From NCBI GenBank assembly GCA_024694145.1, contig JAILKD010000036.1, positions 7,066 through 71,065 of the forward strand: 64,000 nt of DNA, given 5' to 3'. Origin of the DNA: a bacterium. GTDB taxonomy: Bacteria > Bacillota_I > Bacilli_A > Acholeplasmatales > JAEDCM01. The position numbers and the translations under genes were made by a program. The notes below the pieces were generated by a model, which was given only the letters and a program-made list of their open reading frames with translations, was not told where the DNA came from and searched no databases. Below, in pieces: positions 1 through 64,000 of the stretch. How positions within the stretch are numbered: position 1 is the stretch's first letter; each line of letters starts with the position of its first letter.

Positions 1-560
1 TTATAACAATCATCTAATCTTTCTAAATCTCTAATTAACATATTCGCATAAGCTAATAATTGGTGAGATAATAATATTGGTTGTGCTCTTTGAAGATGAG
101 TATAACCTGGCATAATTAAATCAATATTTTGTTTTGAAACAAATAATATTTCCTTAATTAAGCTTTTAACAAGATTCTTTATTTCAAGTATTTCTTTTTT
201 AGTATACATTCTAAAATCTAAAGCTACTTGATCGTTTCTACTACGTGCTGTATGAAGTTTCTTACCAACTAAACCAATTCTTTTTGTAAGTTGTTCTTCA
301 ACAAACATATGAATATCTTCAGCTTCATAGTCTATTTCAAGTTTTCCACTTTCAATATCACTTAAGATTTCTTCTAGCGTTTTAATAATTAAATCAGATT
401 CATCACTTGTAATAATACCACACTTACCTAGCATAAAAGCATGAGCCATTGAGCCAGTGATATCTTCTTTATACATACGAGAATCAACTCTAATAGATGA
501 ATTAAAATCATTTACTTCTTTATTTTCTTCTTTACTAAATCTTCCGGCCCACATTTTCAT
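1..560 (-). CDS. argH: argininosuccinate lyase, 5' portion (gene runs off the window start)
   Basis: Absent from the ORF track because no stop lies in the window. Minus-strand ATG at 558-560 is preceded by GGAGG. Translation MKMWAGRFSKE...GKKLHTARSRNDQVALDFRM...PGYTHLQRAQP shows fumarate-lyase/ASL signatures. Lies directly downstream of argG. Confidence 0.9.
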   Translation of the reverse strand, partial: MKMWAGRFSKEENKEVNDFNSSIRVDSRMYKEDITGSMAHAFMLGKCGIITSDESDLIIKTLEEILSDIESGKLEIDYEAEDIHMFVEEQLTKRIGLVGKKLHTARSRNDQVALDFRMYTKKEILEIKNLVKSLIKEILFVSKQNIDLIMPGYTHLQRAQPILLSHQLLAYANMLIRDLERLDDCY

Positions 561-619
561 ATGTCATACCTCCTACTTTTATGCTAAATAAGCCCAGTAT
601 TTGACTGGGCATATTTAAT

Positions 620-1837
620 TTATTTTAATTTCTTTTGATTTAATAATGCCTTAACCTTAATTGGTAGACCATATAGGTTAATGAATCCTGCAGAATCTGC
701 TTGATCATAAACATCATCTTCACCAAATGTAGCTACTTCTTCACTATATAATGAATATGGGCTAGTTATGCTAGAAGGAATGATATTTCCTTTGTATAGT
801 TTAACTTTTACACTACCAGTAACTGTTTCTTGAGTCTTATCAACGAATGCTGATAGAGCTTCTCTAAGTGGTGTAAACCATTTTCCGTTATATACTAATT
901 CAGCGAATTCAATAGCAATTCTTTGTTTGAAATGTTGAGTATCTCTTTCAAGAGTAATAGATTCAAGTAATTCATGTGCTTCATAGATGATAGCTCCACC
1001 TGGAGTTTCATAAACACCACGGCTCTTCATACCTACTAATCTATTTTCGACCATATCAACTAAACCGATACCGTTATCTCCACCAAGTTTATTTAATTTT
1101 TTAACAAGTTCAGTAGCACTCATTTTTACACCATCAAGTCCAACTGGTTTACCTTTTTCAAAATCAATTGTTACATATGTAGGAGTATCTGGTGCTTTCC
1201 AAGGTGATACACCCATTTCTAGAATCTTATCATATTGAGGTTCATTTTTAGGACTTTCAAGATCTAATCCTTCATGTGATAAGTGCCAAATATTCTTATC
1301 CTTTGAATAGTTAGTTTCTCTATTTATCTTAAGAGGAATATTGTGTGCAATAGCATAATCAATTTCTTCATCACGACTCTTGAATTCCCAGAATCTCCAA
1401 GGTGCAATAATTTGCATTTCAGGCGCAAATGCTTTAATAGCTAATTCAAAACGTACTTGGTCATTACCTTTACCTGTACATCCATGACAAATAGCATCGC
1501 ATCCTTCTTTTTTAGCAATTTCTACAACTCTTTTTGCGATGATAGGACGAGCAAATGAAGTACCTAACATATATTTGTTTTCATACTTTGCTCCTGCTTT
1601 AACTGTTTCAAATACATAATCAGTTAAGAATTCTTCTGTTAAATCTTCAATATAGATTTTAGAAGCTCCTGTTTTAATTGCTTTTTCTTCTAGCCCTTCA
1701 AGTTCATCAGATTGACCACAGTTACCACAAATAGCAATAACTTCACATCCATAATGATCCTTTAACCAAGGAATGATAATTGAAGTATCAAGTCCACCAG
1801 AATAAGCTAAAGCAACTTTTTTAAATTTCTTTTCCAT
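620..1837 (-). CDS. argG: argininosuccinate synthase
   Basis: Contains the [15 protein letters not shown]-loop and [13 protein letters not shown]. Start moved to ATG 1837 because the ORF-track start at 1852 sits inside its own GGAGG ribosome-binding site. Confidence 0.95.
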
Positions 1838-1871
1838 AATTTTATCCTCCAAATTTTTATTTTATTTATAA

Positions 1872-1899
1872 CAAAAAGAAAAGAGCCATCAAGGCTCTT
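1872..1899 (-). terminator. terminator-like hairpin immediately upstream of the argG RBS (possible attenuator)
   Basis: Minus strand reads AAGAGCC-TTGAT-GGCTCTT followed by TTCTTTTTG. It lies between the promoter and the argG start. Confidence 0.5.
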
Positions 1900-1959
1900 A
1901 TTTAACAATATACTCATACACCAGAATGATGGTGTAATCTTTGCTAATATCAAGATGCC

Positions 1960-1990
1960 TTGAAAAAGAAAAAACCACACCAAGTGGTTT
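1960..1990 (-). terminator. first terminator-like hairpin in the argG leader
   Basis: Minus strand reads AAACCAC-TTGGT-GTGGTTT followed by TTTCTTTTT. It lies about 100 nt downstream of the predicted promoter. Confidence 0.5.
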
Positions 1991-2068
1991 ATTGTTGTAA
2001 TATGCTCATGCATCACACTGTTGCAATCTTTACAAAACTCACTTGGACTTTTCTCAAGTTATACATAC

Positions 2069-2097
2069 ATTGTAAAGTATTAATCGCCATATGTCAA
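2069..2097 (-). promoter_or_regulatory. sigma-70-type promoter for the argG leader
   Basis: Minus strand has TTGACA (2097-2092), a 17-nt spacer and TACAAT (2074-2069). Confidence 0.55.
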
Positions 2098-2172
2098 CAT
2101 TTTTTTATATTTTATTATTAGATAGCGTTTTCAAAGTTGTTAATTAATGTTATAATTAATTAGGTGATTAAA

Positions 2173-2982
2173 ATGAAGCTAGAAATTATAGAGCCAATTG
2201 GTCTATGTAATAGTGCATCTAAACTGTTAGATACCATTAATAAAAACATAGATAAATATCTAAATATTTATATCGTTGGAGAAATATTACACAACGAATA
2301 CATTATAAATGATTTGAGCAATAAGGGTGTAAGATTTGTTAAAGATATTAAAAACATTGAAATGAATAAATATACTTTAGTAATATTTCCAGCACATGGA
2401 ACAGCTCCATCTGTTTATAATAAAATGCAAAAGCATAAATATTTAGATCTAACATGTCCTAAAATTGTAAATATACATATCTTTATTCAAAATAATAGCG
2501 ATAGAGATATTCTGTTTATGGGTAAAAAAGGACATTCTGAAGTTGTTGCAGTAAAAGAATATAAAAATGTTAAAGTGTTATACAACTTAGAAGATATTGA
2601 AAAATTAGGAGAGCTTAATAATCCTGTATTAATGTGTCAAACAACTTTTAACGAAAAGATATTTAATGATGCTTCAATTATTCTAAAAGAAAAATATCCA
2701 AACATATTAATAAAAAATACATTATGTAATATTCCATTAGATAGAATAAAAAATATTAATGCAACAGACTGTGATTTGCTTCTTGTTATTGGTTCTAAGA
2801 CATCTAGTAATGCAAACGAGATAAAAAATTCTAAACCAAACTCAATGATTATAAGTCAAAAATCAGACTTAGATATTAATGAGTTACTTAAATATGATAA
2901 AGTAGCTATCGCTTCTGCATCATCAACTCCTATTGAGCAAGTAAATATAATTGTTGGAGCAATTAAAAACGCCACTAAGTAA
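2173..2982 (+). CDS. ispH: 4-hydroxy-3-methylbut-2-enyl diphosphate reductase (IspH/LytB family, divergent)
   Basis: The three cluster cysteines are in IspH context (GLCNSA, DLTCPKIV, TLCNIP), with HN, AHG, GHSEV, CQTT and GSKTSSNANE motifs. ATG 2173 follows AGGTGA, and the ORF-track GTG at 2164 lies inside that RBS. Confidence 0.7.
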   Translation: MKLEIIEPIGLCNSASKLLDTINKNIDKYLNIYIVGEILHNEYIINDLSNKGVRFVKDIKNIEMNKYTLVIFPAHGTAPSVYNKMQKHKYLDLTCPKIVNIHIFIQNNSDRDILFMGKKGHSEVVAVKEYKNVKVLYNLEDIEKLGELNNPVLMCQTTFNEKIFNDASIILKEKYPNILIKNTLCNIPLDRIKNINATDCDLLLVIGSKTSSNANEIKNSKPNSMIISQKSDLDINELLKYDKVAIASASSTPIEQVNIIVGAIKNATK

Positions 2983-2995
2983 TGGCGTTTTATTT
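2968..2995. terminator. hairpin between convergent ispH and GH26 genes
   Basis: AACGCCA-N8-TGGCGTT followed by TTATTT on the plus strand, spanning the ispH stop codon. Confidence 0.5.
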
Positions 2996-3929
2996 ATGCT
3001 TTTATTGAATATTTACTATTAAACATTTTCTTAAGTTCTTCTTTTGTGTTATACTTTTCAGTTAGAATAAATTCTTTACTCCATAGCATATAATAAATAA
3101 AAGGGAAATTAGCTTTTTCTAATAATGTAATATCAGGAATTACTCCACATTCAGCTAAAGCAACTAATTTATTTTTAGTTGTTTTATTTATTAATTCGTT
3201 AATCTCATTAAAATAATTAGTTTTTTCGTGTGGTTCTGTATATACATCAACAGATATAATATCAACATATTCATCACCAGGATAACTATTAACAGCATTC
3301 CATACCCAAATGATATTATTAAAACCTCTTTCAAAAGTAAAATATTTATAAGTCATAATATATAATTCTTTTGCAACATCTGCACCATATCTACCCCACC
3401 AAAACCATTTGCCATCAGATTCATGAAATGGTCTAAATAAAAATGGTTTATTTTTTTCTTTAAAAGGTGTAAGTAAAATAGCCATATGCTTTAGTTCATT
3501 CATAAATGCATTATATTCAGCAGTTGAATTATCTAATATTTTTCTTGGATCAAATTCTGTTTTCTCTGCATAAAAACTCTTACCTAAGCCATATAGTGGA
3601 GAAAACATATGCCAAGTAAAAGTAATTATTCTATCATCTTTTAAAGCAACTTCAATAGTATTTAAATTCTCTTTTACTTCATCTAGGCATATAGAATCAC
3701 TATCTTTATTGATATTTAGAGAGTATCCAAGAAGCTCATAACCAATTAGCTTTGGAAGCTTATTAGTCACTCTTTTAATATATTTTAATTCTTCTTGTTT
3801 TACTGTTTGTGTGTGTTGTCCAGTTATAACATATTTGTTTTTAATTTCACAAAAATAATTTAGCAAATCACATACCTCACTAATTGCATTTTTATTAGAA
3901 GGTAAGTATTTGTTATTTTCTAAAAACAT
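2994..3929 (-). CDS. glycoside hydrolase family 26-like protein (mannanase family), no signal peptide
   Basis: FRPFHESDGKWFWWG matches the GH26 RPxHExNGxWFWWG signature. Start set to ATG 3929 (GGGGGAA RBS upstream); the ORF-track start is a TTG inside that RBS. Lies 21 nt downstream of the his operon. Confidence 0.65.
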   Translation of the reverse strand: MFLENNKYLPSNKNAISEVCDLLNYFCEIKNKYVITGQHTQTVKQEELKYIKRVTNKLPKLIGYELLGYSLNINKDSDSICLDEVKENLNTIEVALKDDRIITFTWHMFSPLYGLGKSFYAEKTEFDPRKILDNSTAEYNAFMNELKHMAILLTPFKEKNKPFLFRPFHESDGKWFWWGRYGADVAKELYIMTYKYFTFERGFNNIIWVWNAVNSYPGDEYVDIISVDVYTEPHEKTNYFNEINELINKTTKNKLVALAECGVIPDITLLEKANFPFIYYMLWSKEFILTEKYNTKEELKKMFNSKYSIKA

Positions 3930-3950
3930 AATTAATTCCCCCAAATTAAT

Positions 3951-4778
3951 TTATTTTTTAAATTCTACAAAATCACATAAATTTAAATCAAATTGTTTTG
4001 CAAATTCAATTGCTTTTTCTACAGCAAAATAGCCTAGTGCTTCTGGCTTATGCGCATCAGCTCCAATTACTACTTTTGCTTTTGTACCACTAACTAAATT
4101 CCAAAATTCTTCTCTAGGATATAAGTATTGATTCTTTCCACTATCAGTACGTCTAGCGCCTTTTGCAATACCATTAGCATTTATTTCAAGGTAAACATCA
4201 TTTTTAATTGCTGCATCAATTATTCTTTTGCTACATATTTCAGCAGTTTTATCAAATACTCTATGACCATTTTCCCCATTATAATTCATCAAGAATAAAT
4301 CCGGATGAGCAAATATAGTATATAATCCTGATTCCATTGCTTCTATAACTATATCAGTATATACTTCAGCAAGTCTAGGAGTAAAAGGATCATAAGGAGA
4401 ATAATTAGAGCCCTTATAGTTAAAGAAATGTTCTCCTAAAATTAAGTAGTCAACTTTTTTTCTAAGCTTAACAAAATAATCCTTAAATTCAGGAAAATAT
4501 TCTGTTTCAAGCCCTAAATAAATCTTTATATCAGACCTTTTCTTGGCTTCTAGTACTTTTGGTACATAATTATTATCAAATTCATCATCAGTCATTATTT
4601 CTTCTAGAAAGTTATGACGATATTCATCAGCACTCATAAAGTATTCAGGAGTATGTGCATGATCACTCATACCTAATTCCTTAAAGCCTAAACGAACTGC
4701 TTCATTAACATAATCATCTACATCTCCAGTAGCATGACCGCATAAATATGTATGAGTATGATAATTTGCTTTTAGCAT
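3951..4778 (-). CDS. hisK: histidinol-phosphatase, PHP family
   Basis: N-terminal YHTHTYLCGHA PHP metal motif with later HPD and DAH motifs. It is the last gene of the his operon, and HisB here is IGPD-only. Confidence 0.8.
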   Translation of the reverse strand: MLKANYHTHTYLCGHATGDVDDYVNEAVRLGFKELGMSDHAHTPEYFMSADEYRHNFLEEIMTDDEFDNNYVPKVLEAKKRSDIKIYLGLETEYFPEFKDYFVKLRKKVDYLILGEHFFNYKGSNYSPYDPFTPRLAEVYTDIVIEAMESGLYTIFAHPDLFLMNYNGENGHRVFDKTAEICSKRIIDAAIKNDVYLEINANGIAKGARRTDSGKNQYLYPREEFWNLVSGTKAKVVIGADAHKPEALGYFAVEKAIEFAKQFDLNLCDFVEFKK

Positions 4779-4783
4779 AATTA

Positions 4784-5425
4784 TTACCTCTTTTCTAATT
4801 CTGTTTTAATTTCATCCCAACTTATACCAAGTTCTACCATTAATACAGTTAAGTGATACATTAAATCACTAACTTCATAAATTACATCATCTCTATTAGT
4901 TTTAGCAGCAATAATTGTTTCGCATGCTTCTTCACCAAACTTCTTTAAGATTTTATTAATTCCTTCTTTAAATAAGTAGTTTGTATAAGATCCTTCTTTT
5001 GGATTTTCTTTTCTATCTTTAATAATATTTTCTAAGTTTACTAAAAATGAAGTATCTTTAGAGATTTCTTTAACAATATTTTTGCTTTCAGTTATTTCAA
5101 TATTTCTATAGAAACAAGTAACATTACCTGTATGGCAACTAATACCACCTTTTTGTTCTATTTGAATTAATAAAGTATCAGCATCACAGTCAACACTCAT
5201 TCCTTTTAAATATTGGAAGTGTCCACTTTCTTCACCCTTTAACCAAAGCTTGTTTCTACTTCTAGAATAGTAATAAACATTACCAGTTTCTAAAGTCTTT
5301 TCTAAAGCTTCTTTATTCATATAAGCAAGCATTCTAACATGTTTAGAATGATAGTCTTGAGCAATTACTGGAATTAATCCAAACTTATCAAATTGTACTA
5401 TTTTTAATAATTCATCTTTTGTCAT
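4784..5425 (-). CDS. hisI: bifunctional phosphoribosyl-AMP cyclohydrolase / phosphoribosyl-ATP pyrophosphatase
   Basis: HisI block ([30 protein letters not shown]) is followed by a HisE block (SYTNYLF...EEACE...SDLMYH). Confidence 0.9.
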
Positions 5426-5426
5426 A

Positions 5427-6179
5427 TTAAACTCTCCTTACTGGTATATTTTTACTTTCTAAAAAATCTTTTAAATCATTAATTTCTATTTCTTTAAAAT
5501 GGAATAGCGAAGCAGCAAGTGCTGCATCAGCATATTCTAATATTTCACTAAAATCTTCCATTTTACCTGCACCACCTGATGCAATTACTGGAATATTTAC
5601 AGCTTCACATACTCGTTTTGTAAGTTCAACGTCATATCCACTTTTTGTTCCATCTTTATCCATTGATGTTAATAAAATCTCTCCAGCTCCCCTTTTTTCA
5701 GCTTCCTTTGCCCATTCGATAGCATCAATATCAGTACGAACTCTACCTCCATTAATGTATACCTTAAAAGAGTTGCCTTCTCTTTTAGCATCTATTGCTA
5801 CAACGATGCATTGATTACCAAACATCTTTGCACCTTCATTAATTAAATCTGGATTTTTTATAGCACTTGAATTAATAGATATTTTATCTGCACCAGCTTG
5901 TAGTATTTCTCTCATATCACTAGTGGTTCTAATTCCACCACCAACAGTAAAAGGAATAAATACTTTTTTTGCTGTATTTCTAACAACATCTATTATTGTT
6001 TTTCTATTATCGCTACTAGCAGTAATATCTAGAAAAACTAATTCATCAGCATTTAAATCAGAATATATTTTAGCACATTCAACAGGATCACCTGCATCTA
6101 TTAAATTTATAAAATTAATACCCTTTACAACTCTACCATCTTTTACATCTAAGCATGGTATTATTCTTTTAGTTAGCAT
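5427..6179 (-). CDS. hisF: imidazole glycerol phosphate synthase cyclase subunit
   Basis: [20 protein letters not shown]... and [15 protein letters not shown]. Start taken at the MLTKR methionine, overlapping the hisA end. Confidence 0.95.
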
Positions 6180-6879
6180 TTTCAATTGCCTCACTTATAT
6201 CTATTTTTCCAATATAATATGCTTTGCCAATAATAGCTCCTGCACATCCTATTTTTTTACAATTAATCACATCACTAATTGATGAAACTCCACCAGATGC
6301 AATTATATTTAATTTTGAAGGTATTAATTTTTTAAGTTCTTCTATATTAGTTCCTTCCATCATTCCATCTTTAGATATATCTGTATATATTACATTTAAT
6401 CCACCAAAGTCTTTAAATATATTTAACATATCCAAATCTTTCATTTTTGAATTTTCTAACCATCCATGAACAGAAACATAACCATTTTTGCAGTCTAAGC
6501 CAAGTACTATTTTATCCTTGCCATATTTTTTAATTGCTTCTTTTAAGAAGTTTTGATCCTTTACAGCAATACTACCAAGTATTACTCTTCTTACACCAAG
6601 TCCAAGTAATAAATCAATATCATCAAAACTACGGATACCTCCTCCTATTTCAATAGGAATATTATTTTCACATAGTTTTTTAATAACATCAATATTTACT
6701 ATATGACCAGCCTTAGCACCATCTAGATCAACTACATGAACTAGCATTGCTCCAGATTTAACAAAGCCTAAAGCCACTTCAACTGCATTATCGTTATATA
6801 TAGTTTTTTGTGCATAATCACCTTGAATAAGTCTTACGCATTTTCCATCGATTAAATCGATTGCAGGAATTATTTCCAT
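6169..6879 (-). CDS. hisA: ProFAR isomerase
   Basis: [15 protein letters not shown] and GGGIRS motifs. Sits in the his operon with a 1-nt overlap to hisH. Confidence 0.95.
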
Positions 6880-7478
6880 TATAAATCACCAAAATTCTTT
6901 AATATTTTTAAACCAACATCTCCTGATTTTTCAGGATGAAATTGTGTAGCAAATATATTTTTATATTCTACAGCACAACTAAATTCATATCCATAAGTAG
7001 TTTTTGTTAATAAATAATCTTTATTATCTGTAACTAAATGGTATGAATGTACAAAATAAACATAAGGATTATCTAATCCTTTAAATAATTTAGTATTACT
7101 AGCAATATTTAAATTATTCCATCCCATATGAGGTATTTTTAAGCCGTTTTCTTTAAAATGAATTATATTACCATCAAGTATATTAAGTCCTTTAGTTAAG
7201 CCATATTCTTCGCTTGATGAGAATAATAATTGCATACCTAAACAAATACCTAAAATAGGTTTACCTTTTTTTACTTCATCAATAATTACTTTATCTAGTC
7301 CTAATTCTTTTAAGTTATCCATTGCTTTTTTAAAAGCACCAACGCCAGGTAATATTAATTTATCTGCACTTTTAATAAGATTAATATCACTTGTTATTAC
7401 TGAATCAATGTTTAAGGAATCTAGGGCATTTTTAACGCTACCTAGATTCCCCATTTTATAATCAATTATCGCAATCAT
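6879..7478 (-). CDS. hisH: imidazole glycerol phosphate synthase glutaminase subunit
   Basis: Class-I glutamine amidotransferase motifs GICLGMQLL and HSY...FHPEKS. Confidence 0.95.
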   Translation of the reverse strand: MIAIIDYKMGNLGSVKNALDSLNIDSVITSDINLIKSADKLILPGVGAFKKAMDNLKELGLDKVIIDEVKKGKPILGICLGMQLLFSSSEEYGLTKGLNILDGNIIHFKENGLKIPHMGWNNLNIASNTKLFKGLDNPYVYFVHSYHLVTDNKDYLLTKTTYGYEFSCAVEYKNIFATQFHPEKSGDVGLKILKNFGDL

Positions 7479-8059
7479 TATAATACACCTTTACTTGTAG
7501 GAAGTCCAAAACGTGGATTAATAGATACAGCTTCCATTAGTGCTCTAGCAAATGCTTTAAATGTACCTTCAACCATGTGATGGTTATTAGTTCCACGTAA
7601 AATAATAGTTTGAATGTTAAATCCAGCATTATTAGCTAAAGCTATAAAGAATTCTTTTACCATTTCAGTTTGGAATTCACCTAACATTTTAGTAGTAAAT
7701 GGATCATCAATATTTGCATATGGTCTATTTGAAATATCAATAGCACATAAAACTAGTGTTTCATCCATTGGTATAATTGCTTTACCATATCTAGTAATAC
7801 CTAATTTATCGCCTAGTGCTTCTTTTAAAGCTAAACCTAAAGCAATACCTACATCTTCAATTAAGTGGTGACAATCAACTCCAATATCACCTTTAGCTTT
7901 AATATTTAAATCAATTAATCCATGAGTAGATATTTGTGTAAGCATATGATCAAAAAATTCAACTCCTGTATTAATATTACAAACACCTTTACCATCAAGA
8001 TTAATACTTAATTTGATTTGAGTTTCTTTTGTATTTCTTTCTAAAGTAGCTTCTCTCAT
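7478..8059 (-). CDS. hisB: imidazoleglycerol-phosphate dehydratase (monofunctional)
   Basis: RNTKETQI, FFDHML, DCHHLIED and NNHHMVE motifs. At 193 aa there is no phosphatase domain. Confidence 0.95.
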   Translation of the reverse strand: MREATLERNTKETQIKLSINLDGKGVCNINTGVEFFDHMLTQISTHGLIDLNIKAKGDIGVDCHHLIEDVGIALGLALKEALGDKLGITRYGKAIIPMDETLVLCAIDISNRPYANIDDPFTTKMLGEFQTEMVKEFFIALANNAGFNIQTIILRGTNNHHMVEGTFKAFARALMEAVSINPRFGLPTSKGVL

Positions 8060-9087
8060 TATAATGCCTCCTTTATTTTATTAATCAAAATACTATTTTC
8101 TTCACTAGTACCCGTATTTATTCTATACCATAATTCATTATTATACATTAGTTTTCTAATGTAAATTTTATTTTTCAATAAATTTTCATACACTTTATCA
8201 CTTAATTTTAAGAAAATAAAGTTTGAATAGCTTTTTGATGGATTTAACCCAAGATCAACTAAATCATTATATAATTTGTCTTTAAGGCTAACTATTTCAT
8301 CTATTTGGTCTTTATATAAAGCTTTATTTTCTATTGCAATTCCAGCAGCTATTTGAGATATAGTTGATAAGTTATATGGAGGTTTTACTACATTTAGTGT
8401 ATCAATTAAATCATAGCTAGAAATAGCATAACCAAGCCTAATTCCCGCTAAAGCATAAGCTTTTGAGAATGTTTTTAAGACAATTACATTATCATAAGTT
8501 AAAGCTAAATCATAATTAGATTTATAAAACTCAGAATATGCTTCATCTAATAATACAACACCTTTAGTTAGTTTAATAATATCAATTAAATCATTTCTTT
8601 CCATAATTGATCCTGTTGGATTATTTGGAGAGCAAATAATAACAAGTTTTGGATTATATTTAATAATACTCTCTTTAATAGTTTTAACATCATAACTAAA
8701 ACCATCTAAAAAATCTATATCTATAAACTTTCCATTAGTATAGCTTGCATATTCTTTATACATACTAAATGTAGGATTACAAGCTAATATGTATTCATCA
8801 TCTATCAAACTTCTAAAAATGCAATCAAGTAATTGATCTGAACCTACTCCGCAAGTTACATTTTTAATATCAATGTTATAACTTTTAGCAATTCTTTCTC
8901 TTACATATAAATTATCTGTATCAGGGTAACGTCTAAGATCTATATTATCTAATTCTTTTTTTAATAAATCTATTATTTTTTTAGGAGTTTTAAAAGCAGA
9001 TTCATTAGCGTTTAGAATTATACCATCATCTATCATTTTGCTATAGTAAGGAGTACGATTCTCTAACGCTTTTTTGATATATTTCAT
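8059..9087 (-). CDS. hisC: histidinol-phosphate aminotransferase
   Basis: Class-II aminotransferase pattern (NPNNPTG, TFSKAYALAGIRLGY with the PLP lysine) in his operon context. Confidence 0.9.
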   Translation of the reverse strand: MKYIKKALENRTPYYSKMIDDGIILNANESAFKTPKKIIDLLKKELDNIDLRRYPDTDNLYVRERIAKSYNIDIKNVTCGVGSDQLLDCIFRSLIDDEYILACNPTFSMYKEYASYTNGKFIDIDFLDGFSYDVKTIKESIIKYNPKLVIICSPNNPTGSIMERNDLIDIIKLTKGVVLLDEAYSEFYKSNYDLALTYDNVIVLKTFSKAYALAGIRLGYAISSYDLIDTLNVVKPPYNLSTISQIAAGIAIENKALYKDQIDEIVSLKDKLYNDLVDLGLNPSKSYSNFIFLKLSDKVYENLLKNKIYIRKLMYNNELWYRINTGTSEENSILINKIKEAL

Positions 9088-10367
9088 TATTTTTCCTCCA
9101 ATCTAACAGTTGCGGCTAAAGCATGTGCTGTTAAGCCTTCACTTTTAGCAAATACCTCTACATTCTTTCCAATTCTATTAAATGCTTCTTTATTAAATGA
9201 AATAATTGATGTTCTTTTTACGAAATCATATACAGATAGAGGTGAAAAGAATCTAGCTGTATGAATTGTTGGTAATACATGGTTAGGTCCAGCCATATAA
9301 TCTCCAAGAGATTCTGCGGCATAATTACCTAAGAATACTGCACCAGCATTTGTAATCTTATCAAGATAACTAAATGGCTCACTTACGGCTAATTCCAAAT
9401 GTTCTGGAGCAATATAATTTGATATTTCAACAGCTTCATTTATATCTTTTGTAATAATTATTCCACCATAATTATCTAGTGATTTTTTAATAATTTCTTT
9501 TCTTTCTAAGTTATTTGTATATAGATCAATTTGTTTAACAACTTTTTCAGCAAGTTCTTTTGAATTAGTTAGTAAAACACTTGAAGCTATTTCATCATGT
9601 TCTGCTTGACTTAATAAATCAGCAGCAACAAATTTATAATTTGCATATTCATCAGCAATAACTAAGATTTCTGATGGTCCAGCTACTGAATCAATTGAAA
9701 TTGATCCAAACATTTCTTTTTTAGCAAGTGCAACAAAAATATTACCAGGTCCAACAATCTTATCAACCTTAGGAATAATTTTTGTTCCTAAAGCCATTGC
9801 AGCGATTGCTTGTGCACCACCACACTTATATATATCTTTAATACCTAAAAGGTATGCTACAGCTAAAACTTCATTAGTTACTTTTCCTTCTTTATTACAT
9901 GGAGTACACATAATTATATTTTTAACTCCAGCAACCATTGCAGGAATAGCATCCATAAATGCAGTAGATGGATATGCTGCTTTCCCTCCTGGTACATATA
10001 GACCAACATATTCAAGTGGAGTTATCTTTTGTCCCAAGATTTCGCCATTTTCTTCATATGTCCATGTAGATTCTTTTTGATGTTCATGGAACTTCATAAT
10101 TCTAGTCATAGCTATTTTATAAGTTTCTTTTAATTCATCACTTATTGCATTATATCCAGCTAAAATTTCTTCTTCTGTTACTTTAATATTATTCTTATTA
10201 ATTAATGGCGAATCAAACTTATTTGTATATTCAATTAAAGCATCATCACCTTTTGTTTTAATATTATTAATAATATCTTTAACTATTGCAAGATACTTTG
10301 AATTATCATTACTTCCACGTTCATCAAGTTTCTTTAGTAATTCTTCTTTATTATCAAATATTCTCAT
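9087..10367 (-). CDS. hisD: histidinol dehydrogenase
   Basis: GGAQAIAAMALGT, SQAEHD and GDYMAGPNHVLPT motifs. Confidence 0.95.
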   Translation of the reverse strand: MRIFDNKEELLKKLDERGSNDNSKYLAIVKDIINNIKTKGDDALIEYTNKFDSPLINKNNIKVTEEEILAGYNAISDELKETYKIAMTRIMKFHEHQKESTWTYEENGEILGQKITPLEYVGLYVPGGKAAYPSTAFMDAIPAMVAGVKNIIMCTPCNKEGKVTNEVLAVAYLLGIKDIYKCGGAQAIAAMALGTKIIPKVDKIVGPGNIFVALAKKEMFGSISIDSVAGPSEILVIADEYANYKFVAADLLSQAEHDEIASSVLLTNSKELAEKVVKQIDLYTNNLERKEIIKKSLDNYGGIIITKDINEAVEISNYIAPEHLELAVSEPFSYLDKITNAGAVFLGNYAAESLGDYMAGPNHVLPTIHTARFFSPLSVYDFVKRTSIISFNKEAFNRIGKNVEVFAKSEGLTAHALAATVRLEEK

Positions 10368-10993
10368 AAGTTTTCCTCCATTTCTTTTAAAATCTTAGAA
10401 ATTTCTTCATATTTTGTTTTAATAGATACTTTATTAACAATAACTCTAGCTGATAAGTCACATACACTCTCAATTACCTCTAGCCCATTTTCAACTAGTG
10501 TTTTGCCACTTTCAACAATATCAACTATACAATCAGCTAGTCCAATTACTGCCCCTAGTTCAACTGAACCATTAAGTTTAATAATTTCAACCTTTTTATT
10601 TTTAGATTCAAAATACTTCTTAGCAATATTAGGATATTTTGTTGCAACTCTAATTTGTTCGCCACCCATAATTAATTCTTTTTTAGATGGGAAACCTGCA
10701 ACACACATTCTACATTTGCCAATATTTAAATCTAAGCACTCATATAAATCTCTATCTTCTTCTAAAATTGTATCATAACCAACAATACCAATATCAGCTA
10801 CACCATAATCAACAAATGTTGGTACATCACTTGGTTTAGATAAGAAAAATGAAAATTTATCATCACTACTATTAAATACTAACTTTCTTGATTCATCTGT
10901 CATATCAACAGGTCTAATATCTAATTTATCTAGTATTTCTAATGTCTTTTTAGCAAGGCGTCCTTTAGCTAATGCAAAAGTTATTCTTGACAT
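10364..10993 (-). CDS. hisG: ATP phosphoribosyltransferase, short form
   Basis: 209-aa short HisG (LAKGRL, DIGIVGYD) lacking the C-terminal regulatory domain, paired with hisZ upstream. Confidence 0.9.
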   Translation of the reverse strand: MSRITFALAKGRLAKKTLEILDKLDIRPVDMTDESRKLVFNSSDDKFSFFLSKPSDVPTFVDYGVADIGIVGYDTILEEDRDLYECLDLNIGKCRMCVAGFPSKKELIMGGEQIRVATKYPNIAKKYFESKNKKVEIIKLNGSVELGAVIGLADCIVDIVESGKTLVENGLEVIESVCDLSARVIVNKVSIKTKYEEISKILKEMEENL

Positions 10994-12138
10994 ATATATT
11001 CACCTTCTTTTAAAGTGTATTTTTTATTATTATCAACATCTATTACAGTTTTAATATTATTAGCTAATGCATAAATAAATGCCTCATTTAAGCTATTTTC
11101 TAAACTTATTAACGAATTATCTTTAACCATTGTTATAAGTAAATCTTTATTAGATGAATATAATAATGTAATATCTTTTTCATAAGTAAGTTTAGTCTTA
11201 CTAATTAAATCATTTACATTAATCGCAAATCCACATGCATCTTTAGGAGCTCCGTAATTAGATATTAAATTATCATATCTACCGCCTTCTAAAATAGGTG
11301 TTCCAACTCCTTTAGTATATCCTTGTAGTGTTATACCTGTATAGTAATTACCAAATGATAAAATAGAAAAATCAAAATATACATTTTTTTCCAAATCGTT
11401 TTTTTCTAGCAAATCATATAATTTTTCTAATTTAGCTAATGTATCAAGAGTTCTTTTACTCTTAATGTTATTCTTAATTTTATTTAATAAATCTTTTTTA
11501 CCAATTGCTTCTACTATTAATGATAATATTTCATAAGAATTCTTATCTAATAATTCTTTAATTTTAACAACATTCTTCTTTTTGATTTCTTCAAGTATTT
11601 TTTCTTTAACATCATTTTTTATATTTAAATCATCTAAATAATTATTAAAGAATTCAGTGGAAGAAATATAAAGTTTATAATCATTTAACACTTTATCTAA
11701 TGATTTAACAGCTAAACTTACTACTTCATAATCTGCATATATTCCACTTGCACCAATTAATTCAACACCTGCTTGTGTGAATTCATGTTGCTTTCCTTGA
11801 TATGCTTTAGGATATCTAAAAGTGTTAGTGATATAACAAAATCTTTGAGGGAAAATGAAATCTTTTGTTTCTGTTGATGCTACTCTTGCTATTGATTTAG
11901 TAACATCACTTCTTAAAGATAATACTTCACCATTCTTATTAATTAATTTATATAAAGTTAAATCTTGCATATTAGTAGTAAAAACATCAGCATATTCTAA
12001 TGTTGGTGTTTCAATTAAATTATACCCACTATTTAAGAATAATTCTTTTAAAATAGTTTCAATTTTGTTTTTCTTTTCCATATCTTTTAAAAGATAATCT
12101 TTTAAACCTTCTGGTGTCTTAATATTTAAGTTATTCAT
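10981..12138 (-). CDS. hisZ: ATP phosphoribosyltransferase regulatory subunit (HisRS paralogue)
   Basis: Class-II aaRS-like core (PEGLKDYL, LRSDVT, GGRYDNL) without an anticodon-binding domain. It is the first gene of the his operon and overlaps hisG. Confidence 0.85.
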   Translation of the reverse strand: MNNLNIKTPEGLKDYLLKDMEKKNKIETILKELFLNSGYNLIETPTLEYADVFTTNMQDLTLYKLINKNGEVLSLRSDVTKSIARVASTETKDFIFPQRFCYITNTFRYPKAYQGKQHEFTQAGVELIGASGIYADYEVVSLAVKSLDKVLNDYKLYISSTEFFNNYLDDLNIKNDVKEKILEEIKKKNVVKIKELLDKNSYEILSLIVEAIGKKDLLNKIKNNIKSKRTLDTLAKLEKLYDLLEKNDLEKNVYFDFSILSFGNYYTGITLQGYTKGVGTPILEGGRYDNLISNYGAPKDACGFAINVNDLISKTKLTYEKDITLLYSSNKDLLITMVKDNSLISLENSLNEAFIYALANNIKTVIDVDNNKKYTLKEGEYICQE

Positions 12139-12217
12139 ATTATCAACCTCACTTTACTGCGCTAAAGTAATAAACTACCATTATTATATTAGAAATAATG
12201 CTAAAAATCAATAGATT

Positions 12218-13372
12218 TTAGTTAATTCCTTTTTTGATAGCGTTTTTACCATACTTATTATCAATATTTTCTAACACTTTATTAAGGTTTTCTTCTTTTT
12301 CTATTTCATCTAGATGGAATAAATCAAATACCTTCATATTTTCTTCTTCTAAATTAGATCCACCAGTACCAAGTAGTCTAATTGCTCTACCATCCCATAA
12401 TTCATCAAATAATTCCTTTATACGGGCAAAATATACGTATTTATCGTTTGTTGCATCATTATATGTCTTACTCTTTGAAAAGCTCTTTAAATCGGTATAT
12501 TTAATAGTTACAGTAATTGTATATGCTTTAACGTGATATCTTAGAAGCCTTTTTGATGTTATATCACTAACATACTCTAAGAATTCATATATTTGATCTT
12601 CATCTGTTAATGGCTCATAGCTTGTTCTAGAATTACTTATACTTGAAAAACTATTATATCTTTCACTATCAACTACATTACTTGATTTACCTTCAAGTGT
12701 AGTTTTAACATATGAATACATCTTTTCTCCAAAGAAGTCTTTAAATTCATCTAACCTATTATATAAATCACCTATAGTATTTATACCTAATTCTTTTAAT
12801 CTTGGACTAGTCTTTTTCCCAATACCAAACATATCAGCAACATCTAGTGGAAATATTTTTTCTTTTATATCTCTAATCCTAACAACTGTTAATCCCATAG
12901 GCTTTTTCATATCACTAGCCATTTTAGCTAAAAACTTTGTTGGTGCTATACCTATTGATGAAGGAAGTTTACATTCATCATATATACGCTTTTGTAGTAA
13001 TTTTGCAAAATCTAGTGGATGCATATCTATTTCAGACACATCAATAAAAGCTTCATCAATACTAGCTTGTTCTACCATATCAGTATATTCATATATAATA
13101 CTCATAAACTTTTTAGAGCACTCAATATAAAACTGATAATCACTATCTAAAATAATAAGGTTAGGACATTTTTTAAGTGCATCACTTACACTCATAGCTG
13201 AATAAACACCATATTTTCTTGCTACATAATTAGACGTAGACAAAACACCTTTTGATGAGTATCTAGCACCCACTGCAAAAGGTTTTTTCTCTAAATATGG
13301 CCTTTTTATTAATTCACATGAGCAGAAAAATGCATTCATATCTATGTGAAAGATAGTCCTAACATTATTCAT
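12218..13372 (-). CDS. dinB: DNA polymerase IV (Y-family)
   Basis: IFHIDMNAFFCSCE, SIDEAFIDVS and GIGKKT motifs. Confidence 0.9.
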   Translation of the reverse strand: MNNVRTIFHIDMNAFFCSCELIKRPYLEKKPFAVGARYSSKGVLSTSNYVARKYGVYSAMSVSDALKKCPNLIILDSDYQFYIECSKKFMSIIYEYTDMVEQASIDEAFIDVSEIDMHPLDFAKLLQKRIYDECKLPSSIGIAPTKFLAKMASDMKKPMGLTVVRIRDIKEKIFPLDVADMFGIGKKTSPRLKELGINTIGDLYNRLDEFKDFFGEKMYSYVKTTLEGKSSNVVDSERYNSFSSISNSRTSYEPLTDEDQIYEFLEYVSDITSKRLLRYHVKAYTITVTIKYTDLKSFSKSKTYNDATNDKYVYFARIKELFDELWDGRAIRLLGTGGSNLEEENMKVFDLFHLDEIEKEENLNKVLENIDNKYGKNAIKKGIN

Positions 13373-13443
13373 TATAATCTCCTTTATTAGTTGTTTTTTT
13401 TATATATTTATTATATAATAAAATTGTTATAGAGGTGATTAAT

Positions 13444-13638
13444 ATGGCAGACAACAAAGGATATATTAGTAACAAAGATAAGAAAAAACAAGAATTAGAA
13501 GAACAAAAGAGAAAACAATACACTTATAAAAATCCTTCTAAAACTTTAGCAGGTAAAATTTGCATTATTATCCTAGTTTTTGCTATGATTTGTGCACCAC
13601 TAATTTATCTAATTTGGTATTTCATTAATAATAGATAA
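13444..13638 (+). CDS. small tail-anchored membrane protein, hypothetical
   Basis: ATG 13444 lies 6 nt after AGAGGTG. A lysine-rich N-terminus is followed by one C-terminal hydrophobic helix (ICIIILVFAMICAPLIYLIWYF). A TATAAT sits at 13414-13419. Confidence 0.5.
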   Translation: MADNKGYISNKDKKKQELEEQKRKQYTYKNPSKTLAGKICIIILVFAMICAPLIYLIWYFINNR

Positions 13639-13660
13639 AATAATTTAATAATTAATATTT

Positions 13661-13690
13661 AAAAAAAGTCATTTTCATGACTTTTTTATT
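13661..13690. terminator. bidirectional intrinsic terminator (small ORF / ftsZ)
   Basis: A7-AGTCAT-TTTC-ATGACT-T6, flanked by A and T runs on both sides. Confidence 0.7.
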
Positions 13691-14819
13691 TTTTCTGTTG
13701 TAACCAATCTGGAAGATTTGGATTAATATTTGTTTGCTTCTTTTCTTCAGGCTTATTATAACTTTGTTCATAAGAATCATTAGAATCATCAGTCATTCTT
13801 ATATCAGCTGAGCTAACTGGCTTAGTTCCAAACAAATCAACTTGTTCAGTATCATCTTTCTTTAAATCATAACCTGTAGCAATTACTGTAATAACTACTT
13901 CATCGCCTAAATCTTCATTGATTGTAGAACCATAAATTATATTTAATTCTGAAGTAGATGCTTGTCTAATTTCTTGAACTGCTGCTGCTTGTTCAAACAT
14001 TGTAATTGATGTAGATGCAGAAATATTAACAATTGCATCTGTTGCACCATCAATTGAAACTTCAAGCAATTGTGAATGAATTGCACGTCTAGCTGCTTCA
14101 ATTACTCTATTATCACCAGATCCAACACCAATACCCATTAATGCTGTACCTTTATTTTCCATAACTGTCTTTACATCGGCAAAGTCAATATTAATCATAC
14201 CCGCAGTAGCAATAATTTCAGCTATTGCTTGTACACCTTGACGAAGTGTATTATCTGCTTCTCTAAAAGCTTCAATAACAGTTGCTTTAGGTCCTACAAC
14301 TGATAATAATTTTTCATTTGGGATAACTAAAAGAGTATCTACATGAGGTTTAAGTGCATTTAAACCATTAATTGCTTCACGCATTCTTGCTGGACCTTCA
14401 AAATCAAATGGTTTTGTAACAATGGCAACTGTTAAACATCCTAATTCTTCAGCAATTTCAGCAATTACTGGAGCGGCACCAGTTCCTGTTCCACCACCCA
14501 TACCAGCTGTGATGAATACCATATCAGCACCTTCAAGTGCTGCTCTTATTTCATCTTGAGTTTCAAGTGCTGCAGCTCTACCAACCTCTGGTTTAGCTCC
14601 TGCTCCTAGTCCTCTAGTTAGTTTTTTTCCTAATTGAATTCTGTTTTCACATCTTGAGATTCTAAGTACTTGCGCATCAGTATTTGCAACAATATATTCA
14701 ACACCTTGAACATCATTGTCAATCATTCTTCCAACGGCGTTTCCTCCACCGCCACCAACACCGATTACTTTTATTACAGGTTTTTGGTTAAATCCCCCAC
14801 CATTATCATTAAAAAGCAT
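13686..14819 (-). CDS. ftsZ: cell division protein FtsZ
   Basis: [10 protein letters not shown] and [11 protein letters not shown] tubulin signatures, plus a C-terminal NLPDWL partner-binding peptide. Start set to ATG 14819 (GAGAGGAG RBS upstream). The 41-codon ORF-track extension is AT-rich read-through. Confidence 0.95.
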
Positions 14820-14931
14820 AGATACACTCCTCTCAAAAAAAATAGTTATTCTATAAATTATTTTACTACATTTTATGTAATAAATAAAGGTAGTTATAAG
14901 ACATTTATTAATATTTTTTATTAATAATTTT

Positions 14932-15285
14932 TTATTTAGCAAGCAAAATAATTAGTTTTAATTCATTGATATAATCACTATCAGTTTTTACTTTATAAAT
15001 TAGATTATCACTTATGTTTGTTTGACCTTTGATTGTATTAATAATTTGTTTAATAACATCTTCACTTAATTCTTTTTGTGACTTTATTTTTACTATTGAT
15101 TTAGTATAATCTAAGTAATTATCATTAAGTGCTTCTTTTATACTTTCAACAATTTTCCCATCATTAATTTTAATCTTTATTATTTTTGAATCAACCCCAT
15201 CAATAACATACCCGTAATTTGCTTTGGTGATTGTTGGGAAATCTGAATCATTAAAAAAATCTCTTAACATAAAAAACATAAACAT
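14932..15285 (-). CDS. hypothetical protein upstream of ftsZ
   Basis: ORF with GGAG 10 nt upstream of ATG 15285. No recognisable motifs. Confidence 0.4.
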
Positions 15286-15316
15286 AAGTATCACACTCCA
15301 ATTTGATTATAACATA

Positions 15317-15349
15317 ACAAAAAATAAAAGTGAGGAAAAACCTCACTTT
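15317..15349 (-). terminator. intrinsic terminator ending the T-box operon
   Basis: Minus strand reads AAAGTGAGG-TTTTT-CCTCACTTT followed by TATTTTTTG, overlapping the stop codon of the gamma subunit gene. Confidence 0.8.
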
Positions 15350-15878
15350 AGTCTTTATAATTGTATCCAAGCATAATTGCTTCAATATTTTTTGGAAGTA
15401 AATGTGCTTTTTTAGCAGGTACAACCTTTTTAATACCTTCATTTACTAAATCTAAACTTAACATATTAGTTTTCTTTAATACATAACCAAATAAAACCAT
15501 ATTTGCTAAGCCATGATATCCTTCATCATTTGCAATTTTTGTTGCTGGAATACCAAATGCTCTTTTATCATTAACCTCTTTTTGAATTAATGATGAATCA
15601 TAAATGATAAATCCATCTTTATTAACAGCGTTAATAAATTTTTCTAATGAAGGTAAGTTCATTGGAATTAAAACATCTGGATTACTAACGATTGGTGAAC
15701 CAACTGGGCTATCTGATAGAATAACTGAACAGTTAGCTGTTCCACCACGCATTTCTGGTCCATATGAAGGAAGCCATGATACTTCCTTATTTCCGATTAA
15801 TCCACTGTAAGCAATTAATTTTCCTAAGAATAGGACACCTTGTCCACCAAATCCGGCAATAAGAATCTTATTTTCCAT
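15348..15878 (-). CDS. 2-oxoacid:ferredoxin oxidoreductase, gamma subunit
   Basis: The IAGFGGQGVLFLGK motif is typical of OFOR gamma subunits. Overlaps the beta gene by 1 nt. Confidence 0.85.
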   Translation of the reverse strand: MENKILIAGFGGQGVLFLGKLIAYSGLIGNKEVSWLPSYGPEMRGGTANCSVILSDSPVGSPIVSNPDVLIPMNLPSLEKFINAVNKDGFIIYDSSLIQKEVNDKRAFGIPATKIANDEGYHGLANMVLFGYVLKKTNMLSLDLVNEGIKKVVPAKKAHLLPKNIEAIMLGYNYKD

Positions 15879-16630
15879 TATTTGTTTTCCTCCTTAGTTT
15901 TATCTTTGAATACTCCAAGCGGATAATATGTTTGCATATTATCTTCTAACCACTTTAAAGCATCTTTTGGTTCCATACCCCAGTTAGTAGGGCATGTAGA
16001 TAATACTTCAATTAAAGAGAAACCTTTTTTATTGATTTGGTTTTCAAATGCTTGTTTAATTGCTCTTTTAGCGTTTTTGATATTTTTAACATTGTTTACA
16101 GCAACACGTTCAATATATGCTGCACCATCAATTTCTTTTAACATTTCACAAACTTTTACAGGGTAACCTACAACAGTTACATCTCTACCATATGGAGAAG
16201 TTTGTGTTACTTGGTTAGGTAATGTTGTTGGAGCCATTTGCCCACCAGTCATACCATAAATAGCATTATTAACGAAAATAATTGTAATATTTTCGCCTCT
16301 AGCAGCTGAATGAACTGTTTCAGCAGTACCAATAGCAGCTAAGTCACCATCACCTTGATATGTAAATACTATATTATCAGGTAATGCTCTTTTTAAACCT
16401 GTAGCTACGGCTGGAGCTCTACCATGAGCTGCTTGAACCATATCACAGTTAAAATAATTATATGAGAATACTGAACATCCAACTGATGCAACACCAACAG
16501 TTTTATCAAGAATTCCTAGTTCTTCTAATGCTTCAGCAACTAATCTATGAATAATACCATGAGTACATCCAGGACAGTAGTGAAGTGGTGCATCTGTTAA
16601 TCCTTTTGTTTTTTCAAATACAACAGCCAT
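15878..16630 (-). CDS. 2-oxoacid:ferredoxin oxidoreductase, beta (TPP-binding) subunit
   Basis: CPGCTHGI and GDGD...NNAIYGMTGGQ TPP-binding pattern. Confidence 0.9.
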   Translation of the reverse strand: MAVVFEKTKGLTDAPLHYCPGCTHGIIHRLVAEALEELGILDKTVGVASVGCSVFSYNYFNCDMVQAAHGRAPAVATGLKRALPDNIVFTYQGDGDLAAIGTAETVHSAARGENITIIFVNNAIYGMTGGQMAPTTLPNQVTQTSPYGRDVTVVGYPVKVCEMLKEIDGAAYIERVAVNNVKNIKNAKRAIKQAFENQINKKGFSLIEVLSTCPTNWGMEPKDALKWLEDNMQTYYPLGVFKDKTKEENK

Positions 16631-17688
16631 TATTTTGCACCTCCAATTTCCTTAATTTTAGCTAATACTTCTTCAGGAGATGGGATCATACCACCAGTTC
16701 TACCTACGAAGTAAACTGGTTTAGAACAGTTGATTGCAAGTTTAACATCTTCAATCATTTGTCCCATATTTAATTCTACAGAAATGAATGCTTTAGCTTT
16801 AGCGCTAGCTTTTAGTAACGCATCTTTAGGGAATGGCCATAATGTAATAGGTCTAATTAAACCAGCCTTAATGCCCATCTTTCTAGCTTCAACAATTGCA
16901 TTTTTAGAAACTCTAGCAGCAATACCGAATGCTACGATTACGATATCAGCATCATCCATCATAAATTCTTCATACATTACTTCATCCTTTTCAACTTCAG
17001 CATAGCGTTCATATCTTCTATGATTCCATACTTCTAGTTCTTCTGGAAGTAAGCTTAATGAGTTAATTATATTTCTTCCAGCATGATTTTTAGTACCATT
17101 AGTTGCCCATGGTTTTTCAATTACTGGAATTTTAACATCAGTTAATTGAACTGGTTCCATCATTTGTCCCATAGTACCATCAGCTAAAATCATAGCAGTC
17201 ATTCTATATTTTTCTGCTAAATGGAAACCTTTGAATGTTAAATCATACATTTCTTGTACTGTAGCAGGAGCAAGTACGATTAAATGATAATCACCATGTC
17301 CTCCACCTTTACAAGCTTGAAAATAATCTGATTGAGATGGTTGAATACCACCTAGACCAGGGCCTCCTCTTTGTACGTTAACAACAAGTGCAGGTAGTTC
17401 ACAACCAGCTAAGTAAGAAATACCTTCTTGTTTTAAACTGATACCTGGGCTTGAAGATGATGTCATAACTTTAACACCAGCACTAGCAGCACCAATTACC
17501 ATGTTAATTGCTGCAACTTCACTTTCAGCTTGAAGGAATGTTCCTCCAATTTTTGGCATACGCTTTGCCATATATGCTGCAACTTCTGTTTGAGGAGTTA
17601 TTGGATAACCAAAATAGTGTCTACAACCAGCAGTAATAGCAGCTTCAGCCATTGCCTCGTTACCTTTCATTAATACCTTTTCTGCCAT
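16630..17688 (-). CDS. 2-oxoacid:ferredoxin oxidoreductase, alpha subunit
   Basis: MKGNEAMAEAAITAGCRHYFGYPITPQTE N-terminus typical of KorA/VorA/PorA-type alpha subunits. Confidence 0.9.
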   Translation of the reverse strand: MAEKVLMKGNEAMAEAAITAGCRHYFGYPITPQTEVAAYMAKRMPKIGGTFLQAESEVAAINMVIGAASAGVKVMTSSSSPGISLKQEGISYLAGCELPALVVNVQRGGPGLGGIQPSQSDYFQACKGGGHGDYHLIVLAPATVQEMYDLTFKGFHLAEKYRMTAMILADGTMGQMMEPVQLTDVKIPVIEKPWATNGTKNHAGRNIINSLSLLPEELEVWNHRRYERYAEVEKDEVMYEEFMMDDADIVIVAFGIAARVSKNAIVEARKMGIKAGLIRPITLWPFPKDALLKASAKAKAFISVELNMGQMIEDVKLAINCSKPVYFVGRTGGMIPSPEEVLAKIKEIGGAK

Positions 17689-17696
17689 GTTTTCAC

Positions 17697-17900
17697 CTAC
17701 TTTTCTACCTTAATAACTGTATCAGGACACATTGTTGCACAAAATGCACAGCCAATACATTTATCTTGATCCATCATTTTTACTGGGTTATAACCCTTTT
17801 CATTAATTACATCTGATAAAGCTAAGATTCCTTTAGGACAAGCTGTAATACATAAGCCGCATCCCTTACATCTAGCTTCATTAATAGTTAATTTAGCCAT
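17697..17900 (-). CDS. 2-oxoacid:ferredoxin oxidoreductase, delta subunit (2x[4Fe-4S] ferredoxin)
   Basis: Two CxxCxxCxxxCP motifs (CKGCGLCITACP, CIGCAFCATMCP). Start set to ATG 17900 (AAAGGA RBS upstream) rather than the ORF-track start. Confidence 0.85.
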   Translation of the reverse strand: MAKLTINEARCKGCGLCITACPKGILALSDVINEKGYNPVKMMDQDKCIGCAFCATMCPDTVIKVEK

Positions 17901-17949
17901 AAATAATGTCCTTTCTTTTATAATAATACAATAATTATTATATACCTTT

Positions 17950-18603
17950 TTATACCCATAAACCATAGTTAATTAAATTTAGTGGTAAAATATTTTCTAT
18001 TTTTCCTTCTAAACTCTTAACTAAATCACTTCTAACTGAGGTATATTTAACTTTTAACCCTGTTATTTTTTCAACCTTCTTAGCATAATCTAAGGAATCC
18101 AATATAACACTAGGAGTAGTTTCATTACCTAAATTAGAATTATTAATTATTGCTGTAAATTTAATTCCAGCAACTGCCTCTATTTCATCCATTATTTCTT
18201 TAGTCTCTTCTGGAGTTCTAGTTTCATACCTATATTTGTTTATGATTAAAAACATATCATAATTATTTTCTTTTAGAATTTCATCTCTAAAACGACCTAG
18301 TGCATAAGCACCTCTATCGTCTCCACCAACATCAACAACAGCAAATTTATCTTTTTCTCTAATCATTCTATAACATTCTGGATTCATTGCAGGGCAATCA
18401 ACATTTGTATTTGCATAATCACTTGCGATTAATGGAATATTATTAGCTTCAAGAATATCTTTACCATCAAGTGTTCTAAAATATGGATTAACGATATCTA
18501 AATCATAAACCATAACATTACTTTTAATCATTAAAGCAAAGTTTAAGGCAATATTTGTTTTACCAGTTCCATAATGACCTAAAAACAAATTAACACGTTT
18601 CAT
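17950..18603 (-). CDS. P-loop NTPase, MinD/ParA/Mrp-like (SIMIBI class), function unknown
   Basis: N-terminal Walker A GHYGTGKT and later VVDVGGDD (Walker B-like). Its start overlaps the ilvE stop. Confidence 0.55.
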   Translation of the reverse strand: MKRVNLFLGHYGTGKTNIALNFALMIKSNVMVYDLDIVNPYFRTLDGKDILEANNIPLIASDYANTNVDCPAMNPECYRMIREKDKFAVVDVGGDDRGAYALGRFRDEILKENNYDMFLIINKYRYETRTPEETKEIMDEIEAVAGIKFTAIINNSNLGNETTPSVILDSLDYAKKVEKITGLKVKYTSVRSDLVKSLEGKIENILPLNLINYGLWV

Positions 18604-19667
18604 TATTTTACTTCAACTGTCCAGCCAAATTCATCCTTAACTTTTCCAGTTTGAATACCAGTAATCTTATCATAAAGCATTTGTGATACTGGGCCAATCT
18701 TTCCGTTATTGATTTCGTATTTCTTACCATTAACTTCAATTAAACCAATTGGTGAAATAACAGCAGCTGTACCGCAACCCCAAGCTTCTTCTAGAGTTCC
18801 ATTTTCTACAGCCTTAGTTAATTCTTCAAGTGATAATAATCTTTCAGTTGCTTTAATTCCTTCTTTTTTAAGAATTTCTAAACAGCTTTTTCTTGTAATA
18901 CCAGGTAAGATTGAGCCAAGTAATGCTGGAGTGATAACTTCTCCATTAATCTTAAACATTACGTTCATAGCTCCAACTTCTTCAATGTATTTTCTTTCTA
19001 CACCATCAAGCCATAGAACTTGTGAATAACCTTTTTCTTCAGCCTTTTTACCAGCTCTAGAACTTGCTGCATAGTTTCCACCACACTTAGCGAAACCAGT
19101 ACCTCCACGTACTGCTCTTACATCTTCAGTTTCAATTAAAATTTTAACTGGATTTAATCCTTCTTTATAGTAGCTTCCAACTGGTGAAAGAATAATTACA
19201 AATGTTGAATGATGAACTGTATGAACACCTAGTGTTTCATCATTACCAAATAGGAATGGTCTAATATAAAGACTTGTTCCTTTTGCTGTCGGAATCCAAT
19301 CTTTATCAATTTCTACAAGCTTTTTAATAGCTTCAACGAAATCTTCTTCAGGAATTTCAGGTAAGCAAAGTCTATCAGCACTATTATTCATTCTCTTAGC
19401 ATTTTCATAAGGTCTAAATAATTGAATTCTTCCATCTTCTGTTAGATATGCTTTCATACCTTCAAAAATTTCTTCTCCATAATGAAGAACAGTTGATGCT
19501 GGTGATAAGCTTAAGTTTCCATAAGGAACTATTCTAGCATTATGCCAACCATTTTCATAATCGTGATCCATAATAAACATGTGATCAGTAAAGAATTTAC
19601 CAAATCCTAGTGAATTACTATCGGGTTTAGCTTTTGGATTTTCATTTTTAATGATTTTAATTTCCAT
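18603..19667 (-). CDS. ilvE: branched-chain amino acid aminotransferase (class IV, long form)
   Basis: FGKFFTDHMF, HYGEEIFEGMKAY, GGTGFAKCGGNY and GITR motifs. Start set to ATG 19667 after GAGGTGG. Confidence 0.85.
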   Translation of the reverse strand: MEIKIIKNENPKAKPDSNSLGFGKFFTDHMFIMDHDYENGWHNARIVPYGNLSLSPASTVLHYGEEIFEGMKAYLTEDGRIQLFRPYENAKRMNNSADRLCLPEIPEEDFVEAIKKLVEIDKDWIPTAKGTSLYIRPFLFGNDETLGVHTVHHSTFVIILSPVGSYYKEGLNPVKILIETEDVRAVRGGTGFAKCGGNYAASSRAGKKAEEKGYSQVLWLDGVERKYIEEVGAMNVMFKINGEVITPALLGSILPGITRKSCLEILKKEGIKATERLLSLEELTKAVENGTLEEAWGCGTAAVISPIGLIEVNGKKYEINNGKIGPVSQMLYDKITGIQTGKVKDEFGWTVEVK

Positions 19668-19679
19668 AATTTCCACCTC

Positions 19680-22181
19680 TTAAATTAATTTATTTTTTAT
19701 TTTTTCTTCAGCCTCTTCACGCATTTTGTATTTTAAGATTTTTCCAGCTGCGTTCATAGGGAAGGAAGTAACTAAATCAATATATCTTGGTACTTTATGA
19801 CGAGCTATATTTTTAATCATATAATCTCTTAGCTCATCAGTAGTCATAGTTTCTCCATCTTTTACGATGACATAAGCATAAACTTCTTCACCATATTTTT
19901 CATCAGGTACACCAACAACTTGTACATCAGATACCTTTGGATAAGTATAAATAAAGTCTTCAAGTTCTTTTGGATATATGTTTTCTCCACCACGAATAAT
20001 CATATCTTTAAGTCTACCTGTAATTTTATAATTCCCATCAGGTCGTCTTAAAGCTAAATCACCTGTATGAAGCCATCCATCTTTATCAATTGCTTGAGCA
20101 GTTTCTTTAGGCATTTTATAATAGCCTTTCATAATATTATAACCCCTAGCAACGAATTCTCCAACAGTATTATCAGGTAAATCCTTATTAGTTTCAGGAT
20201 CTACTATTTTACATTCAATATTTGGAAGTGGTCCACCAACAGTTTCAACTCTAACATCAATTGGGTCTTCTGTAGTACTCATAGTACAACCAGGGCTTGC
20301 CTCAGTTTGACCATAAACTATTGTGATTTCCTTCATATTCATCTTTTCTACGACTTCTCTCATTACAGCAACAGGGCAAGGAGAACCTGCCATAATACCT
20401 GTACGCATATAACTGAAATCTACTTTAGGGAAGTATTCATGACTAAGCATTGCGATAAACATTGTTGGTACACCATGGAAGCATGTAATCTTTTCTTGAT
20501 TAATGCACTCTAAGGCAGGACGTGGTGAATAATAAGGTAGTGGATAGATCGATACACCATGAGTCATAGATGCAGTCATAGCAAGAACCATTCCAAAGCA
20601 GTGGAACATAGGTACTTGAATCATCATTCTATCTGCAGTTGATAGATCCATTCTATCTCCAATACATTTACCATTATTAACAACGTTATAATGTGTTAAC
20701 ATAACTCCCTTAGGGAATCCTGTAGTACCTGATGTATATTGCATATTACATACATCATGAATATCTACTTCTTTAGCTCTTCTTAACACTTCACTTAAAG
20801 GTATGTTTTTCCCTAAATCTAGCGCTTCTTTAAATGTCATAGAACCTGGATTTTTAAACCCAACTGTTATAACATGACGTAAGAAAGGAAGTGCTTTTGC
20901 ATGCATCTTTTCACCTAATTTTAAGCTTGCAAGTTCAGGACATAATTCATTAATAATTTCAGCATAATTAGTCTTTTGATAGCTTTCAGTTAATACTAAA
21001 ATTTTAGTATCAGATTGACGTAATAAGTATTCAATTTCATGAATCTTATATGCTGTATTAACTGTAACTAATATAGCACCAATTTTTGTTGTTGCCCAAA
21101 AAGCAATGTACCATTCTGGAACATTACTTGCCCAAACGGCAACCTTATCACCATGCTTAACACCTAAAGCAATTAAAGATTTTGCAAAATTATTTACATC
21201 ATCTCTAAATTCTTTATATGTTCTAGTATAGTCAAGTGTTGAATATTTAATAGCAATTTGATCAGGGAAATTTTCAACCATTGTATCTAAGACATCAGAA
21301 AACGTCTTTTCGATTAATGCTTCTTTTTTCCAAACAAATTTACCAGTATTAGATTTATTACTGAATAAATTTGATTTCCAACTTGGTTTATCTTTCAAAA
21401 AAGACATATAGTTAACAAATTGAGGGAATACAATATCAGCACCTAAAACTGAATCAATCCATTGAGGACGCATTTCAAGTGATAAATATCCTTCATAGTT
21501 AATACTTCTTAGTGCAGCAAATACATCTTTAATTGGAAGATCTCCTTCACCTAAAAGCACATAATTAACTTTACCATCAACTATTTTTGAATCTTTAACA
21601 TGAACATGCTTTACATAAGCACCAAAGTTTTTAATAGTGTCATTTACACTTTCATGAGCAAATTGGTAAGTATGGTGAAAATCCCATACTGCAGCCAAAT
21701 TATCATCAGCAAAACTATCAAGCATTTTCTTAATTCTTAAAGTATCAGCAAAAACACCCATAGTTTCAAGAAGTAATGTAATGCCGTTTTTTGTTGCAAA
21801 ATCTAATGTTTCATTAATAATAGATTTAACTAATTCATCTTCTTCTTCATTAGATAATTCAGTAACATGCATTGCATGAATTCTAATATATTCACATCTT
21901 AAATTCTTAGCTAAAATAATTAGTTCTTTAATTTCAGCAATTGTTTCATTTTTCTTTAGTGGATCTGCAAGGTTTCCTGTAGAATCAATACAAGAAATAG
22001 AAACATTGTTTTCGTTTAAATATCTTAATGTTCTTAAGACATTTTCATCACTAAACGGAGCATGTTCTTGGAAGCTTTTTGCATTATGAATTTCAATGCC
22101 TTCAATTCCAAGAGATTTGGCAATGGAAACTAATTCATTTAAATTAGAATTCCAACCATTTGTAGAGAAAGATAATTTCAT
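19680..22181 (-). CDS. fusion protein: xylose-isomerase-like TIM-barrel domain + AMP-dependent acyl-CoA synthetase/ligase
   Basis: The N-terminal ~270 aa (MKLSFSTNGW...IEGIEIH...HVHVKD...LSLE) look like the sugar-phosphate isomerase/epimerase TIM barrel. The C-terminal ~550 aa carry YTSGTTGFPKGVMLTH, GQTE, GWLHTGD and GKILK adenylate-forming motifs. Confidence 0.75.
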   Translation of the reverse strand: MKLSFSTNGWNSNLNELVSIAKSLGIEGIEIHNAKSFQEHAPFSDENVLRTLRYLNENNVSISCIDSTGNLADPLKKNETIAEIKELIILAKNLRCEYIRIHAMHVTELSNEEEDELVKSIINETLDFATKNGITLLLETMGVFADTLRIKKMLDSFADDNLAAVWDFHHTYQFAHESVNDTIKNFGAYVKHVHVKDSKIVDGKVNYVLLGEGDLPIKDVFAALRSINYEGYLSLEMRPQWIDSVLGADIVFPQFVNYMSFLKDKPSWKSNLFSNKSNTGKFVWKKEALIEKTFSDVLDTMVENFPDQIAIKYSTLDYTRTYKEFRDDVNNFAKSLIALGVKHGDKVAVWASNVPEWYIAFWATTKIGAILVTVNTAYKIHEIEYLLRQSDTKILVLTESYQKTNYAEIINELCPELASLKLGEKMHAKALPFLRHVITVGFKNPGSMTFKEALDLGKNIPLSEVLRRAKEVDIHDVCNMQYTSGTTGFPKGVMLTHYNVVNNGKCIGDRMDLSTADRMMIQVPMFHCFGMVLAMTASMTHGVSIYPLPYYSPRPALECINQEKITCFHGVPTMFIAMLSHEYFPKVDFSYMRTGIMAGSPCPVAVMREVVEKMNMKEITIVYGQTEASPGCTMSTTEDPIDVRVETVGGPLPNIECKIVDPETNKDLPDNTVGEFVARGYNIMKGYYKMPKETAQAIDKDGWLHTGDLALRRPDGNYKITGRLKDMIIRGGENIYPKELEDFIYTYPKVSDVQVVGVPDEKYGEEVYAYVIVKDGETMTTDELRDYMIKNIARHKVPRYIDLVTSFPMNAAGKILKYKMREEAEEKIKNKLI

Positions 22182-23566
22182 TAATTATTCTCCTCATCAT
22201 AAACTATCTTATTAACGGCTTGAATGTATGCTCTAATACTTGCTCCATTAATATCAGTTGATACACCACTACCAGAATATAGTTTACCATTATATCTTAA
22301 TTTAACTAGTGCTTCACCCATAGCTTCAGCACCTTCAGTAGCAGCTTTAATTTTAAAATCATCAAGTTCAAAGCTTCTACCAATAATTTGTTCGATTGCT
22401 TTAAATGAAGCATCAATTGGTCCATCACCATAAGCAATACCAAATAATTCTTCTTTTCCTTTATATAAAGTAATAGTTGAAGTAGATTTAATCTTATTTC
22501 CACTATTAATTACAAAGCTATCTAACTTATATGTTTGAGGAACTTGCATAGCTACATTAGCAATAATTACATCAAGTTCTTTTAATTTAATTTGTGCTTT
22601 TTTATTAACAGTATTTAAGAATGTTTCATAAACTGCATTTTGATCAGTTACACTTAAATCATAACCAAGTGTTTTAATAATTTCATTTAATTCTTCTTCT
22701 TTAACATTCTTATCTAATAGTTTAACATCAGATACTGTTTCATTTTTTGTAATAGATTCTTTATTAACATCATGTCCACTAAGAATTGAATCAATTGAAT
22801 CAATAACCTTAGTAGCATCAACATTCATTTCAAACTTATATTTATTACCTAAATTTTTAATAATAGTACAAATATTTCCTAGTTTAGGAAGTTCTTTTCC
22901 AAATATTGTAGTTTTTACAAAATCAACATCATTAATAGATGAAATTACTGAGGCACTACCAAGTGATAATTGGTTAGAGCATCCAATACCTAATTTATTA
23001 GTTTTTGTGTTTGCTTTAATGTTTTTGATAAATGCACTAAATTCGTTAGGTAAGGCAATTCCAGCACTATCCATTACTGATACATAATCAGCATCGATTG
23101 CTGCATTAATTGCATCATATAAATATTTTTCTTCAGCACGAGTAGCATCTAAGAAGATTGCTTCTACTTTTACATTTAAACCTTTTGCATAGCTAATTAA
23201 TTCTTTAATTGTTTCTAGCATCTTTTCAGGCTTCTTATGATATAAATATTCCATTTGCATTACTGTAGATGGAAATTCAATAGCAATAATTGAATCTTTA
23301 CTATTTTTAACTACATCATATGCTAAATCAATAGATTCTTTAGTAGCTACTGCACTACAGCTAATCTTAGAATTTTTAATAAATGTTGAAATAGTTCTAA
23401 ATAAGATGGAGTCAGTTTTAGGATCTTCTACTGGTCCTACACCAATAATATCTACTTTGAGGTCGTCTAAATGTCTAGCTATTTCCAGCTTTTCCTTGAA
23501 ACTCATTTCTAACTCTTTAGTTGTCAAGTTCTTTCTTAAAGTTTCATCGCAAATAATTACTTTCAT
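22181..23566 (-). CDS. 2-isopropylmalate/citramalate synthase-like protein with degenerate catalytic site and retained LeuA-type C-terminal regulatory domain
   Basis: The N-terminus ICDETLRKNLT replaces DTTLRDGEQ, and IGCSNQLSLG replaces the HxHNDxG metal site. The C-terminus GDGPIDASFKAIE...GVSTDINGASIRAYIQAVNKI matches the LeuA dimerisation/allosteric domain. Confidence 0.65.
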   Translation of the reverse strand: MKVIICDETLRKNLTTKELEMSFKEKLEIARHLDDLKVDIIGVGPVEDPKTDSILFRTISTFIKNSKISCSAVATKESIDLAYDVVKNSKDSIIAIEFPSTVMQMEYLYHKKPEKMLETIKELISYAKGLNVKVEAIFLDATRAEEKYLYDAINAAIDADYVSVMDSAGIALPNEFSAFIKNIKANTKTNKLGIGCSNQLSLGSASVISSINDVDFVKTTIFGKELPKLGNICTIIKNLGNKYKFEMNVDATKVIDSIDSILSGHDVNKESITKNETVSDVKLLDKNVKEEELNEIIKTLGYDLSVTDQNAVYETFLNTVNKKAQIKLKELDVIIANVAMQVPQTYKLDSFVINSGNKIKSTSTITLYKGKEELFGIAYGDGPIDASFKAIEQIIGRSFELDDFKIKAATEGAEAMGEALVKLRYNGKLYSGSGVSTDINGASIRAYIQAVNKIVYDEENN

Positions 23567-23593
23567 TTTGATATTCCTCCTTTTATTATTTTT

Positions 23594-24388
23594 CTACAAA
23601 TTAAGTAATTTTTTTATATTTTTACTTAAGATTAATTCGTTTTCTTCATCCGTTAATCCTAAGGAAAATAACCTTTCTAATTCTTCTTTAGCATCCCACA
23701 TAGGATAATCTGTGCCAAAGAAAAATCTATCTGCACCAAATTTTTTTATTAATTGTACTGCTTTATATTTTTCTAAGAAGTATAGAGAAGATGATGTATC
23801 AAAATATACATTATCATATTTTAAATTTTCATATTCTCTATAATTTCCCCAAGTTGAATACCCACCGAAGTGAGCTGCAATACATTTTAAATCTTTAAAT
23901 TTATTAGCTACTCTAACTAAACGTTCTTGGCTTGAATAGTCATATCTTTTATCACCCATATGGAACAATATAGGTAATTTGCCACTAGCAGCTTTATAAA
24001 TATTATCTAGTTTTGGATCATCTATATAGAACTTTTGAAAATCTGGATGTAATTTAATTCCTTTAAATCCATTATCTATTGCAAACTTTATTTCACTATC
24101 TATTTCATCAATTGTTAAATCAGGATGAAGAGTAATAAAGCCAATAAATTCTTTATGTGCTTTTAATTGTTCTAATATAAATGTATTAATTGAATGGACT
24201 TGATGTGGAGTAGTTGCAACTGAATGCACTAGATAACGTGATATTCCAGCCTTTTTTCCAACTTTTAAAAGTCCATCAACGGTTCCATCATAATCCATTG
24301 GGATACCATAGAAATCACCAATTGCCTTGCTTGCTTTTAAAGCAATTTTATCTGGATAAATATGAACATGTGCATCAATGATTTCCAT
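23594..24388 (-). CDS. metal-dependent amidohydrolase-superfamily TIM-barrel protein (Amidohydro_2-like)
   Basis: IIDAHVHIYP N-terminal HxH motif, with later KLHPDFQ, FHMGD, AAHFGG and FGTDYP. Start set to ATG 24388 after AGGTGA. Confidence 0.7.
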   Translation of the reverse strand: MEIIDAHVHIYPDKIALKASKAIGDFYGIPMDYDGTVDGLLKVGKKAGISRYLVHSVATTPHQVHSINTFILEQLKAHKEFIGFITLHPDLTIDEIDSEIKFAIDNGFKGIKLHPDFQKFYIDDPKLDNIYKAASGKLPILFHMGDKRYDYSSQERLVRVANKFKDLKCIAAHFGGYSTWGNYREYENLKYDNVYFDTSSSLYFLEKYKAVQLIKKFGADRFFFGTDYPMWDAKEELERLFSLGLTDEENELILSKNIKKLLNL

Positions 24389-24397
24389 AAAGATCAC

Positions 24398-26716
24398 CTA
24401 CTTATTACTCATTTTTCTTAAATCTGTACGTTTAATCTTACCACTAATTGTCTTTGGTAATTCATCAAAGAATTCAATAATTCTTGGATATTTATATGGT
24501 GCTGTATTAGTCTTTACATATTGTTGAATTTCTTTCTTCAAATCTTCTGACTTTTCTTTACCAGGCACTAATACGATATTAGCTTTAACAACTTGACCAC
24601 GAATTGGATCAGGTGCACCTGTAACAGCACATTCAAGTACATATGGTAATTCCATGATGACACTTTCAATTTCAAATGGCCCAATTCTATATCCACTTGA
24701 TTTGATAACATCATCAATTCTACCTACATACCAATAATAACCTTGTTCATCATGCCATGCTGTATCACCTGTATGATACATTCCATCATGCCATGCTTCT
24801 TTTGTTTTTTCAGGATTGTTATAATATTCTTTAAATAATCCACAAGGAATTCTTTTATCTGTTCTAATAATAATTTCACCAGTTTCACCGTCTTTACATG
24901 GATTACCATCTAAATCAACGATATCTACATCATATAGTGGACTTGGCTTACCCATAGAACCTCTAACGATTGTTGCACCAACGAAGTTACCGACTACTGC
25001 TGTTGTTTCAGTTTGTCCAAATGCTTCTACTAGATTTACACCTGTAGCTTTAATCCATTGTGAATATACTTCAGGGTTAAGTGCTTCACCAGCAATAGCA
25101 GCATATCTAACTGAACTTAAATCATATTTTGATAGATCTTCTTTGATGAAGAATCTATAAATTGTTGGAGGTGCACAGAATGTTGTGATATTGTATTTGG
25201 CAAACATTGGTAGGACATGTGAACTATCGAATTTATCAAAGTCATACGTGAATACTCCAGCTTCACATAACCATTGTCCATAAAGTTTGCCCCATAATGA
25301 CTTACCCCAACCTGTTTCACTCATTGTAAAGTGAAGTCCATCAGGTACTACATTTTGCCAGTATTTAGCTGTAATGAAATGTCCTAGTGGATATTTATGA
25401 CAGTGTGCTGTAAGTTTTGGATTTCCTGTAGTTCCACTTGTGAAAAACATTACCATTAAGTCATTTCCACATGCTGATGTTTCTTTTCTATCATAAACAT
25501 CAGAGTATTTTAAGAATTCATTATTATAATCATGCCATCCAGCAGGAATTGGATCATTTATTGTAGTTGCTGCTACTTTAATTAATTTGCAGCCAACTTC
25601 TTTCTCTGCTTCATCAATTCTATCTGTTACATCATCATCATCTGTAGCAATAATTGCTTTAACTCCTGCAGCTTTAAATCTATATACATAATCATGAACC
25701 ATTAAAAGATTTGTTGCTGGAATTGCAATTGCTCCAATTTTATGTAGAGCCATCATAGCATACCAGAAATGATAATGTCTTTTAAGTACAAGCATTACTC
25801 TATCACCTTTTTGAATTCCTAGTGATTCAAGATAGTTTGCTGTCATACTTGAATATCTAGAAATATCTCCAAATGTGAATGTTCTTTCATTAAAGTTCTT
25901 ATCTACATATAACATTGCTCTTTTGTTTGGCTTAGTTTTAGCTAATTCATCAACTATATCAAAAGCAAAGTTAAATTTATCTTCATTTTTAAATGATATA
26001 CCGTTAATTACTCCTTTTTCATCTAAAGTAGTATCAATCCACTTTTCATAAATAGGATCTTTAAGGTGTGCAGCATCTGTATTTGTTAATGATGAAGTTT
26101 GAGTAATACGCTTCATACTTGCTAAACCTGACTTATCAGGATCTACTACAAAGGCATAGAATACTAAATCTTCACCACCAAGTGCTGTTTCATCATGAGG
26201 AATTGATGAATCATGATAAATTGAATCTCCTTCATGAAGGATCTCAACATCATCACCAATAACCTTTTTCATTGTACCTTTAACAACGATATTTAATTCT
26301 TGTCCTCTATGAGTAACCATTTTCTTTGGTCCCATAAGAGCTTCTTCATTATAAGGAATAGTTACTAAGAAAGGCTCAACTAAACGGTTTTTAAATAGTG
26401 GAGCTAAGTGTTCATAAACAACACCATGCTTTCCGTAAATATTCATTCCTTCTTCTTTTCTAGTTAGTGTGTAATCCGCAAGTTTTGGAGTTCTACCATC
26501 AATAATTGCTGTAATTTCAATATTGCAGATTCTTGCAAACTTATAGATGAAAGAGAAAGTAATATCACTTCTACCTTCTTCTAAAGCCTGGTAATCTTCT
26601 AAGTCCATATCAGTCATTGCAGCAACTTCTTTATCAGTAAGCCCACAATCTTCTCTAACAGACTTAATACGACACGCGATGTCTTCAATTTCTTTTGTCA
26701 GTTTGTTAATAATCAT
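24398..26716 (-). CDS. fusion protein: XRE-type HTH + cupin domain + medium-chain (ACSM/MACS-type) AMP-forming acyl-CoA synthetase
   Basis: aa ~15-70 form an HTH (CGLTDKEVAAMTDMDLEDYQALEEGRSD). aa ~110-195 form a cupin (THRGQELNIVVKG...GDSIYHDSSIPH). The rest carries FFTSGTTGNPK, ETGWGK, GQTE, YHTGD, SSGYRIGPFEIES and GKIKR. Confidence 0.8.
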   Translation of the reverse strand: MIINKLTKEIEDIACRIKSVREDCGLTDKEVAAMTDMDLEDYQALEEGRSDITFSFIYKFARICNIEITAIIDGRTPKLADYTLTRKEEGMNIYGKHGVVYEHLAPLFKNRLVEPFLVTIPYNEEALMGPKKMVTHRGQELNIVVKGTMKKVIGDDVEILHEGDSIYHDSSIPHDETALGGEDLVFYAFVVDPDKSGLASMKRITQTSSLTNTDAAHLKDPIYEKWIDTTLDEKGVINGISFKNEDKFNFAFDIVDELAKTKPNKRAMLYVDKNFNERTFTFGDISRYSSMTANYLESLGIQKGDRVMLVLKRHYHFWYAMMALHKIGAIAIPATNLLMVHDYVYRFKAAGVKAIIATDDDDVTDRIDEAEKEVGCKLIKVAATTINDPIPAGWHDYNNEFLKYSDVYDRKETSACGNDLMVMFFTSGTTGNPKLTAHCHKYPLGHFITAKYWQNVVPDGLHFTMSETGWGKSLWGKLYGQWLCEAGVFTYDFDKFDSSHVLPMFAKYNITTFCAPPTIYRFFIKEDLSKYDLSSVRYAAIAGEALNPEVYSQWIKATGVNLVEAFGQTETTAVVGNFVGATIVRGSMGKPSPLYDVDIVDLDGNPCKDGETGEIIIRTDKRIPCGLFKEYYNNPEKTKEAWHDGMYHTGDTAWHDEQGYYWYVGRIDDVIKSSGYRIGPFEIESVIMELPYVLECAVTGAPDPIRGQVVKANIVLVPGKEKSEDLKKEIQQYVKTNTAPYKYPRIIEFFDELPKTISGKIKRTDLRKMSNK

Positions 26717-26754
26717 TTTTCTTTTCTCCTTTTTTATATATTAGTACTATATAT

Positions 26755-26997
26755 AAAAAAACGTCTCAAAATATCATTTGAGACGAGATAACCCGCGGTA
26801 CCACTCAATTTATGTATTTATATACATCCCTTTAGGATCCAACAATCCCTTTGCTTTAACGCAGCTATACGGAGCTTCCTAATAGAATATTCGTTCAGAG
26901 GCCCTACTCAAAAGCGATGGCTAAATGAATGACTCCTCGCTAATTTACACCAACCATTAGCTCTCTGTAGATTTATCATTCTAGCGTCTTTATCACG
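26755..26997 (-). promoter_or_regulatory. T-box riboswitch leader (tRNA-sensing transcription attenuator)
   Basis: The minus strand shows Stem I with AGAGAG and a GGTTGGTGTAA distal-loop motif, and an F-box-like GCGTTA. A Stem III hairpin ATGTAT/ATACAT precedes the T-box sequence AAATTGAGTGGTACCGCGGG (26811-26792). The terminator CGTCTCAAA-N6-TTTGAGACG plus T7 (26785-26755) has a 5' arm that also forms the antiterminator. Confidence 0.9.
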
Positions 26998-27023
26998 GCA
27001 TTTATTATATATATACTACATTC

Positions 27024-27052
27024 ATAATAGCACTTGAAAAATAATAATTCAA
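27024..27052 (-). promoter_or_regulatory. sigma-70-type promoter of the T-box operon
   Basis: Minus strand has TTGAAT (27052-27047), a 17-nt spacer and TATTAT (27029-27024), about 30 nt upstream of Stem I. Confidence 0.55.
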
Positions 27053-27076
27053 TTAGGAAAAAATATGTAAATGTTT

Positions 27077-28998
<1,922 letters not shown>

Positions 28999-29010
28999 AC
29001 ATCCTCCTAG

Positions 29011-30027
29011 TTATTTAATGAACATAGCATCACCAAAGCTAAAGAAACGATATCTTTCTTTAATAGCTTCACTATATGCATGCATTATATTGTCTTTTCC
29101 TGCAAGCGCTGAAACAAGCATTACAAGAGTTGATTTTGGCAAATGAAAATTAGTTATTAATGCATTAACACATTTAAATTTATAACCTGGATAAATGAAA
29201 ATGCTTGTTGATGCACTACATGGTTTAAAGCCATTATCATATGCCGATTCTAATGTTCTTGTTGATGTAGTACCAACACTAACAATTCTTTTTTTAAGTC
29301 TTAGCGCTTCATTTAATTTATCTGAAGCCTCTTTACTAATGATGTAAAATTCTTCATGCATTTTATGATCTTTTATATCATCTTCCATAACTGGCCTAAA
29401 AGTACCTAAGCCAACATGAAGTGTTACATACACTATTTCTATTCCTTTTGCTTTGATTTGCTCTAAAAGCTCTTTTGTAAAATGAAGACCAGCAGTAGGT
29501 GCTGCTGCACTTCCTTCATATTTTGCATAAACTGTTTGATATCTACTCTTATCTTCTAGTTTTTCTTTTATATATGGAGGTAGTGGCATTTCTCCTAATT
29601 CATCTAAAATATTCATTAATATTCCATCATAAATTAGTTTAAATACTCTAAGTCCATCTTCTTTTACTTCAATACATTTTGCCTTTAGTTTTTCTGAAAA
29701 CACAATAACATCATTAACGTTTACTCTTCTTGCAGGTTTACATAAAGATTCCCAAGTATCACTACCTAAATCCTTTAATAATAAAACCTCAATAAAAGCA
29801 TTTGTTAACATTTTTGTTCCATGTAATCTTGCAGGAATAACTTTTGTATCATTAAGAACTAAACAATCATTGCTGTCTAAATAATTAATTATGTTTTTAA
29901 AACTTTCATGAATTATTTCACCAGTATTCTTATCCAGTATTAATAATCTTGAATCACTTCTATTTTTTATAGGAGTTTGAGCTATTAAGGAAGGATCTAA
30001 TTCAAAATCAAAATCTTCTGTTCTCAT
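29011..30027 (-). CDS. queA: S-adenosylmethionine:tRNA ribosyltransferase-isomerase
   Basis: [29 protein letters not shown] and [11 protein letters not shown] motifs. Confidence 0.95.
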
Positions 30028-31016
30028 AATAACCCTCCATAGCTTTTATTAAGAAGCTTATACGCCTTTTCTGTTGCTATTCTACCTCTAGGTGTTCTTT
30101 GAATATAACCTTCTTGAAGTAAATATGGCTCATATACATCTTCAATAGTACTTGATTCTTCACCAATTGTTTGGCTTAATGCATCAATACCAACAGGACC
30201 TCCCTTAAAGTTTTCAACAATACCTTTTAAGTATTTAATATCTCTAAAATCTAGTCCATCAGGATTAATATCAAGTTTATCAAGTGCATTCTTAGTTATT
30301 TCTAAAGTGATTTTACCATCACCTAAAACTGATGCAAAATCTCTAATTCTTCTAAACAACCTATTAGCAATTCTAGGTGTTCCTCTAGAACGTCTTGCAA
30401 GTTCATAGCAAGCTTCTTCATCACAGTAACAATCATATATCTTTGCTGTTCTTATGATGATATTTTTTAATTCTTCAACAGTGTAATATTCTAAACGCTC
30501 TACTACACCGAATCTATCTCTTAAAGGACTAGACAAATCACCATAACGAGTTGTTGCTCCAATTAATGTGAACGGAACTAAATCTACTCTTATAGTTCTA
30601 CTTGTTGTATCTTTTCCAACAACTATATCTAATGAATAATCTTCCATTGCTGAATATAACATTTCTTCAACATATCTTGGAAGGCGGTGTATTTCATCAA
30701 TAAATAAAACCTCACCGGGTTTAAGTTGTGTTAAGAGTCCTGCTAAATCACCAGTCTTTTCTATGGCTGGTCCTGATGTAACAGTAATATCTACACCCAT
30801 CTCATTAGCAATGATTTGAGCAAGAGTTGTTTTACCAAGGCCTGGAGGTCCATATAAAAGTGTATGATCTATTGGTTCATCTCTTTTTTTAGCAGCTTTA
30901 ATGTATATATCAACCATCTCTTTAACCTTAGTTTGTCCAATATAATCTTTTAAAAACTGAGGTCTAAGTGTTTGATCATCATCATTCCTTTTATCAGGTG
31001 AAACTATTCTATCCAT
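30024..31016 (-). CDS. ruvB: Holliday junction helicase RuvB
   Basis: [30 protein letters not shown] and [10 protein letters not shown] motifs. Confidence 0.95.
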
Positions 31017-31020
31017 AGTA

Positions 31021-31572
31021 TCACATCCTTGTTAGAAGCTTAAGTGCTTCTTTAATTAAAGATTCAATTGGTAAATCCATATCAAGTTTCTTTTCGACTT
31101 TTTCGATATCTTTTTTACCATATCCAAGTGATGATAATGCTTCTGCAAGTTCTGATTTACTAGAAGTATTACTAACATCAAAATTAATTTTTCCTTTTAA
31201 ATCAAGTACAATTTGTTGACTTGCTTTTGCCCCAATTCCAGGGAACTTAGTTAAGTATGTAGCATTACCTAAATCAATAGCATCAACTATACCCTTAACA
31301 TCACCAGTAGCAAGTATTGATAAAGCACTCTTTGGGCCAATGCCATTAACACTTATTAATTTTAAAAACAATTCTTTTTCTTCATAAGTTTTGAAGCCAT
31401 ATAAATCAATAGCATCATCACTTACTTTTTGATATAAGTAAATAGTTACCTCATCGTATAATTTAAATACATATGGGTTAGGCATCTTAATTAAATAGCC
31501 GATATTATTATTTTCAAGTTCGATATATGATGGATTAATTTTTGTAATTAAGCCTTTAATATAAGCATACAT
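31021..31572 (-). CDS. ruvA: Holliday junction DNA-binding protein RuvA
   Basis: MYAYIKG..., HhH motifs ([21 protein letters not shown]), upstream of ruvB. Confidence 0.9.
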
Positions 31573-31833
31573 AATAGATACCTCCTTTTTTTACTAATAC
31601 CTATATGATTATATCATATAATTTATTTTTTTCCTATATTTTTTTTAATTTGAAATCTATTTTTCATTATTTTTTCAAAATGTTAAAAAAAGGCTAGTTT
31701 ACGCAATTATCTAGACTTTTATATTAAACAATTTAAAAAATATGATAGAATAATTGTTTAATTATAGTTCAAAAGAAAAAACAATTTTAACATAAAATGT
31801 TAAAACATAATAGTAATTTATGCATAAAAATTG

Positions 31834-31839
31834 TATAAT
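31834..31839 (+). promoter_or_regulatory. candidate -10 box for the coiled-coil gene
   Basis: TATAAT lies 25 nt upstream of the ATG at 31864. No convincing -35 element. Confidence 0.35.
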
Positions 31840-31863
31840 AGATATGATTGGAGGTGTATTAAT

Positions 31864-34800
31864 ATGGCTGGTATAAATGACTATATTTCAAAAAACGCAA
31901 ATGAACTAGTTGAAGAATTTTTAACTATCCTAAATGAATTAATTCAAGACCATAACACCTCTACTTCTAAGACAAGAGATAACCTTTTAAACTGTATAGA
32001 AAGCAACAAAAAGAATAACCTTAATTCTAAAAAAAGATGTGATGAAACATTACTTGATTTAGATAATCAAGAAAAAGAATTAAGCCCAAAATATGCAGTT
32101 GAAAATGATAAAATTCAAGAAAAGAATGAAGCGAGAATTGAAGCTAATAATAACTCAATTGCTGAATATAAGAAAATTTATAAAGATGGAATTAATGAGA
32201 TAAATAAAAAATATGATTTAGTTGTTAATGAAGAAAATGATAGATTAGAAAACCTTCAACATTTAAACAGAAAAGAGTTACAACACTATCTACAACAAAT
32301 AGATGCTGAAGAAATAACTCAAAGAAAAGAATTAGAATCAACTATTGAAGAATTGACTAAAAAGATTAGAAAAACACAAGAATCATTAATTATAAATATA
32401 GAAGATTTAAGACACGATTATTTAATAAAATCATCTGGATTTAACGATGATATGCGTAAGACTAGAAATGAATTTATTGATAAAGAAAAAGAACTTAGAG
32501 CAATATCTAGGGAAGAGACTTCTACTCACCATAAGCAAATTGAAGAATTAACAAAAGAAATTTCTAATAAACAAAAAAATATATTAAATACATTTAGTAC
32601 TAATTTTATGGATTTATCAAATTTAGATGATAAAATCTTACTTGAAAATGCTAACGATCAAATTAAATTACTTACTTTACAAGCTAAAAACAAAGAGAAA
32701 AAAAGAATTCTTGAAATTCAAAAGGATAACGATTTATTATTAGAAAAGGAAAAAGATAATACAAAAATCAGAAATCTAAAGATTATTAAGCAAGATATTG
32801 ATAACCAAAATACAACAAGAATTAATAGAGAAAATGTATACTCTTTGATGCGTATTTCTGAATTTGAAAAAGATTCACTTTTAAGTGATGCTATTAAGGA
32901 AAACAAAATTAGTGGTATTTCACTTGATTCAAATGCTAAAATCAATAGATTACACGAAAAACTAAATGATAAGAAAAATGACTTAGATTTTTTCTTAAAA
33001 CGTTTTGATTTGCTTAGAAACTCTAAAAAAAGAACTATTGAATTATATTCACATTTATACGATGTTACTACAACACTAGTATTAGATTTAAATCAATTGG
33101 AACGTGAATATGTTTTAGAACAACAAAAAGCTATTTTAGATAAGAAAATAGAAGATATTAATTATTTAAATAAGGTTAGCGAATATGAATGTAATAAAGA
33201 ATTAGCTATTAATAATTTAAAGTTAGAATTAGAAACTATAGAGTTTGAAATACAAAAAATTAATACTTCATTTGATCATGCTGTATTTAAAACAAGATCA
33301 TCATATAACACTGAAAAAACTCGTATTGAGCACATTTATCAGATGTTTGATTCTAAATATAATACTGAATTAAAAGCTCTAGAAACAGATATTACATTTA
33401 TTTATGCCATAATTGAAAAACTAAAAGAAGAAATAATAAGAACAACTTCTACTGCTATTGATGAGCAAAAGAAGGAAAAAGAATCAACAGATAAAATAAC
33501 TGCATTCTATAAAATGATGACTTCTGAATTTAATTTCATGAAGGAACAAGTAGATAATTATTATAGTAATAAAGATTTAAGATTCACTCCAGATGTAGAT
33601 GAAATAATTAATGACTACATAAAAGCTTCAATTGATAAAAAAAGAGCTTTTGAAAGTGAATTCAAAGAATTAACAAACAAAACACAACTAATTGAAACTG
33701 AAATAAAAGAAATTGAAAATGATATATTTATGCTTGAAGCAAATAGAAAATCATTTATTGAAAAATCAAAGAGAGCATATGATGATAAATATGAACTTAG
33801 AGAATTTGATGAACAAATTGAAGAAAAAGCATTTAGACTTCATATACTTCGTTTACGTTTAAAATCTCAAGCAAAAGAAATGTCAAATCTTGAAAGTGAA
33901 ATGCTTAGAATTGATGAAGGTAAAGATGTATTTGCTAAAAAAGAAAACAAGAGACTATATGAACTTGATTTTGATAATACTTACTTTAATAAGTATGAAG
34001 ACTTACAAGAGACTATTTCAACAATGTTTAATCAGCTATTAACACTTGCTGAATCTTCACTTGAAAAAAATGATTTAAAATCTCTTTATTCATTTAGCTC
34101 AAGTGCCATTAAACATCTTAACAAAGCCACTTCTTCTATTAAATCATTCCATTTTGATACTATTAATGAATATAAAAATGAATTCAAGAAAATCGCAAAG
34201 GTTTGTGCAAACAACATTGAAAAGGAAAAGAAAACATTTGAGATTAATCTTGATATGATTAATAGAGAACGTGATATTGCTATTGATGATGAACAATCAA
34301 AAATAGTAATTGCAAAGAAAAGCTCTAGGGACTTAGAAGTAAAATATAATGTTGATATAATTAACATTAAGCAAAAATCAGATGAAAGACTATCAACAAT
34401 AGATAATGAGCTTAATGATTATAATATCAGATACGGCTTAAATGTTGCTGCACTAGAATCTAATGCAAGTTCTATGAAAAGCTATTATGATGATGCTATA
34501 GCTAAAGAGACAAAAGATAGAGTAGCAACTCTTGCTAATCTTTATAAAGAGCGTAAAATTAATAAGCTTTTATATGAAGATAACTTAGGTAAACTAAGAT
34601 CTAATTATAATATTGAAAAAGAAAAGAATATTATTCAAGCTAAGACTAGAATAAATAACGTATTAAGGCAATATATGCAAAAATGTATGGAATTTGATAT
34701 ACAGTTAAAGAGTCTTGATGATGCACTTAGAAAATCAAGTGCTGAATGTAATAGTGCAATAATTGATTCAGATGTTCAATTAAATGACTTTATCAAGAAA

Positions 34801-34920
34801 CTTGAAAATAATAAAAACTACGATATCAAAAAGGTTAAAGCAGAAACAAATAAGAAGCTTAAACATGATATTAAGCGTTATAAAATTGAAATTGAAAATA
34901 AAAATGAGGCTAATATTTAG
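31864..34920 (+). CDS. 1018-aa coiled-coil protein, function unknown
   Basis: ATG 31864 follows GGAGG (31850-31854); the ORF-track start is an upstream TTG. The sequence is K/E/N/I/L-rich and heptad-like throughout. I saw no Walker motif, signal peptide or TM helix. It has its own terminator. Confidence 0.7.
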   Translation: MAGINDYISKNANELVEEFLTILNELIQDHNTSTSKTRDNLLNCIESNKKNNLNSKKRCDETLLDLDNQEKELSPKYAVENDKIQEKNEARIEANNNSIAEYKKIYKDGINEINKKYDLVVNEENDRLENLQHLNRKELQHYLQQIDAEEITQRKELESTIEELTKKIRKTQESLIINIEDLRHDYLIKSSGFNDDMRKTRNEFIDKEKELRAISREETSTHHKQIEELTKEISNKQKNILNTFSTNFMDLSNLDDKILLENANDQIKLLTLQAKNKEKKRILEIQKDNDLLLEKEKDNTKIRNLKIIKQDIDNQNTTRINRENVYSLMRISEFEKDSLLSDAIKENKISGISLDSNAKINRLHEKLNDKKNDLDFFLKRFDLLRNSKKRTIELYSHLYDVTTTLVLDLNQLEREYVLEQQKAILDKKIEDINYLNKVSEYECNKELAINNLKLELETIEFEIQKINTSFDHAVFKTRSSYNTEKTRIEHIYQMFDSKYNTELKALETDITFIYAIIEKLKEEIIRTTSTAIDEQKKEKESTDKITAFYKMMTSEFNFMKEQVDNYYSNKDLRFTPDVDEIINDYIKASIDKKRAFESEFKELTNKTQLIETEIKEIENDIFMLEANRKSFIEKSKRAYDDKYELREFDEQIEEKAFRLHILRLRLKSQAKEMSNLESEMLRIDEGKDVFAKKENKRLYELDFDNTYFNKYEDLQETISTMFNQLLTLAESSLEKNDLKSLYSFSSSAIKHLNKATSSIKSFHFDTINEYKNEFKKIAKVCANNIEKEKKTFEINLDMINRERDIAIDDEQSKIVIAKKSSRDLEVKYNVDIINIKQKSDERLSTIDNELNDYNIRYGLNVAALESNASSMKSYYDDAIAKETKDRVATLANLYKERKINKLLYEDNLGKLRSNYNIEKEKNIIQAKTRINNVLRQYMQKCMEFDIQLKSLDDALRKSSAECNSAIIDSDVQLNDFIKKLENNKNYDIKKVKAETNKKLKHDIKRYKIEIENKNEANI

Positions 34921-34930
34921 CCTCTTTTTT
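34906..34930 (+). terminator. intrinsic terminator of the coiled-coil gene
   Basis: GAGGCTAA-TAT-TTAGCCTC followed by TTTTTT, overlapping the stop codon. Confidence 0.75.
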
Positions 34931-36197
34931 AATCAATGAATTCGAATTCATATTCAAATATTTTAACAATATCTCCGTTTTGTACACCTAATTTTCTAAG
35001 TTCTTCATCTATTCCCATAACCTTAAGTTGTCTAGCAAATCTACGTGTAGCTTCATAACTAGAGAAATCAGTCATTTCAAATAAACGTTTTAATCCTGCA
35101 CCTGTAATATTATATACTCCATCAATCTTTTCAATTTTATATTTTTCTTCTTCAGGAGTAAAATTATATTCAGCAACAAAATCTTTATCCTCATACATCT
35201 TAAATTCAGGTGTAACATCAAGTAAATCTCTTATCCTATAAAGAAGTGGAGTTAGTCCTTCTTTAGTATATGCTGAAATAGGGAAAATCTCTTTATTAAC
35301 GTGTTTTTTAAACTCTTCTAGGTTCTTTTTAGCATTTGGTAAATCCATTTTATTAGCAACTATTATTTCAGGACGTTCTAATAAATCAAACTTATAGCTT
35401 TCAAGTTCCTTTCTTATTTTAACATAATCAGTATAAGGATTTCTTCCATCTACGCTTGCCATATCAATAACATGTACTATAACTCTACAACGCTCAATAT
35501 GTCTTAAGAATTCTAATCCTAAACCTAAACCTTGGCTTGCTCCTTCAATTAAGCCTGGAAGATCTGCAACAACAAAGCTACGACCATCAGGTACTCCTAC
35601 AACACCTAAATTAGGGTTTAGAGTTGTAAAGTGATAAGCTGCAATTTTTGGTCTAGAATTACTTATAGCGCTAATTAGTGTAGATTTACCAACAGATGGA
35701 TAACCTACCAACCCACAATCAGCTAATACTTTTAATTCTATTCTAATATTCTTTTCAATGCCTGCTTCTCCTTTTTCACAGATTGCAGGGCATGGATTTT
35801 TATGAGTTGCAAATGCGCAGTTTCCTCTTCCTCCGCGTCCACCTTTAGCAACAACTATTTCTTGTCCATGCATAGTAATATCACCTATTACTTTATTTAA
35901 ATCATTATCATAAATAGTTGAACCAAGTGGTACTTTTACATAGGTATCAGTAGCATTACGTCCATTCATTCCCTTACTCATACCACGTTCACCTGGGTTA
36001 CCTTTAATGTGTCTATTATATCTAAAATCTAATAATGTTGATAATCCTTCATCACCAACAAATATAATAGATCCACCATTACCTCCAGAGCCACCCCAAG
36101 GTCCACCAAATTCAATATATTTTTCTCTACGATAACTAATTATACCATTTCCACCAGCGCCACTAGTGACTTTTATTTTTACTTCATCTACAAACAT
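34929..36197 (-). CDS. obg: GTPase Obg/CgtA
   Basis: MFVDEVKIKVTSGAGGNG glycine-rich Obg fold, the G-domain motifs GYPSVGKST, DLPGLIEGA and NKMD, and a C-terminal TGS-like OCT domain. Confidence 0.95.
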   Translation of the reverse strand: MFVDEVKIKVTSGAGGNGIISYRREKYIEFGGPWGGSGGNGGSIIFVGDEGLSTLLDFRYNRHIKGNPGERGMSKGMNGRNATDTYVKVPLGSTIYDNDLNKVIGDITMHGQEIVVAKGGRGGRGNCAFATHKNPCPAICEKGEAGIEKNIRIELKVLADCGLVGYPSVGKSTLISAISNSRPKIAAYHFTTLNPNLGVVGVPDGRSFVVADLPGLIEGASQGLGLGLEFLRHIERCRVIVHVIDMASVDGRNPYTDYVKIRKELESYKFDLLERPEIIVANKMDLPNAKKNLEEFKKHVNKEIFPISAYTKEGLTPLLYRIRDLLDVTPEFKMYEDKDFVAEYNFTPEEEKYKIEKIDGVYNITGAGLKRLFEMTDFSSYEATRRFARQLKVMGIDEELRKLGVQNGDIVKIFEYEFEFID

Positions 36198-36245
36198 ATT
36201 CTCACCTCCAAAGCGCTAAAAAAATACCCCAAATGGGGCATTTAA

Positions 36246-36533
36246 TTATTGTTCTTCAACAGGATATACAGAAGCTTGCTTCTTATCTTTACCAACACGT
36301 TCGAATTTAACGATACCGCTAATCTTAGCAAATAATGTATCATCTCCACCGATTCCTACATTTTTACCTGGTAAAATTTTTGTTCCTCTTTGACGATATA
36401 TAATAGATCCCGCAGTTGCATATTGTCCATCTGCTAATTTAGCTCCTAATCTTTTTGCATGAGAATCTCTACCGTTCTTAGTAGAACCAACTCCCTTTTT
36501 AGAAGCGAATAATTGGATATTCATCTTAATCAT
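36246..36533 (-). CDS. rpmA: 50S ribosomal protein L27 (with cleavable N-terminal extension)
   Basis: [24 protein letters not shown]. The extension before ASKKG is the Firmicutes type removed by Prp. Confidence 0.95.
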
Positions 36534-36544
36534 AATAGCACCTC

Positions 36545-36847
36545 CTAATGCTTTAAATATATATTCTTTGGATACTCTTCATATAAACTATTAAATGAAA
36601 ATTCCATTGTTTCAAACACTTTATCAACAAGTTCTGAATTTGCATCATTTACTAATTTAGAATATCCTTCTTCAAGTTTATAAGTAATTTTAAATCCTAA
36701 TTTTTCAATTAAGTTTAGTGAATATATAATAATTGTTGTTGCTGATGCACAAACTATATCTTTTCCTTTAGTAGAATAATTTGCATGGCCTTTAACAATC
36801 ACTTCACTAATTTTTTTATCAAACTTTTTGATTTCTATACTAATCAT
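36545..36847 (-). CDS. prp: ribosomal-processing cysteine protease Prp
   Basis: 100-aa protein between rplU and rpmA with GHANY...DIVCASATT (catalytic His/Cys pattern). Confidence 0.8.
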
Positions 36848-36853
36848 AAATTA

Positions 36854-37162
36854 TTAATAACAAATCTTTTCAATAACTAGTTTAGTATATGATTGTCTAT
36901 GTCCTTGCTTTTTATGTTCATTCTTTTTTCTACGGAAATGATAAACAACAATTTTCTTACCTCTTCCGTGTTTGATAACTTTAGCAACAACCTTAGCACC
37001 ATTAACATATGGAGCACCAACTTTAGTTTCTTCTCCACCAATCATAAGTACTTTGTCGAATTCGTAAGTAGCACCTTCTTCAACATCTAGCTTTTCAACA
37101 TAGATTTCTTGGTTAACACTTACTGATTCTTGTTTTCCACCAGTTTCAATTATTGCATACAT
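36854..37162 (-). CDS. rplU: 50S ribosomal protein L21
   Basis: [11 protein letters not shown]... and [14 protein letters not shown]. Confidence 0.95.
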
Positions 37163-37250
37163 ATATGCACACCTCCTTCAAAATTTTTAAGACACGCCAT
37201 TAAGGTAGCATTTGCATTTATAACCTCTTTTGTGCGGTTGCATACTGCAA
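37163..37250 (-). ncRNA. candidate L21-operon 5' leader (ribosomal-protein autoregulatory leader)
   Basis: ~88-nt untranslated leader between the predicted promoter and rplU, with a perfect hairpin GTTGCA-GTA-TGCAAC. Position matches the Firmicutes L21 leader. I cannot verify identity by eye. Confidence 0.4.
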
Positions 37251-37257
37251 CAAATGT

Positions 37258-37286
37258 ATTTTAGCAAATAATTTATAAATAGTCAA
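37258..37286 (-). promoter_or_regulatory. sigma-70-type promoter of rplU-prp-rpmA
   Basis: Minus strand has TTGACT (37286-37281), a 17-nt spacer and TAAAAT (37263-37258). Confidence 0.6.
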
Positions 37287-37311
37287 GTATTTTTAAATAA
37301 TATATTTAATA

Positions 37312-37340
37312 AACAACAAAAGAGGCCTTTTAGCCTCTCT
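37312..37340 (-). terminator. intrinsic terminator after malQ
   Basis: Minus strand reads AGAGGC-TAAAAG-GCCTCT followed by TTTGTTGTTT, overlapping the malQ stop. Confidence 0.7.
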
Positions 37341-38769
37341 TATTAGTTTCTGTTAATTTCTTTATTGTATTAGATAATTTCTTAGTTAAATCAGTGTATT
37401 TCATTTGATATAACCAGTTTTTACCAATTTCTGATGGAACATTCATTCTAGCATCTGTTAGGCCTAAATAATCTTGAATAGGAACAATTACGTATTTACA
37501 TTTTTGTTTCATACAAGCATCTATTAGTTTTAAATTGATATCTTTACTATTACTCTTAAGTCCACATGTCTTATTTACTCTTTTTAATGTAACTTCATCA
37601 AGATTTTTATACCAAGATACCAGATTTTCATTATCATGTGTACCTGTATATAAAACATTATTATATTCATAACCTGCCTTAAATTCTTCTTTAGGTCCAA
37701 ATTCAAATTGCATTACATTCATTCCTGAATAGCCAGTTTCAGCCAACAATTCATGAACTGAATCATCCAAGAAACCTAGATTTTCAGCGATTATCTCACA
37801 TTTAACATGTTTATTAATTTCATTGAATAAATCAATACCAGGTCCTTTAACCCATTTACCATCTTTAGGATGCTTTCCAAAAGGAATTTTAAAATATCCA
37901 GCAAATGCTCTAAAGTGATCTATACGTATAATATCATAAGTTTTAGAAACTTCTTTTATACGTTCTACCCACCAAGCATAATTAGTTTTCTTTAAGTAGT
38001 CCCATTTATATAAAGGGTTACCCCAAAGTTGTCCATAACTTGAAAAATAATCAGGTGGACACCCAGCAACATTTATTGGTTTTAAATCTTTATCTAGTTC
38101 AAATATTTCAGGATTTTTCCAGCAATCTACAGAGTCATATGCAACATAAATAGGAATATCACCAATTATTTTAACACCTAATTTGTTCGCATATTTCTTT
38201 AAGTTACTCCACTGGTAATAAAATAAGTATTGTATAAATCTTATTTCATCAACCTTTGAATAGTTATTATTTACAAAGTTGTTTATTTCTGATTTTTTGT
38301 ACTTTTTAAACTCTTTCCATTCATACCAAGGTTTATAATCAAAACGTTCCTTTAAAAGCGTAAAAACGGCATAATCTGTAAGCCAGCTTCTATTATCGTT
38401 TTTAAATTTTTCATACTGTCTTTTTACTTTATACATATTCTTATAACATGTCTTTAAAATTTTCATTTTATTTTTAAATAACATGTAATAATCTATTCCA
38501 CTGCCAAGTAAAGTTTTATCATATGAATCAAGTAGTCCATCTTTTACTAATAAATCTAAGCTAATAAAATATGGATTAAAAGCAAATGTACATGGAGATT
38601 GGTATGGTGAGTCTCCATAACTTGTTGGATTAAGTGGTAAAACTTGCCATAAGTGTTGCTTTGACTTTGATAAGAAATTAACAAACTCATAAGCTTCAGC
38701 TCCAAGTGTACCAATTGAACTATTACTTAAACTTGAAATATGTAATAGTATTCCGGCATATTTCTTCAT
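37330..38769 (-). CDS. malQ: 4-alpha-glucanotransferase (amylomaltase, GH77)
   Basis: GILLHISSL, PLNPTSYGDSPY, RIDHFRAF and YTGTHDN motifs. Start taken at ATG 38769 (TAATG overlap with the upstream stop). Confidence 0.9.
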   Translation of the reverse strand: MKKYAGILLHISSLSNSSIGTLGAEAYEFVNFLSKSKQHLWQVLPLNPTSYGDSPYQSPCTFAFNPYFISLDLLVKDGLLDSYDKTLLGSGIDYYMLFKNKMKILKTCYKNMYKVKRQYEKFKNDNRSWLTDYAVFTLLKERFDYKPWYEWKEFKKYKKSEINNFVNNNYSKVDEIRFIQYLFYYQWSNLKKYANKLGVKIIGDIPIYVAYDSVDCWKNPEIFELDKDLKPINVAGCPPDYFSSYGQLWGNPLYKWDYLKKTNYAWWVERIKEVSKTYDIIRIDHFRAFAGYFKIPFGKHPKDGKWVKGPGIDLFNEINKHVKCEIIAENLGFLDDSVHELLAETGYSGMNVMQFEFGPKEEFKAGYEYNNVLYTGTHDNENLVSWYKNLDEVTLKRVNKTCGLKSNSKDINLKLIDACMKQKCKYVIVPIQDYLGLTDARMNVPSEIGKNWLYQMKYTDLTKKLSNTIKKLTETNKRG

Positions 38770-40586
38770 TATAAACACCTCTTCAAAATTCTTGCTGTAT
38801 GCGGATATATACCAAAATGTGTATTTTGTTCACCACTCATTAAATCAATTGCATCAATATCATAATATGCAATTTCATTAGAGTTATTAACTAATACGTA
38901 AATAGAGTCTCCTCTTCTAAATGCAAGTTGACCTGCATCTGCATATATTTCTTTATATTTTCCATTAGAAAATTCCTTATTTTCTTTTCTAATTTTTCCA
39001 AGTTTTACATAGAAATTATGTAAGTCTTGATTAATATTATTCCATGGGAATGGTTTTCTACAATATGGATCTTTATAACCTTCCATACCAGCCTCATCAC
39101 CATAATAAATACATGGTACACCAGGCAAAGTATATTGAAGGACAGCTGCCATTTTTAATCTCTTAACTGCATCATTATATAATGATTTTTCCATTCTAAA
39201 ATTAGCTATTTCTACCCTATCCATATTATGGAAGTTAATATTACCACATACACTTAAAATACGTTCTGTATCGTGTGTACCTAGTATATTCATTAGTGAA
39301 TCCAATACTTCCTTTGGATAATTATTAATTATACTTCTAAGTGTATTACGTAAATTATATACACTACCAAAGCATACATATTCTATTATTGCACGTCTAA
39401 ACGGATAATTCATTACACTATCAAGTTCTTTACCATCAAAATAATGTTTTCTATATCCATAAGCCTCTTTATTTGATGCATCTTCCCAAACTTCACCAAT
39501 CAAAATAGCCTTTGGATTAGCCTTTTTTACGGCCTTACTAATGCGTTCAACAAACTCATTATTAAGTTCATCAACAACATCTAGTCTATATCCTGATGCG
39601 CCTAGTCCTATCCACTTAGGAATAACTTCATCACAAATATAATCAACAAAGCTAGATTTTTGATTAATTGATGGTAGCGTATCAAAGCCCCACCAACTCC
39701 AATATTTATTTGGCCATTCTATGAATTTATACCAATTATAATATTTAGAATCTTTTGATTGGTATGCACCAAGTTCATCAAAATGGTTTTCTCTATTAAA
39801 ATATCTACTATTACTTCCTGTGTGATTGAATACACCATCAATAATAATACCAATACCTCTTTTTTTAGCTTCTAAACACAAATTAGAGAAATCCTCTTCG
39901 CTTCCTAGCATAGGATCAAGTACTAAGTAATCTGCAGTATCATATCTATGATTTGAAAATGCAAGTGATATTGGATTTAAATAAATAGCTTTTACACCAA
40001 GTTCCTTAATATAATCAAGTTTAGATATAATACCTTTAATATTACCACCAAAATAGTCATTATTTAATATTCTACCATGAACTGGTAAATATGCAGGATG
40101 TTCATCAAAACTTTTATGCATCCAACCATTTTCATGACAATAATTATTATCTAAATTACAAAATCTATCTGGCATAATTTGATACATTACGCCACCCTTA
40201 AACCATCTTAAATCTTTTTTAAAGCCATTATGGATTGATAATTGGAAGCTATAAGTAATTTCATCAGTAAGTATAGCATCCATATTAATATCACAACATA
40301 CATAATGTGTTCCATAACAGTCATCAAATTTGAAATAGTACCAGTAAATATCCGCTTCTTCTAGCGAAAATTCAACTTTAAATACATTGTAGAAATCTGT
40401 TTTTTCATAAAAAAGAGGAAAAACTTTTTCAATACCTTTTGAATCACTTTTTAACACAATACATAAATTCCAAATATTATATGATTGTTGAAAGCTTATA
40501 CGCATTATAATAGGTGTATTTATCTTAACTGCACCTTGTGGCGTTTTATTATATTCAAAATATGGATTAAAAAATATATCCCTCAT
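38769..40586 (-). CDS. GH13 alpha-amylase-family enzyme (neopullulanase/cyclomaltodextrinase-like), cytoplasmic
   Basis: GH13 regions I-IV (DGVFNH, GYRLDVVDE, GEVWE, LGTHDT). No signal peptide. Confidence 0.85.
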   Translation of the reverse strand: MRDIFFNPYFEYNKTPQGAVKINTPIIMRISFQQSYNIWNLCIVLKSDSKGIEKVFPLFYEKTDFYNVFKVEFSLEEADIYWYYFKFDDCYGTHYVCCDINMDAILTDEITYSFQLSIHNGFKKDLRWFKGGVMYQIMPDRFCNLDNNYCHENGWMHKSFDEHPAYLPVHGRILNNDYFGGNIKGIISKLDYIKELGVKAIYLNPISLAFSNHRYDTADYLVLDPMLGSEEDFSNLCLEAKKRGIGIIIDGVFNHTGSNSRYFNRENHFDELGAYQSKDSKYYNWYKFIEWPNKYWSWWGFDTLPSINQKSSFVDYICDEVIPKWIGLGASGYRLDVVDELNNEFVERISKAVKKANPKAILIGEVWEDASNKEAYGYRKHYFDGKELDSVMNYPFRRAIIEYVCFGSVYNLRNTLRSIINNYPKEVLDSLMNILGTHDTERILSVCGNINFHNMDRVEIANFRMEKSLYNDAVKRLKMAAVLQYTLPGVPCIYYGDEAGMEGYKDPYCRKPFPWNNINQDLHNFYVKLGKIRKENKEFSNGKYKEIYADAGQLAFRRGDSIYVLVNNSNEIAYYDIDAIDLMSGEQNTHFGIYPHTARILKRCL

Positions 40587-40592
40587 ATTTTA

Positions 40593-42458
40593 TTACCTCT
40601 TCTTTAAAATTAAAACAGAATATCTTGGTATTTTAACAGTTATTGAATATTTGCTGTTATTTGACATGTATTTTTCGCTTCTTAATATATCAGTGTTTAT
40701 ATAATCATTTCCACCATATTTATATAAGTCGCTATTAAATACTTCAACATAACTTCCTCTAGGAACTCCTATTCTATAATAATCATAATTATTTCCTGAG
40801 AAGTTAATTAGAACTACTAATTTCTTTCCCTTTTTATTAGTTCTAATGAATGAATAAACATTTCCTCCTGCATCATCTGCATTTATCCATGTAAATCCTT
40901 CCATTGTTTGATCATTATCCCATAATTCAGAATGCTTTAAATAGAATTTATTAAGTGCTTCTACAAAGCGTTGCATTTCTTTATGTCTAGGATATTTATT
41001 AACTAAGAACCAATCAAGTTCTTTCTTGTAGTTCCATTCAATGAATTGTCCAAATTCACTACCCATGAAAAGTAACTTTCCACCTGGGTGAGTCATCATA
41101 TAACCTAGATATGCTCTTTCATTAGCAAACTTCTCATCATAAGATAATGTTCCACCACAATCACGGCCCATCTTATCAATTAGAGAATATTTACCATGAA
41201 CAACTTCATCATGGCTAATAGGTAAAATATAGTTTTCACTATATGCATAACATAGTGAGAAAGTCATTTTATGATGATGATCATGTCTAAAGAATGGATT
41301 AATTGATGCATAAGCTAATGAGTCATTCATCCAGCCCATGTTCCATTTATGTGAGAATCCAAGTCCACCAGCATAAACTGGTTTTGTAACATTAGGGAAA
41401 GCAGTTGATTCTTCAGCTACCATCATAATGTTAGGGAAGTCTCTATAAAGAGTTGTATTTAAATCATGGAAGAAATCAATTGCTTCAAGCTTATAATTTC
41501 CACCAAATTTATTTGGAATCCATTTCTTTCTATCATAATCTAAATAAAGCATTGCTGCTACTGCATCACAACGTATACCATCAATATGATAAATATCTAA
41601 AAGCATATGTGCACTTGAAATCAAGAATGATTTAACTTCTGGTTTTGCATAATTAAATATACGTGTACCCCAACCAGCAAATTCCATTCTTGTTGGTTCT
41701 GGATCCTCATATACTTTATCTCCATCAAATTCATATAATCCAAATGCATCCTTAGGGAAATGCGCAGGAACCCAGTCAAGAATAATTCCTATTCCTTCTT
41801 CATGAGCTTTATTTACTAAATACATAAAGTCATCTGGTGTACCATAACGAGATGTTACACTAAAATAACCTGTAACTTGGTAACCCCATGATCCATCAAA
41901 TGGATATTCATTTACTGGCATTATTTCTATATGAGTATATCCCATCTTTTTAGCATATGGAATTAATTTATCAGCAGTCATTCTATATGAATAAAATGTT
42001 CCATCTTTATTTTGTTTCCAACTTCCAAGATGAACTTCATAAATATTTAATGGTTTATTGAATATAGAATTATTACGTCTATGTTCCATCCAAGCATCAT
42101 CAGACCAAACAAATTCAAAATCATAAACCTTTGAGCAAGTTTCTTCACCTGTCTCATTATGGAAAGCATATGGATCTTGTTTAAAAATATTTTTGTTTTT
42201 ATTAACAATTCTATATTTATATCTATCAAAGCGTTTAACGTTATTAACAACAACTTCATAGATACCTTCTCCAGTGATTCTTTTCATTTCAATTCCATTT
42301 TCCCAATCGCAAAAATCTCCAACAACAAATACTTTATTTGCATGTGGAGCGTATACTCTAAATGTAGCTTCTCCTTTATTCCTATCAAAATGACATCCCA
42401 TAAACTTATAAGCTATTTCAGAAAATTTGTTATGAAAATTATTACAAAAATAATACAT
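40593..42458 (-). CDS. glgB: 1,4-alpha-glucan branching enzyme
   Basis: FRVYAPHA, YEVHLGSW, WGYQVTGYF, DWVPAHF, DGIRCDAV, VAEEST and HDEV motifs. Confidence 0.9.
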   Translation of the reverse strand: MYYFCNNFHNKFSEIAYKFMGCHFDRNKGEATFRVYAPHANKVFVVGDFCDWENGIEMKRITGEGIYEVVVNNVKRFDRYKYRIVNKNKNIFKQDPYAFHNETGEETCSKVYDFEFVWSDDAWMEHRRNNSIFNKPLNIYEVHLGSWKQNKDGTFYSYRMTADKLIPYAKKMGYTHIEIMPVNEYPFDGSWGYQVTGYFSVTSRYGTPDDFMYLVNKAHEEGIGIILDWVPAHFPKDAFGLYEFDGDKVYEDPEPTRMEFAGWGTRIFNYAKPEVKSFLISSAHMLLDIYHIDGIRCDAVAAMLYLDYDRKKWIPNKFGGNYKLEAIDFFHDLNTTLYRDFPNIMMVAEESTAFPNVTKPVYAGGLGFSHKWNMGWMNDSLAYASINPFFRHDHHHKMTFSLCYAYSENYILPISHDEVVHGKYSLIDKMGRDCGGTLSYDEKFANERAYLGYMMTHPGGKLLFMGSEFGQFIEWNYKKELDWFLVNKYPRHKEMQRFVEALNKFYLKHSELWDNDQTMEGFTWINADDAGGNVYSFIRTNKKGKKLVVLINFSGNNYDYYRIGVPRGSYVEVFNSDLYKYGGNDYINTDILRSEKYMSNNSKYSITVKIPRYSVLILKKR

Positions 42459-42508
42459 TAAGAATCACCTCTATTTATTATTTTACCATACTATTAAATT
42501 AATTTGAA

Positions 42509-43444
42509 TTAATTTATGAAAAATCTTTTTACTTCTTTAACAAAAAATTTATCTCCTAGTATTAGTGTAACACTATTTATATCAACACTTTTTATAATAT
42601 CCTTTATTTCTTCATTATCCTTAATTAAATAATTTGGCTTAAATAAAGGATTATTTGATATTACATTAATAGTTCTACTAGTTATTTTTTTAATGTTAGA
42701 TAAAACATATTCAAAGTCTATTAAATCATTTGTTAAATGAATTATTACTCTTGGATTTTTATTTACTCTCTCTAATATATAATTAGGTTTTAAATCATTA
42801 ATTATTTTCTTTAATTTTTTTAGTTTAATTTCAGGAAAAACATCATCTATTAGTTTTAGAGCAAGTGCATAAGAATATGCGTTAAATGAGCCATAATTTA
42901 ATGGGTCATAATCAATATTTAAGTAACTAAAGCTACATAATTCACTCTTATATAAGACTAAATCTTTTTCATTTAAACTGCTATAAGAATATGCTTCATT
43001 TTCTATAAAGCTATTAACCAAGTTGTAATCAAATTTAAAATCAGTTAAAAAGCTAAATATATTTTCTATTACAATAACATTTGCTTTTTGCTCTCTAAAG
43101 AAATTAAGTCCAATTAAAAATAGAGCTTCAAAGTAGCCTATTTCTAAATCGTTTTCTTCAGATATTGTTTTAATACAATTAGCATGAAAATCAAATGATT
43201 CACTATCTATTATTCTATTTTTAAAGCTAATTGCATTATCTAAATCATTACTAAAAATAATAGTCCCTGTATGAAATTTCTTAAAATTTAGTGCCTCTTT
43301 TAATGTAGTAATAGTGGTAATCCTACATGAATTACCACTAACACTAATTTTTATAAAGTTAGATAAATCTATTTCTAATATTTCAAGAAACTTATTAATA
43401 TTACCACTAAAGTTTTTTTTAAGTGAATCTATATAACTATTCAT
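42509..43444 (-). CDS. FolC/Mur-ligase-derived protein with degenerate active-site motifs
   Basis: Occupies the folC position downstream of valS and is collinear with FolC. However, the P-loop reads VSGNSCRIT instead of [20 protein letters not shown] replaces EvGlGGrlDaTN, and IIHLTND replaces DgAHN. Confidence 0.5.
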
Positions 43445-46016
43445 CTAAAGATTTTAATCTTTCTTTTAATGCATTATATTGATTTGTATATGCTTCTAGT
43501 TTTTCTCTTTCAGCATTAACTTTAGCTTCTGGGGCTTTATTAGTAAAGTTTGGATTAGCAAGCATATTACTTGCTCTATTAATTTCTGATTCTAAACGCT
43601 CTAATTCCTTATTAATTTTAGCTTTTTCTTCTTCTAGGTTAACTAGATCATCTGTTTTAATATAGATAGTAAAATCTAGTTTAGAGAATACTTGATACTT
43701 TCCATCTGGAGTATCTAGACTAACATTAACACTTCCACAATTAGTGAAACGTTTAATATAATCAGATAATTCAATAAATGAATTCTTAATATCTTTGTTA
43801 TTAGCAACAGTAATGAAATTTAATTCCTTACTCATAGGTTTATTATTATCATTTCTAATTGTTCTAATTAAAGTAATTAAATCAAACAATCTATCAATAT
43901 TAGATAAGTCTGAATTAATTCCATTATCTTTTGGCCAAGAATCAATTGAAATACTTGCACACTTATGAGGAATTTGTTGATATATTTCTTCTGTTACAAA
44001 TGGCATGAATGGATGTAATAACTTAAGTATTGCATCAAGTACATATAATAATACATGTTTTGTATTAGTGTTATTATTTGCTAAATCAACTTTTGTAATT
44101 TCAATATATTTACTTGCGAAATCATCCCATACAAAGTTGTAAATATCTTTTGATACTAAACCAAATTCATATTTATCATAGTTTTTATCAGTTTCTTTAA
44201 TTAAATTGTTTAACTTAGTTAAAATCCACTTAGATGATTCATTCAAGTTATTTAAATCAACATTTATTTCTTTTATATCTTCTGTATTCATTAGAATATA
44301 ACGGCTTATATTCCAAATCTTATTGATATAATTCCAACCTGCTTCTACTTTTTCAGTATCAAATCTTAAATCCATTCCTGGAGCTGAGTTACTTGTTAAG
44401 AAGAAACGAAGCGAATCACATCCGTATTTATCGATAACATCCATAGGGTCAACACCATTACCTAAAGATTTACTCATCTTTTTACCATTCTTATCTCTAA
44501 TTAAGCCATGGATTAAGCAATCTTTAAATGGACGTTCTTTCATAAATTCTAGGCCTTGGAATACCATTCTACATACCCAGAAGAATATAATATCATAACC
44601 TGTAACTAAGCAGTCAGTTGGATAAAATCTCTTTACTAGTTCATCACTATCTGGCCAACCAAGTGTAGCAAATGGCCATAAAGCTGATGAGAACCAAGTA
44701 TCAAGTACATCCTCATCTTGTACCCAACCATCTCCAGGGCATTCTACTTGTACTTTTATTTCTTCACCCTTATACCATGCAGGAATTCTATGACCCCACC
44801 AAAGTTGACGTGATATACACCAATCATGGCAGTCTTCCATCCAGTGATTTAAAATCTTTTCAAATCTTTGTGGATAGAAATTAACTTTCTTATCTTCATC
44901 TTTTTGATTTTCAAGAACATTTTTAGCTAATTCATCCATCTTAACAAACCATTGTTTAGATAAGTATGGTTCAACCATTACCCCTGTTCTTTCAGAGTGT
45001 CCAACGCTATGAACGATTGGTTCAATTTTGATTAGTAGACCAGCTTCTTGTAAATCATCAACTAATTGTTCTCTACAATCAAATCTATCCATTCCCATAT
45101 ACTTACCTGCATTTTCGTTCATTGTTCCATCAGGATTCATTACTTTAACTCTAGGTAAGTTATGACGATTACCTACTTCATAGTCATTAGGATCATGTGC
45201 TGGAGTAATTTTAACAACACCTGTACCAAAGTTTGGATCTGCATGTTCATCACCAACAATTGGAATTAATTTATTTACTACTGGTAGTATTACATTTTTA
45301 CCAATTAGTTTATTATATCTTTCATCATTAGGATTAACTGCAACAGCTGTATCACCAAATAGTGTTTCAGGTCTTGTTGTAGCTACTTCCAAGTAATCAT
45401 TAGTTCCTTCAATATAATACTTTAAATGATAGAAAGCACCTTCGATATCTCTATAAATAACTTCTTCATTAGATAAAGCTGTTTGACTAACTGGGTCCCA
45501 GTTAATGATTTTTTCACCTCTATAGATAAAGCCCTTCTTATAGAAATCTAAGAATACTTTTTCTACAGCATGCTTTAAGCCTTCATCTAGTGTGAATCTT
45601 TCTTTTGTATAATCTAAGGATAAACCTAATTTAGCCCATTGTTCTCTAATGTTTAGGGCGTATTCATCTTTCCATTCCCATGCCTTCTTTAAGAAACCTT
45701 CTCTACCTAATTCATATTTGTTAATGCCTTCTGCTTTTAACTTATTAACAACCTTAACTTCTGTAGCTATAGCTGCATGGTCCATTCCTGGTAGCCATAA
45801 AGTATCAAAGCCTTGCATTCTTTTACGTCTAATAATGATATCTTGTAATGTTGTATCCCAAGCATGACCTAAATGCAATTTACCTGTTACATTTGGTGGT
45901 GGTATAACTATACTAAAAGCGTCTTTACTCTTATCACCAGAATTAAAGAAACCACCTTTTAGCCAGAAATCATATTTGTTTTCTTCTACTTTCTTGTGAT
46001 CATATTTAATATCCAT
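43437..46016 (-). CDS. valS: valine--tRNA ligase
   Basis: [14 protein letters not shown] (HIGH), KMSKSLGN (KMSKS) and a C-terminal coiled coil. Start set to ATG 46016 after GGAGG. Confidence 0.95.
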
Positions 46017-46020
46017 AACA

Positions 46021-46533
46021 CTAACCTCCATATTCATCTTTTGTTAGTCTAAATCTTTTACAATCTCTATATTTATTATCATAATTTAGATAATCTTTTT
46101 TATGTATTCCTATATACTTGAACCCTAAGTTTAATAATAACTTTTCACTTTTCGTATTTTCTAAAAACACACCTGCATCTATTTCATATGCATTAAAATA
46201 CTTAAAAGCATAATCTATATAAGCTTTAACTGCTTCACTCATTAAGCCTTTATGCCAGTAAGCCTCACTTAATGAATAACCCAGTTCATATATCTTATCT
46301 AGTTTTTCATGAAGCCCTAATGTACCAATTACTTTATTATTTTCTTTATAGACAATTGCTAGGTTATCTACTTTTAAAACATCATTAATAACACTTTTTG
46401 TTTCTTCAATGTTTTCATGTGGTTTAAACCCCGCAAATTTGCCTACATTTTCGTTTTTTGCATATTCATAAATATCAGCTGCATCGCTTGTAGTAATAGG
46501 CCTTAAAATTAATCTTTCTGTTTCTATAATCAT
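46021..46533 (-). CDS. GNAT N-acetyltransferase (RimJ/RimL-like, Acetyltransf_3)
   Basis: [10 protein letters not shown]..., [16 protein letters not shown]. Start set to ATG 46533 after GAAGGTG. Its stop lies 4 nt before the valS start. Confidence 0.75.
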
Positions 46534-46718
46534 ATTAACACCTTCTATGAAAAAAGTGTCCAAATAGGACATATTTAACAAAAAAATACATCTTCTAATA
46601 TAAAAGGACAAGAAATAAGTAAATAATTATAAATTATTTATTATATCTTCTTTCATACATTAATATAATACCATATTTTTATTAAAAATCAATAATATTA
46701 TAATATTTATAATATTTA

Positions 46719-46727
46719 TGGTATAAT
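46719..46727 (+). promoter_or_regulatory. extended -10 promoter (TGgTATAAT) for the GT4 gene
   Basis: TGGTATAAT lies 18 nt upstream of the ATG at 46746, with a GAGGTG RBS at 46735-46740. Confidence 0.55.
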
Positions 46728-46745
46728 GATTTTTGAGGTGATAAA

Positions 46746-47765
46746 ATGAAAGTTTTATTATACTTTGAAAAAGCAAACGCACTAAAACAAAGTGGTATTG
46801 GTAGAGCACTTAGGCATCAAAAGAAGGCACTAGAAAGTATAGGTATTGAGGTTACTCTTGATCCTAAAGATAGTTATGATATAGCTCATATCAATACATT
46901 ATTTAATAAATCATATAAATTACTTAAAAAATGTAACAAAAAGAATATCCCTGTAGTTGTTCATGGACACTCTACAGTTGAAGATTTTAGAGAATCATTT
47001 AGATGTTGGAAATTAGTAAAAGGATCATTTTATAGATGTTTATTTAAAATGTATAGAAATGCTAAATACATTATTACTCCTACTCCTTATTCAAAAAATC
47101 TAATCGAAAACTATAAAGGAGTAAACGCAAAAGTATTTGCACTATCTAATGGTATAGATTTAGATGAATATGCTCATAATGAAGAATCTATTAAAAAGTT
47201 TAGAGAATATTTTAATTTAAAAGATAGTGATAAAGTAGTTATTGGTGTAGGGTTATTCTTCCACCGTAAAGGAATTGAAGATTTCTTTAGCGTAGCATCA
47301 AAAATGCCAGATGTTAAGTTTATTTGGTTTGGTAATCTAGCCAAAATACTTACTCAACCTCGTATTCTAAAAGCAATAAAGCATAGACCAGAAAATGTTA
47401 TAATGCCAGGATATATCGATGGAGATATTATTAAAGGAGCTTTCCAAAACGCAGATTGCCTATTATTCCCAAGTTTTGAAGAAACTGAAGGAATTGTAGT
47501 CTTAGAAGCATTAGCAAGTAAAATCCCTGTAGTAGTTAGAGATATTGGTGTATATAATCCTTGGTTAGTTGATAATGTTAACTGCCTTAAAGCAAATGAT
47601 GTAGATGGATTTATTGAAAAAATTAATTATTGTTTTAATAATGATACAAAAAGTATAGTAGAAAAAGGCTATGAAGTAGCCAAAGAAAGATCTATAGATA
47701 AAATAGGTGTTGAATTAAAATCAATCTATGAAAAAGTAATTGAAGAAACAAAAAAAGTCGATTAA
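46746..47765 (+). CDS. GT4-family glycosyltransferase (possible glycolipid/diacylglycerol glycosyltransferase)
   Basis: GT-B fold pattern with the EX7E motif (FEETEGIVVLEALA). No TM helix or signal peptide. The lipid-substrate assignment is inference from the mollicute-like context. Confidence 0.7.
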   Translation: MKVLLYFEKANALKQSGIGRALRHQKKALESIGIEVTLDPKDSYDIAHINTLFNKSYKLLKKCNKKNIPVVVHGHSTVEDFRESFRCWKLVKGSFYRCLFKMYRNAKYIITPTPYSKNLIENYKGVNAKVFALSNGIDLDEYAHNEESIKKFREYFNLKDSDKVVIGVGLFFHRKGIEDFFSVASKMPDVKFIWFGNLAKILTQPRILKAIKHRPENVIMPGYIDGDIIKGAFQNADCLLFPSFEETEGIVVLEALASKIPVVVRDIGVYNPWLVDNVNCLKANDVDGFIEKINYCFNNDTKSIVEKGYEVAKERSIDKIGVELKSIYEKVIEETKKVD

Positions 47766-47778
47766 ATCGACTTTTTTT
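47751..47778. terminator. bidirectional intrinsic terminator (GT4 gene / LRR lipoprotein gene)
   Basis: A6-GTCGAT-TAA-ATCGAC-T7. The loop is the GT4 stop codon. Confidence 0.8.
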
Positions 47779-49195
47779 AATCATCAATTATGTTTATTGT
47801 ACCTACATAACCAGAATTCCAATACATACTGCAGTATTCTGATTCTATTGTAGAATTATAGATATTAACAAGAGTTATCTTGCTTCCTTTAAGTATAGCT
47901 GATCCTAGTGTAGTAACACTACTTGGAATAGTTATTTCATTTGCATATAAATTTTGAAATGCATCATCATTAATAAGAGTTAAGGTATTCGGTAAAACAA
48001 TTGTTTTACTATCATAATTAGTAAAAATTGTGTCATAGAATACTTTATTTCCGAGACCTTCTATTTTCCCAAAGTCTATATCCTTGAATTTTGAATTAGA
48101 AAAAGCATAACCAGATACATATTCTACATTGTCAGGGATCACAAATTGATTTAATCCTGAATAATCTAAATTAGCAAATGAATATAATCCCAAATTTTTA
48201 ACTGTTGTAGGAATAGTTGCATTTTTACATGCTCTTATTACTGAACTTTCCGCAATATCAATCAAACAATTATTTGACACACTAAAATTTACATTTAAAC
48301 CAGTAATAGAAAATCCTGTTAAATATTCCATTTTTTCTTGATATCCGAAAGCAGTTAATGATTGAGGAATGATAATTCTATTAATCTTTGTATTATTAAA
48401 TGCGTTATTTCCTACTTCTTTTAATCCATCGTTTAATGTTATTTCAGTTAAAGATGTATTATTTGAAAAAGCATTTGATAACAAATATTTTATTGAATTT
48501 GGTAATACTACTTTTGTAAAGCCACATCCATCAAAAGCAAAATGTCCAATTGAACTTACTTCACCATATGTGACTGACTTTAATCTTGGACAATTTTGAA
48601 ATGCTCTCTCAGAAATTGCAGTTAAACTAGATGGTAATACTACTTCTTCAAGATTTATCATACCAGAAAACATTGCTTTATCCATTTCAGTAAAATCTTT
48701 TGATAATCTTAATTTAGTGATATTTGATTCAGATAAGCAACATGTAGACATTTCATCTTCAACATTTGATAAAACAATCAAATTATGTACACCATGAATT
48801 CCATCATTATAAGTTCTTGTAATCATAGGAGATGTACTTGTACCATTATATCCTCTAATTATATATGTTTGTGCATTTTCATTATAATCAATTACAAAAC
48901 CATCAGTTATTTTTTCCGCTCCACAAACACTACATACATCATTTACATAAGTATGTGGTTTTAATTCAACATCAGCAAACTCAACTTTTCCACATGCACA
49001 AGATCTCTTTTTTGTACCAACTTCTGTGCATGTTGAATCAACTAATAATTCCCAATCACCAAATTCATGAACATGATCTTCTTTAGTAGTAATAGTTGTT
49101 CTTTCTGTATTAGTTGTGTTGTTCTTTTTGCCACATCCAAAAGATAATAACCCTAAAACAGCTAAAAAGAATGATAATATAACATTTTTTCTCAT
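47777..49195 (-). CDS. BspA-type leucine-rich-repeat surface lipoprotein
   Basis: Signal peptide ending LSFGCGKK, then a Cys/His-rich segment (HVHEFGDW...TCTEVGTKKRSCACG...VCSVCG). This is followed by repeated ~23-aa units of the form IP.sV..I...AF..c..L..v. Confidence 0.75.
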   Translation of the reverse strand: MRKNVILSFFLAVLGLLSFGCGKKNNTTNTERTTITTKEDHVHEFGDWELLVDSTCTEVGTKKRSCACGKVEFADVELKPHTYVNDVCSVCGAEKITDGFVIDYNENAQTYIIRGYNGTSTSPMITRTYNDGIHGVHNLIVLSNVEDEMSTCCLSESNITKLRLSKDFTEMDKAMFSGMINLEEVVLPSSLTAISERAFQNCPRLKSVTYGEVSSIGHFAFDGCGFTKVVLPNSIKYLLSNAFSNNTSLTEITLNDGLKEVGNNAFNNTKINRIIIPQSLTAFGYQEKMEYLTGFSITGLNVNFSVSNNCLIDIAESSVIRACKNATIPTTVKNLGLYSFANLDYSGLNQFVIPDNVEYVSGYAFSNSKFKDIDFGKIEGLGNKVFYDTIFTNYDSKTIVLPNTLTLINDDAFQNLYANEITIPSSVTTLGSAILKGSKITLVNIYNSTIESEYCSMYWNSGYVGTINIIDD

Positions 49196-49222
49196 ATAAT
49201 CACATCCTTATTAATATTATAC

Positions 49223-49253
49223 AAAAAAAATAAAAGCCTAACAAGTAGGCTTT
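49223..49253 (-). terminator. intrinsic terminator after the 555-aa LRR gene
   Basis: Minus strand reads AAAGCCTA-CTTGT-TAGGCTTT followed by TATTTTTTTT. Confidence 0.75.
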
Positions 49254-50919
49254 AATTGTGTTGTATTTTATTATCTTTGTAATAACTCATCAATCCACAT
49301 TCACTATTATTATTCATTAATGTTTCTAGTGAACTAGATGAGCCAGCATAAATAATTGTTGTCATCTTATTACATCCATAAAATGCACTTCTTCCAATTG
49401 TTTTAAGTGTTGCAGGCAAAGATAAATAATTTATAGCACCGCAATTATAAAATGCCTCAGGTCCGATATATTCTACTGGAGCATTTTTAAGTTCTACACT
49501 TGATAAACTTACACAATCGAAAAATGCACTTTCACCTATTTCTTTTACCGAACTCAAAGCATCAAAAGATTCTAATGCTCTACACCCAAAGAATGCTTTA
49601 ATTCCAATTCTTTTAATACTATAATCAGCATTTTCTTCAATTAATACATTTTTTAACGAAACACAATTCATAAATGTATAATCATCAATAACACTTAATG
49701 ATAATGGTTGTGTTAAATCGGCAATTTCAAGATTAATTGCATCTGCAAATGCATATGCATTAATTTTTGCTACTTCAGGTGGACATACAAATGACTTCTC
49801 TTCTTTAAGAGCCGGGTACACCAATAATTTTTTATAATCACTTGTGTATAAAACACCAAGTCTTACTTTGTAAGAAGTATTATCATCTGACACTTGAATA
49901 GTCTTTAAGTTTCTACAAAAAACAAATGCATCATCAGCAATTTCTGTTGTTTTACTTGGAATTACTATTTTATTTAATCCAGAATTATAAAATGCTCTTG
50001 AAGCTATTTTATTAACATTTGATAACTCTACAGTTTGTAATGCAGCACATAACTCAAATGCTGATTCAGGAATTTCTTCAACTGAAGTATTATTTAATGT
50101 AAGTTTTTTTAATTTTTCACAGTAGTAAAACGACTCATTACCAATACTATTTAAAGTGTTTGGAAAACTAATGTTTTCTAAATTTCTACAATTATTAAAT
50201 GCACCTTCTCCTATTTTTTCTAAACTAGTTTTAGAGAAATCTAAAAATTGTATTTTTTTATCAAATGCAAAGCACAAATCTTTTACTTCTTTTAAAGTAT
50301 TAGGCAACGTAATCTTTGACAAACTACTTAAATTATACAATGCTTTTTCATTGAAAGTAATAAAGCTTGTATCAGTAAAATCAAGCGTTGTTAGACTATT
50401 GCATTCTTCAAATACATTACTTCCTAATACTTTAGCAGTTTTAGGAAACTTTATATCTGTAAGGCTACTGCACTTTTTAAACATTGAATCACTTATTTCT
50501 TCAATTGCTAAATCTGATAAATCCATTTTTACTAGACTGCTGCATTCTGAAAATGCTTCTTTTCCAATTGAAGTAATAGTTTTGCAATAATTCATTTCAA
50601 TTAATTCACTACATTTATGAAACGCATCATCCTCAATTGTAGTTAATTTAGATTTTGACATATCTACTTTTTTTATTCTGTATTGATCATAAAAGGCATT
50701 TGTTTTAATTTTTTTAACAACATGTTTATCTATAGAATAAGGAATTATTATTTCTGTTTGATTTTTATAATTATCATTAAAGCCAGTGATTATAGCATCA
50801 CTTCCATCAAGTTCAAACGAATAAATTGTATTTTTGCTACTTGCATATACATCTTTATTCTTTCCACATCCAACTAAAAAAAACGGAATTAATAATAACG
50901 GAACAATTATTTTTTTCAT
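49252..50919 (-). CDS. BspA-type leucine-rich-repeat surface lipoprotein
   Basis: Lipobox FLVGCGKN. The body consists of repeats such as ITSIGKEAFSECSSLVKMDL and AKVLGSNVFEECNSLTTLDF. Confidence 0.8.
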   Translation of the reverse strand: MKKIIVPLLLIPFFLVGCGKNKDVYASSKNTIYSFELDGSDAIITGFNDNYKNQTEIIIPYSIDKHVVKKIKTNAFYDQYRIKKVDMSKSKLTTIEDDAFHKCSELIEMNYCKTITSIGKEAFSECSSLVKMDLSDLAIEEISDSMFKKCSSLTDIKFPKTAKVLGSNVFEECNSLTTLDFTDTSFITFNEKALYNLSSLSKITLPNTLKEVKDLCFAFDKKIQFLDFSKTSLEKIGEGAFNNCRNLENISFPNTLNSIGNESFYYCEKLKKLTLNNTSVEEIPESAFELCAALQTVELSNVNKIASRAFYNSGLNKIVIPSKTTEIADDAFVFCRNLKTIQVSDDNTSYKVRLGVLYTSDYKKLLVYPALKEEKSFVCPPEVAKINAYAFADAINLEIADLTQPLSLSVIDDYTFMNCVSLKNVLIEENADYSIKRIGIKAFFGCRALESFDALSSVKEIGESAFFDCVSLSSVELKNAPVEYIGPEAFYNCGAINYLSLPATLKTIGRSAFYGCNKMTTIIYAGSSSSLETLMNNNSECGLMSYYKDNKIQHN

Positions 50920-50973
50920 TATATATCACGCTCCTAAATTAATTTTATCATATTTTGTGTTTTAAATATATAC

Positions 50974-51002
50974 AAAAAAAGCACTCATACTTTGATGAGT
51001 GC
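50974..51002 (-). terminator. intrinsic terminator after the 1541-aa LRR gene
   Basis: Minus strand reads GCACTCAT-CAAAGT-ATGAGTGC followed by TTTTTTTG. Confidence 0.8.
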
Positions 51003-51016
51003 TTATTATTTACATG

Positions 51017-54000
51017 TTATGCAGCTACAATAGTTGCACCATTATCTTTAGCAACCTTAAATCCATAATTGCTTTCATAATTATCGACATTAGGTACTTT
51101 TAATGTAAATTTAGTTGGATCGCTAAATGTTTCAACATCAATACTAGGTGGTGTAACACTATTAAATGTTATTGTACCAGCAGTTTGAACTTGGAACACA
51201 CGTTTACCAATGTTATTTACATTTTCTGGAACTACAAAGCTTGTTAGATTATTACATCCATTAAATGTATCATCATTAATTGCATTACAATTTGTACTCC
51301 AATTAACTGTAGTAAGCGCTGAACATGTATTGAATGCACCTACACCAACATATGTAACACTATCAGGAATAGTTGCTGTAGTAATAGATTTACATTCTTT
51401 AAATGCATTGCCTAAAATTTGTTCAAGTACTGTTGTCTTTCCTTCTACTTGTAAGAAGTTTAAATTAGCAATCTTAGTTCCTTCAAATGCACTTTCGCCA
51501 ATAGTTCTAATTTTTTCTACATTAATTGATACTTCTGCAAGCTCTGTACATTTTGCGAAGAAGTTATTACTAATACCAGTAATATCTAGAGCAGATAGGT
51601 TAGCAGATACTAAGCTTTCAGATTCAGAGAAAGCATCTGGTCCTAAATTAATTACTTTTGCACCTAATGTTAATGAAGTAATACCAGATTTATAGAATGC
51701 TTTTTGGCCAATTGATACATTATTTGTACCAGTACCAAGAGCTAATTCTATTGATAAAGCACCACATTCTTCAAATGCTTCAGCTCCAATTGATAAAATA
51801 TTACCAAATGCAAAGCTTCCAATTCCACTCTTGTAGAATGCTCTACTACCAATTGCATTAATTGTAGTATTATCAGTCATATCAACTGTTGTTAAACTAG
51901 CGCATTCTTCAAACATTGAATTACTAATTAAAGTAACCTTTAATGCTTTTAAATTAGCACTTGATAATGTTGAACCTAAGAATGTGCCTTCACCGATTTC
52001 AGTAACTTTTGCTCCAAGAGCAACATTTGTTATGCCACTATATTGGAATGCGCCTTCACCTATAATTAGACCAACACCATCATTTTCTGTACCGATGTTA
52101 ATTACATCAGTAACACCAGTAAATGGTCTTGGATATTTGAAAGCATCAGTGCTATCTTTTTCGCCACTATTTGCAAATGCAAATGATCCTATTTTGTTAA
52201 CGCTCTTTGGAACAATTCCTTTATATGGAGTATTAAAGAATGCTTCATCACCAATAATTTTAATGTTTCCATTATTAGCTGTTTCCCAATCAACATTTTC
52301 TAACATATAGCAACTCTTGAATGTTCCAGCTGGGATTTCTTGAATTTTTTCAGGAATAACTAAATTATTAATTGATACAGCACCTTCAAATGCACTTTCA
52401 CCAAATGTTTGAAGTGATGTAGGTAAAACTAAATTAGTTAAACATCCACAATTTAAGAATGCGTTAGATCTAATTTCTCTAATAGTGTTTGGTAGATTAA
52501 TTGTTGTTAAAGCCATACAATTTGCAAATCCACCATTAGCAATATACTCAATCTTATTATTTGTAGCAAATTCTACATTCTTCAATGTAATACATCCACT
52601 AAATGCATTATCTCCCATAGCTTCAACATTCTTAGAAATTGTGAAGTTCTTTAAGTTTGTACAACCTGAGAATGCATCTTCACCGATAAATACTAATCTA
52701 GATGAGTTTATATCAATATTAACTTCACTTAATGTTAAGATATTGTTAAATGCTTTTTTATGAATTCTTTCAACTGTATTAGGAATAGTAATACTTACTA
52801 AAATTGTATTTTGGAATGTTCCGTTAGGAATTTCTTTCAAATTAAGTTTATCATCTTCAACACTTGGTTCAAATGTAACTTCATGTAATGATTTACAACC
52901 AGCAAATATAGATTCTCCAAGAATTATACCATTTGATGGAATAATAACATTTGTAATACCTGATCCGGCAAATGCATTAGAACCAATTTCTTTTACGTTA
53001 GCCATACCAATAAATTCTGTTAAGCTTTCGCAGCCTTCAAATGCATTCATACCAATCTTTGTAATAACACCATGTTCTGTATCCTCTAATTGAACAGTAC
53101 TAATTGCTGTAAAGCCTTTAAACATATTAGCAGCAAGTTCAATTTCAGTACCCTTTAACACAATCTTAGATAATGTATTTTTTAATGTTCCAACAGTATC
53201 ACCAAATATTTGTTCTAAGCTACTTGTACCAAAAACTTTGACTTCATCTATTTTTGTACATCCTTCAAGAACTGCCTTACCAAGTTTTTCATTAGCACCT
53301 AAATCATTTACGAACTCAAATGATGTGATTGCTTGGCAGCCTGAGAATGCTTTATCACCCATTGAAGTTAAATTTTCATTTGTTTTATTTATTTTAATTA
53401 GTAAGCATCCACTAAACGCTTCAGCTCCTAAAGTTTTTAATTCAGCAGGTAGTGCATTTAATTCAAGATTAACGCATCCTTTAAATGCTGCATCACCAAT
53501 AGTTGTAATGCTATCATTTAATGAATTGATCACTAAATTAGAGCATCCATCAAATGCATGTGCACCAATTGATGTAATATTTTCGTTAATTGTAAATGTA
53601 GAAATTGACGAATCGTTTTGGAATAATCCTTCGCTTATTAATACAACATTTTCAGGAAGAGCATCAATAACTAATTTACCACAATCTGCAAAAGCATATT
53701 TACCAGCTTTAGTTAAACCATTAGGTAATGCTAATGTTTCAATTCCACCGCATCCTTTGAATGCTTCTTCACCAATTTCAGTTACTGTTTCAGGAATAAT
53801 TATTTCACTTACTAATATACATCCGCTAAATGCCTTTCCTTCAATTATTTCAGTTCCAGCTAAAACTTTTATTGAATTAATTGTTTGGGCAACAGTTTCT
53901 CTTGATTCTCCGAATAATGAATCAAGACCATATTCTCCTCTTGTTTCAAGAGTAGTTACATTTGTATCTCCAACAAATGCATTTGGTTCTACAATTGTTC

Positions 54001-55642
54001 CTGAAGAGAATTTGATTGATGTAATATTAATACAATTAGTAAATGCGAATTGTTTAACAACAGTAACAACATTTGCACCTGTTATAATATTTACTTCATC
54101 TATTTCTGAGCATCCTTCAAATGCATTTTCTCCTATTGTTTCAATGTTTGCAGAGAATGTTGGAGTAGGAATTGCTGTATTTCTAAATGCATTAGCACCA
54201 ATAAATATAATATTGTCTAATGATAAAGTGCTTACTTTAACACATCCATCAAATCCACCTTCTCTTACTTTTGTAACTGTTGATGGTAATGTAACTGCCT
54301 CAAGGTTAATACAATTTTTAAATGTATTCTTAGAAATTTCAGTTAAGCCTTCATTTAATGTTATTTCAGTTACTCCTGTACATTCTTCAAATGCACTTTC
54401 ACCCATTGCTTTAACAGTATTAGCCACATCAAGTGTAACTAGATTTGCACATCCTTTATAGGCATTAGCTGCAATTTTATCGCCTGTTACATGAAGTTCT
54501 ACTAGTGACTTTCTAACTTGTGGAGCGTAACTAGTAAATATAGTTGCAATTGATAAACTTCCATTTGCAGTTAATTTCTCAATTTTTTCAAGTGGAATAA
54601 GAACATATTCAATTGGTTCTCCTTCTTTGTAATCTCTATCAACAATTTGTCTTTCATATTGTGTGAAAGCATTATTTCCGATTACAATATCAGATCCAGC
54701 CTTTATATTTAATTCTGTCAAACCTGCATTTACGAATGCTTCATCACCAACTGCTGTTAAACTTTCTGGCAATGTAACAGTTGTAGTTTTTTGAGTATTA
54801 TAGAAAGCTTTTGCTCCGATTTCTTTTATACCGTTATTAAACTTAATAGAACCTAGTTCTGTACAACCTCTAAATGCATTAGCACCAATCTTAGATAATT
54901 TTGTATTGCTAGAAAAATCTAATGCAGTGATTCCAACGCATCCCGAGAATGCCGATTGATCTATACTTGTAAGATTTGTAGCACTATCAAATGTTATAGT
55001 TGATAAACTACTACACTTTTCAAAAGCACTATCTGAAATAGTAACTAGTGTTTCAGGTAAATTGATACCTGTTATTTTATTACAATTGTAGAAGGCAAAT
55101 GGTCCAATAATTTCAAGATTTGATTCACTTGCTATTGTTACATTAGTTAATGTTTCTACATTTTGGAATGCTTCATATGAAATTGACTTTACACTTGCAG
55201 GAATTGTAATTGATGAAATTTTTGTTCCTAAAAATGCTTTAGATGGAATAGTTGTGATTTGTGGATTAGATCCAAATTCTACTGTTTCAAGATTTGAACA
55301 ATTCATAAATCCATTTCCATTGAAATAAACTAAGTTATCTGAAAAAACAACTTTTGTTAAATCTTTATCATCAGCATATGTAAATGAAACTCTTGTAACC
55401 TTGGCATTATTTTCACCAATAGTATTTGGAATAGTTAATGTAGCTCCTTGTTTTTCTATTTCAACAATTTCAGCCTCACCATTAAATTCCTTATATTTCA
55501 TCTTAAGGTTCTTGTCATATTTTATTTCATCATCAACAGGTGTTGGTTCAGTTTTTTGACTCTTTCCACAACCAGCAAAAATAAAAGCTGCTGAAGCTAT
55601 GGATAAAACTGAAAGTACCTTTAACATCATTTTCTTTTTCAT
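51017..55642 (-). CDS. giant BspA-type leucine-rich-repeat surface lipoprotein (1541 aa)
   Basis: Lipobox IFAGCGKS. Dozens of tandem ~23-25-aa LRR_5-type units run through the whole protein (e.g. VKSISYEAFQNVETLTNVTI, LTSIDQSAFSGCVGITALDF). Confidence 0.85.
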   Translation of the reverse strand: MKKKMMLKVLSVLSIASAAFIFAGCGKSQKTEPTPVDDEIKYDKNLKMKYKEFNGEAEIVEIEKQGATLTIPNTIGENNAKVTRVSFTYADDKDLTKVVFSDNLVYFNGNGFMNCSNLETVEFGSNPQITTIPSKAFLGTKISSITIPASVKSISYEAFQNVETLTNVTIASESNLEIIGPFAFYNCNKITGINLPETLVTISDSAFEKCSSLSTITFDSATNLTSIDQSAFSGCVGITALDFSSNTKLSKIGANAFRGCTELGSIKFNNGIKEIGAKAFYNTQKTTTVTLPESLTAVGDEAFVNAGLTELNIKAGSDIVIGNNAFTQYERQIVDRDYKEGEPIEYVLIPLEKIEKLTANGSLSIATIFTSYAPQVRKSLVELHVTGDKIAANAYKGCANLVTLDVANTVKAMGESAFEECTGVTEITLNEGLTEISKNTFKNCINLEAVTLPSTVTKVREGGFDGCVKVSTLSLDNIIFIGANAFRNTAIPTPTFSANIETIGENAFEGCSEIDEVNIITGANVVTVVKQFAFTNCINITSIKFSSGTIVEPNAFVGDTNVTTLETRGEYGLDSLFGESRETVAQTINSIKVLAGTEIIEGKAFSGCILVSEIIIPETVTEIGEEAFKGCGGIETLALPNGLTKAGKYAFADCGKLVIDALPENVVLISEGLFQNDSSISTFTINENITSIGAHAFDGCSNLVINSLNDSITTIGDAAFKGCVNLELNALPAELKTLGAEAFSGCLLIKINKTNENLTSMGDKAFSGCQAITSFEFVNDLGANEKLGKAVLEGCTKIDEVKVFGTSSLEQIFGDTVGTLKNTLSKIVLKGTEIELAANMFKGFTAISTVQLEDTEHGVITKIGMNAFEGCESLTEFIGMANVKEIGSNAFAGSGITNVIIPSNGIILGESIFAGCKSLHEVTFEPSVEDDKLNLKEIPNGTFQNTILVSITIPNTVERIHKKAFNNILTLSEVNIDINSSRLVFIGEDAFSGCTNLKNFTISKNVEAMGDNAFSGCITLKNVEFATNNKIEYIANGGFANCMALTTINLPNTIREIRSNAFLNCGCLTNLVLPTSLQTFGESAFEGAVSINNLVIPEKIQEIPAGTFKSCYMLENVDWETANNGNIKIIGDEAFFNTPYKGIVPKSVNKIGSFAFANSGEKDSTDAFKYPRPFTGVTDVINIGTENDGVGLIIGEGAFQYSGITNVALGAKVTEIGEGTFLGSTLSSANLKALKVTLISNSMFEECASLTTVDMTDNTTINAIGSRAFYKSGIGSFAFGNILSIGAEAFEECGALSIELALGTGTNNVSIGQKAFYKSGITSLTLGAKVINLGPDAFSESESLVSANLSALDITGISNNFFAKCTELAEVSINVEKIRTIGESAFEGTKIANLNFLQVEGKTTVLEQILGNAFKECKSITTATIPDSVTYVGVGAFNTCSALTTVNWSTNCNAINDDTFNGCNNLTSFVVPENVNNIGKRVFQVQTAGTITFNSVTPPSIDVETFSDPTKFTLKVPNVDNYESNYGFKVAKDNGATIVAA

Positions 55643-55809
55643 AGTGCATTACCTCCTACTAAAGTAAAATAGTCGAATTTATTTATAAATAAATTGCGTA
55701 TAAGACTACACTTATAAAAATATTTTATCATAGTAAAGCATTTTATGCAATATTAATATGTAATATTAATAAAATTAATTTTAGGTGTTTTTTTAATTCT
55801 TTTTGCAAC

Positions 55810-55830
55810 AAAAAAAGGCTCAAAAGAGCC
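55810..55830 (-). terminator. intrinsic terminator after the Big_2/VanZ gene
   Basis: Minus strand reads GGCTC-TTTT-GAGCC followed by TTTTTTTG. Confidence 0.65.
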
Positions 55831-55845
55831 AATTTCCGTGCCTAT

Positions 55846-57507
55846 CTATTCTTTATTAATAGATTCTATATTTTCCTTAGATTTTTGCTTATGCATTTTA
55901 ACTAAATATATGATAGATATTATGATAAATGAAATAACTACTGCTAACATATATCCTAAATAATCTATTGCTATATCCTTAAGTTGTGCAGTTCTATCTA
56001 TCGCAAATATTTGTATGAACTCTGTTAGAGAGGCAAAAACAAAACCATTTATAATAGTTATTACTATGTTTAACTTCTTATTTCCATCATAATTAGTATT
56101 AATAAATAGTAAGAACATAAAGCTTGAAACAAGACCAAATACAACAAATCCCATAAAGTGAGATAATCCTTTTCTAACAAATTTAGAGAATGATTTTCTA
56201 CCCATATTATCTTCCATAACCTTACTATCTACAGTTAATTCAAATGATGTCTCTGCACTATGGTATCCATCATCTAGCCTAACAGTTATAGTTGTTTTAC
56301 CTTTTTTATGAGGTGTAATATTACCTAAACTATCAATACTTGCTATTGATTCATCGCTTGATGAATATTCAAATTTAGAATAAGTTACATTACTATTTAC
56401 ATAGCTAGACATATCAAGTTTATAAGGATTGCCTAAAACTATTCTTCTATCAATTAAATTATAATTAGGTAATACATTTCTAGTTTCTACAACCATACCA
56501 GTTACATCTTTCCATTCGATTTTATTAGTTTCTTTATTAAACGTATAATTATATGCATAAACTGCTGAATAACCTGCTTCTTTTGCTGTTGCACTACCCT
56601 CTTCTAATTTAATGCTTAATCCACCATTTTTTGAGTAATCAGTTGTTTTAGTATTCGTATTATATATAAATGAACTAAAGAAAACAGTTTTAAATATATC
56701 AGAAACATTATCAGGTTTTATTTCTACGCTATAATTATGAACCGTCTTATCATTCATATATATTAGACTATCCCCACTTATTTTAAATGTAGTTGGTTCA
56801 ATCAATTTATGTGGATAAACTGTAATATCAACACTTGAAGTTAAGCCAGTATTAGTATGAGTCATTGTAATAGTTGTAGTTCCTTCATTAAAGGCAAATA
56901 AATAGCCATTATAATAATTAGCTACACTCTCATTAGTTGATGAAAAACTAACTTTTTTATCTGTTATTTCTTTATTATCAGATCTATATAAACTCCCCTT
57001 TGCAAGTGATACTTCACCCATATTTAAAGTTGTTTTTTCTATTTCTAGTTTTATTAAATCAGGTTCAACAATATCAATTACTGGTTTAGTTCTTTCTAAA
57101 ACTTTAAAATCTATTTGTTTTTCTATATTAGAATCGATTTGTTTAATTATAACAGAGGCATTCCCAACACTTAAAAATTCAATAAGACCGTGATCATCAA
57201 CAGTTAATATATTTGAATTTGTTGATATAAAACTAAGTTCTTTATAGCTTGCATTATCTGGTTTTACATTAATATCTAGTGTAAGTGTTTCATTAATATA
57301 ATAATACTCATTTAAATCGTTGTTAATAACAATTTCACTTGCATCAATGTATTTTGTTTTAACAAAAACCCTAGATATATTATTAACTATCTTTTTAAAG
57401 AAATTATGTTCTTTAACTGATAGGCTTTCAGGTATAGCCGATTCATATATTAATACTACAATAAGCAATACATATAAAACTAATAAAGTAATCCTTAATT
57501 TTTTCAT
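55846..57507 (-). CDS. membrane protein with extracellular Big_2-type Ig-like domains inserted into a VanZ-like membrane domain
   Basis: N-terminal TM helix (LLVLYVLLIVVLIYES). Then ~400 aa containing three Big_2-like blocks (SFISTNSNILTVDDHGLIEFLSVGNASV; SFSSTNESVANYYNGYLFAFNEGTTTITM; EYSSSDESIASIDSLGNITPHKKGKTTITV). The C-terminus has 3 TM helices with the VanZ-like LTEFIQIF..DRTAQLKDIAIDYLGY. Confidence 0.65.
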   Translation of the reverse strand: MKKLRITLLVLYVLLIVVLIYESAIPESLSVKEHNFFKKIVNNISRVFVKTKYIDASEIVINNDLNEYYYINETLTLDINVKPDNASYKELSFISTNSNILTVDDHGLIEFLSVGNASVIIKQIDSNIEKQIDFKVLERTKPVIDIVEPDLIKLEIEKTTLNMGEVSLAKGSLYRSDNKEITDKKVSFSSTNESVANYYNGYLFAFNEGTTTITMTHTNTGLTSSVDITVYPHKLIEPTTFKISGDSLIYMNDKTVHNYSVEIKPDNVSDIFKTVFFSSFIYNTNTKTTDYSKNGGLSIKLEEGSATAKEAGYSAVYAYNYTFNKETNKIEWKDVTGMVVETRNVLPNYNLIDRRIVLGNPYKLDMSSYVNSNVTYSKFEYSSSDESIASIDSLGNITPHKKGKTTITVRLDDGYHSAETSFELTVDSKVMEDNMGRKSFSKFVRKGLSHFMGFVVFGLVSSFMFLLFINTNYDGNKKLNIVITIINGFVFASLTEFIQIFAIDRTAQLKDIAIDYLGYMLAVVISFIIISIIYLVKMHKQKSKENIESINKE

Positions 57508-57531
57508 AAATGCCTCCTTTCTTTAAACTTT

Positions 57532-57560
57532 AAAAAAAGCAACTAAATAGTTGCTTTTTC
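57532..57560 (-). terminator. intrinsic terminator after the hsp70 gene
   Basis: Minus strand reads GCAAC-TATTTA-GTTGC followed by TTTTTTTA. Confidence 0.7.
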
Positions 57561-57580
57561 ATATTTAAAATCAATTAATT

Positions 57581-59299
57581 TTATAATCCTTGACGTAAAG
57601 CTTGAAGAGCTCTGAATAATAATACTCTATAATCTTCAGCAGTCTTAATGTATTCTTTTTGATTATCTAATCTAAATAGAATCCATTCAGTAATAGGATT
57701 TTGATTTTCTTGTAATTTAGCTCTAATTTCAGCTTCTGGTTTAGTAAGCTTCTCTGGTGGTAAATTTTTGAAGAATTCATTTGCAGCTTTCTTTAATTCT
57801 TCGAAGTTAGTCTTTTGAACTGATGAACCTTTACCAATTTGGAAAGTATCAGCAAATGATTGACCATCTTCATGAACTTCTTTTGCAATAACTTCAATCT
57901 TACCAGAGTTATCTACTCTTAAAGTTACATCTACTGGAACTTTATCAACTGAATCATGGAAGTTTTGAAGTTCAATCTTACCTAAAATTTGGTTTTCAGG
58001 AGATTCAACATTTAAATCTTTACCTTGAACTACATAAGCAGTAACTGCTTTTTGTCCCTTACCAGCTGTATAGAATCTTTCTACTACTTCATAAGGAATA
58101 GGTGTATTTTCAAGCATCATGTATTGAACGAATCCACCAGCAACTGTAATTCCAAGTGGGTTAGTTAAAATTTCGTTTAAGAATGATTCTTTCTTATTAC
58201 CCATAATTGAAGCTTGGATAGCAGCACCACGTGCAACGATTAAATCTGGATCACTATCAGAAATTTCTACACCTGGGAATGCACTTCTAATCATGCTTCC
58301 AACTAGTGGAATACGAGTAGAACCACCAACTAAGATAATTCTTTGGATTTCGCGTCCTCCAACAACTTTCTTAGCCATTTCAACTGTTTGGTTAACAAGT
58401 GAACCAATCATATTTTCAAATTGAGTCTTTGTTAATGAATATTCAAGAATAATTCTTTGTCCTTGAATACGAATCATATCTGTACCTTTAACTTCATCTT
58501 GTTTAGATAAAGCAATTTTGATTTTTTCAGAAATACCATAACTTCTCTTAATGAATTCTTTTTTGAAATCTTCTTTTCCTTCATATTTTCTACCTTCATC
58601 AGTAGATACATATGAATTATATAAGAATTCAGAAATCTTTTCATCGAAGTTCTTACCACCGATAACTGAACCATCAGTTCTAACAGCTTGATAGAATCTA
58701 ACTCCATCAACGTTTTCACATTCTAGTAAAGTAGCATCAAATGTTCCACCACCAAGGTCAAATGCAAGTACGTTTGATGCATCTTCTACATCTTCACCAT
58801 ATGCAAGTGTTGCACTTGTTGGTTCGTTGATTAAACGAATTTCATGAGTTGGATTAAATCCTGCATCTCTAGCAGCTTGTTCAGTTGAACGTCTTTCGTT
58901 ATCTTTGAAATAAGCTGGAACAGTGATAACTAAATCTTCAACTTCATTATCTGGATATAATTCATCTAGTCCGTCTTTGATATATTTTAATACCTTAGCA
59001 GAGAATTGTTCTGGGTTTAATTTAACTCCGTTATATTCTTCTGTATATGCATCACCTTTATCCATGTTGATTTTCATATGTTTCCAAGCATCCATGTATA
59101 AATCTGCATTGTTCTTAACTTTTTCTCCAACAAGGAATTTATCTGCAGCTTTGTCATAGTAAACTACTGAAGGGTAAATACCTGACATACTTCCGTGTAA
59201 ATATTGAAGAACTGGTTGATTTGTTACATCAGAATAAATATAGCATTCAGAGTTTGTAGTTCCTAAGTCAATACCTACTGTTAATTTTATATTACTCAT
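57581..59299 (-). CDS. divergent Hsp70-family ATPase (non-DnaK paralogue type, short lid)
   Basis: GIDLGTTNS, ITVPAYF, NEPTSATLAYG, DLGGGTFD and ILVGGSTRIP actin-fold/Hsp70 motifs, with a beta-sandwich-like region (LGITVAGG...). At 572 aa, sequence outside the motifs differs strongly from housekeeping DnaK. Confidence 0.85.
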   Translation of the reverse strand: MSNIKLTVGIDLGTTNSECYIYSDVTNQPVLQYLHGSMSGIYPSVVYYDKAADKFLVGEKVKNNADLYMDAWKHMKINMDKGDAYTEEYNGVKLNPEQFSAKVLKYIKDGLDELYPDNEVEDLVITVPAYFKDNERRSTEQAARDAGFNPTHEIRLINEPTSATLAYGEDVEDASNVLAFDLGGGTFDATLLECENVDGVRFYQAVRTDGSVIGGKNFDEKISEFLYNSYVSTDEGRKYEGKEDFKKEFIKRSYGISEKIKIALSKQDEVKGTDMIRIQGQRIILEYSLTKTQFENMIGSLVNQTVEMAKKVVGGREIQRIILVGGSTRIPLVGSMIRSAFPGVEISDSDPDLIVARGAAIQASIMGNKKESFLNEILTNPLGITVAGGFVQYMMLENTPIPYEVVERFYTAGKGQKAVTAYVVQGKDLNVESPENQILGKIELQNFHDSVDKVPVDVTLRVDNSGKIEVIAKEVHEDGQSFADTFQIGKGSSVQKTNFEELKKAANEFFKNLPPEKLTKPEAEIRAKLQENQNPITEWILFRLDNQKEYIKTAEDYRVLLFRALQALRQGL

Positions 59300-59354
59300 T
59301 GTAATTCCTCCCTTAAACGGTTTTATAGTTTTTAAATATACTTATCATAATATC

Positions 59355-59383
59355 ATTTTACCACACATTTCCAATATATTCAA
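59355..59383 (-). promoter_or_regulatory. internal promoter upstream of hsp70
   Basis: Minus strand has TTGAAT (59383-59378), a 17-nt spacer ending in TG, and TAAAAT (59360-59355), within the 119-nt gap after the GrpE-like gene. Confidence 0.5.
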
Positions 59384-59418
59384 TATATGAAATATCAAGA
59401 AATAGCGTAATTCTTTTA

Positions 59419-61107
59419 TTATCTATTGCTTCTCTTTTTCTTTTGGCCTTCTTGTGGAATATCTTGCAATGGGTCATTTCCTAAATCAAAAATTGGTGGA
59501 TTGTAGATATCATCAGGATTAGATCCTCTTAGACGTTCTTGCCTTGCACGTTCTTCTTTAGCTTTTTCTTCTCTAGCACGAGCCATTTCTTCCCATGCAC
59601 TCTTTACAGATTCAGCCTTTTTATCTTCTTTCTTCTTACCACCAAATCCAAATAAACCTCTACGTTCTTTTTCAGGTTCTTTTTGTTGTGGTTTAGCTTC
59701 TTGAATAGGTGTTTCTTCAACTTCTTCAGTTTCTTCTACAGCCTCTTCTTCAGCAGGTGTTTCTTCAACCTTAGGTTCTTCTTTTGGTTCTTCTTTCTTC
59801 TTTTGTAACATTTCAGCCTGACGTTTAGCTTCTTCAGCAGCCTTAGCTTTTTCAGCTAATTGTGCTTCTGTTGCTTGGCTTTCTGCTTCAAGTTCAGCAA
59901 GTAATCTTGCTTCTTCCTCTTCAGCTTGTCTAGCAGCTTCTTCAGCAGCTTTTCTAGCTTCTTCAGCACGTAGTCTAGCAGCTTCTCTAATTTCAGCTAA
60001 TTTCTTTTGCTTTTCAGCAATTTCAGCTTCTTTTGCTTGACGTTCTGCTTCTAGACGTTCTCTTTCAGCAGCAGCTTCAGCTTCAAGACGCTCAGCTTCT
60101 GCCTTAGCTTCAGCAATACGGCGTTCTTCTTCTTCCTTACGACGACGTTCTTCTTCTTCACGAGCCTTTCTTTCGGCTTCTTGTCTAGCTAATTCAGCTA
60201 GACGAGCTTCTTCTTTTAGGCGCTCTTCTTCAGCAATTCTAGCCTCTTCTTTAGCAATTGCTTCTTCAGCAATTCTTTCAAGTTCTATCTTCTTATCTTC
60301 AGCTTCTGCAGCTTCAATATATAACTTATCAGCTTCACGTCTAGCTTCATCAGCCTTACGCATAGCTTCATTCTTAGCCTCTTCAGCTCTATGAGCTTTT
60401 TCACTTAATTTACGAGCAATCTTTCTTGCTTCAGCAGCTTCATCAACTTCTTTTAAGTTGTACTTGTTATCGCCACTATCATTCATCATTTGTAACATTT
60501 GTTCACCAAGTGCTGAATCTTCAGATACAGATCCACCATCTTCACGGTTACCTAAAACATCATTTAATGCCTTCATAGCAGCCATAGCTTTATCTTTATT
60601 AGATAAACCTTCAACATCTAATGCTTCATCATATTTATAAGTAATAACTTGTGGTTGAATTAAAATTACTCTTGTAATCTTATTTCTAAATCCAACTCTA
60701 TCAATGTGAACTACCTTCTTATCGAGGTTCTTATCACCTGTAGGAATAACATCTGTTACTTCCATTTCATCAATATCATAGTTTTCAAGTACATTTGGTA
60801 CCATTACTTCAATATTTTGTAATTGAAGTGTAGTTTTAAACTTTGATAAAGTGTAAGACATTTGTCTACTATCAGACATATCATCTTTAAAATCAACATA
60901 TCCAGCATCAACTCTTGTGAATATTTCAGCTAAAGCCTTCATGAATTCACCTAAAGACTTATCTGTTTGTTTTTTTAGCTTGTCTTCTGATCTTTTTAGT
61001 TCATTTTTAACTTCTTGAATTTCTGCATTTAATCTTTTAATATATATATCTTTAGTACGCATCAATTCTTGTTGCTTTTCTATTTCTTTCTTTAAATCCT
61101 CTGCCAT
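59419..61107 (-). CDS. GrpE-like nucleotide-exchange-factor domain fused to a long E/R/K/A-rich helix and an acidic/basic tail
   Basis: aa 1-160 comprise an N-terminal coiled coil, LGEFMKALAEIFTRV (GrpE LLPvlDnlERAl position), ENYDIDEMEV (GrpE FDPn.HeA position) and VGFRNKITRVILIQPQVITY (GrpE GY....rvlRpA.V.V position). aa ~221-437 are almost pure E/A/R/K. Confidence 0.55.
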   Translation of the reverse strand: MAEDLKKEIEKQQELMRTKDIYIKRLNAEIQEVKNELKRSEDKLKKQTDKSLGEFMKALAEIFTRVDAGYVDFKDDMSDSRQMSYTLSKFKTTLQLQNIEVMVPNVLENYDIDEMEVTDVIPTGDKNLDKKVVHIDRVGFRNKITRVILIQPQVITYKYDEALDVEGLSNKDKAMAAMKALNDVLGNREDGGSVSEDSALGEQMLQMMNDSGDNKYNLKEVDEAAEARKIARKLSEKAHRAEEAKNEAMRKADEARREADKLYIEAAEAEDKKIELERIAEEAIAKEEARIAEEERLKEEARLAELARQEAERKAREEEERRRKEEEERRIAEAKAEAERLEAEAAAERERLEAERQAKEAEIAEKQKKLAEIREAARLRAEEARKAAEEAARQAEEEEARLLAELEAESQATEAQLAEKAKAAEEAKRQAEMLQKKKEEPKEEPKVEETPAEEEAVEETEEVEETPIQEAKPQQKEPEKERRGLFGFGGKKKEDKKAESVKSAWEEMARAREEKAKEERARQERLRGSNPDDIYNPPIFDLGNDPLQDIPQEGQKKKRSNR

Positions 61108-61113
61108 AATTTA

Positions 61114-63807
61114 TTAGGCCTCCTTTTCAAGTAATAGTTTAGCATAAGCATCATTAATTAAGGCAACCTTAGATGAGTCGCCACCTCTATCTCTATGATG
61201 AGCAAGGATTTGACGTTTGTATGCTTTCTTAATTTCTGCGATTGTAGCTTGTCTTGTAACGCCAAGTAATTTGTAGTAGATATCATTTTCATCATGACTT
61301 GATGCGAATGCTCTATCTTCTTCAGCAAGTAATCTATATGCATATCTATTTGGTGTTTCTTCATATAATTCTTCTAGCTTCTTAATGTATTTTTTCTTTA
61401 AATCAGTTACATATTCAGCTAATTTATCAGTTCTTGGTGGTTCTTCTCTATTAATTAAAGTTAAAATGTTTTGACAAGAATATACACCAATCATTGCACG
61501 TTCAATATAAACCATGTTAGTACTTAACATTAAGTCGTTTTGTTGATATTCAGTCTTATAAAGTGAAGTAACATAACTTGAGCAGTTACATGCAATGTAA
61601 TTCTTTAATGAAACATAAATTGAATCAATCTTTCTAGTATTTAATAATTCAATAGCATTAACTAAATCTGATTCGAAAATATCAACTATTTTCTTATCAT
61701 AATATGCTTCATATTTCTTTAAAATAGATAAGTATCTTAAAGCTTTTTCTGTGTTTTCTCTGTTTTTAATTAATCCTAAAATCTTTTCATATTTACTAGC
61801 AATAACTTTTAAATCAAATTGTTTAGCAAATTTATTAGCACCTTGTTCTTCATAAATTTGACTAAATTCAATAGCTTCATCAGCATTTGATTTACACATA
61901 TCTACAACATCTGGGTTAGATGATGTTCTTGCCATATATTCCCAGTAATCTGCTTGAGAATTTAAGATTTGTGACATAATTTGTGGATCAAGGTTAGCCT
62001 TGATTTGATATTCATGATATTTAACTTGATAATCATTTTCAAGTATAGTAGCCTTAGCTAATCTGTTAAATATTTCTTGACTAGTTTTATGTGCAATATC
62101 AAGTGGAGTTTCACCTTCACTATTTACATCTAGAGCTTTAGATTCAACTCTCTTGAAGAAATAATCAAAACACTTAACTGCATTGTTTCTAGCACAGATA
62201 TGTAAGATATTATTTTTCTTACTATCTACACCATCAAATTTATAACCTCTAACAGCACTCTTCATAACTTGGTCAATGTCATCATTAGCTACATAAACGC
62301 TATATAAGTAAATTGGGTAAGTATGAAGTCTCTTCTTGATTTCATCAATTTGTAATTGAACATTAAGTTCAGAAATAAATGATCTAACATCAACTTTTTC
62401 ATCGATGTATGCTTGTACTCTACGAGGAACTGAATCAATATTTAAAGATTCATTTTCAAATACTTCTTTTCTAATAACGTCTTTTGATTCTTCAACTATT
62501 CTATTATAGTCATCAGCTTGTTGACGAAGTCTCTTTAACATTTGGAAAATTCTTGTAATCTTAACGTTGATTTCATCAATATCACAAGTGTTAAGTAATG
62601 TTTCGAAGAAATCTACTTCAGCAACAGTATCACTCTTACGTAAAATGTTAACACGTTCATCAAGTCTAGATAATACTAAATTAACTCTATCAATATTTTC
62701 GTTAATTTTTCTTTCGTATTCATCCTTCTTATATTTAAGTTCATTAACTGAATCTAAGTGTTCATTTTTAGTAGTAAATACTAGAGGAACCTTAGTATCT
62801 TGTGTCATATCGACATCAAGGTTTTTAGCAACCTTTTGCATTTTTGAAGGAATAGATGCTTGATAATCTTCATAAGCCTTAACTGATTGATCCATAACCT
62901 TCTTAGTATATTCATCATATTTTGCATATAAACCAACAAACATACCCTTATCAGCAAATTGACGTTCACCTTCAAAACTATTATGACTTGCACTTTCTTT
63001 TAATCTAGATAAAATTTCAAGATTATGATAAAGTGATTGGTCTTCTTCGTATAAGTATAAAATTTTTGCTTGATATTTTTTGTTAATCTTATCAAGTTCG
63101 TTATATAATTTTTCAAGTTCTGGATAGTTATTAACGATATCATCAATCTTTAGTTCATCACTTTCTTGTAATTGACCAAGTTCATAGTCTTTGTAATTTT
63201 CTAAGATTGATTGAAGTGTTCTAGACACATAACCTTCATAACTTGAATAAGTATAGTTCATAGCTTTTGTGAAGTCTTTGTATTTAACATCGTAAACACT
63301 TAATTCTCTTGTTTCAAAGAATTCATCATATAGCGATTGAGCAAATCCAAATTGACCACTTTGGTTAGATGGCTTTTGAAGTGTGAATTTTGCTTGAAGT
63401 TGATCTAAGCAACGTTTGTATTCATCTAGTGAATCACCAACGCTCTTAGTATAGCTATATAATTCTTCACTTAATTCAAATTTTTTGTATGCACCTTTAC
63501 AAGATAGCACACCAATTGTAGAGATTAATGATAAAACTCCAAAAATTCCCGCAATTGCTAATACTGCAATTCCAAGTGCAAAAACTGGACCCATTAACAC
63601 AACACCAATTGCTGCTAGAGCAATAGCAATGATCCAATAAATCACAAGGCATGCAATGTATTGCTTTTGATTTTTGTTATAATGCCAATCACTAAATGCC
63701 CCAGTTCCATTTGCGTAATGCTCAGGACCATAGAATGCATCTTGTGTAGCGCCTTTTGACTTTAATGCGTATTTTGGAAATAAAACAAATAATTTTGCCA
63801 CATACAT
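61114..63807 (-). CDS. membrane-anchored protein with ankyrin repeats and a C-terminal J domain (HRD variant)
   Basis: Two adjacent TM helices (aa ~51-104). ANK-like repeats follow (NNILHICARNNAVKCFDYF...NSEGETPLDIAHK, aa ~525-585). The last 56 aa, DIYYKLLGVTRQATIAEIKKAYKRQILAHHRDRGGD...INDAYAKLL, form a J domain with HRD in place of HPD. Start is ambiguous (GTG 63810, ATG 63807 or GTG 63801 after GAGGTG). Confidence 0.75.
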   Translation of the reverse strand: MYVAKLFVLFPKYALKSKGATQDAFYGPEHYANGTGAFSDWHYNKNQKQYIACLVIYWIIAIALAAIGVVLMGPVFALGIAVLAIAGIFGVLSLISTIGVLSCKGAYKKFELSEELYSYTKSVGDSLDEYKRCLDQLQAKFTLQKPSNQSGQFGFAQSLYDEFFETRELSVYDVKYKDFTKAMNYTYSSYEGYVSRTLQSILENYKDYELGQLQESDELKIDDIVNNYPELEKLYNELDKINKKYQAKILYLYEEDQSLYHNLEILSRLKESASHNSFEGERQFADKGMFVGLYAKYDEYTKKVMDQSVKAYEDYQASIPSKMQKVAKNLDVDMTQDTKVPLVFTTKNEHLDSVNELKYKKDEYERKINENIDRVNLVLSRLDERVNILRKSDTVAEVDFFETLLNTCDIDEINVKITRIFQMLKRLRQQADDYNRIVEESKDVIRKEVFENESLNIDSVPRRVQAYIDEKVDVRSFISELNVQLQIDEIKKRLHTYPIYLYSVYVANDDIDQVMKSAVRGYKFDGVDSKKNNILHICARNNAVKCFDYFFKRVESKALDVNSEGETPLDIAHKTSQEIFNRLAKATILENDYQVKYHEYQIKANLDPQIMSQILNSQADYWEYMARTSSNPDVVDMCKSNADEAIEFSQIYEEQGANKFAKQFDLKVIASKYEKILGLIKNRENTEKALRYLSILKKYEAYYDKKIVDIFESDLVNAIELLNTRKIDSIYVSLKNYIACNCSSYVTSLYKTEYQQNDLMLSTNMVYIERAMIGVYSCQNILTLINREEPPRTDKLAEYVTDLKKKYIKKLEELYEETPNRYAYRLLAEEDRAFASSHDENDIYYKLLGVTRQATIAEIKKAYKRQILAHHRDRGGDSSKVALINDAYAKLLLEKEA

Positions 63808-63845
63808 CACCTCAATTTAATACTGTCATTTCGTCTCTAATATAT

Positions 63846-63854
63846 ATTTTAACA
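63846..63854 (-). promoter_or_regulatory. extended -10 promoter (TGtTAAAAT) for the J-protein operon
   Basis: Minus strand reads TGTTAAAAT about 35 nt upstream of the start codon region and downstream of the preceding terminator. Confidence 0.45.
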
Positions 63855-63921
63855 TTTTTTTAATGAAATTAACACTAAAAATATTTATTTTTAATAGTAA
63901 AATTATAATAAGATTTTTTCT

Positions 63922-63965
63922 ATAAATAAAAAATGGCTTAATAACAATATTTTTTGTTTAAGCCA
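63922..63965 (-). terminator. terminator-like hairpin of the upstream (off-window) gene
   Basis: Minus strand reads TGGCTTAA-N16-TTAAGCCA followed by TTTTTTATTT. The large loop lowers confidence. Confidence 0.45.
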
Positions 63966-64000
63966 CTTAAAAATAATTTTGTAAAACGCTACCATTTTAA

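Follow-up and report, generated by a model that had tools for sequence, protein, structure and literature searches.

The window analysed here, a 64-kb stretch of bacterial DNA taken as a whole, carries ten minus-strand ORFs that run from position 26716 down to 15348, abut or overlap one another and have one T-box leader ahead of them. Spacing between the genes is -1 to +27 nt, with ~49 nt ahead of the gene for the delta subunit of a 2-oxoacid:ferredoxin oxidoreductase (OFOR). The flanking genes are unrelated: tgt lies upstream while a 120-aa ORF and ftsZ lie downstream. The features of the locus, with its genes named g1 to g10, are:

27024-27052 (-), promoter-like site: TTGAAT, 17-nt spacer, TG-TATTAT (extended -10)
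26776-27005 (-), T-box leader: match to Rfam RF00230, 112.2 bits, E 5.5e-24, full model (1-219)
26916-26918 (-), specifier codon AUC (Ile) from the Infernal alignment, followed by G and then by the CUUU strand of the basal helix
26800-26803 (-), T-box bulge UGGU, predicted to pair with the tRNA 3' ACCA end (discriminator A)
26762-26785 (-), leader terminator hairpin: 9-bp stem, then TTTTTTT
24398-26716 (-), g1: HTH(XRE)-cupin-MACS-type acyl-CoA synthetase, 772 aa (Pfam HTH_3/HTH_19, Cupin_2, AMP-binding, AMP-binding_C)
23594-24397 (-), g2: Amidohydro_2 metal-dependent TIM-barrel hydrolase/decarboxylase-like protein (PF04909, 102 bits)
22181-23566 (-), g3: pseudo-LeuA, HMGL-like barrel and LeuA_dimer regulatory domain (Pfam, NCBIfam, alignments)
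19680-22181 (-), g4: xylose-isomerase-like TIM barrel (residues 1-265) and ANL acyl-CoA ligase (residues ~290-833) (Pfam)
18603-19676 (-), g5: IlvE branched-chain aminotransferase, class IV, type II (NF009897, TIGR01123)
17950-18603 (-), g6: divergent SIMIBI-class P-loop NTPase (weak CbiA match, Pfam)
17697-17900 (-), g7: OFOR delta subunit, 2x[4Fe-4S] ferredoxin, 67 aa (two Fer4 families; the ORF runs to 17966)
16630-17688 (-), g8: OFOR alpha subunit, VorB type (NF005507 VorB; POR_N, PFOR_II)
15878-16630 (-), g9: OFOR beta subunit, TPP- and Fe-S-binding (TPP_enzyme_C; CxxC and GDGD..NN motifs)
15348-15878 (-), g10: OFOR gamma subunit (PF01558, 131 bits)
15327-15349 (-), operon-end intrinsic terminator: 9 pairs, then the T-run TATTTTTTGT; the palindrome scores on the plus strand too

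The first-pass annotation proposed a ten-gene operon behind one T-box and ended by a terminator, an organization borne out by the Rfam match of the leader, the ten adjoining ORFs and the 9-bp terminator; Pfam and NCBIfam uphold its domain calls for all ten products. The strong end terminator that it placed at 15317-15349 has its stem at 15349-15327 (minus strand), the wider range taking in the T tail, and a terminator scan inside the operon gave just weak 5-6-bp terminator-like matches. The promoter that it assigned to 27024-27052 stands in part. The motif is present at the correct place, ~20 nt upstream of the leader, which fits a transcription start ~10-15 nt before the T-box, but promoter-like matches in this AT-rich stretch (72 observed) show no excess over shuffled sequences (77.5 +/- 9.4). 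The site is thus plausible from its position alone and statistically indistinguishable from its background. A single transcription unit is the best explanation of the region, and is held with good confidence jointly with its gating by the T-box and with the branched-chain amino acid (BCAA) salvage pathway presented below.

A T-box turns on the genes behind it in response to uncharged cognate tRNA. The leader is the sole RF00230 match in the 64 kb (gathering score 93 bits) and features the Stem I elements K-turn (UGA...GAG), AGAGA and distal loop GGUUGGUG. Its specifier, left unassigned before, is fixed as AUC (Ile) by alignment to RF00230; RNAfold leaves C-AUC-G unpaired, and the equivalent position in related leaders is occupied by GUA, CUC or AUC. 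The antiterminator carries UGGUACCGCG and fulfils the UGGNACC bulge requirement (GAGUGGUACCGCGGG), the UGGU bulge being identical in all related leaders. The leader terminator and the antiterminator overlap, the 5' arm of the former with the 3' strand of the latter, CGUCUCAAA being common to both, and the two structures are predicted to compete. The leader would sense uncharged tRNA-Ile via AUC and antitermination would open the operon, tRNA binding and antitermination being inferred.

The distal half of the operon codes for the aminotransferase and the OFOR. IlvE (g5) passes both equivalog cut-offs (NF009897, 486.5 bits for a cut-off of 307; TIGR01123, 414.6 bits for 250) and the alpha subunit g8 is over the VorB cut-off (NF005507, 545.6 bits for 399). 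The solved alpha subunits nearest to g8 are 2-oxoacid and 2-oxoglutarate enzymes, while the beta, gamma and delta subunits match generic or 2-oxoglutarate-type families only, all under cut-off. The delta-alpha-beta-gamma set is complete, delta having two Fer4 matches and beta the TPP and Fe-S motifs; the substrate range of the enzyme can only be inferred from the alpha-subunit family and the gene context. The true start of g7 is probably the internal ATG at 17900, as in the 67-aa gene call of a 96% relative.

The NTPase g6 has the invariant motifs GHYGSGKT, DLDIVNPYFR, DVGGDDRGA and NNSNLG, and its AF2 model (pLDDT 87) retrieves only generic HypB/SRP/MinD-type folds with Foldseek. Its gene is always sited before the OFOR genes and accompanies g7-g10 in every related locus that has them. 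A weak suggestion is that g6 may help to assemble or mature the OFOR. A NifH-like ATP-driven Fe-S reductase was rejected, as the two Cys of g6 are unconserved in the 33 or 23 homologues aligned.

The first gene product, g1, aligns over 523 residues (654 bits) with the acyl-CoA synthetase MacsMa of Methanosarcina (PDB 3ETC), shares an identical TAKYWQNV motif with it and has all of the SGTTG, GQTE, HTGD and GK motifs. The preferred substrate of MacsMa is 2-methylbutyrate (PMC10455477), so that the match supports a pathway from acid to acyl-CoA, reductive carboxylation and transamination. It is probable that g1 is a 2-methylbutyrate, possibly also isobutyrate, CoA ligase, the substrate being inferred. 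The best NCBIfam match of g1 is MbcS (NF047394), whose 428 bits are under the equivalog cut-off of 850 and rule out that g1 is an MbcS equivalog. In 12 relatives an ORF of its own (183 aa) encodes the HTH-cupin, which is fused to the ligase in others.

Comparison with 80 fetched related loci from Clostridia, many of them from rumen Ruminococcus, Acutalibacteraceae and Oscillospiraceae MAGs, shows the same ten families recurring in varied orders; the sole other recurring family is the split HTH-cupin. The g4 family alone is present in at least 595 species-level genomes. The extra members of the operon are not peculiar to the window genome; they are conserved and belong to a widespread system. 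The ten families fall into two modules. Module A comprises g1 (HTH-cupin fused or split), g6, the VorB-type OFOR and IlvE, with AUC (Ile) or GUA (Val) T-boxes, while module B comprises g3 and g4, often with g2, and has CUC or CUG (Leu) T-boxes. The related leaders were confirmed with Rfam, many g1-type T-boxes scoring 85-94 bits, just under the gathering score. The T-boxes of the related gene sets have exclusively Ile (AUC), Val (GUA) and Leu (CUC/CUG) specifiers, and 55 T-box cores were found in the 80 loci. Leu T-boxes precede g3 in 20 loci and a lone g4 in 9, while g1 is preceded by a Val T-box in 7 loci and by an Ile T-box in 6; one locus (L022) is an exception to the match between specifier and gene. 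In locus L008 a g1 gene with an Ile T-box is followed in tandem by a paralogue with a Val T-box, and the g1 copies behind Ile T-boxes and those behind Val T-boxes form separate sister clades. In loci L010, L018 and L021 a Leu T-box precedes g3-g4-g2 and an Ile T-box precedes g1-g6-OFOR-ilvE. The specifier thus follows the ligase, Leu going with g4 and Ile and Val with the g1 clades. Loci of the L001 type have g3, g4, ilvE, g6 and the OFOR all under the control of a single Leu T-box, which ties g4 to the OFOR route.

The most likely function of the operon is to convert branched short-chain fatty acids to Ile, Leu and perhaps Val, a conclusion reached with good confidence in the absence of biochemical or genetic data. 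In this pathway g1 would activate 2-methylbutyrate, perhaps isobutyrate, to the CoA thioester, and the ligase domain of g4 would activate the leucine precursor, most likely isovalerate (both substrates are inferred). The OFOR g7-g10 would use reduced ferredoxin and CO2 for reductive carboxylation of the acyl-CoAs to 2-oxoacids, a direction that is likewise inferred, and IlvE would transaminate these to Ile, Leu and Val. The first-pass annotation had read the cluster as the same succession of reactions, now supported by the BCAA-only specifiers, the correspondence of specifier and ligase, the MacsMa match and the VorB and IlvE cut-offs. Its statement that no classical ilv/leu genes appear in the window holds for the ORFs scanned (most of those of at least 100 aa; a 1541-aa ORF at 51017-55642 was left out), none of which matched these families. 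Reductive carboxylation of 2-methylbutyrate to Ile is accepted physiology in methanogens (PMC2812497).

A leader that senses Ile would also suit a route in which propionate, activated by the ligase and carboxylated by the OFOR (propionyl-CoA + CO2), gives 2-oxobutyrate for a classical IlvBNCD pathway encoded elsewhere. In Clostridium sporogenes isoleucine is reportedly made from propionate. MacsMa does adenylate propionate, but it completes the thioester step preferentially with 2-methylbutyrate (PMC10455477). The propionate route leaves the Val T-boxes of the sister g1 clades unexplained, ilvBNCD genes adjoin none of the 80 loci, and IlvE would be co-transcribed with the OFOR; this explanation is improbable.

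Still less credit can be given to an oxidative or lipid role, in which IlvE and the OFOR degrade BCAA to branched acyl-CoAs, or the ligases prime membrane fatty-acid synthesis with branched acyl-CoAs in the manner of MbcS in Staphylococcus aureus. OFORs are reversible, VOR-type enzymes yield branched acids in proteolytic clostridia and MbcS is the best-scoring family for g1, but a T-box induces at uncharged tRNA, when degradation of the scarce amino acid would be senseless. AMP-forming ligases conserve no energy in the catabolic direction, and together with a starvation-induced control they fit synthesis rather than breakdown. Neither phosphotransacylase/kinase nor fab genes recur in the 80 loci, and the specifiers match BCAA identity ligase by ligase.

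Salvage of branched acids by ligase, OFOR and IlvE does not account for every gene: g2, g3, the TIM domain of g4 and g6 are conserved yet superfluous to the three-step scheme, their roles can only be inferred, and module B may in reality work by other chemistry. In g4 the ANL motifs of the ligase domain are invariant (NCBIfam match NF009233, 679 bits, under cut-off), and g4 is a probable Leu-linked isovalerate-CoA ligase, its substrate being inferred. Its TIM domain (PF01261, 118 bits; AF2 pLDDT 90) has a fold nearest to IolI, AsbF and ketose 3-epimerases (Foldseek, IolI 1i60, TM 0.81). The protein g2 keeps the HxH..H..H..D motif in 26 orthologues, its nearest PDB entries are uncharacterised and its gene mostly adjoins g3-g4 in related loci.

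The presence of three conserved proteins with four domains under Leu T-boxes, where a single ligase would do, raises the possibility that module B is an undescribed multi-step salvage of another leucine-related precursor to isovaleryl-CoA or 2-oxoisocaproate, the remaining steps being unchanged. The TIM domain would be an isomerase or dehydratase and g2 a hydrolase, hydratase or decarboxylase. The TIM domain in the window, IolI/AsbF/epimerase-like in fold, has the Glu-Asp-His-Glu metal ligands (E139/D167/H194/E236), which most orthologues keep, and g2 retains the amidohydrolase metal motif. However, D167 and E236 are replaced (by N and by V/I/T) in about 16 of the 54 g3-linked copies of g4, so TIM catalysis is not needed universally. 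Moreover, g2 is missing from many g3-g4 loci, g4 commonly stands alone behind a Leu T-box, g3 is without catalytic residues and no candidate substrate can be named. Such a multi-step module is rather unlikely, without being negligible.

The description of g3 as a catalytically dead LeuA/CimA-like protein was right. In the window copy none of the three metal ligands remains and the catalytic Glu has been replaced too (RD to RK; HxH to GxS, as HCH to GCS; ED to LD). The metal Asp and His-x-His positions are variable and canonical in none of 54 orthologues, and just 4 of these retain the EDATR Glu, about half having L/V at its position. The best score against LeuA/CimA equivalogs is 234.8 bits for a cut-off of 532, and all 17 related models stay under cut-off. 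The architecture is that of LeuA/CimA with a C-terminal allosteric domain, an HMGL-like barrel followed by LeuA_dimer (PF08502, 106 bits, profile positions 2-130 of 131), and in LeuA/CimA this domain confers feedback inhibition by Leu or Ile. It is the best conserved part of g3 (69% identity across orthologues versus 40% for the barrel) and keeps the G-D/N-G-P-x-D-A and TDI..AS..AY..A.NK motifs. Unlike LeuA/CimA, g3 has lost its metal ligands family-wide, and the EDATR Glu in nearly all copies, and does not stand alone, being translationally coupled to the ligase g4. Loss of the metal ligands while the regulatory domain is the best conserved part suggests, tentatively, that g3 may be a leucine-sensing partner of g4 that gave up catalysis and kept its effector-binding domain; binding of leucine and of g4 is inferred. 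More speculative is the fuller proposal that g3 is a recycled leucine sensor that binds g4 and lets the end product restrain the first, ATP-consuming reaction of leucine salvage, with the old leuA Leu T-box still ahead of it and the TIM domain docking or transducing the signal. If so, a feedback module and a riboswitch moved together from a biosynthetic to a salvage pathway.

The same proposed enzyme chemistry is found in methanogens with VorABC, an anabolic 2-oxoisovalerate:ferredoxin oxidoreductase, and MacsMa of Methanosarcina acetivorans, g8 corresponding to VorB and g1 resembling MacsMa. In contrast, the window system is bacterial, is gathered with IlvE in one operon under T-box control, has an HTH-cupin on its ligase and adds a dedicated P-loop NTPase, a pseudo-LeuA and a further ligase, unrelated to the first, that carries a TIM domain. 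To our knowledge none of T-box, HTH-cupin, P-loop NTPase, TIM-ligase and pseudo-LeuA is part of the archaeal systems. The curated family that scores highest for g1 is MbcS, the methylbutyryl-CoA synthetase of Staphylococcus aureus, which has 2-methylbutyrate and isobutyrate as substrates (PMC10026030). It differs from g1 in feeding membrane fatty-acid synthesis and in being without HTH-cupin, and no T-box control is given in that account.

In the 1960s Allison and Bryant are said to have found that rumen bacteria need branched-chain volatile fatty acids and that ruminococci and relatives carboxylate isovalerate, 2-methylbutyrate and isobutyrate to Leu, Ile and Val. Labelling patterns were defined in that work while the genes were not. 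A full-text literature search found no paper that describes the gene cluster or ties this physiology to the gene set or its T-boxes. The presence of related gene sets in many Clostridia of rumen and gut may lie behind the dependence of such bacteria on branched short-chain acids.

The regulation has its own precedents. In the Bacillus subtilis T-box ilv-leu operon BCAA tRNA charging likewise gates BCAA supply genes by antitermination, and leuA T-boxes of other bacteria place a CUC Leu specifier before a leuA-type gene, as before g3 in the relatives; Geobacter has a Leu T-box ahead of leuA (PMC2700814). The window genes differ in coding for salvage and reductive carboxylation instead of de novo synthesis, in having a pseudoenzyme as "leuA" and in using an Ile specifier for both modules. 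The initial expectation that the operon supplies an amino acid holds for BCAA supply, the specifiers being Ile, Val and Leu, but not for a single-amino-acid unit: the window operon fuses behind one Ile T-box two modules that are regulated separately in most relatives. Since it is an Ile T-box that precedes the Leu-linked module B, a shortage of leucine alone would not induce this module in the window.

The region is a compact unit of ten minus-strand genes preceded by a transcription-attenuating T-box with an isoleucine specifier. Its signals are the following.

27052-27024, minus strand: promoter-like site TTGAAT-17-TG-TATTAT, supported by placement only
26776-27005, minus strand: T-box leader, matching the whole Rfam T-box model (112.2 bits, gathering score 93, E 5.5e-24)
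26918-26916, minus strand: specifier AUC (Ile), from Infernal, RNAfold and the register of homologous leaders
26785-26762, minus strand: leader terminator, a 9-bp hairpin followed by seven U
15349-15327, minus strand: operon-end terminator, a 9-bp hairpin and a T-run

The leader proposed by the first-pass annotation scores above the gathering threshold and is the only T-box found by the Rfam search of the window. From 5' to 3' it has a K-turn (UGA...GAG), the specifier loop, AGAGA and GGUUGGUG distal motifs, the antiterminator with the conserved sequence GAGUGGUACCGCGGG, and the terminator, which uses the antiterminator's 3' strand as its own 5' arm. The Infernal alignment leaves AGCCAUCG unpaired, 5' of the basal-helix CUUU strand, and RNAfold leaves C-AUC-G unpaired. 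Homologous leaders share a register of three bases, one base, a 4-nt stem, one base and GAG, in which their codons are GUA-G, CUC-G/A or AUC-G/A/C. This common register sets the window specifier as AUC, in agreement with the Rfam model and RNAfold; together with the fold it rules out the alternative readings GCC, CCA and CAU. The T-box bulge, UGGU, is complementary to a discriminator A. Bacterial tRNA-Ile, tRNA-Leu and tRNA-Val normally all carry this base, so the bulge cannot tell them apart.

A Shine-Dalgarno sequence and an ATG (26716) come after the leader terminator and open a run of ten open reading frames that ends at 15348. Pfam and NCBIfam uphold the domain assignments previously made for all of them: an HTH-cupin-MACS ligase (g1), an amidohydrolase (g2), a pseudo-LeuA (g3), a fusion of a TIM barrel to an AMP-ligase (g4), IlvE (g5), a P-loop NTPase (g6) and the delta, alpha, beta and gamma subunits of an OFOR (g7-g10). 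The genes are as tightly packed as first described, with junctions of -1 to +27 nt and one of about 49 nt before the ferredoxin subunit gene g7, if its start is 17900 as in an independent gene call from a 96% relative. Only terminator-like hairpins of 5-6 bp are found within the operon, and the terminator predicted at its end is present. The promoter motif is present and well placed but cannot be distinguished from background, since promoter-like matches are no commoner than in shuffled sequence (72 observed versus 77.5 +/- 9.4); it rests solely on position. A search for an HTH-cupin operator nearby gave just AT-rich low-complexity palindromes. The flanks are unrelated, with tgt upstream and, between the operon terminator and ftsZ downstream, a 120-aa ORF (14932-15294, minus strand).

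Full-length homologues of the g4 fusion number in the thousands, at 58-96% identity, and every named one is from Clostridia; with one genome scanned for each species, relatives of the family turn up in at least 595 genomes. Eighty loci were kept for comparison. They are mostly rumen and gut MAGs (Ruminococcus, Acutalibacteraceae, Oscillospiraceae, Lachnospiraceae); Anaerobacterium chartisolvens DSM 27016 and one complete genome of Dehalobacter are also among them. By tblastn and ORF-level blastp the ten families of the window recur jointly in varied orders, for example:

g3 g4 g5 g6-g10 [HTH-cupin] g1
g3 g4 g2 g1 g6-g10 g5
g1 g6-g10 g5 g3 g4 g2

Genes g3 and g4 occur together in at least 54 of the 80 loci, the OFOR with g6 in at least 31 and all families in at least 10; these counts are lower bounds, as many contigs are short. 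Clustering of all flanking ORFs yields a single extra recurrent family, a 183-aa HTH-cupin protein, and no recurrent canonical ilv or leu gene in the flanks of the 80 loci. The window itself was said to lack classical ilv/leu genes, and none is present among its scanned ORFs (the 1541-aa ORF at 51017-55642 was excluded). Some related loci carry additional elements. In L082 (222-7908) g3 has azlC-azlD, a pair from the family for transport/export of branched-chain amino acids, just 5' of it, and two genes of methionine synthesis (Cys_Met_Meta_PP and HTS) separate g4 from ilvE. In L073 a cobalamin riboswitch (12609-12798) directly follows a g4 that stands without other cluster genes (lone g4) under a leucine T-box. 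A 68-bit Rfam match to STnc490, an enterobacterial Hfq-binding sRNA, in the Clostridia MAG locus L027 (13373-13486) is probably a spurious hit or an artefact of the contig end.

The 82 sequences searched hold 55 T-box cores, all on the coding strand and just 5' of a cluster gene. All submitted related leaders are confirmed by Rfam, several g1-type leaders scoring 85-94 bits, slightly under the gathering score, with a local-search E of about 1e-18. The specifiers distribute by first gene as follows.

Specifiers of the related leaders and the gene that they precede
Leu (CUC, rarely CUG): g3 in 20 loci, lone g4 in 9
Val (GUA): g1 in 7 loci
Ile (AUC): g1 in 6 loci, with two more in L008 and the close relative L081
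Leu: g1 in one locus (L022), where all genes form one operon

Loci L010, L018 and L021 have a leucine T-box 5' of g3-g4-g2 and an isoleucine T-box 5' of g1-g6-OFOR-ilvE; L027 and L078 also have two leaders each. L008 has tandem g1 paralogues, the first behind an isoleucine and the second behind a valine T-box; g6, the OFOR and ilvE come next. Neighbour-joining of the g1 ligase domain places the Ile-labelled and Val-labelled copies in separate clades, below both of which the window g1 branches. The pattern of specifier and first gene, with these clades, defines a system of two modules: module A (g1, with or without the HTH-cupin, g6, OFOR and IlvE) answers to isoleucine or valine, and module B (g3, g4 and often g2) to leucine. 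The gene set is conserved and its branched-chain amino acid specifiers match the ligase types one-to-one. In the window and its 96% relative, an ENA metagenome contig, both modules are fused behind one isoleucine leader; the gap between g2 and g3, only 27 nt, leaves no room for a second.

By inference, g1 would produce 2-methylbutyryl-CoA, perhaps also isobutyryl-CoA, the ligase domain of g4 would produce isovaleryl-CoA, the OFOR would carboxylate these esters with reduced ferredoxin and IlvE would aminate the products. The assignment of g4 relies on operons of the L001 type, in which leucine T-boxes drive g4 with the OFOR and IlvE. The same route is accepted for rumen bacteria; that fibre degraders of the rumen and gut require branched short-chain acids, and carboxylate them into leucine, isoleucine and valine, has been known since the 1960s. 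The AMP-forming type of the ligases and induction by starvation both argue for an anabolic direction. In methanogens the route is accepted physiology (PMC2812497).

The AMP-binding ligase part of g1, which follows HTH_3/HTH_19 and Cupin_2 domains, aligns over 523 residues (654 bits) with PDB 3ETC, the Methanosarcina acetivorans MacsMa whose preferred substrate is 2-methylbutyrate (PMC10455477). Its best curated NCBIfam family is MbcS, well under cut-off (428 versus 850). The window and many other loci have the HTH-cupin fused to the ligase, while in L001, L002, L005, L007, L019, L026, L030, L039, L040, L061, L082 and L083 it is a separate ORF directly 5' of a short g1 (~560 aa). This split and fused pattern suggests that the HTH-cupin partners the ligase in DNA binding or ligand sensing. 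Downstream, g5 is above both IlvE equivalog cut-offs and the OFOR alpha subunit (g8) is above that of VorB (546 versus 399); beta, gamma and delta match generic families only, under cut-off.

Gene g6 lies 5' of the OFOR genes in all loci that have them. It codes for a divergent P-loop NTPase with invariant GHYGSGKT, DLDIVNPYFR, DVGGDDRGA and NNSNLG motifs. A NifH-like ATP-driven reductase supplying the OFOR with low-potential electrons was considered and rejected, as the aligned homologues have no conserved cysteines and the fold resembles only generic SIMIBI NTPases (ATPase-type HypB, SRP GTPases, FlhF, MipZ; TM 0.5-0.6). A Mrp/ApbC-type Fe-S carrier was likewise discarded, CxxC being absent and PDB P-loop matches weak. 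A role in OFOR maturation or assembly can only be guessed, by analogy.

The first-pass annotation called g3 catalytically dead, which its alignment with Listeria LeuA supports. The protein is an HMGL-like barrel with a LeuA_dimer domain, in which DTTLRDGEQ is replaced by CDETLRKNLT, HCHDD by GCSNQ and EDATR by LDATR. The Asp and His-x-His ligand positions vary and are canonical in none of 54 orthologues; the EDATR Glu is kept in 4. Mean pairwise identity is 69% in the regulatory domain versus 40% in the barrel, and the former retains the GDGPIDA and TDI..AS..AY..A.NK motifs. The g3 stop lies -4 to +5 nt from the g4 start in most of 53 loci. Conservation of the regulatory domain, translational coupling to g4 and the leucine T-box in front suggest that g3 may be a LeuA-derived regulatory partner that senses leucine, an inference without binding or complex data. 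Existing annotations of g3 are '2-isopropylmalate synthase', 'regulatory domain-containing protein' or 'hypothetical'; g4 is labelled 'AMP-binding protein', and g6 either 'MinD-like' or 'hypothetical'. The first of these names would falsely imply de novo leucine synthesis.

In g4 a xylose-isomerase-like TIM barrel is joined to an ANL ligase whose core motifs are invariant across 79 orthologues. The modelled TIM domain (pLDDT 90) is structurally nearest IolI, AsbF, Art22 and ketose 3-epimerases, matches that span the isomerase/epimerase/dehydratase class and give no specific lead to function. Its subfamily is small (76 representatives at E <= 1e-30), and stand-alone relatives exist at ~30% identity. 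All of the Glu-Asp-His-Glu ligands are retained in the window protein. D167N is combined with E236V/I/T in about 16 g3-linked orthologues, and the lone g4 copies are a distinct subtype. TIM catalysis is therefore not universally required, and the domain may have a structural or regulatory role. Lone g4 loci have no conserved neighbour as a partner, only cation transporters and unrelated genes. The amidohydrolase g2 (Amidohydro_2) conserves the HxH..H..H..D metal motif; its nearest solved structures are uncharacterised proteins only, with no characterised close relative.

The simple pathway takes five to six proteins, yet conservation extends to four further domains, so the task of module B may go beyond isovalerate activation. 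A less likely reading than the main one makes it an undescribed multi-step salvage of a leucine-related precursor, rather than a plain isovalerate-CoA ligase with helpers; the loss of TIM ligands in some g3-linked orthologues speaks against this. Leucine starvation alone would not open the window leader, though the leucine-linked module sits behind it. Either basal read-through with allosteric control or joint limitation for isoleucine and leucine could account for isoleucine control of module B.

Pathway, enzyme families and riboswitch class are already known; the way they are packaged, the regulon with three specifiers and the accessory proteins appear to be new. The literature search turned up no account of the cluster or of the T-box logic behind it, and none of the pseudo-LeuA, of the TIM-ligase fusion, or of the clustered genes and their regulation in Clostridia, although a brief mention in Vitreschak et al. 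(2008) or RegPrecise is not excluded. The locus and its relatives provide a concrete, widespread gene set with readable regulatory logic, one T-box specifier per ligase, and make a sixty-year-old nutritional observation genetically testable. Prediction of auxotrophy and cross-feeding in microbiome models may gain from it, and it is relevant to isoacid feed supplements for ruminants. New biochemistry or regulation may lie in the pseudo-LeuA, the TIM-ligase, the HTH-cupin-ligase and the OFOR-linked P-loop NTPase.

The rest of the window has several other features. Firmicutes valS is often T-box controlled; the Rfam search found no T-box 5' of the valyl-tRNA synthetase gene of the window (43437-46037, minus strand), which overlaps the end of a GNAT acetyltransferase gene (46021-46611). 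ORFs without a Pfam match at E <= 1e-5 are 31831-34920 (plus strand, 1029 aa), 42509-43444 (minus, 311 aa), 59419-61107 (minus, 562 aa) and the 120-aa ORF next to ftsZ. Probable surface-protein genes lie on the minus strand at 47777-50919, 51017-55642 and 55846-57507; the surface-type set comprises two BspA-type leucine-rich-repeat proteins, the unannotated 1541-aa ORF and a Big_2/VanZ protein. A ribosomal protein L21 leader (RF00559, 46.7 bits; 37180-37249, minus strand) precedes rplU and the gene for the Prp protease, and obg lies downstream. A GH26 (mannanase-type) gene (2994-3944, minus strand) and a malQ/alpha-amylase/glgB glycogen cluster (37330-42458, minus strand) fit a plant-fibre-associated gut or rumen organism. 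A complete histidine operon (3951-12138, minus strand: hisZ, hisG, hisD, hisC, hisB, hisH, (hisA), hisF, hisIE), which includes a PHP-type histidinol phosphatase gene, and the nearby argG (620-1852) indicate that this organism is not a broad amino-acid auxotroph.

Follow-up and report, generated by a model that had tools for sequence, protein, structure and literature searches.

A 64,000-nt stretch of DNA from a bacterium of the order Acholeplasmatales (the window) carries a gene for a protein of 1018 residues, P0001. We observed that this gene is real and conserved, that it lies next to the ruv operon across the order, and that its product is helical and has homologues over three families. 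Its place next to that operon is ancestral and holds throughout the order. As to what the protein does, we tentatively favour, at somewhat less than even confidence, a cytoplasmic, non-enzymatic rod scaffold from an undescribed and very fast-evolving family that has stood beside the ruv genes since before the Acholeplasmatales diversified. Wall-less bacteria have to manage membrane, division and chromosome with no sacculus to rely on, and to our knowledge the structural proteins of such bacteria beyond Mycoplasma and Spiroplasma are barely known.

The gene and its position beside the ruv operon

The gene, its signals and its two nearest neighbours are given below in window coordinates.

31864..34920, plus strand: coding sequence of P0001, 1018 residues and stop (ORF list and translation)
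31834..31839, plus strand: candidate -10 box TATAAT, kept in the alignment with genus relatives
31850..31856, plus strand: ribosome-binding site GGAGGTG, with the ATG 7 nt downstream, kept in the relative whose sequence extends there
34906..34924, no strand assigned: bidirectional intrinsic terminator over the stop codon, common to the convergent obg (8-bp stem, 4 G-C pairs)
31021..31572, minus strand: ruvA, the conserved divergent neighbour and first gene of ruvA-ruvB-queA-PPIase-tgt
34929..36197, minus strand: obg, the convergent neighbour (neighbour annotation)

The reading frame, its own ribosome-binding site, the candidate -10 box and the terminator had all been named in the original prediction, and each of them was borne out. 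Two genus relatives could be aligned over the -10 box and the ribosome-binding site; they are identical to each other in that stretch, and so amount effectively to one comparison. As promoter-like sites in the region occur at the level of chance (27 found against 29.5 expected in a consensus scan), it is conservation that speaks for the -10 box. The terminator hairpin has T runs on either strand, and the corresponding scan found 2 terminator-like sites where 0.5 were expected. For parts of the gene there are RNA-library contigs (four libraries, four studies) with ~97–99% identity; these contigs are strandless and may contain DNA.

The surroundings are on the minus strand, as predicted: the flank that ends with ruvA holds tgt, PPIase, queA and ruvB as well, and the opposite flank consists of obg, L27, Prp and L21. 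A search of the host genome found the gene in one copy, and there are no mobile or defence genes among its neighbours. Its G+C content (22–26%, against ~30%) fits the K/N/I-rich composition of the product. Horizontal acquisition was considered and is ruled out by synteny across the family and the order.

The gene had been taken for an isolated one, inserted into a core region. This did not hold, as the same position beside the ruv operon is kept across the order. Poor conservation or absence even in close relatives, which had been named as grounds for rejecting the original reading, is not what we see: the gene is conserved in relatives. Full-length reading frames are present in all three genomes of the genus, and a sequence search recovered 18 full-length relatives of 1016–1018 residues with 63–91% identity and no indels, together with remoter ones at 44, 37 and 24% identity (1018–1026 residues). 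Repeating the search with alignment A2 returned the same 19 proteins, while the distant member P0027, used as query, found only itself.

Outside the genus, an ORF of about 1008–1216 residues that is poor in proline and glycine (≤1.6%) diverges from ruvA in 13 of the 13 evaluable Acholeplasmatales genomes, which come from five families. At further loci, ruvA lies within the flank in 29 of 30 cases in family f2 and in 29 of 30 in family f3; obg does so at 22 of 30 f3 loci and at 0 of 30 f2 loci. In the neighbouring family f19, a similar ORF diverges from ruvB at 21 of 22 loci, the operon there beginning with ruvB and not ruvA. A search that used one f3 protein found no homologue in 19 genomes of genus g25, which has the smallest genomes of the order (0.5–0.8 Mb). 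One f2 genome has a broken copy, with 1 TAA and a longest frame of 820 residues. In genomes of 1–2 Mb, the gene is among the largest.

Homology and rate of divergence

Profile–profile comparisons show full-length homology that joins the window's family with two other families of the order at ~14% identity. The window's family and f2 aligned by hhalign with an E-value of 7e-12 over 897 colinear columns, compared with 0.005 for the reversed control and 0.002–0.03 for four block-shuffles; upon circular permutation the matching half was kept. Families f2 and f3 aligned with an E-value of 1.3e-19 over 1038 columns (reversed control, 1e-3). Full-length matches to a 49-sequence order-wide profile were obtained for 20 of 30 proteins from f3, 7 of 7 from f4 and 5 of 11 from f2. 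Homology across families emerged solely when profiles were used on both sides; hhalign of A2 against single positional counterparts gave probabilities of only 0.7–2.2%. The case of f19 is different. The f3–f19 comparison reached an E-value of 9e-10, but its reversed control reached 1e-5; f2 against f19 scored below its own reversed control, and the window's family against f19 was neither above control nor colinear. From their position, size and composition, the f19 proteins are probably related to the order-wide family.

The protein diverges much faster than its neighbours. Towards the same two genomes, P0001 has 65% and 24% identity where RuvA has 82% and 62%, the lower pair of values being that between two f1 genera, and within one GTDB genus of f2 identity is 22–27%. 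Relaxed constraint or an arms race would also fit such divergence. Because identity falls to ~14% even as length and helicity are kept, the gene is invisible to Pfam, NCBIfam and ordinary searches.

Searches of Pfam, NCBIfam and PDB with the protein and its alignments gave either no match or generic coiled coils, which agrees with the earlier view that the product belongs to no named family and is not SMC, EzrA or DivIVA. At E-values up to 1, P0001 had no SMC, RecN, SbcC or AAA match in Pfam or NCBIfam, and DivIVA (PF05103) was not among its Pfam matches. EzrA (PF06160) matched neither P0001 nor the host genome, and did match the control genomes. The Walker A pattern [AG]xxxxGK[ST] is absent from P0001, as had been stated, and occurs in 0 of 22, 1 of 26, 0 of 24 and 0 of 20 members of four groups; CxxC is absent from P0001 as well. 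DUF3287 (PF11690) aligned to residues 574–633 with 20.5 bits, below its cut-off of 27; 7 of 10 family members match this model at E-values up to 0.1, with P0001 scoring best. Profile matches to Smc and Rad50 coiled-coil fragments had E-values of 8.5e-5 to 5.5e-4. ESM Atlas scores did not exceed 0.85 for P0001 and an f3 counterpart; the two have the top cluster, an unnamed one, in common, which is a lead only.

TIGR02168 matches the host genome at other loci only, and a separate SMC-like protein of ~1070 residues is encoded on another contig. In six of six genomes tested, one of them outside the family, canonical SMC (TIGR02168) fell below cut-off, an observation that is uninformative on the P0001 gene.

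Neither BLAST self-comparison nor hhalign of 110-residue profile segments (all probabilities <8%, best 7%) detected internal repeats in P0001, and a recurring K/T-T-R motif, considered as a possible repeat, did not stand up. At the level of titles and abstracts, we found no literature on such a protein.

Predicted architecture of the protein

The product had been described as rich in K, E, N, I, L and D, and these six residues do make up 61.8% of it. Proline and glycine together account for 0.9%, the lowest value among the 60 longest ORFs (≥500 residues) listed from the genome. Also as predicted, P0001 has no signal peptide and no transmembrane helix, the top 19-residue Kyte–Doolittle mean being 0.63. 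Two further claims, that the chain is coiled coil end to end and that heptad-like periodicity runs throughout, were not sustained. Two AlphaFold models (pLDDT 73.9 and 79.8, pTM 0.42–0.44) are nearly all helix, and both split the chain into about ten helices; segments 187–266 and 316–346, of low confidence in the first model, are confidently helical in the second, for which the alignment was deeper. We measured hydrophobic periodicity in 28 windows of 70 residues, each compared with the 95th percentile of its own shuffles. It exceeded the shuffles in 14 of them, 13 of which had a best period of 3.50–3.72. The significant windows lay mostly at 3.58–3.66, only two being at 3.50–3.54, and this period of ~3.6 differs from that of a canonical two-stranded coiled coil.

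From the models and the alignments, the following parts can be delimited.

31864..32646, plus strand: N-terminal helical domain, residues 1–261 (helices 12–113 and 117–261 in the model)
32659..33474, plus strand: arm 1, residues 266–537, predicted as a single long helix, less confident at 391–420
33076..33114, plus strand: arm 1 joint motif, residues 405–417 (L405 invariant; L407, D408, E413, V417)
33481..34074, plus strand: tip domain, residues 540–737, short helices and hairpin 579–634/641–691, in both models
34075..34911, plus strand: arm 2, residues 738–1016, predicted as a single long helix, less confident at 851–880
34435..34476, plus strand: arm 2 joint motif, residues 858–871 (N867 invariant; G858, A863, M871)
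34798..34917, plus strand: basic C-terminal tail, last 40 residues (net charge)

In the N-terminal domain, the modelled turn at 114–116 adjoins Y117, which is invariant in the 49-sequence order-wide alignment together with N194; N125 and F244 are near-invariant. The hydrophobic period over residues 1–245 is 3.58–3.66. The tip domain is all helix with identical helix boundaries in both models. Its hairpin matches many unrelated hairpins (Z 9–11.6), and in distant relatives 14 residues are inserted at the loop. The tail has a mean net charge of +5.0 (n=22), +4.7 (n=26) and +7.0 (n=24) in three subfamilies, compared with a whole-protein average of ~0 per 40 residues.

The lengths of the arms are kept. 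Arm 1 measures 271 residues here and 278 and 277 in the other two subfamilies, and arm 2 (taken as 738–1000) has 262 against 263 and 266, at ~14% identity between subfamilies; the differences in length fall in the N-terminal domain, which takes most of them, and in the tip. This suggests that geometry rather than sequence is under selection. Thirteen of the 30 most conserved columns lie in the confidence dips 101–140, 391–420 and 851–880, which comprise 10% of the chain, and the arm 1 joint motif sits in the second of these. Conserved segments do not coincide with low-confidence segments in general (Spearman over all blocks -0.06, p 0.57); the clustering of the top 30 columns alone holds.

The ranges over which structural matches align, together with a split-chain prediction, suggest a folded-back chain. 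Of the structural matches, the folded cohesin elbow 7ogt_B scores best (VIA Z 11.5, 388 residues, model range 263..1016), and several short chains align over model range 232..1016; all structural matches have Z ≤12, where the noise level of the tool for helical models is ~13. When residues 266–537 and 738–1016 were predicted as separate chains, the score was 0.46 (runs of 0.47, 0.44 and 0.46) against 0.00 for the best of three controls, which lends the pairing weak support. In the three runs contacts agreed at ≥96% and the partner pLDDT was ≥83. In calibration, 116 of 157 solved complexes and 2 of 215 mismatched pairs came up to the mark, with only 18 of those 157 complexes, plus both passing mismatches, at scores ≤0.60; as our own alignment was used, these counts hold only roughly.

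The two long helices, each of ~270 residues, would then pair antiparallel into an arm of ~40 nm. L405 is ~139 residues into arm 1 and the arm 2 motif ~149 residues short of the C-terminal end of its arm, so that in an antiparallel arrangement the two motifs would oppose each other, with L405–V417 facing G858–M871 in a putative joint halfway along the arm. The small helical tip domain may shut the far end, and the N-terminal helical domain together with the basic tail may form the base.

Possible roles and comparison with known systems

Our best guess for the role is a fixed-length spacer or scaffold, in which the base and the basic tail would grip either a partner protein or an anionic surface, be it membrane or DNA, and the arm would set the distance. 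The cytoskeletal, scaffolding or division role suggested originally is a plausible guess. The divergent ruv adjacency, found in the 13 genomes and at 58 of 60 further loci and extending to f19, could instead mean that P0001 is an accessory of RuvAB-linked recombination or of the chromosome: a headless SMC/Rad50-like arm bridging DNA through its tail and base, and co-expressed with the ruv operon from a common divergent promoter region. The basic tail, the SMC-type arms as best structural matches and the Smc and Rad50 profile matches point the same way. However, the adjacency may be mere inherited synteny and the homology of the f19 proteins is suggestive only. The profile matches are generic, lying amid keratin and adhesin stalks; the protein has no DNA-binding domain, ATPase or hook, and no GAAC-N4-GTTC box of the LexA type was found by eye in the intergenic sequence. 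We regard this explanation as unlikely, though deserving some weight. A membrane skeleton or remodelling protein, whose amphipathic helices would lie on the membrane or polymerise under it, as is the way of apolipoproteins, PspA/Vipp1/ESCRT-III or BAR domains, appears quite improbable. Its basic tail would bind anionic lipid, and the period of 3.58–3.66 comes nearer to that of 11-residue amphipathic repeats (3.67) than to 3.5. The N-terminal profile weakly matches apolipoproteins A-IV and A-I and apolipophorin III (E-values 4e-4 to 0.1), and hairpin 579–691 resembles PspA and Vipp1 (Z 9.3–10.6) and I-BAR (Z 10.1–10.6). The host also seems to be wall-less, as had been supposed: FtsZ was found in its MAG (84% complete), and PBP transpeptidase, MurA, true MreB and EzrA were not. 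All these matches are nevertheless at the noise level for helical proteins, and the likeness goes no further than that among helical hairpins in general; no PspA/IM30, BAR or apolipoprotein Pfam match was listed for P0001 at E-values up to 1, and the protein lacks internal repeats and a hydrophobic segment.

The fast divergence within f2 and between the f1 genera could also be that of a conflict protein in an arms race, such as an alpha-helical effector or toxin like the alpha-pore-forming ones of the ClyA family, or a protein acting in defence or anti-defence. The central region 477–775 resembles, in both models, the elongated helical bundle with protruding hairpin of AhlB (6grj), XaxA (6gy6), YaxB (6ek8) and PaxB (6ek4), with Z 10.2–10.6 and rmsd 6.3–10.1 over 218–282 residues, values that are under the helical noise. 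But P0001 has neither signal peptide nor sequence match to this family, its low hydrophobicity leaves it without a hydrophobic head or tongue, and the region is embedded in 1018 residues. Moreover, it occupies a fixed housekeeping position in one copy, away from mobile and defence genes, and keeps its length and colinearity strictly, unlike the usual variable effectors. We therefore consider such a role extremely improbable.

Returning to the rod scaffold, a bolder form of it, which we consider rather improbable, would make P0001 the first member of an undescribed structural element that is lineage-defining for the wall-less Acholeplasmatales and their neighbours. It would act as a fixed-length 'ruler' of coiled coil, folded back and headless, that has stayed with the ruv operon through all of the order's history and that tethers the nucleoid or the machinery of recombination to the naked membrane or spaces them apart. 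If true, bacteria would have a cytoskeletal or chromosome-organising protein of a new kind, SMC-arm-like but motorless. The order includes single-contig genomes; cultured Acholeplasma are likely to carry the gene, and in that case the hypothesis is directly testable. The approach itself, synteny combined with profile–profile alignment and reversed controls, can unite such 'orphans' as one family.

Among known cytoskeletal proteins, crescentin, FilP/Scy and the Helicobacter Ccrp proteins are long, helical, poor in proline and glycine, fast-evolving, lineage-restricted and without enzymatic motifs, and P0001 shares these traits. It differs from them in that a period of 3.50–3.54 is confined to 2 of its 28 windows and in that it is predicted to fold back rather than to form one extended rod. 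EzrA, the spectrin-like regulator of FtsZ, is likewise all-helical and cytoplasmic and comes from a Bacillota lineage with FtsZ. P0001, about twice as long, lacks a PF06160 match, the N-terminal membrane anchor and internal repeats.

The putative fold-back resembles the arms of SMC, Rad50 and MukB. Such proteins (among them cohesin 7ogt_B, Wadjet JetC 9qe0 and MukB 9gm7) gave the best structural matches, with a Foldseek E-value of 2e-4, though with TM-scores of ~0.1 and Z under the helical noise. P0001 differs from them in that it lacks Walker A, an ABC signature or Walker B domain, a hinge and the CxxC hook. Its very long helices are predicted to run out and back like theirs, putatively as an antiparallel intramolecular arm with a discontinuity halfway. 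In SMC arms length is conserved and sequence is not, and the same is seen in the arms of P0001.

Gene, signals and neighbours

The rod gene, which encodes the 1018-aa protein, was found with the ribosome-binding site, candidate −10 box and terminator that the original prediction had described for it. The features are as follows.

31834-31839, plus strand: candidate −10 box, TATAAT
31850-31856, plus strand: ribosome-binding site GGAGGTG, 7 nt 5′ of the ATG
31864-34920, plus strand: rod gene open reading frame, 1018 aa
34906-34924, both strands: terminator hairpin of 8 bp, overlapping the rod-gene stop codon, with T runs on either strand

Both the ribosome-binding site and the −10 box are conserved in the genus alignment, which is in effect one comparison, since the two genus relatives are identical to each other here. 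A consensus promoter scan of the region was at chance (27 sites versus 29.5 expected), and terminator-like sites in the scan numbered 2 versus 0.5 expected. The rod gene and obg, which converge and are 8 bp apart, share this hairpin as their end. All neighbours are on the minus strand. One flank carries tgt, a cyclophilin-type lipoprotein (PPIase), queA, ruvB and ruvA; the other carries obg, L27, Prp, L21, malQ and glycogen genes. We also observed an inverted repeat, AACAT-AAA-ATGTT (window ∼31787-31806), ∼30 nt 5′ of the −10 box, whose right half and next bases (AATGTTAAAACATAATAG) are kept in the genus alignment. This repeat could be an operator in a control region common to ruvA and the rod gene.

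Parts of the rod gene are spanned at ∼97–99% identity by contigs of four RNA libraries, each from a different study and bovine gut metatranscriptomes among them (for example, 627 nt at 32194-32819 with 15 differences; others, elsewhere in the gene, are of 243-289 nt), and ruvA and obg are also covered in two of the four runs. As these contigs are strandless and may reflect DNA carry-over, they lend weak support to transcription of the rod gene.

Family, distribution and homology

The rod protein lies outside any named family, as had been suggested. In Pfam it matched only DUF3287, below threshold (20.5 bits versus a cut-off of 27), a model that 7 of 10 family members matched at E up to 0.1. 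NCBIfam gave no match, PDB sequence searches gave none or generic coiled coils only, and scores in the ESM Atlas were 0.85 or less. Literature listings and abstracts yielded no paper on such a protein.

The rod gene is nevertheless real and conserved. Among 5.8 billion proteins, 18 full-length relatives were found (1016-1018 aa, 63-91% identity), which align without indels; the label of one gives an Acholeplasmatales MAG as its source. Further members at 44, 37 and 24% identity (1025, 1026 and 1018 aa, respectively) came from an exhaustive search of representatives. Profiles of the window's family detected the protein in all three genomes of the genus, so that the absence even from close relatives, which the original prediction had named as refuting, was not seen. 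With the same profiles the family appears tiny: across the order 4/307 genomes matched, each from the GTDB family of the window itself (0/302 in the four remaining families), and in a class sample 1/399. The sequence changes fast: against the same relative, identity was 65% for the rod protein, 92% for Obg, 82% for RuvA and 61% for the PPIase, and against another genus it was 24% for the rod protein and 62% for RuvA.

The gene had been regarded as isolated and inserted, a view that the gene order of relatives contradicts. An ORF of 1008-1216 aa with 1.6% or less P+G and 44-54% K/E/N/D/Q/R is divergent from ruvA in 13/13 evaluable order genomes (G003 and G004 of the own family; G005 of family f2; G020, G029, G071, G017, G023, G010 and G014 of f3; G007 and G024 of f4; G008 of f5), a count that leaves out G006, where ruvA is at a contig end. 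None of these positional counterparts matched Pfam or NCBIfam. An f2 protein used as query matched 46/307 genomes, all f2, with proteins of 1118-1166 aa that are colinear over the full length, yet only 22-27% identical even inside one genus; one f2 copy is apparently broken (longest frame 820 aa). With an f3 protein, 74/172 f3 genomes and 9/20 genera were matched, and none of 19 genomes in genus g25 (0.5-0.8 Mb), 40 in g34 or 10 in g36. Within a 1.5-kb flank, ruvA is present at 29/30 f2 and 29/30 f3 loci, and obg at 0/30 and 22/30, respectively.

Homology between these groups was compared by profiles. Single counterpart sequences against the family profile gave probabilities of only 0.7-2.2%, and a signal appeared only with profiles on both sides. 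The f2 set held 26 of 30 loci (those of at least 1000 aa) and the f3 set 24 of 30 (at least 1100 aa).

Profile-profile comparisons within the order
Window's family versus f2 (22 versus 26 sequences): E 7e-12, score 112, 897 colinear columns, residues 44-1000 on 137-1143; reversed f2, score 37.5, E 0.005
f2 versus f3 (26 versus 24 sequences): E 1.3e-19 over 1038 columns; reversed, E 1e-3
Window's family versus f3 (22 versus 24 sequences): E 8.7e-7 over 425 columns; reversed, E 0.008

For the first pair, four 50-column block shuffles scored 30-40, and a circular permutation retained the matching half (score 74). In a 49-sequence order-wide alignment, Y117, N194, L405 and N867 are invariant, and its profile gave full-length matches in f3 (20/30), f4 (7/7) and f2 (5/11), most of these genomes being outside the profile's inputs. 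We concluded that the rod gene is a member of a hitherto undescribed family that evolves fast, keeps its length and position and is present across Acholeplasmatales.

In other families of the class, none of 21 evaluable loci has such an ORF beside ruvA (a 22nd could not be judged). Outside the order, weak matches of partial length to the order-wide profile came from 10 genomes (E 2e-10 to 9e-4), two of these matches being ORFs of 1180-1185 aa in the neighbouring family f19. There, an ORF of 1163-1204 aa with 1.4-2.8% P+G is divergent from ruvB in 21/22 loci, the exception being a truncated contig. The f3 profile matched that of f19 at E 9e-10, but the reversed control gave 1e-5, and neither f2 nor the window's family against f19 beat its own control. 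The family probably extends to f19 on position, size and composition, whereas the sequences do not establish homology. In f19 the rod-like gene is also followed immediately, on its own strand, by another large ORF poor in P+G (L121:5736-8588, plus, 951 aa, 2.9% P+G; L120:1-2283, minus, at least 761 aa, 3.0%), which may be a tandem paralogue or partner. No comparable second ORF is among the 60 longest listed ORFs of at least 500 aa in the window's genome.

Predicted structure and proposed fold-back

The product is K/E/N/I/L/D-rich, as predicted (61.8% of residues), and its P+G content of 0.9% is the lowest among those same 60 ORFs. Internal repeats were not found. Hydrophobicity periodicity, measured on the family profile in 70-residue windows, exceeded the 95th percentile of its own shuffles in 14/28 windows, and in 13 of these the best period was 3.50-3.72. 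Most periods were 3.58-3.66 and only two were at 3.50-3.54; therefore the protein is built of amphipathic helix and is not the heptad coiled coil throughout that had been proposed.

AlphaFold2 gave pLDDT 73.9 and pTM 0.44 with 19 close sequences, and 79.8 and 0.42 with the 49-sequence alignment. The second model has helices at 12-113 (break at 72), 117-261, 266-537, 542-568, 579-634, 641-691, 711-735 and 738-1016, and confidence dips at 101-140, 391-420, 571-590, 631-640, 686-705 and 851-880. The two long helices, 266-537 and 738-1016, are alike in length with one dip apiece: the dip ∼139 residues from the start of the former holds the invariant L405, and that ∼149 residues from the end of the latter holds N867. 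Of the 30 columns best conserved across the order, 13 are within three dips amounting to 10% of the chain; over all blocks, conservation and pLDDT showed no correlation (Spearman −0.06, p 0.57). The arm lengths are near-constant in three subfamilies (271/278/277 and 262/263/266 residues), and it is in the N-terminal domain and at the tip that lengths differ.

Residues 232..1016 of the model are spanned by the alignments of several short chains, which implies that the first long helix begins next to where the last one ends. In a split-chain test, 266-537 against 738-1016 scored 0.46 (runs 0.47, 0.44 and 0.46, agreeing in at least 96% of contacts, partner pLDDT at least 83), and the best of three controls scored 0.00. 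The mark of this test is reached by 116/157 solved complexes and 2/215 mismatched pairs, and at 0.60 or under by only 18 of those 157 and by both passing mismatches, counts that are only approximate here because a custom alignment was supplied. The test lends weak support to an arm–arm pairing, by which the two arms would lie together in a folded-back chain.

Possible role and comparison with known systems

A motif scan gave neither Walker A ([AG]xxxxGK[ST] type) nor CxxC, and the highest 19-residue Kyte-Doolittle mean is 0.63, with no hydrophobic segment; the predicted lack of Walker A and of a transmembrane helix thus held. In all three subfamilies the C-terminal 40 residues are basic (mean charge +5.0, +4.7 and +7.0, against ∼0 per 40 in whole proteins). 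We tentatively favour a headless, SMC-arm-like, folded-back rod that may act as a cytoplasmic scaffold of fixed length. A role serving the nucleoid and RuvAB is conceivable though unlikely, and one at the membrane somewhat less likely still.

In the host genome (1.57 Mb, 84% complete), a PBP transpeptidase, MurA and EzrA were not found, and the MreB model matched Hsp70s only, the second being the Hsp70 in window 57581-63810. FtsZ is present, its gene lying in the window:

13686-14942, minus strand: ftsZ

It is adjoined by a 120-aa ORF (14932-15294, minus) without a Pfam match, and the scanned ORFs included no ftsA-like neighbour. Separately, a 1541-aa ORF with a lipoprotein-like start (MKKK...FAGCGK; 51017-55642, minus) is one of ∼12 very large predicted lipoproteins of this genome. 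In the sister genus (G003), a LysM protein (137 aa, L008:11284-11697, minus) and a DUF885 protein (586 aa, L008:9479-11239, minus) lie between ruvA and the rod gene; the peptidoglycan-binding LysM domain is unexpected in an apparently wall-less lineage.

The SMC model TIGR02168 stayed below cut-off in the window's genome and five relatives, one of them 100% complete, with weak matches only, to proteins of ∼1050-1090 aa (the host's of ∼1070 aa; contig C97:2016-3986, minus, outside the window); a highly divergent SMC-like protein may be present in the order. Structure searches with the rod model gave only generic long-helix matches, all below ∼13, the tool's noise level for helical models. Below this level, ClyA-family bundles matched residues 477-775 (Z 10.2-10.6), and IpaB, PspA, Vipp1 and prefoldin-type hairpins matched 579-691. 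SMC-type arms were matched by Foldseek at E 2e-4 with a TM of ∼0.1, and the folded elbow of cohesin aligned 388 residues over 263..1016 at Z 11.5, likewise under the helical noise.

Follow-up and report, generated by a model that had tools for sequence, protein, structure and literature searches.

A membrane-anchored J-domain protein (J-protein) from a rumen Acholeplasmatales bacterium carries His-Arg-Asp (HRD) in place of the canonical His-Pro-Asp (HPD) triad, and sequence comparison with its homologues indicates that the change from proline to arginine or lysine is clearly kept by selection. The gene is located in a stretch of 64,000 nucleotides that was analyzed as a whole (hereafter the window), and it is followed by genes for a GrpE-like protein and for an Hsp70 paralogue that is presumed to be the cognate partner of the J domain. 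Our favored interpretation, which we hold with modest confidence, is that the J-protein serves as the targeting subunit, tethered to the membrane, of an Hsp70 machine that is self-contained and specific to the lineage, and that its J domain evolved together with the partner Hsp70.

J domains are defined by the HPD tripeptide, which is also their most conserved feature. Acholeplasmatales are expected to have small genomes and hence a single Hsp70 system. Because H-R/K-D is stable across the lineage, this J-protein can be used to test the need for the HPD proline. The middle-position change adjoins the presumed cognate Hsp70 and, in the evolution of the family, is flanked by relatives that keep HPD on one side and by relatives that have lost the triad on the other. 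These natural J/Hsp70 pairs form a small, tractable set for examining the role of the proline, the J/Hsp70 specificity code, and the escape of an Hsp70 from J control. The practical consequence is modest, and the J-protein family is very rare. According to a recent review (2026), no replacement other than HPE is known to be tolerated, and whether other deviations are accidental or selected is "enigmatic" (PMC13254874).

Architecture of the J-protein

The open reading frame (ORF) list places the gene at 61114..63810 on the minus strand, which gives 898 aa when counted from the first GTG. Gene calls for full-length close homologues range from 888 to 905 aa and all begin with MAK, and the GTG at 63801 stands six bases 3' of a GAGGTG ribosome-binding site. 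Thus, the likely coding sequence is 61114-63801 (Table 1). From its N-terminus on, the encoded protein has a two-helix hairpin and a run of long helices, followed by an ankyrin module, another helical domain, and finally the J domain at the C-terminus.

Table 1. Features of the J-protein gene and its downstream neighbors, with positions in the window
Feature	Positions	Strand	Basis and remarks
Membrane-anchored J-domain protein CDS	61114..63801	(-)	895 aa from GTG 63801; in-frame ATG 63807 and GTG 63810 are alternative starts
Hairpin anchor: two back-to-back transmembrane helices, 4-residue turn	63496..63669	(-)	Kyte-Doolittle, AlphaFold2
Long (30-45 residue) alpha-helices, ~390 aa, no recognizable family	62326..63489	(-)	AlphaFold2 secondary structure
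Ankyrin-repeat module, about 2.5-3 repeats	62053..62286	(-)	Pfam Ank_2 and Foldseek
Second helical domain, just N-terminal of the J domain	61297..61986	(-)	Representative search and AlphaFold2
C-terminal J domain, helices I-III, no helix IV	61117..61284	(-)	Pfam, structure alignment, model
His-Arg-Asp (CAT AGA GAT) replacing His-Pro-Asp	61189..61197	(-)	Sequence; aligned to DnaJ H33-P34-D35
562-aa GrpE-like protein CDS	59419..61107	(-)	ORF; starts 6 nt past the J-protein stop
GrpE-like core, aa 1-165	60613..61107	(-)	Alignments and Pfam GrpE
572-aa Hsp70 paralogue CDS (NBD, linker, SBD-beta, short lid)	57581..59299	(-)	Pfam HSP70, 261 bits
553-aa membrane protein CDS, three Big_2 domains and a VanZ-like domain	55846..57507	(-)	Pfam, NCBIfam
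First terminator-like hairpin with T-run 3' of the J gene	55817..55830	(-)	Consensus scan

Residues 51-104 of the J-protein are strongly hydrophobic and carry no charge, with a G-P pair at 73-74, and every 19-residue window whose Kyte-Doolittle value exceeds 1.6 begins within aa 49-89. The AlphaFold2 model places two helices here (45-69 and 74-102 in the 895-aa numbering). Each flank of the hairpin carries six K/R residues, and the turn has no positive charge. Two membrane helices put the N- and C-termini on one side of the membrane. Because the cytoplasm is the only place where J domain, GrpE-like protein, and Hsp70 can work, we infer that the hairpin sits in the cytoplasmic membrane and that its two ends face the cytoplasm.

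The long helices that follow are modeled mostly at pLDDT 60-80. Neither a Pfam match nor a significant fold match was found for this ~390-aa region, which may be a stalk or a helical bundle. The adjoining ankyrin module scores 28.2 bits against a cut-off of 27.3 for Pfam Ank_2 (PF12796, aa 509-586) and is modeled at pLDDT 84-92. In local Foldseek alignments it superposes on solved ankyrin modules (glutaminase ANK, DARPins) at 1.5-1.9 Å over 83-88 columns (TMt <=0.85), and its consensus residues are unchanged even among relatives with 18-23 % identity. The basic-flanked membrane hairpin and the ankyrin repeats had both been proposed by the sequence-only reading, and the first is borne out by the agreement of hydrophobicity, K/R counts, and modeled helices, the second by the Ank_2 score and the match to solved structures.

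The second helical domain (pLDDT 70-92) is also found in short hairpin J-proteins (335-438 aa) that carry HPD. Three proteins recovered by the representative search (P0026, P0032, and P0073) align with aa 668-892 or 706-892 of the J-protein.

The J domain itself scores 34.8 bits against a gathering cut-off of 27.8 for Pfam DnaJ (PF00226, aa 845-892), and phmmer matches it to 36 solved J domains at E <=0.01. In phmmer alignments to the DnaJ structures 1BQZ and 5NRO_B, it matches E. coli DnaJ column by column, and ...AHHRDRG lies over ...KYHPDRN. AlphaFold2 predicts that the C-terminus folds as a normal J-domain hairpin (helices 854-867 and 876-894), and in local superpositions this part of the model agrees with predicted J domains to 0.7-1.4 Å over 46-58 columns. 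The triad retains His and Asp, whereas Pro is changed to Arg or Lys throughout the clade. Basic residues of helix II are likewise retained, and position 48 (DnaJ numbering) is Ala.

Pfam recognizes only DnaJ and Ank_2 in the whole protein, and nothing outside the J domain is matched by the DnaJ equivalog models. This is the architecture of a class C (type III) protein, which has a J domain without the G/F region, zinc-finger, and beta-sandwich domains of classes A and B. Earlier claims of a C-terminal J domain, of a type III layout, and of HRD for HPD therefore stand; the CAT AGA GAT codons lie exactly at 61197-61189. The term "type IV" has been used for J-proteins with a recognizable J domain whose HPD is non-conservatively replaced (PMC13254874), a class that implies loss of function. 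Replacement of Pro by Arg is non-conservative, and by sequence alone the protein fits this definition as well.

Conservation of the altered triad

Substitutions of HPD are rare. The 149 best representative hits contain 154 J-domain matches, of which 144 carry HPD, and the sole H[K/R]D example belongs to the family described here. This rarity favors an explanation considered by the sequence-only reading, namely that HRD is a strain-specific lesion in a gene that is decaying like a pseudogene. However, the ORF is intact (895-898 aa), and HRD is present in 10 of 11 close homologues and at six further metagenome loci. The remaining close homologue (P0011, 61 % identical) has HKD, as does the distant relative P0013 (22-25 % identical), and every family member that retains the triad has one or the other form. 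Moreover, the J domain is the best-conserved segment of the protein, with 87-100 % identity among close homologues and with 55 % identity in P0013 compared to 13-24 % in its other regions. The Arg/Lys codon varies among AGA, AGG, AAA, and AAG, and adjoining synonymous sites vary too. Homologue comparison shows the change to be lineage-wide, and a lesion was rejected as a highly improbable cause.

The family is sparsely sampled. At E <=1e-10 there are six proteins among 1.84 billion representatives, and wider sampling recovered two loci from a genome scan and, from a metagenome scan, six close relatives and one unrelated J domain.

The related modules can be arranged in a series. HPD is kept by short hairpin J-proteins and is H[R/K]D in the large ones, and the triad has been lost in a third group. 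The short-form relatives have the gene order GrpE-like, Hsp70, (protease), J. In sister lineages that have lost the triad completely, the ankyrin module and the order of the genes are still kept, as is a J-like domain, which shows that a catalytic HPD is not indispensable to the family.

The GrpE-like gene and the Hsp70 paralogue

The gene between those for the J-protein and Hsp70 has its ribosome-binding site inside the J gene. Its product has an N-terminal GrpE-like core, a long helical region rich in Glu, Arg, Lys, and Ala, and a basic C-terminal tail. Alignments show that the core is the sole part of the middle gene that is common to all related modules. In modules of the L011 type, the GrpE-like protein is TM-fused. 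Pfam GrpE (PF01025, cut-off 25.8 bits) is the top match of the core, and this match is marginal, just past the cut-off: 26.5 bits for the core by itself (profile positions 14-152 of 165), compared to 21.3 bits for the whole protein. Relatives yield 18.7 bits (locus L004) and 22.3 bits (a 158-aa protein of L017, profile positions 84-164, again the top match). No GrpE structure in the PDB was matched by the 562-aa protein in phmmer or profile searches, and hhalign gives a probability of <1 % for its alignment with E. coli GrpE. The AlphaFold2 model has a mean pLDDT of 49.5, with only the N-terminal helix confident. A homologue search with this protein returned only two near-identical fragments.

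The order J, GrpE-like, Hsp70 is kept in loci L001 and L004 and in the distant L005, L006, L007, and L009, whereas L003 breaks off within the second gene of the module. As judged from sequence, the three genes would make up a complete and dedicated J/NEF/Hsp70 set. The sequence-only reading had overlooked that the gene between J-protein and Hsp70 is GrpE-like, that the Hsp70 belongs to a distinct paralogue family, and that the relatives make up the series described above. The fourth gene, which codes for the Big_2/VanZ protein, occupies the same place in L001 and L004 and is absent from the distant modules. A consensus scan found no minus-strand terminator-like site between 63810 and 55830, and the Big_2/VanZ gene is probably the last of the J-protein transcript in this clade only.

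Two other assignments for the module were rejected. Anti-phage defense was dismissed because PADLOC gave no match for the four proteins at E <=0.1 and the genes lie in conserved housekeeping synteny. Heat-shock control by CIRCE/HrcA was set aside because no CIRCE match with <=3 mismatches occurs anywhere in the window.

The Hsp70 paralogue falls well below the NCBIfam cut-offs for DnaK (261.5 vs 822.55 bits for TIGR02350, 269.2 vs 648 for NF001413), and it is far under that for HscA. When used as a query, it matches its own family at 354-1211 bits and DnaKs at <=225 bits, a gap that indicates a separate family. It is 32 % identical to E. coli DnaK and 28 % identical to HscC, and by its sequence it is neither DnaK, HscA, nor HscC. 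Nevertheless, it retains D8, T11-N13, E171, D194, T199, D201, R167, N170, T173, Q378, and P419. Residues on the Hsp70 side of the J-domain contact (R167, Q378, E206, D211, the linker, and P419) are retained, where residue roles are taken from the description of 5NRO in PMC8215388 and from PMC7289447. The catalytic K70 is not directly aligned. The Lys found two columns upstream is invariant and presumably represents K70.

Prokaryotic DnaK paralogues have been proposed in general to act in the manner of Hsp110 (PMC13580251). Applied here, this would make the paralogue a nucleotide-exchange or disaggregation booster for the housekeeping DnaK, and the J-protein would merely localize it. The altered linker (FLNEIL vs VLLLDV) and the short lid are in keeping with such a role. 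However, we regard it as improbable, given that the SBD-beta is complete with DnaK-like pocket residues (I401, A429, Q433, T437), that the allosteric R167 is present, and that in every lineage the paralogue comes with a J-protein and a GrpE-like gene of its own, which is the mark of an Hsp70 cycle that runs autonomously.

A change at SBD-beta parallels the change in the triad. Glu occupies position 421, two residues from P419, in six of the six aligned Hsp70s that partner H[R/K]D proteins and in that of L001, compared to none of 13 others, and it is one of only eight clade-specific acid gains. Asp at position 479 was dropped as a clade-specific acid gain because D479 occurs in the HPD-partner Hsp70 of L008. 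The co-variation of positions 421 and 477 reflects a single phylogenetic split, which is one event and not a statistic, and the few loci from the genome and metagenome scans give it no statistical footing.

These residues bear on a less likely alternative, in which the "type IV" or pseudo-J domain binds its cognate Hsp70 without stimulating ATP hydrolysis and functions as a passive tether, recruiter, or brake, like Pam16 beside Pam18. In canonical systems, all HPD substitutions that have been assayed abolish stimulation, with HPE as the sole tolerated change (PMC13254874). In addition, the DnaJ-DnaK salt bridge K48-D477 is missing (Ala 48 in the J domain, Arg/Lys 477 in the Hsp70), and the triad-less sister lineages retain a J-like domain together with gene order and ankyrin module. 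On the other hand, His and Asp, whose loss kills stimulation, are invariant alongside the R/K, as are R167 and Q378 of the Hsp70, and the module includes no second J gene bearing HPD that could supply the activity. The triad-less lineages are also informative. Their partner Hsp70s have A167 (L011) or T167 (L014) together with H378, and this decay in two of the three cases makes the H[R/K]D state look unlike a dead one. A perfect correlation between loss of the triad and loss of R167 was dropped, as the P0016 system in L016 keeps R167.

Working model and comparison with known systems

In the membrane-tethered machine that we favor, the working parts would be the J-protein, the GrpE-like protein from the adjacent, closely coupled gene, and the divergent Hsp70 paralogue. 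The hairpin would hold the J-protein in the cytoplasmic membrane so that its N- and C-termini lie inside the cell, the long helices would serve as a stalk, and the ankyrin module and the conserved second helical domain might bind a client or adaptor. The C-terminal J domain would then dock on its Hsp70 at the NBD/linker/SBD-beta interface. Because the triad His and Asp, the basic helix-II residues, and the partner residues of Hsp70 are kept, the HRD domain probably still triggers ATP hydrolysis. The change from Pro to Arg/Lys might be a fixed and selected retuning of the contact with SBD-beta, where the Hsp70 has gained Glu 421. By conjecture, such retuning would make the pair mutually specific and insulate it from the housekeeping DnaK system. 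The GrpE-like protein would reset the Hsp70 through nucleotide exchange. The most likely field of action is the handling of membrane proteins or surface proteins, and the Big_2/VanZ protein and neighboring BspA-type lipoproteins are candidate clients.

A bolder version of this model is possible, and we offer it tentatively. The H-[R/K]-D domain might be fully active yet orthogonal, with the proline dispensable and replaced by a salt bridge to E421 of SBD-beta. In that case the family, from HPD through H[R/K]D to a missing triad with loss of R167, would record a stepwise rewiring of J control that ends in its loss. The module would act in a wall-less bacterium as a chaperone motor that is tethered to the membrane and has a GrpE of its own.

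Four known systems resemble parts of this module. In E. coli, the short Hsp70 paralogue HscC (550-580 aa) likewise adjoins dedicated membrane-anchored class C J-proteins, DjlB and DjlC, whose triad deviates from HPD (HPE) and which do not cooperate with DnaK (PMC8215388, PMC13254874). However, the Hsp70 of the window is nearer to DnaK than to HscC, lacks the L1,2 insertion of HscC, and has the D211 loop that is deleted there. The J-protein has nothing in common with DjlC beyond the J domain (hhalign probability 0.5 %), and its change affects the middle residue of the triad (Pro to Arg/Lys) rather than the last (Asp to Glu). HscC also has no exchange factor, whereas the module carries a GrpE-like gene. 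Membership in the HscC/DjlC group was rejected by these pairwise and profile comparisons.

E. coli DjlA also belongs to class C, is anchored in the membrane through its N-terminal part, and has its J domain at the C-terminus, in the cytoplasm. Unlike the protein described here, it has a single anchor helix and a canonical HPD, and works with DnaK (PMC8215388). It carries no ankyrin module and has no dedicated Hsp70 or NEF. The NCBIfam model for DjlA matches only the J domain of the J-protein, at 18.7 bits (cut-off 162).

The mitochondrial import motor, in which Pam18/Tim14 and Pam16/Tim16 work with mtHsp70 and Mge1, similarly combines a membrane J-protein, the dedicated use of an Hsp70 at the membrane, and a GrpE-family exchange factor, and it includes a J-like partner with a degenerate triad (PMC13254874). 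This motor is eukaryotic and pulls chains in from the trans side of the translocon, whereas the parts encoded in the window would be cytoplasmic (cis). No sequence kinship between the two systems extends past the domain families.

The canonical grpE-dnaK-dnaJ operon of Firmicutes comprises the same three protein families, and its gene order is even retained in the short-form relatives. However, all three proteins of the module score far under the equivalog cut-offs (261 vs 822 bits for DnaK, 28 vs 377 for DnaJ), the J-protein is of class C and membrane-bound, the J gene comes first in the large-form modules, and the window lacks the CIRCE element. Set beside these systems, the paralogue would add a fourth type to the bacterial Hsp70s DnaK, HscA, and HscC, one that is equipped with its own membrane J-protein and GrpE-like factor.

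A predicted membrane-anchored J-protein with a conserved H-[R/K]-D triad

The window has a low G+C content (about 29 %), and its minus strand carries nearly all genes. The uninterrupted J-protein ORF, 61114..63810(-), codes for 898 amino acids when counted from the first GTG. The true start is most likely the GTG at 63801, giving a predicted product of 895 amino acids, because the upstream sequence reads GAGGTG-ATGTAT-GTG and every full-length homologue has been called from MAKLF....

The sequence-only reading proposed a protein with an N-terminal membrane hairpin, ankyrin repeats, and a C-terminal J domain whose near-universal His-Pro-Asp (HPD) tripeptide is changed to HRD, and all of these elements hold. 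The J domain matches Pfam DnaJ (aa 845-892, 34.8 bits vs a cut-off of 27.8) and the repeats match Ank_2 (aa 509-586, 28.2 bits vs 27.3). The HRD codons, CAT AGA GAT, are located at 61197-61189, exactly where they had been placed, and in a phmmer comparison with solved structures the C-terminus lines up residue for residue with E. coli DnaJ (window segment YYKLLGVTRQATIAEIKKAYKRQILAHHRDRG). The two-helix hairpin (aa 51-104) carries no charged residue, has Kyte-Doolittle means of up to 2.8 with G-P at 73-74, and has six Lys/Arg on either flank.

According to an AlphaFold2 model built on a 14-sequence alignment (mean pLDDT 74), the protein is entirely alpha-helical: two helices span 45-69 and 74-102, further long helices run up to residue 492, and then come a confident ankyrin module (pLDDT 84-92), another helical domain (606-835) and the J-domain hairpin. 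Foldseek returned local matches only, wherein ankyrin modules align at 1.5-1.9 Å over 83-88 columns and J domains superpose at 0.7-1.4 Å.

Relatives of this protein are few. Only 12 were found in a large database at E of 0.001 or better, 11 of them full length (60-98 % identity). HRD is present in 10 of these 11; P0011, the most divergent, carries HKD instead. All six additional metagenome loci also carry HRD, with AGA or AGG as the Arg codon. When 1.84 billion representatives were searched exhaustively with HMMER, only six proteins reached E of 1e-10 or better, including P0013 (866 aa, 22-25 % identity), which shares the architecture of the window protein and has HKD in ...EHHKDRGGD.... In a region-by-region comparison, conservation peaks in the J domain: it is 87-100 % identical among close homologues and 55 % identical between P0013 and the window protein, vs 13-24 % for all other regions. 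Codons flanking the triad vary synonymously (e.g. CAT/CAC, GAT/GAC, AGA/CGT). Among the best 149 representative matches, 144 of 154 J domains have HPD and P0013 is the sole H[K/R]D. This pattern of conservation rules out decay, and a strain-specific lesion, which would have undermined the initial proposal, is not borne out.

The presumed GrpE-like and Hsp70 partners

The Pfam GrpE profile is covered almost entirely within the first 165 residues of the GrpE-like protein, scoring 26.5 bits for the core alone and 21.3 bits for the whole 562-aa protein (cut-off 25.8). Two Pfam top matches, independent of each other and collinear, support GrpE homology of this putative core; PDB searches, hhalign and structure prediction gave no support for it. 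The remainder is a helix-former of roughly 250 residues, almost only Glu, Arg, Lys and Ala (EEERRRKEEEERR...), that resembles an ER/K single alpha-helix spacer. It is followed by a conserved RGLFGFGGKKKEDKK motif and a basic tail ending in KKKRSNR, and an exchange factor with a rigid spacer and such a tail is unusual.

The Hsp70 paralogue shares 32 % identity with E. coli DnaK and 28 % with HscC, and scores far under the equivalog cut-offs of both DnaK and HscA. A database search recovered its own family as 16 clusters (567-581 aa, 354-1211 bits), with DnaKs beginning at 225 bits. The nucleotide-binding and catalytic residues D8, T11-N13, E171, D194, T199 and D201 are present; catalytic K70 is unaligned, though two columns upstream there is an invariant Lys.

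In the DnaJ-DnaK complex, DnaJ H33 forms a bond with the L391 carbonyl in the linker, P34 is packed against P419, and D35 is bonded to both R167 and Q378 (5NRO; PMC8215388, PMC7289447). Helix II residues R22, K26 and R27 face E206, D211 and E217, and K48 pairs with D477 (PMC8215388, PMC7289447). The window J domain retains the H and D of the triad along with K22, K26 and R27, and its Hsp70 retains E206, D211, R167, Q378 and P419. The K48-D477 pair is not kept, with Ala on the J side and, as in H[R/K]D partners, Arg/Lys at Hsp70 position 477.

R167 and Q378 are retained in the partners of both HPD and H[R/K]D J-proteins. In triad-less systems, positions 167/378 are A/H (locus L011) or T/H (L014 and P0174-P0176); a third such system, L016, retains R167, so triad loss and R167 loss correlate imperfectly (two of three). 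We lean modestly towards the view that the H[R/K]D J domain still works and has been retuned to an Hsp70 of its own, because the His, the Asp and the Hsp70 partner residues are retained, yet have decayed in most truly triad-less lineages. The alternative, a pseudo-J domain that only binds, seems rather unlikely.

Charge gains confined to Hsp70 partners of H[R/K]D proteins were scanned for systematically, giving eight acid and six base gains. At position 421, near P419 (two residues away), all such partners have Glu (six in the alignment plus that of locus L001), and 13 of 13 others have Ser/Thr/Lys. We offer a contact between E421 and the variant triad as a hypothesis only, because the co-variation rests on one phylogenetic split. 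Position 479 was discarded as a clade-specific acid gain, since Asp is found also in one HPD partner.

Together, the hairpin, the stalk-like helices and the conserved ankyrin/helical module suggest a scaffold fixed in the membrane and presenting a client to Hsp70; the GrpE-like protein would close the Hsp70 cycle.

Related modules and genomic neighbourhood

Related modules form a series of short, large H[R/K]D and large triad-less forms. The short form, found in L008 (a 'Bacillales bacterium' MAG), L010 and L017, is ordered as GrpE-like core (158-179 aa), Hsp70 (568-570 aa), Trypsin_2 protease and one or two J-proteins (335-438 aa). The latter have an N-terminal hydrophobic hairpin, a pre-J helical domain as in the window protein, and canonical HPDRGG. 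Start and stop codons around the protease gene overlap or abut, and its placement hints that quality control by chaperone and protease may be coupled.

The large H[R/K]D form comprises two clades, that of the window and that of P0013; in the latter, the GrpE-like core carries two zinc ribbons and HtpG comes after Hsp70. In the triad-less form, the J-like domain reads ...II-DLRIKGAG... (L011), ...ELRNSGAS... (L014) or ...KNKNQTDN... (P0016). Ankyrin consensus residues are invariant throughout both large forms. The accessories fused to the GrpE-like core differ by lineage: the ER/K-like helix in the window, zinc ribbons in L005 and a hydrophobic segment in L011.

Features of the window and of related loci
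Feature	Position	Description
J-protein aa 1-42 (895-aa numbering)	63676-63801(-)	G-x-F-S-x-W-H-x-N-K invariant across close homologues; predicted cytoplasmic, ahead of hairpin
GrpE-like gene	59419-61107(-)	562-aa ORF; starts six bases past J-protein stop; AAGGAGG within J gene
ER/K-like run	59698-60465(-)	aa ~215-470 of GrpE-like protein
Hsp70 paralogue gene	57581-59299(-)	119-nt spacer after GrpE-like gene; 572 aa; Pfam 261 bits
Big_2 x3 / VanZ membrane protein gene		next after Hsp70 paralogue
Terminator-like hairpin	55830-55817	first on minus strand, past Big_2/VanZ gene
Three BspA-type LRR_5 genes	47777-55642(-)	consecutive; 1541, 555, 472 aa
Inverted repeat	50979-51004	perfect, 10 bp; AAGCACTCAT-N6-ATGAGTGCTT; between two LRR genes
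ORF	31831-34920(+)	1029 aa, TTG start
Trypsin_2 genes	L008:7311-7997, L010:9710-10396, L017:5305-5988	227-228 aa; between Hsp70 and J gene
L005 middle gene	9174-10196	GrpE-like core, two N-terminal zinc ribbons
L005 HtpG (Hsp90) gene	12277-14175	adjoins Hsp70 paralogue, downstream; likewise L006, L007, L009 (HKD clade)
L011 middle gene	6797-7999	GrpE-like core, C-terminal hydrophobic, apparently multi-pass segment (alignment judged by eye)
L014 middle gene		397-aa protein, triad-less module
L016 middle gene		453-aa protein, triad-less module

Module gene order is identical in the window organism (an Acholeplasmatales MAG from yak rumen) and a 65 % identical relative. Beyond the three genes, the loci compared share no neighbour that points to a client, and no defence-system signature was found for the module. 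The LRR_5 genes form a surface-protein array directly downstream, and the largest product has a lipoprotein-like N-terminus (...FAGC). No CIRCE element was found in the window. The arms of the inverted repeat include GCACTC/GAGTGC, the core of that heat-shock operator, with N10 rather than N9 spacing and T-runs on both sides, and the repeat is most likely a bidirectional terminator. The 1029-aa ORF runs opposite to almost all other genes in the segment of lowest G+C (0.236), with GC and AT skew inverted, and has no Pfam match at E of 1e-5 or better; this segment may be foreign DNA.

Comparison with known systems

The sequence-only reading of the J-protein is supported, and can be extended to a complete, previously undescribed J/GrpE-like/Hsp70 module whose H-[R/K]-D triad is under selection. 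Bacterial DnaK paralogues are mostly uncharacterised (review, PMC13580251), and the meaning of HPD deviations has been left open (review, PMC13254874). We found neither an H-R/K-D J domain nor this Hsp70 family described in the literature searched.

In its logic, the module is closest to the E. coli system of HscC, DjlB and DjlC, in which a short, specialised Hsp70 is likewise paired with J-proteins at the membrane. These J-proteins carry a variant triad, HPE (PMC13254874), and have no cross-talk with DnaK. The module cannot be placed in that system, given its sequence, the indels specific to HscC, and its putative exchange factor. DjlA and the window J-protein have in common only the layout of an N-terminal anchor and C-terminal J domain. 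The Pam18/Pam16-mtHsp70-Mge1 motor offers a conceptual parallel.
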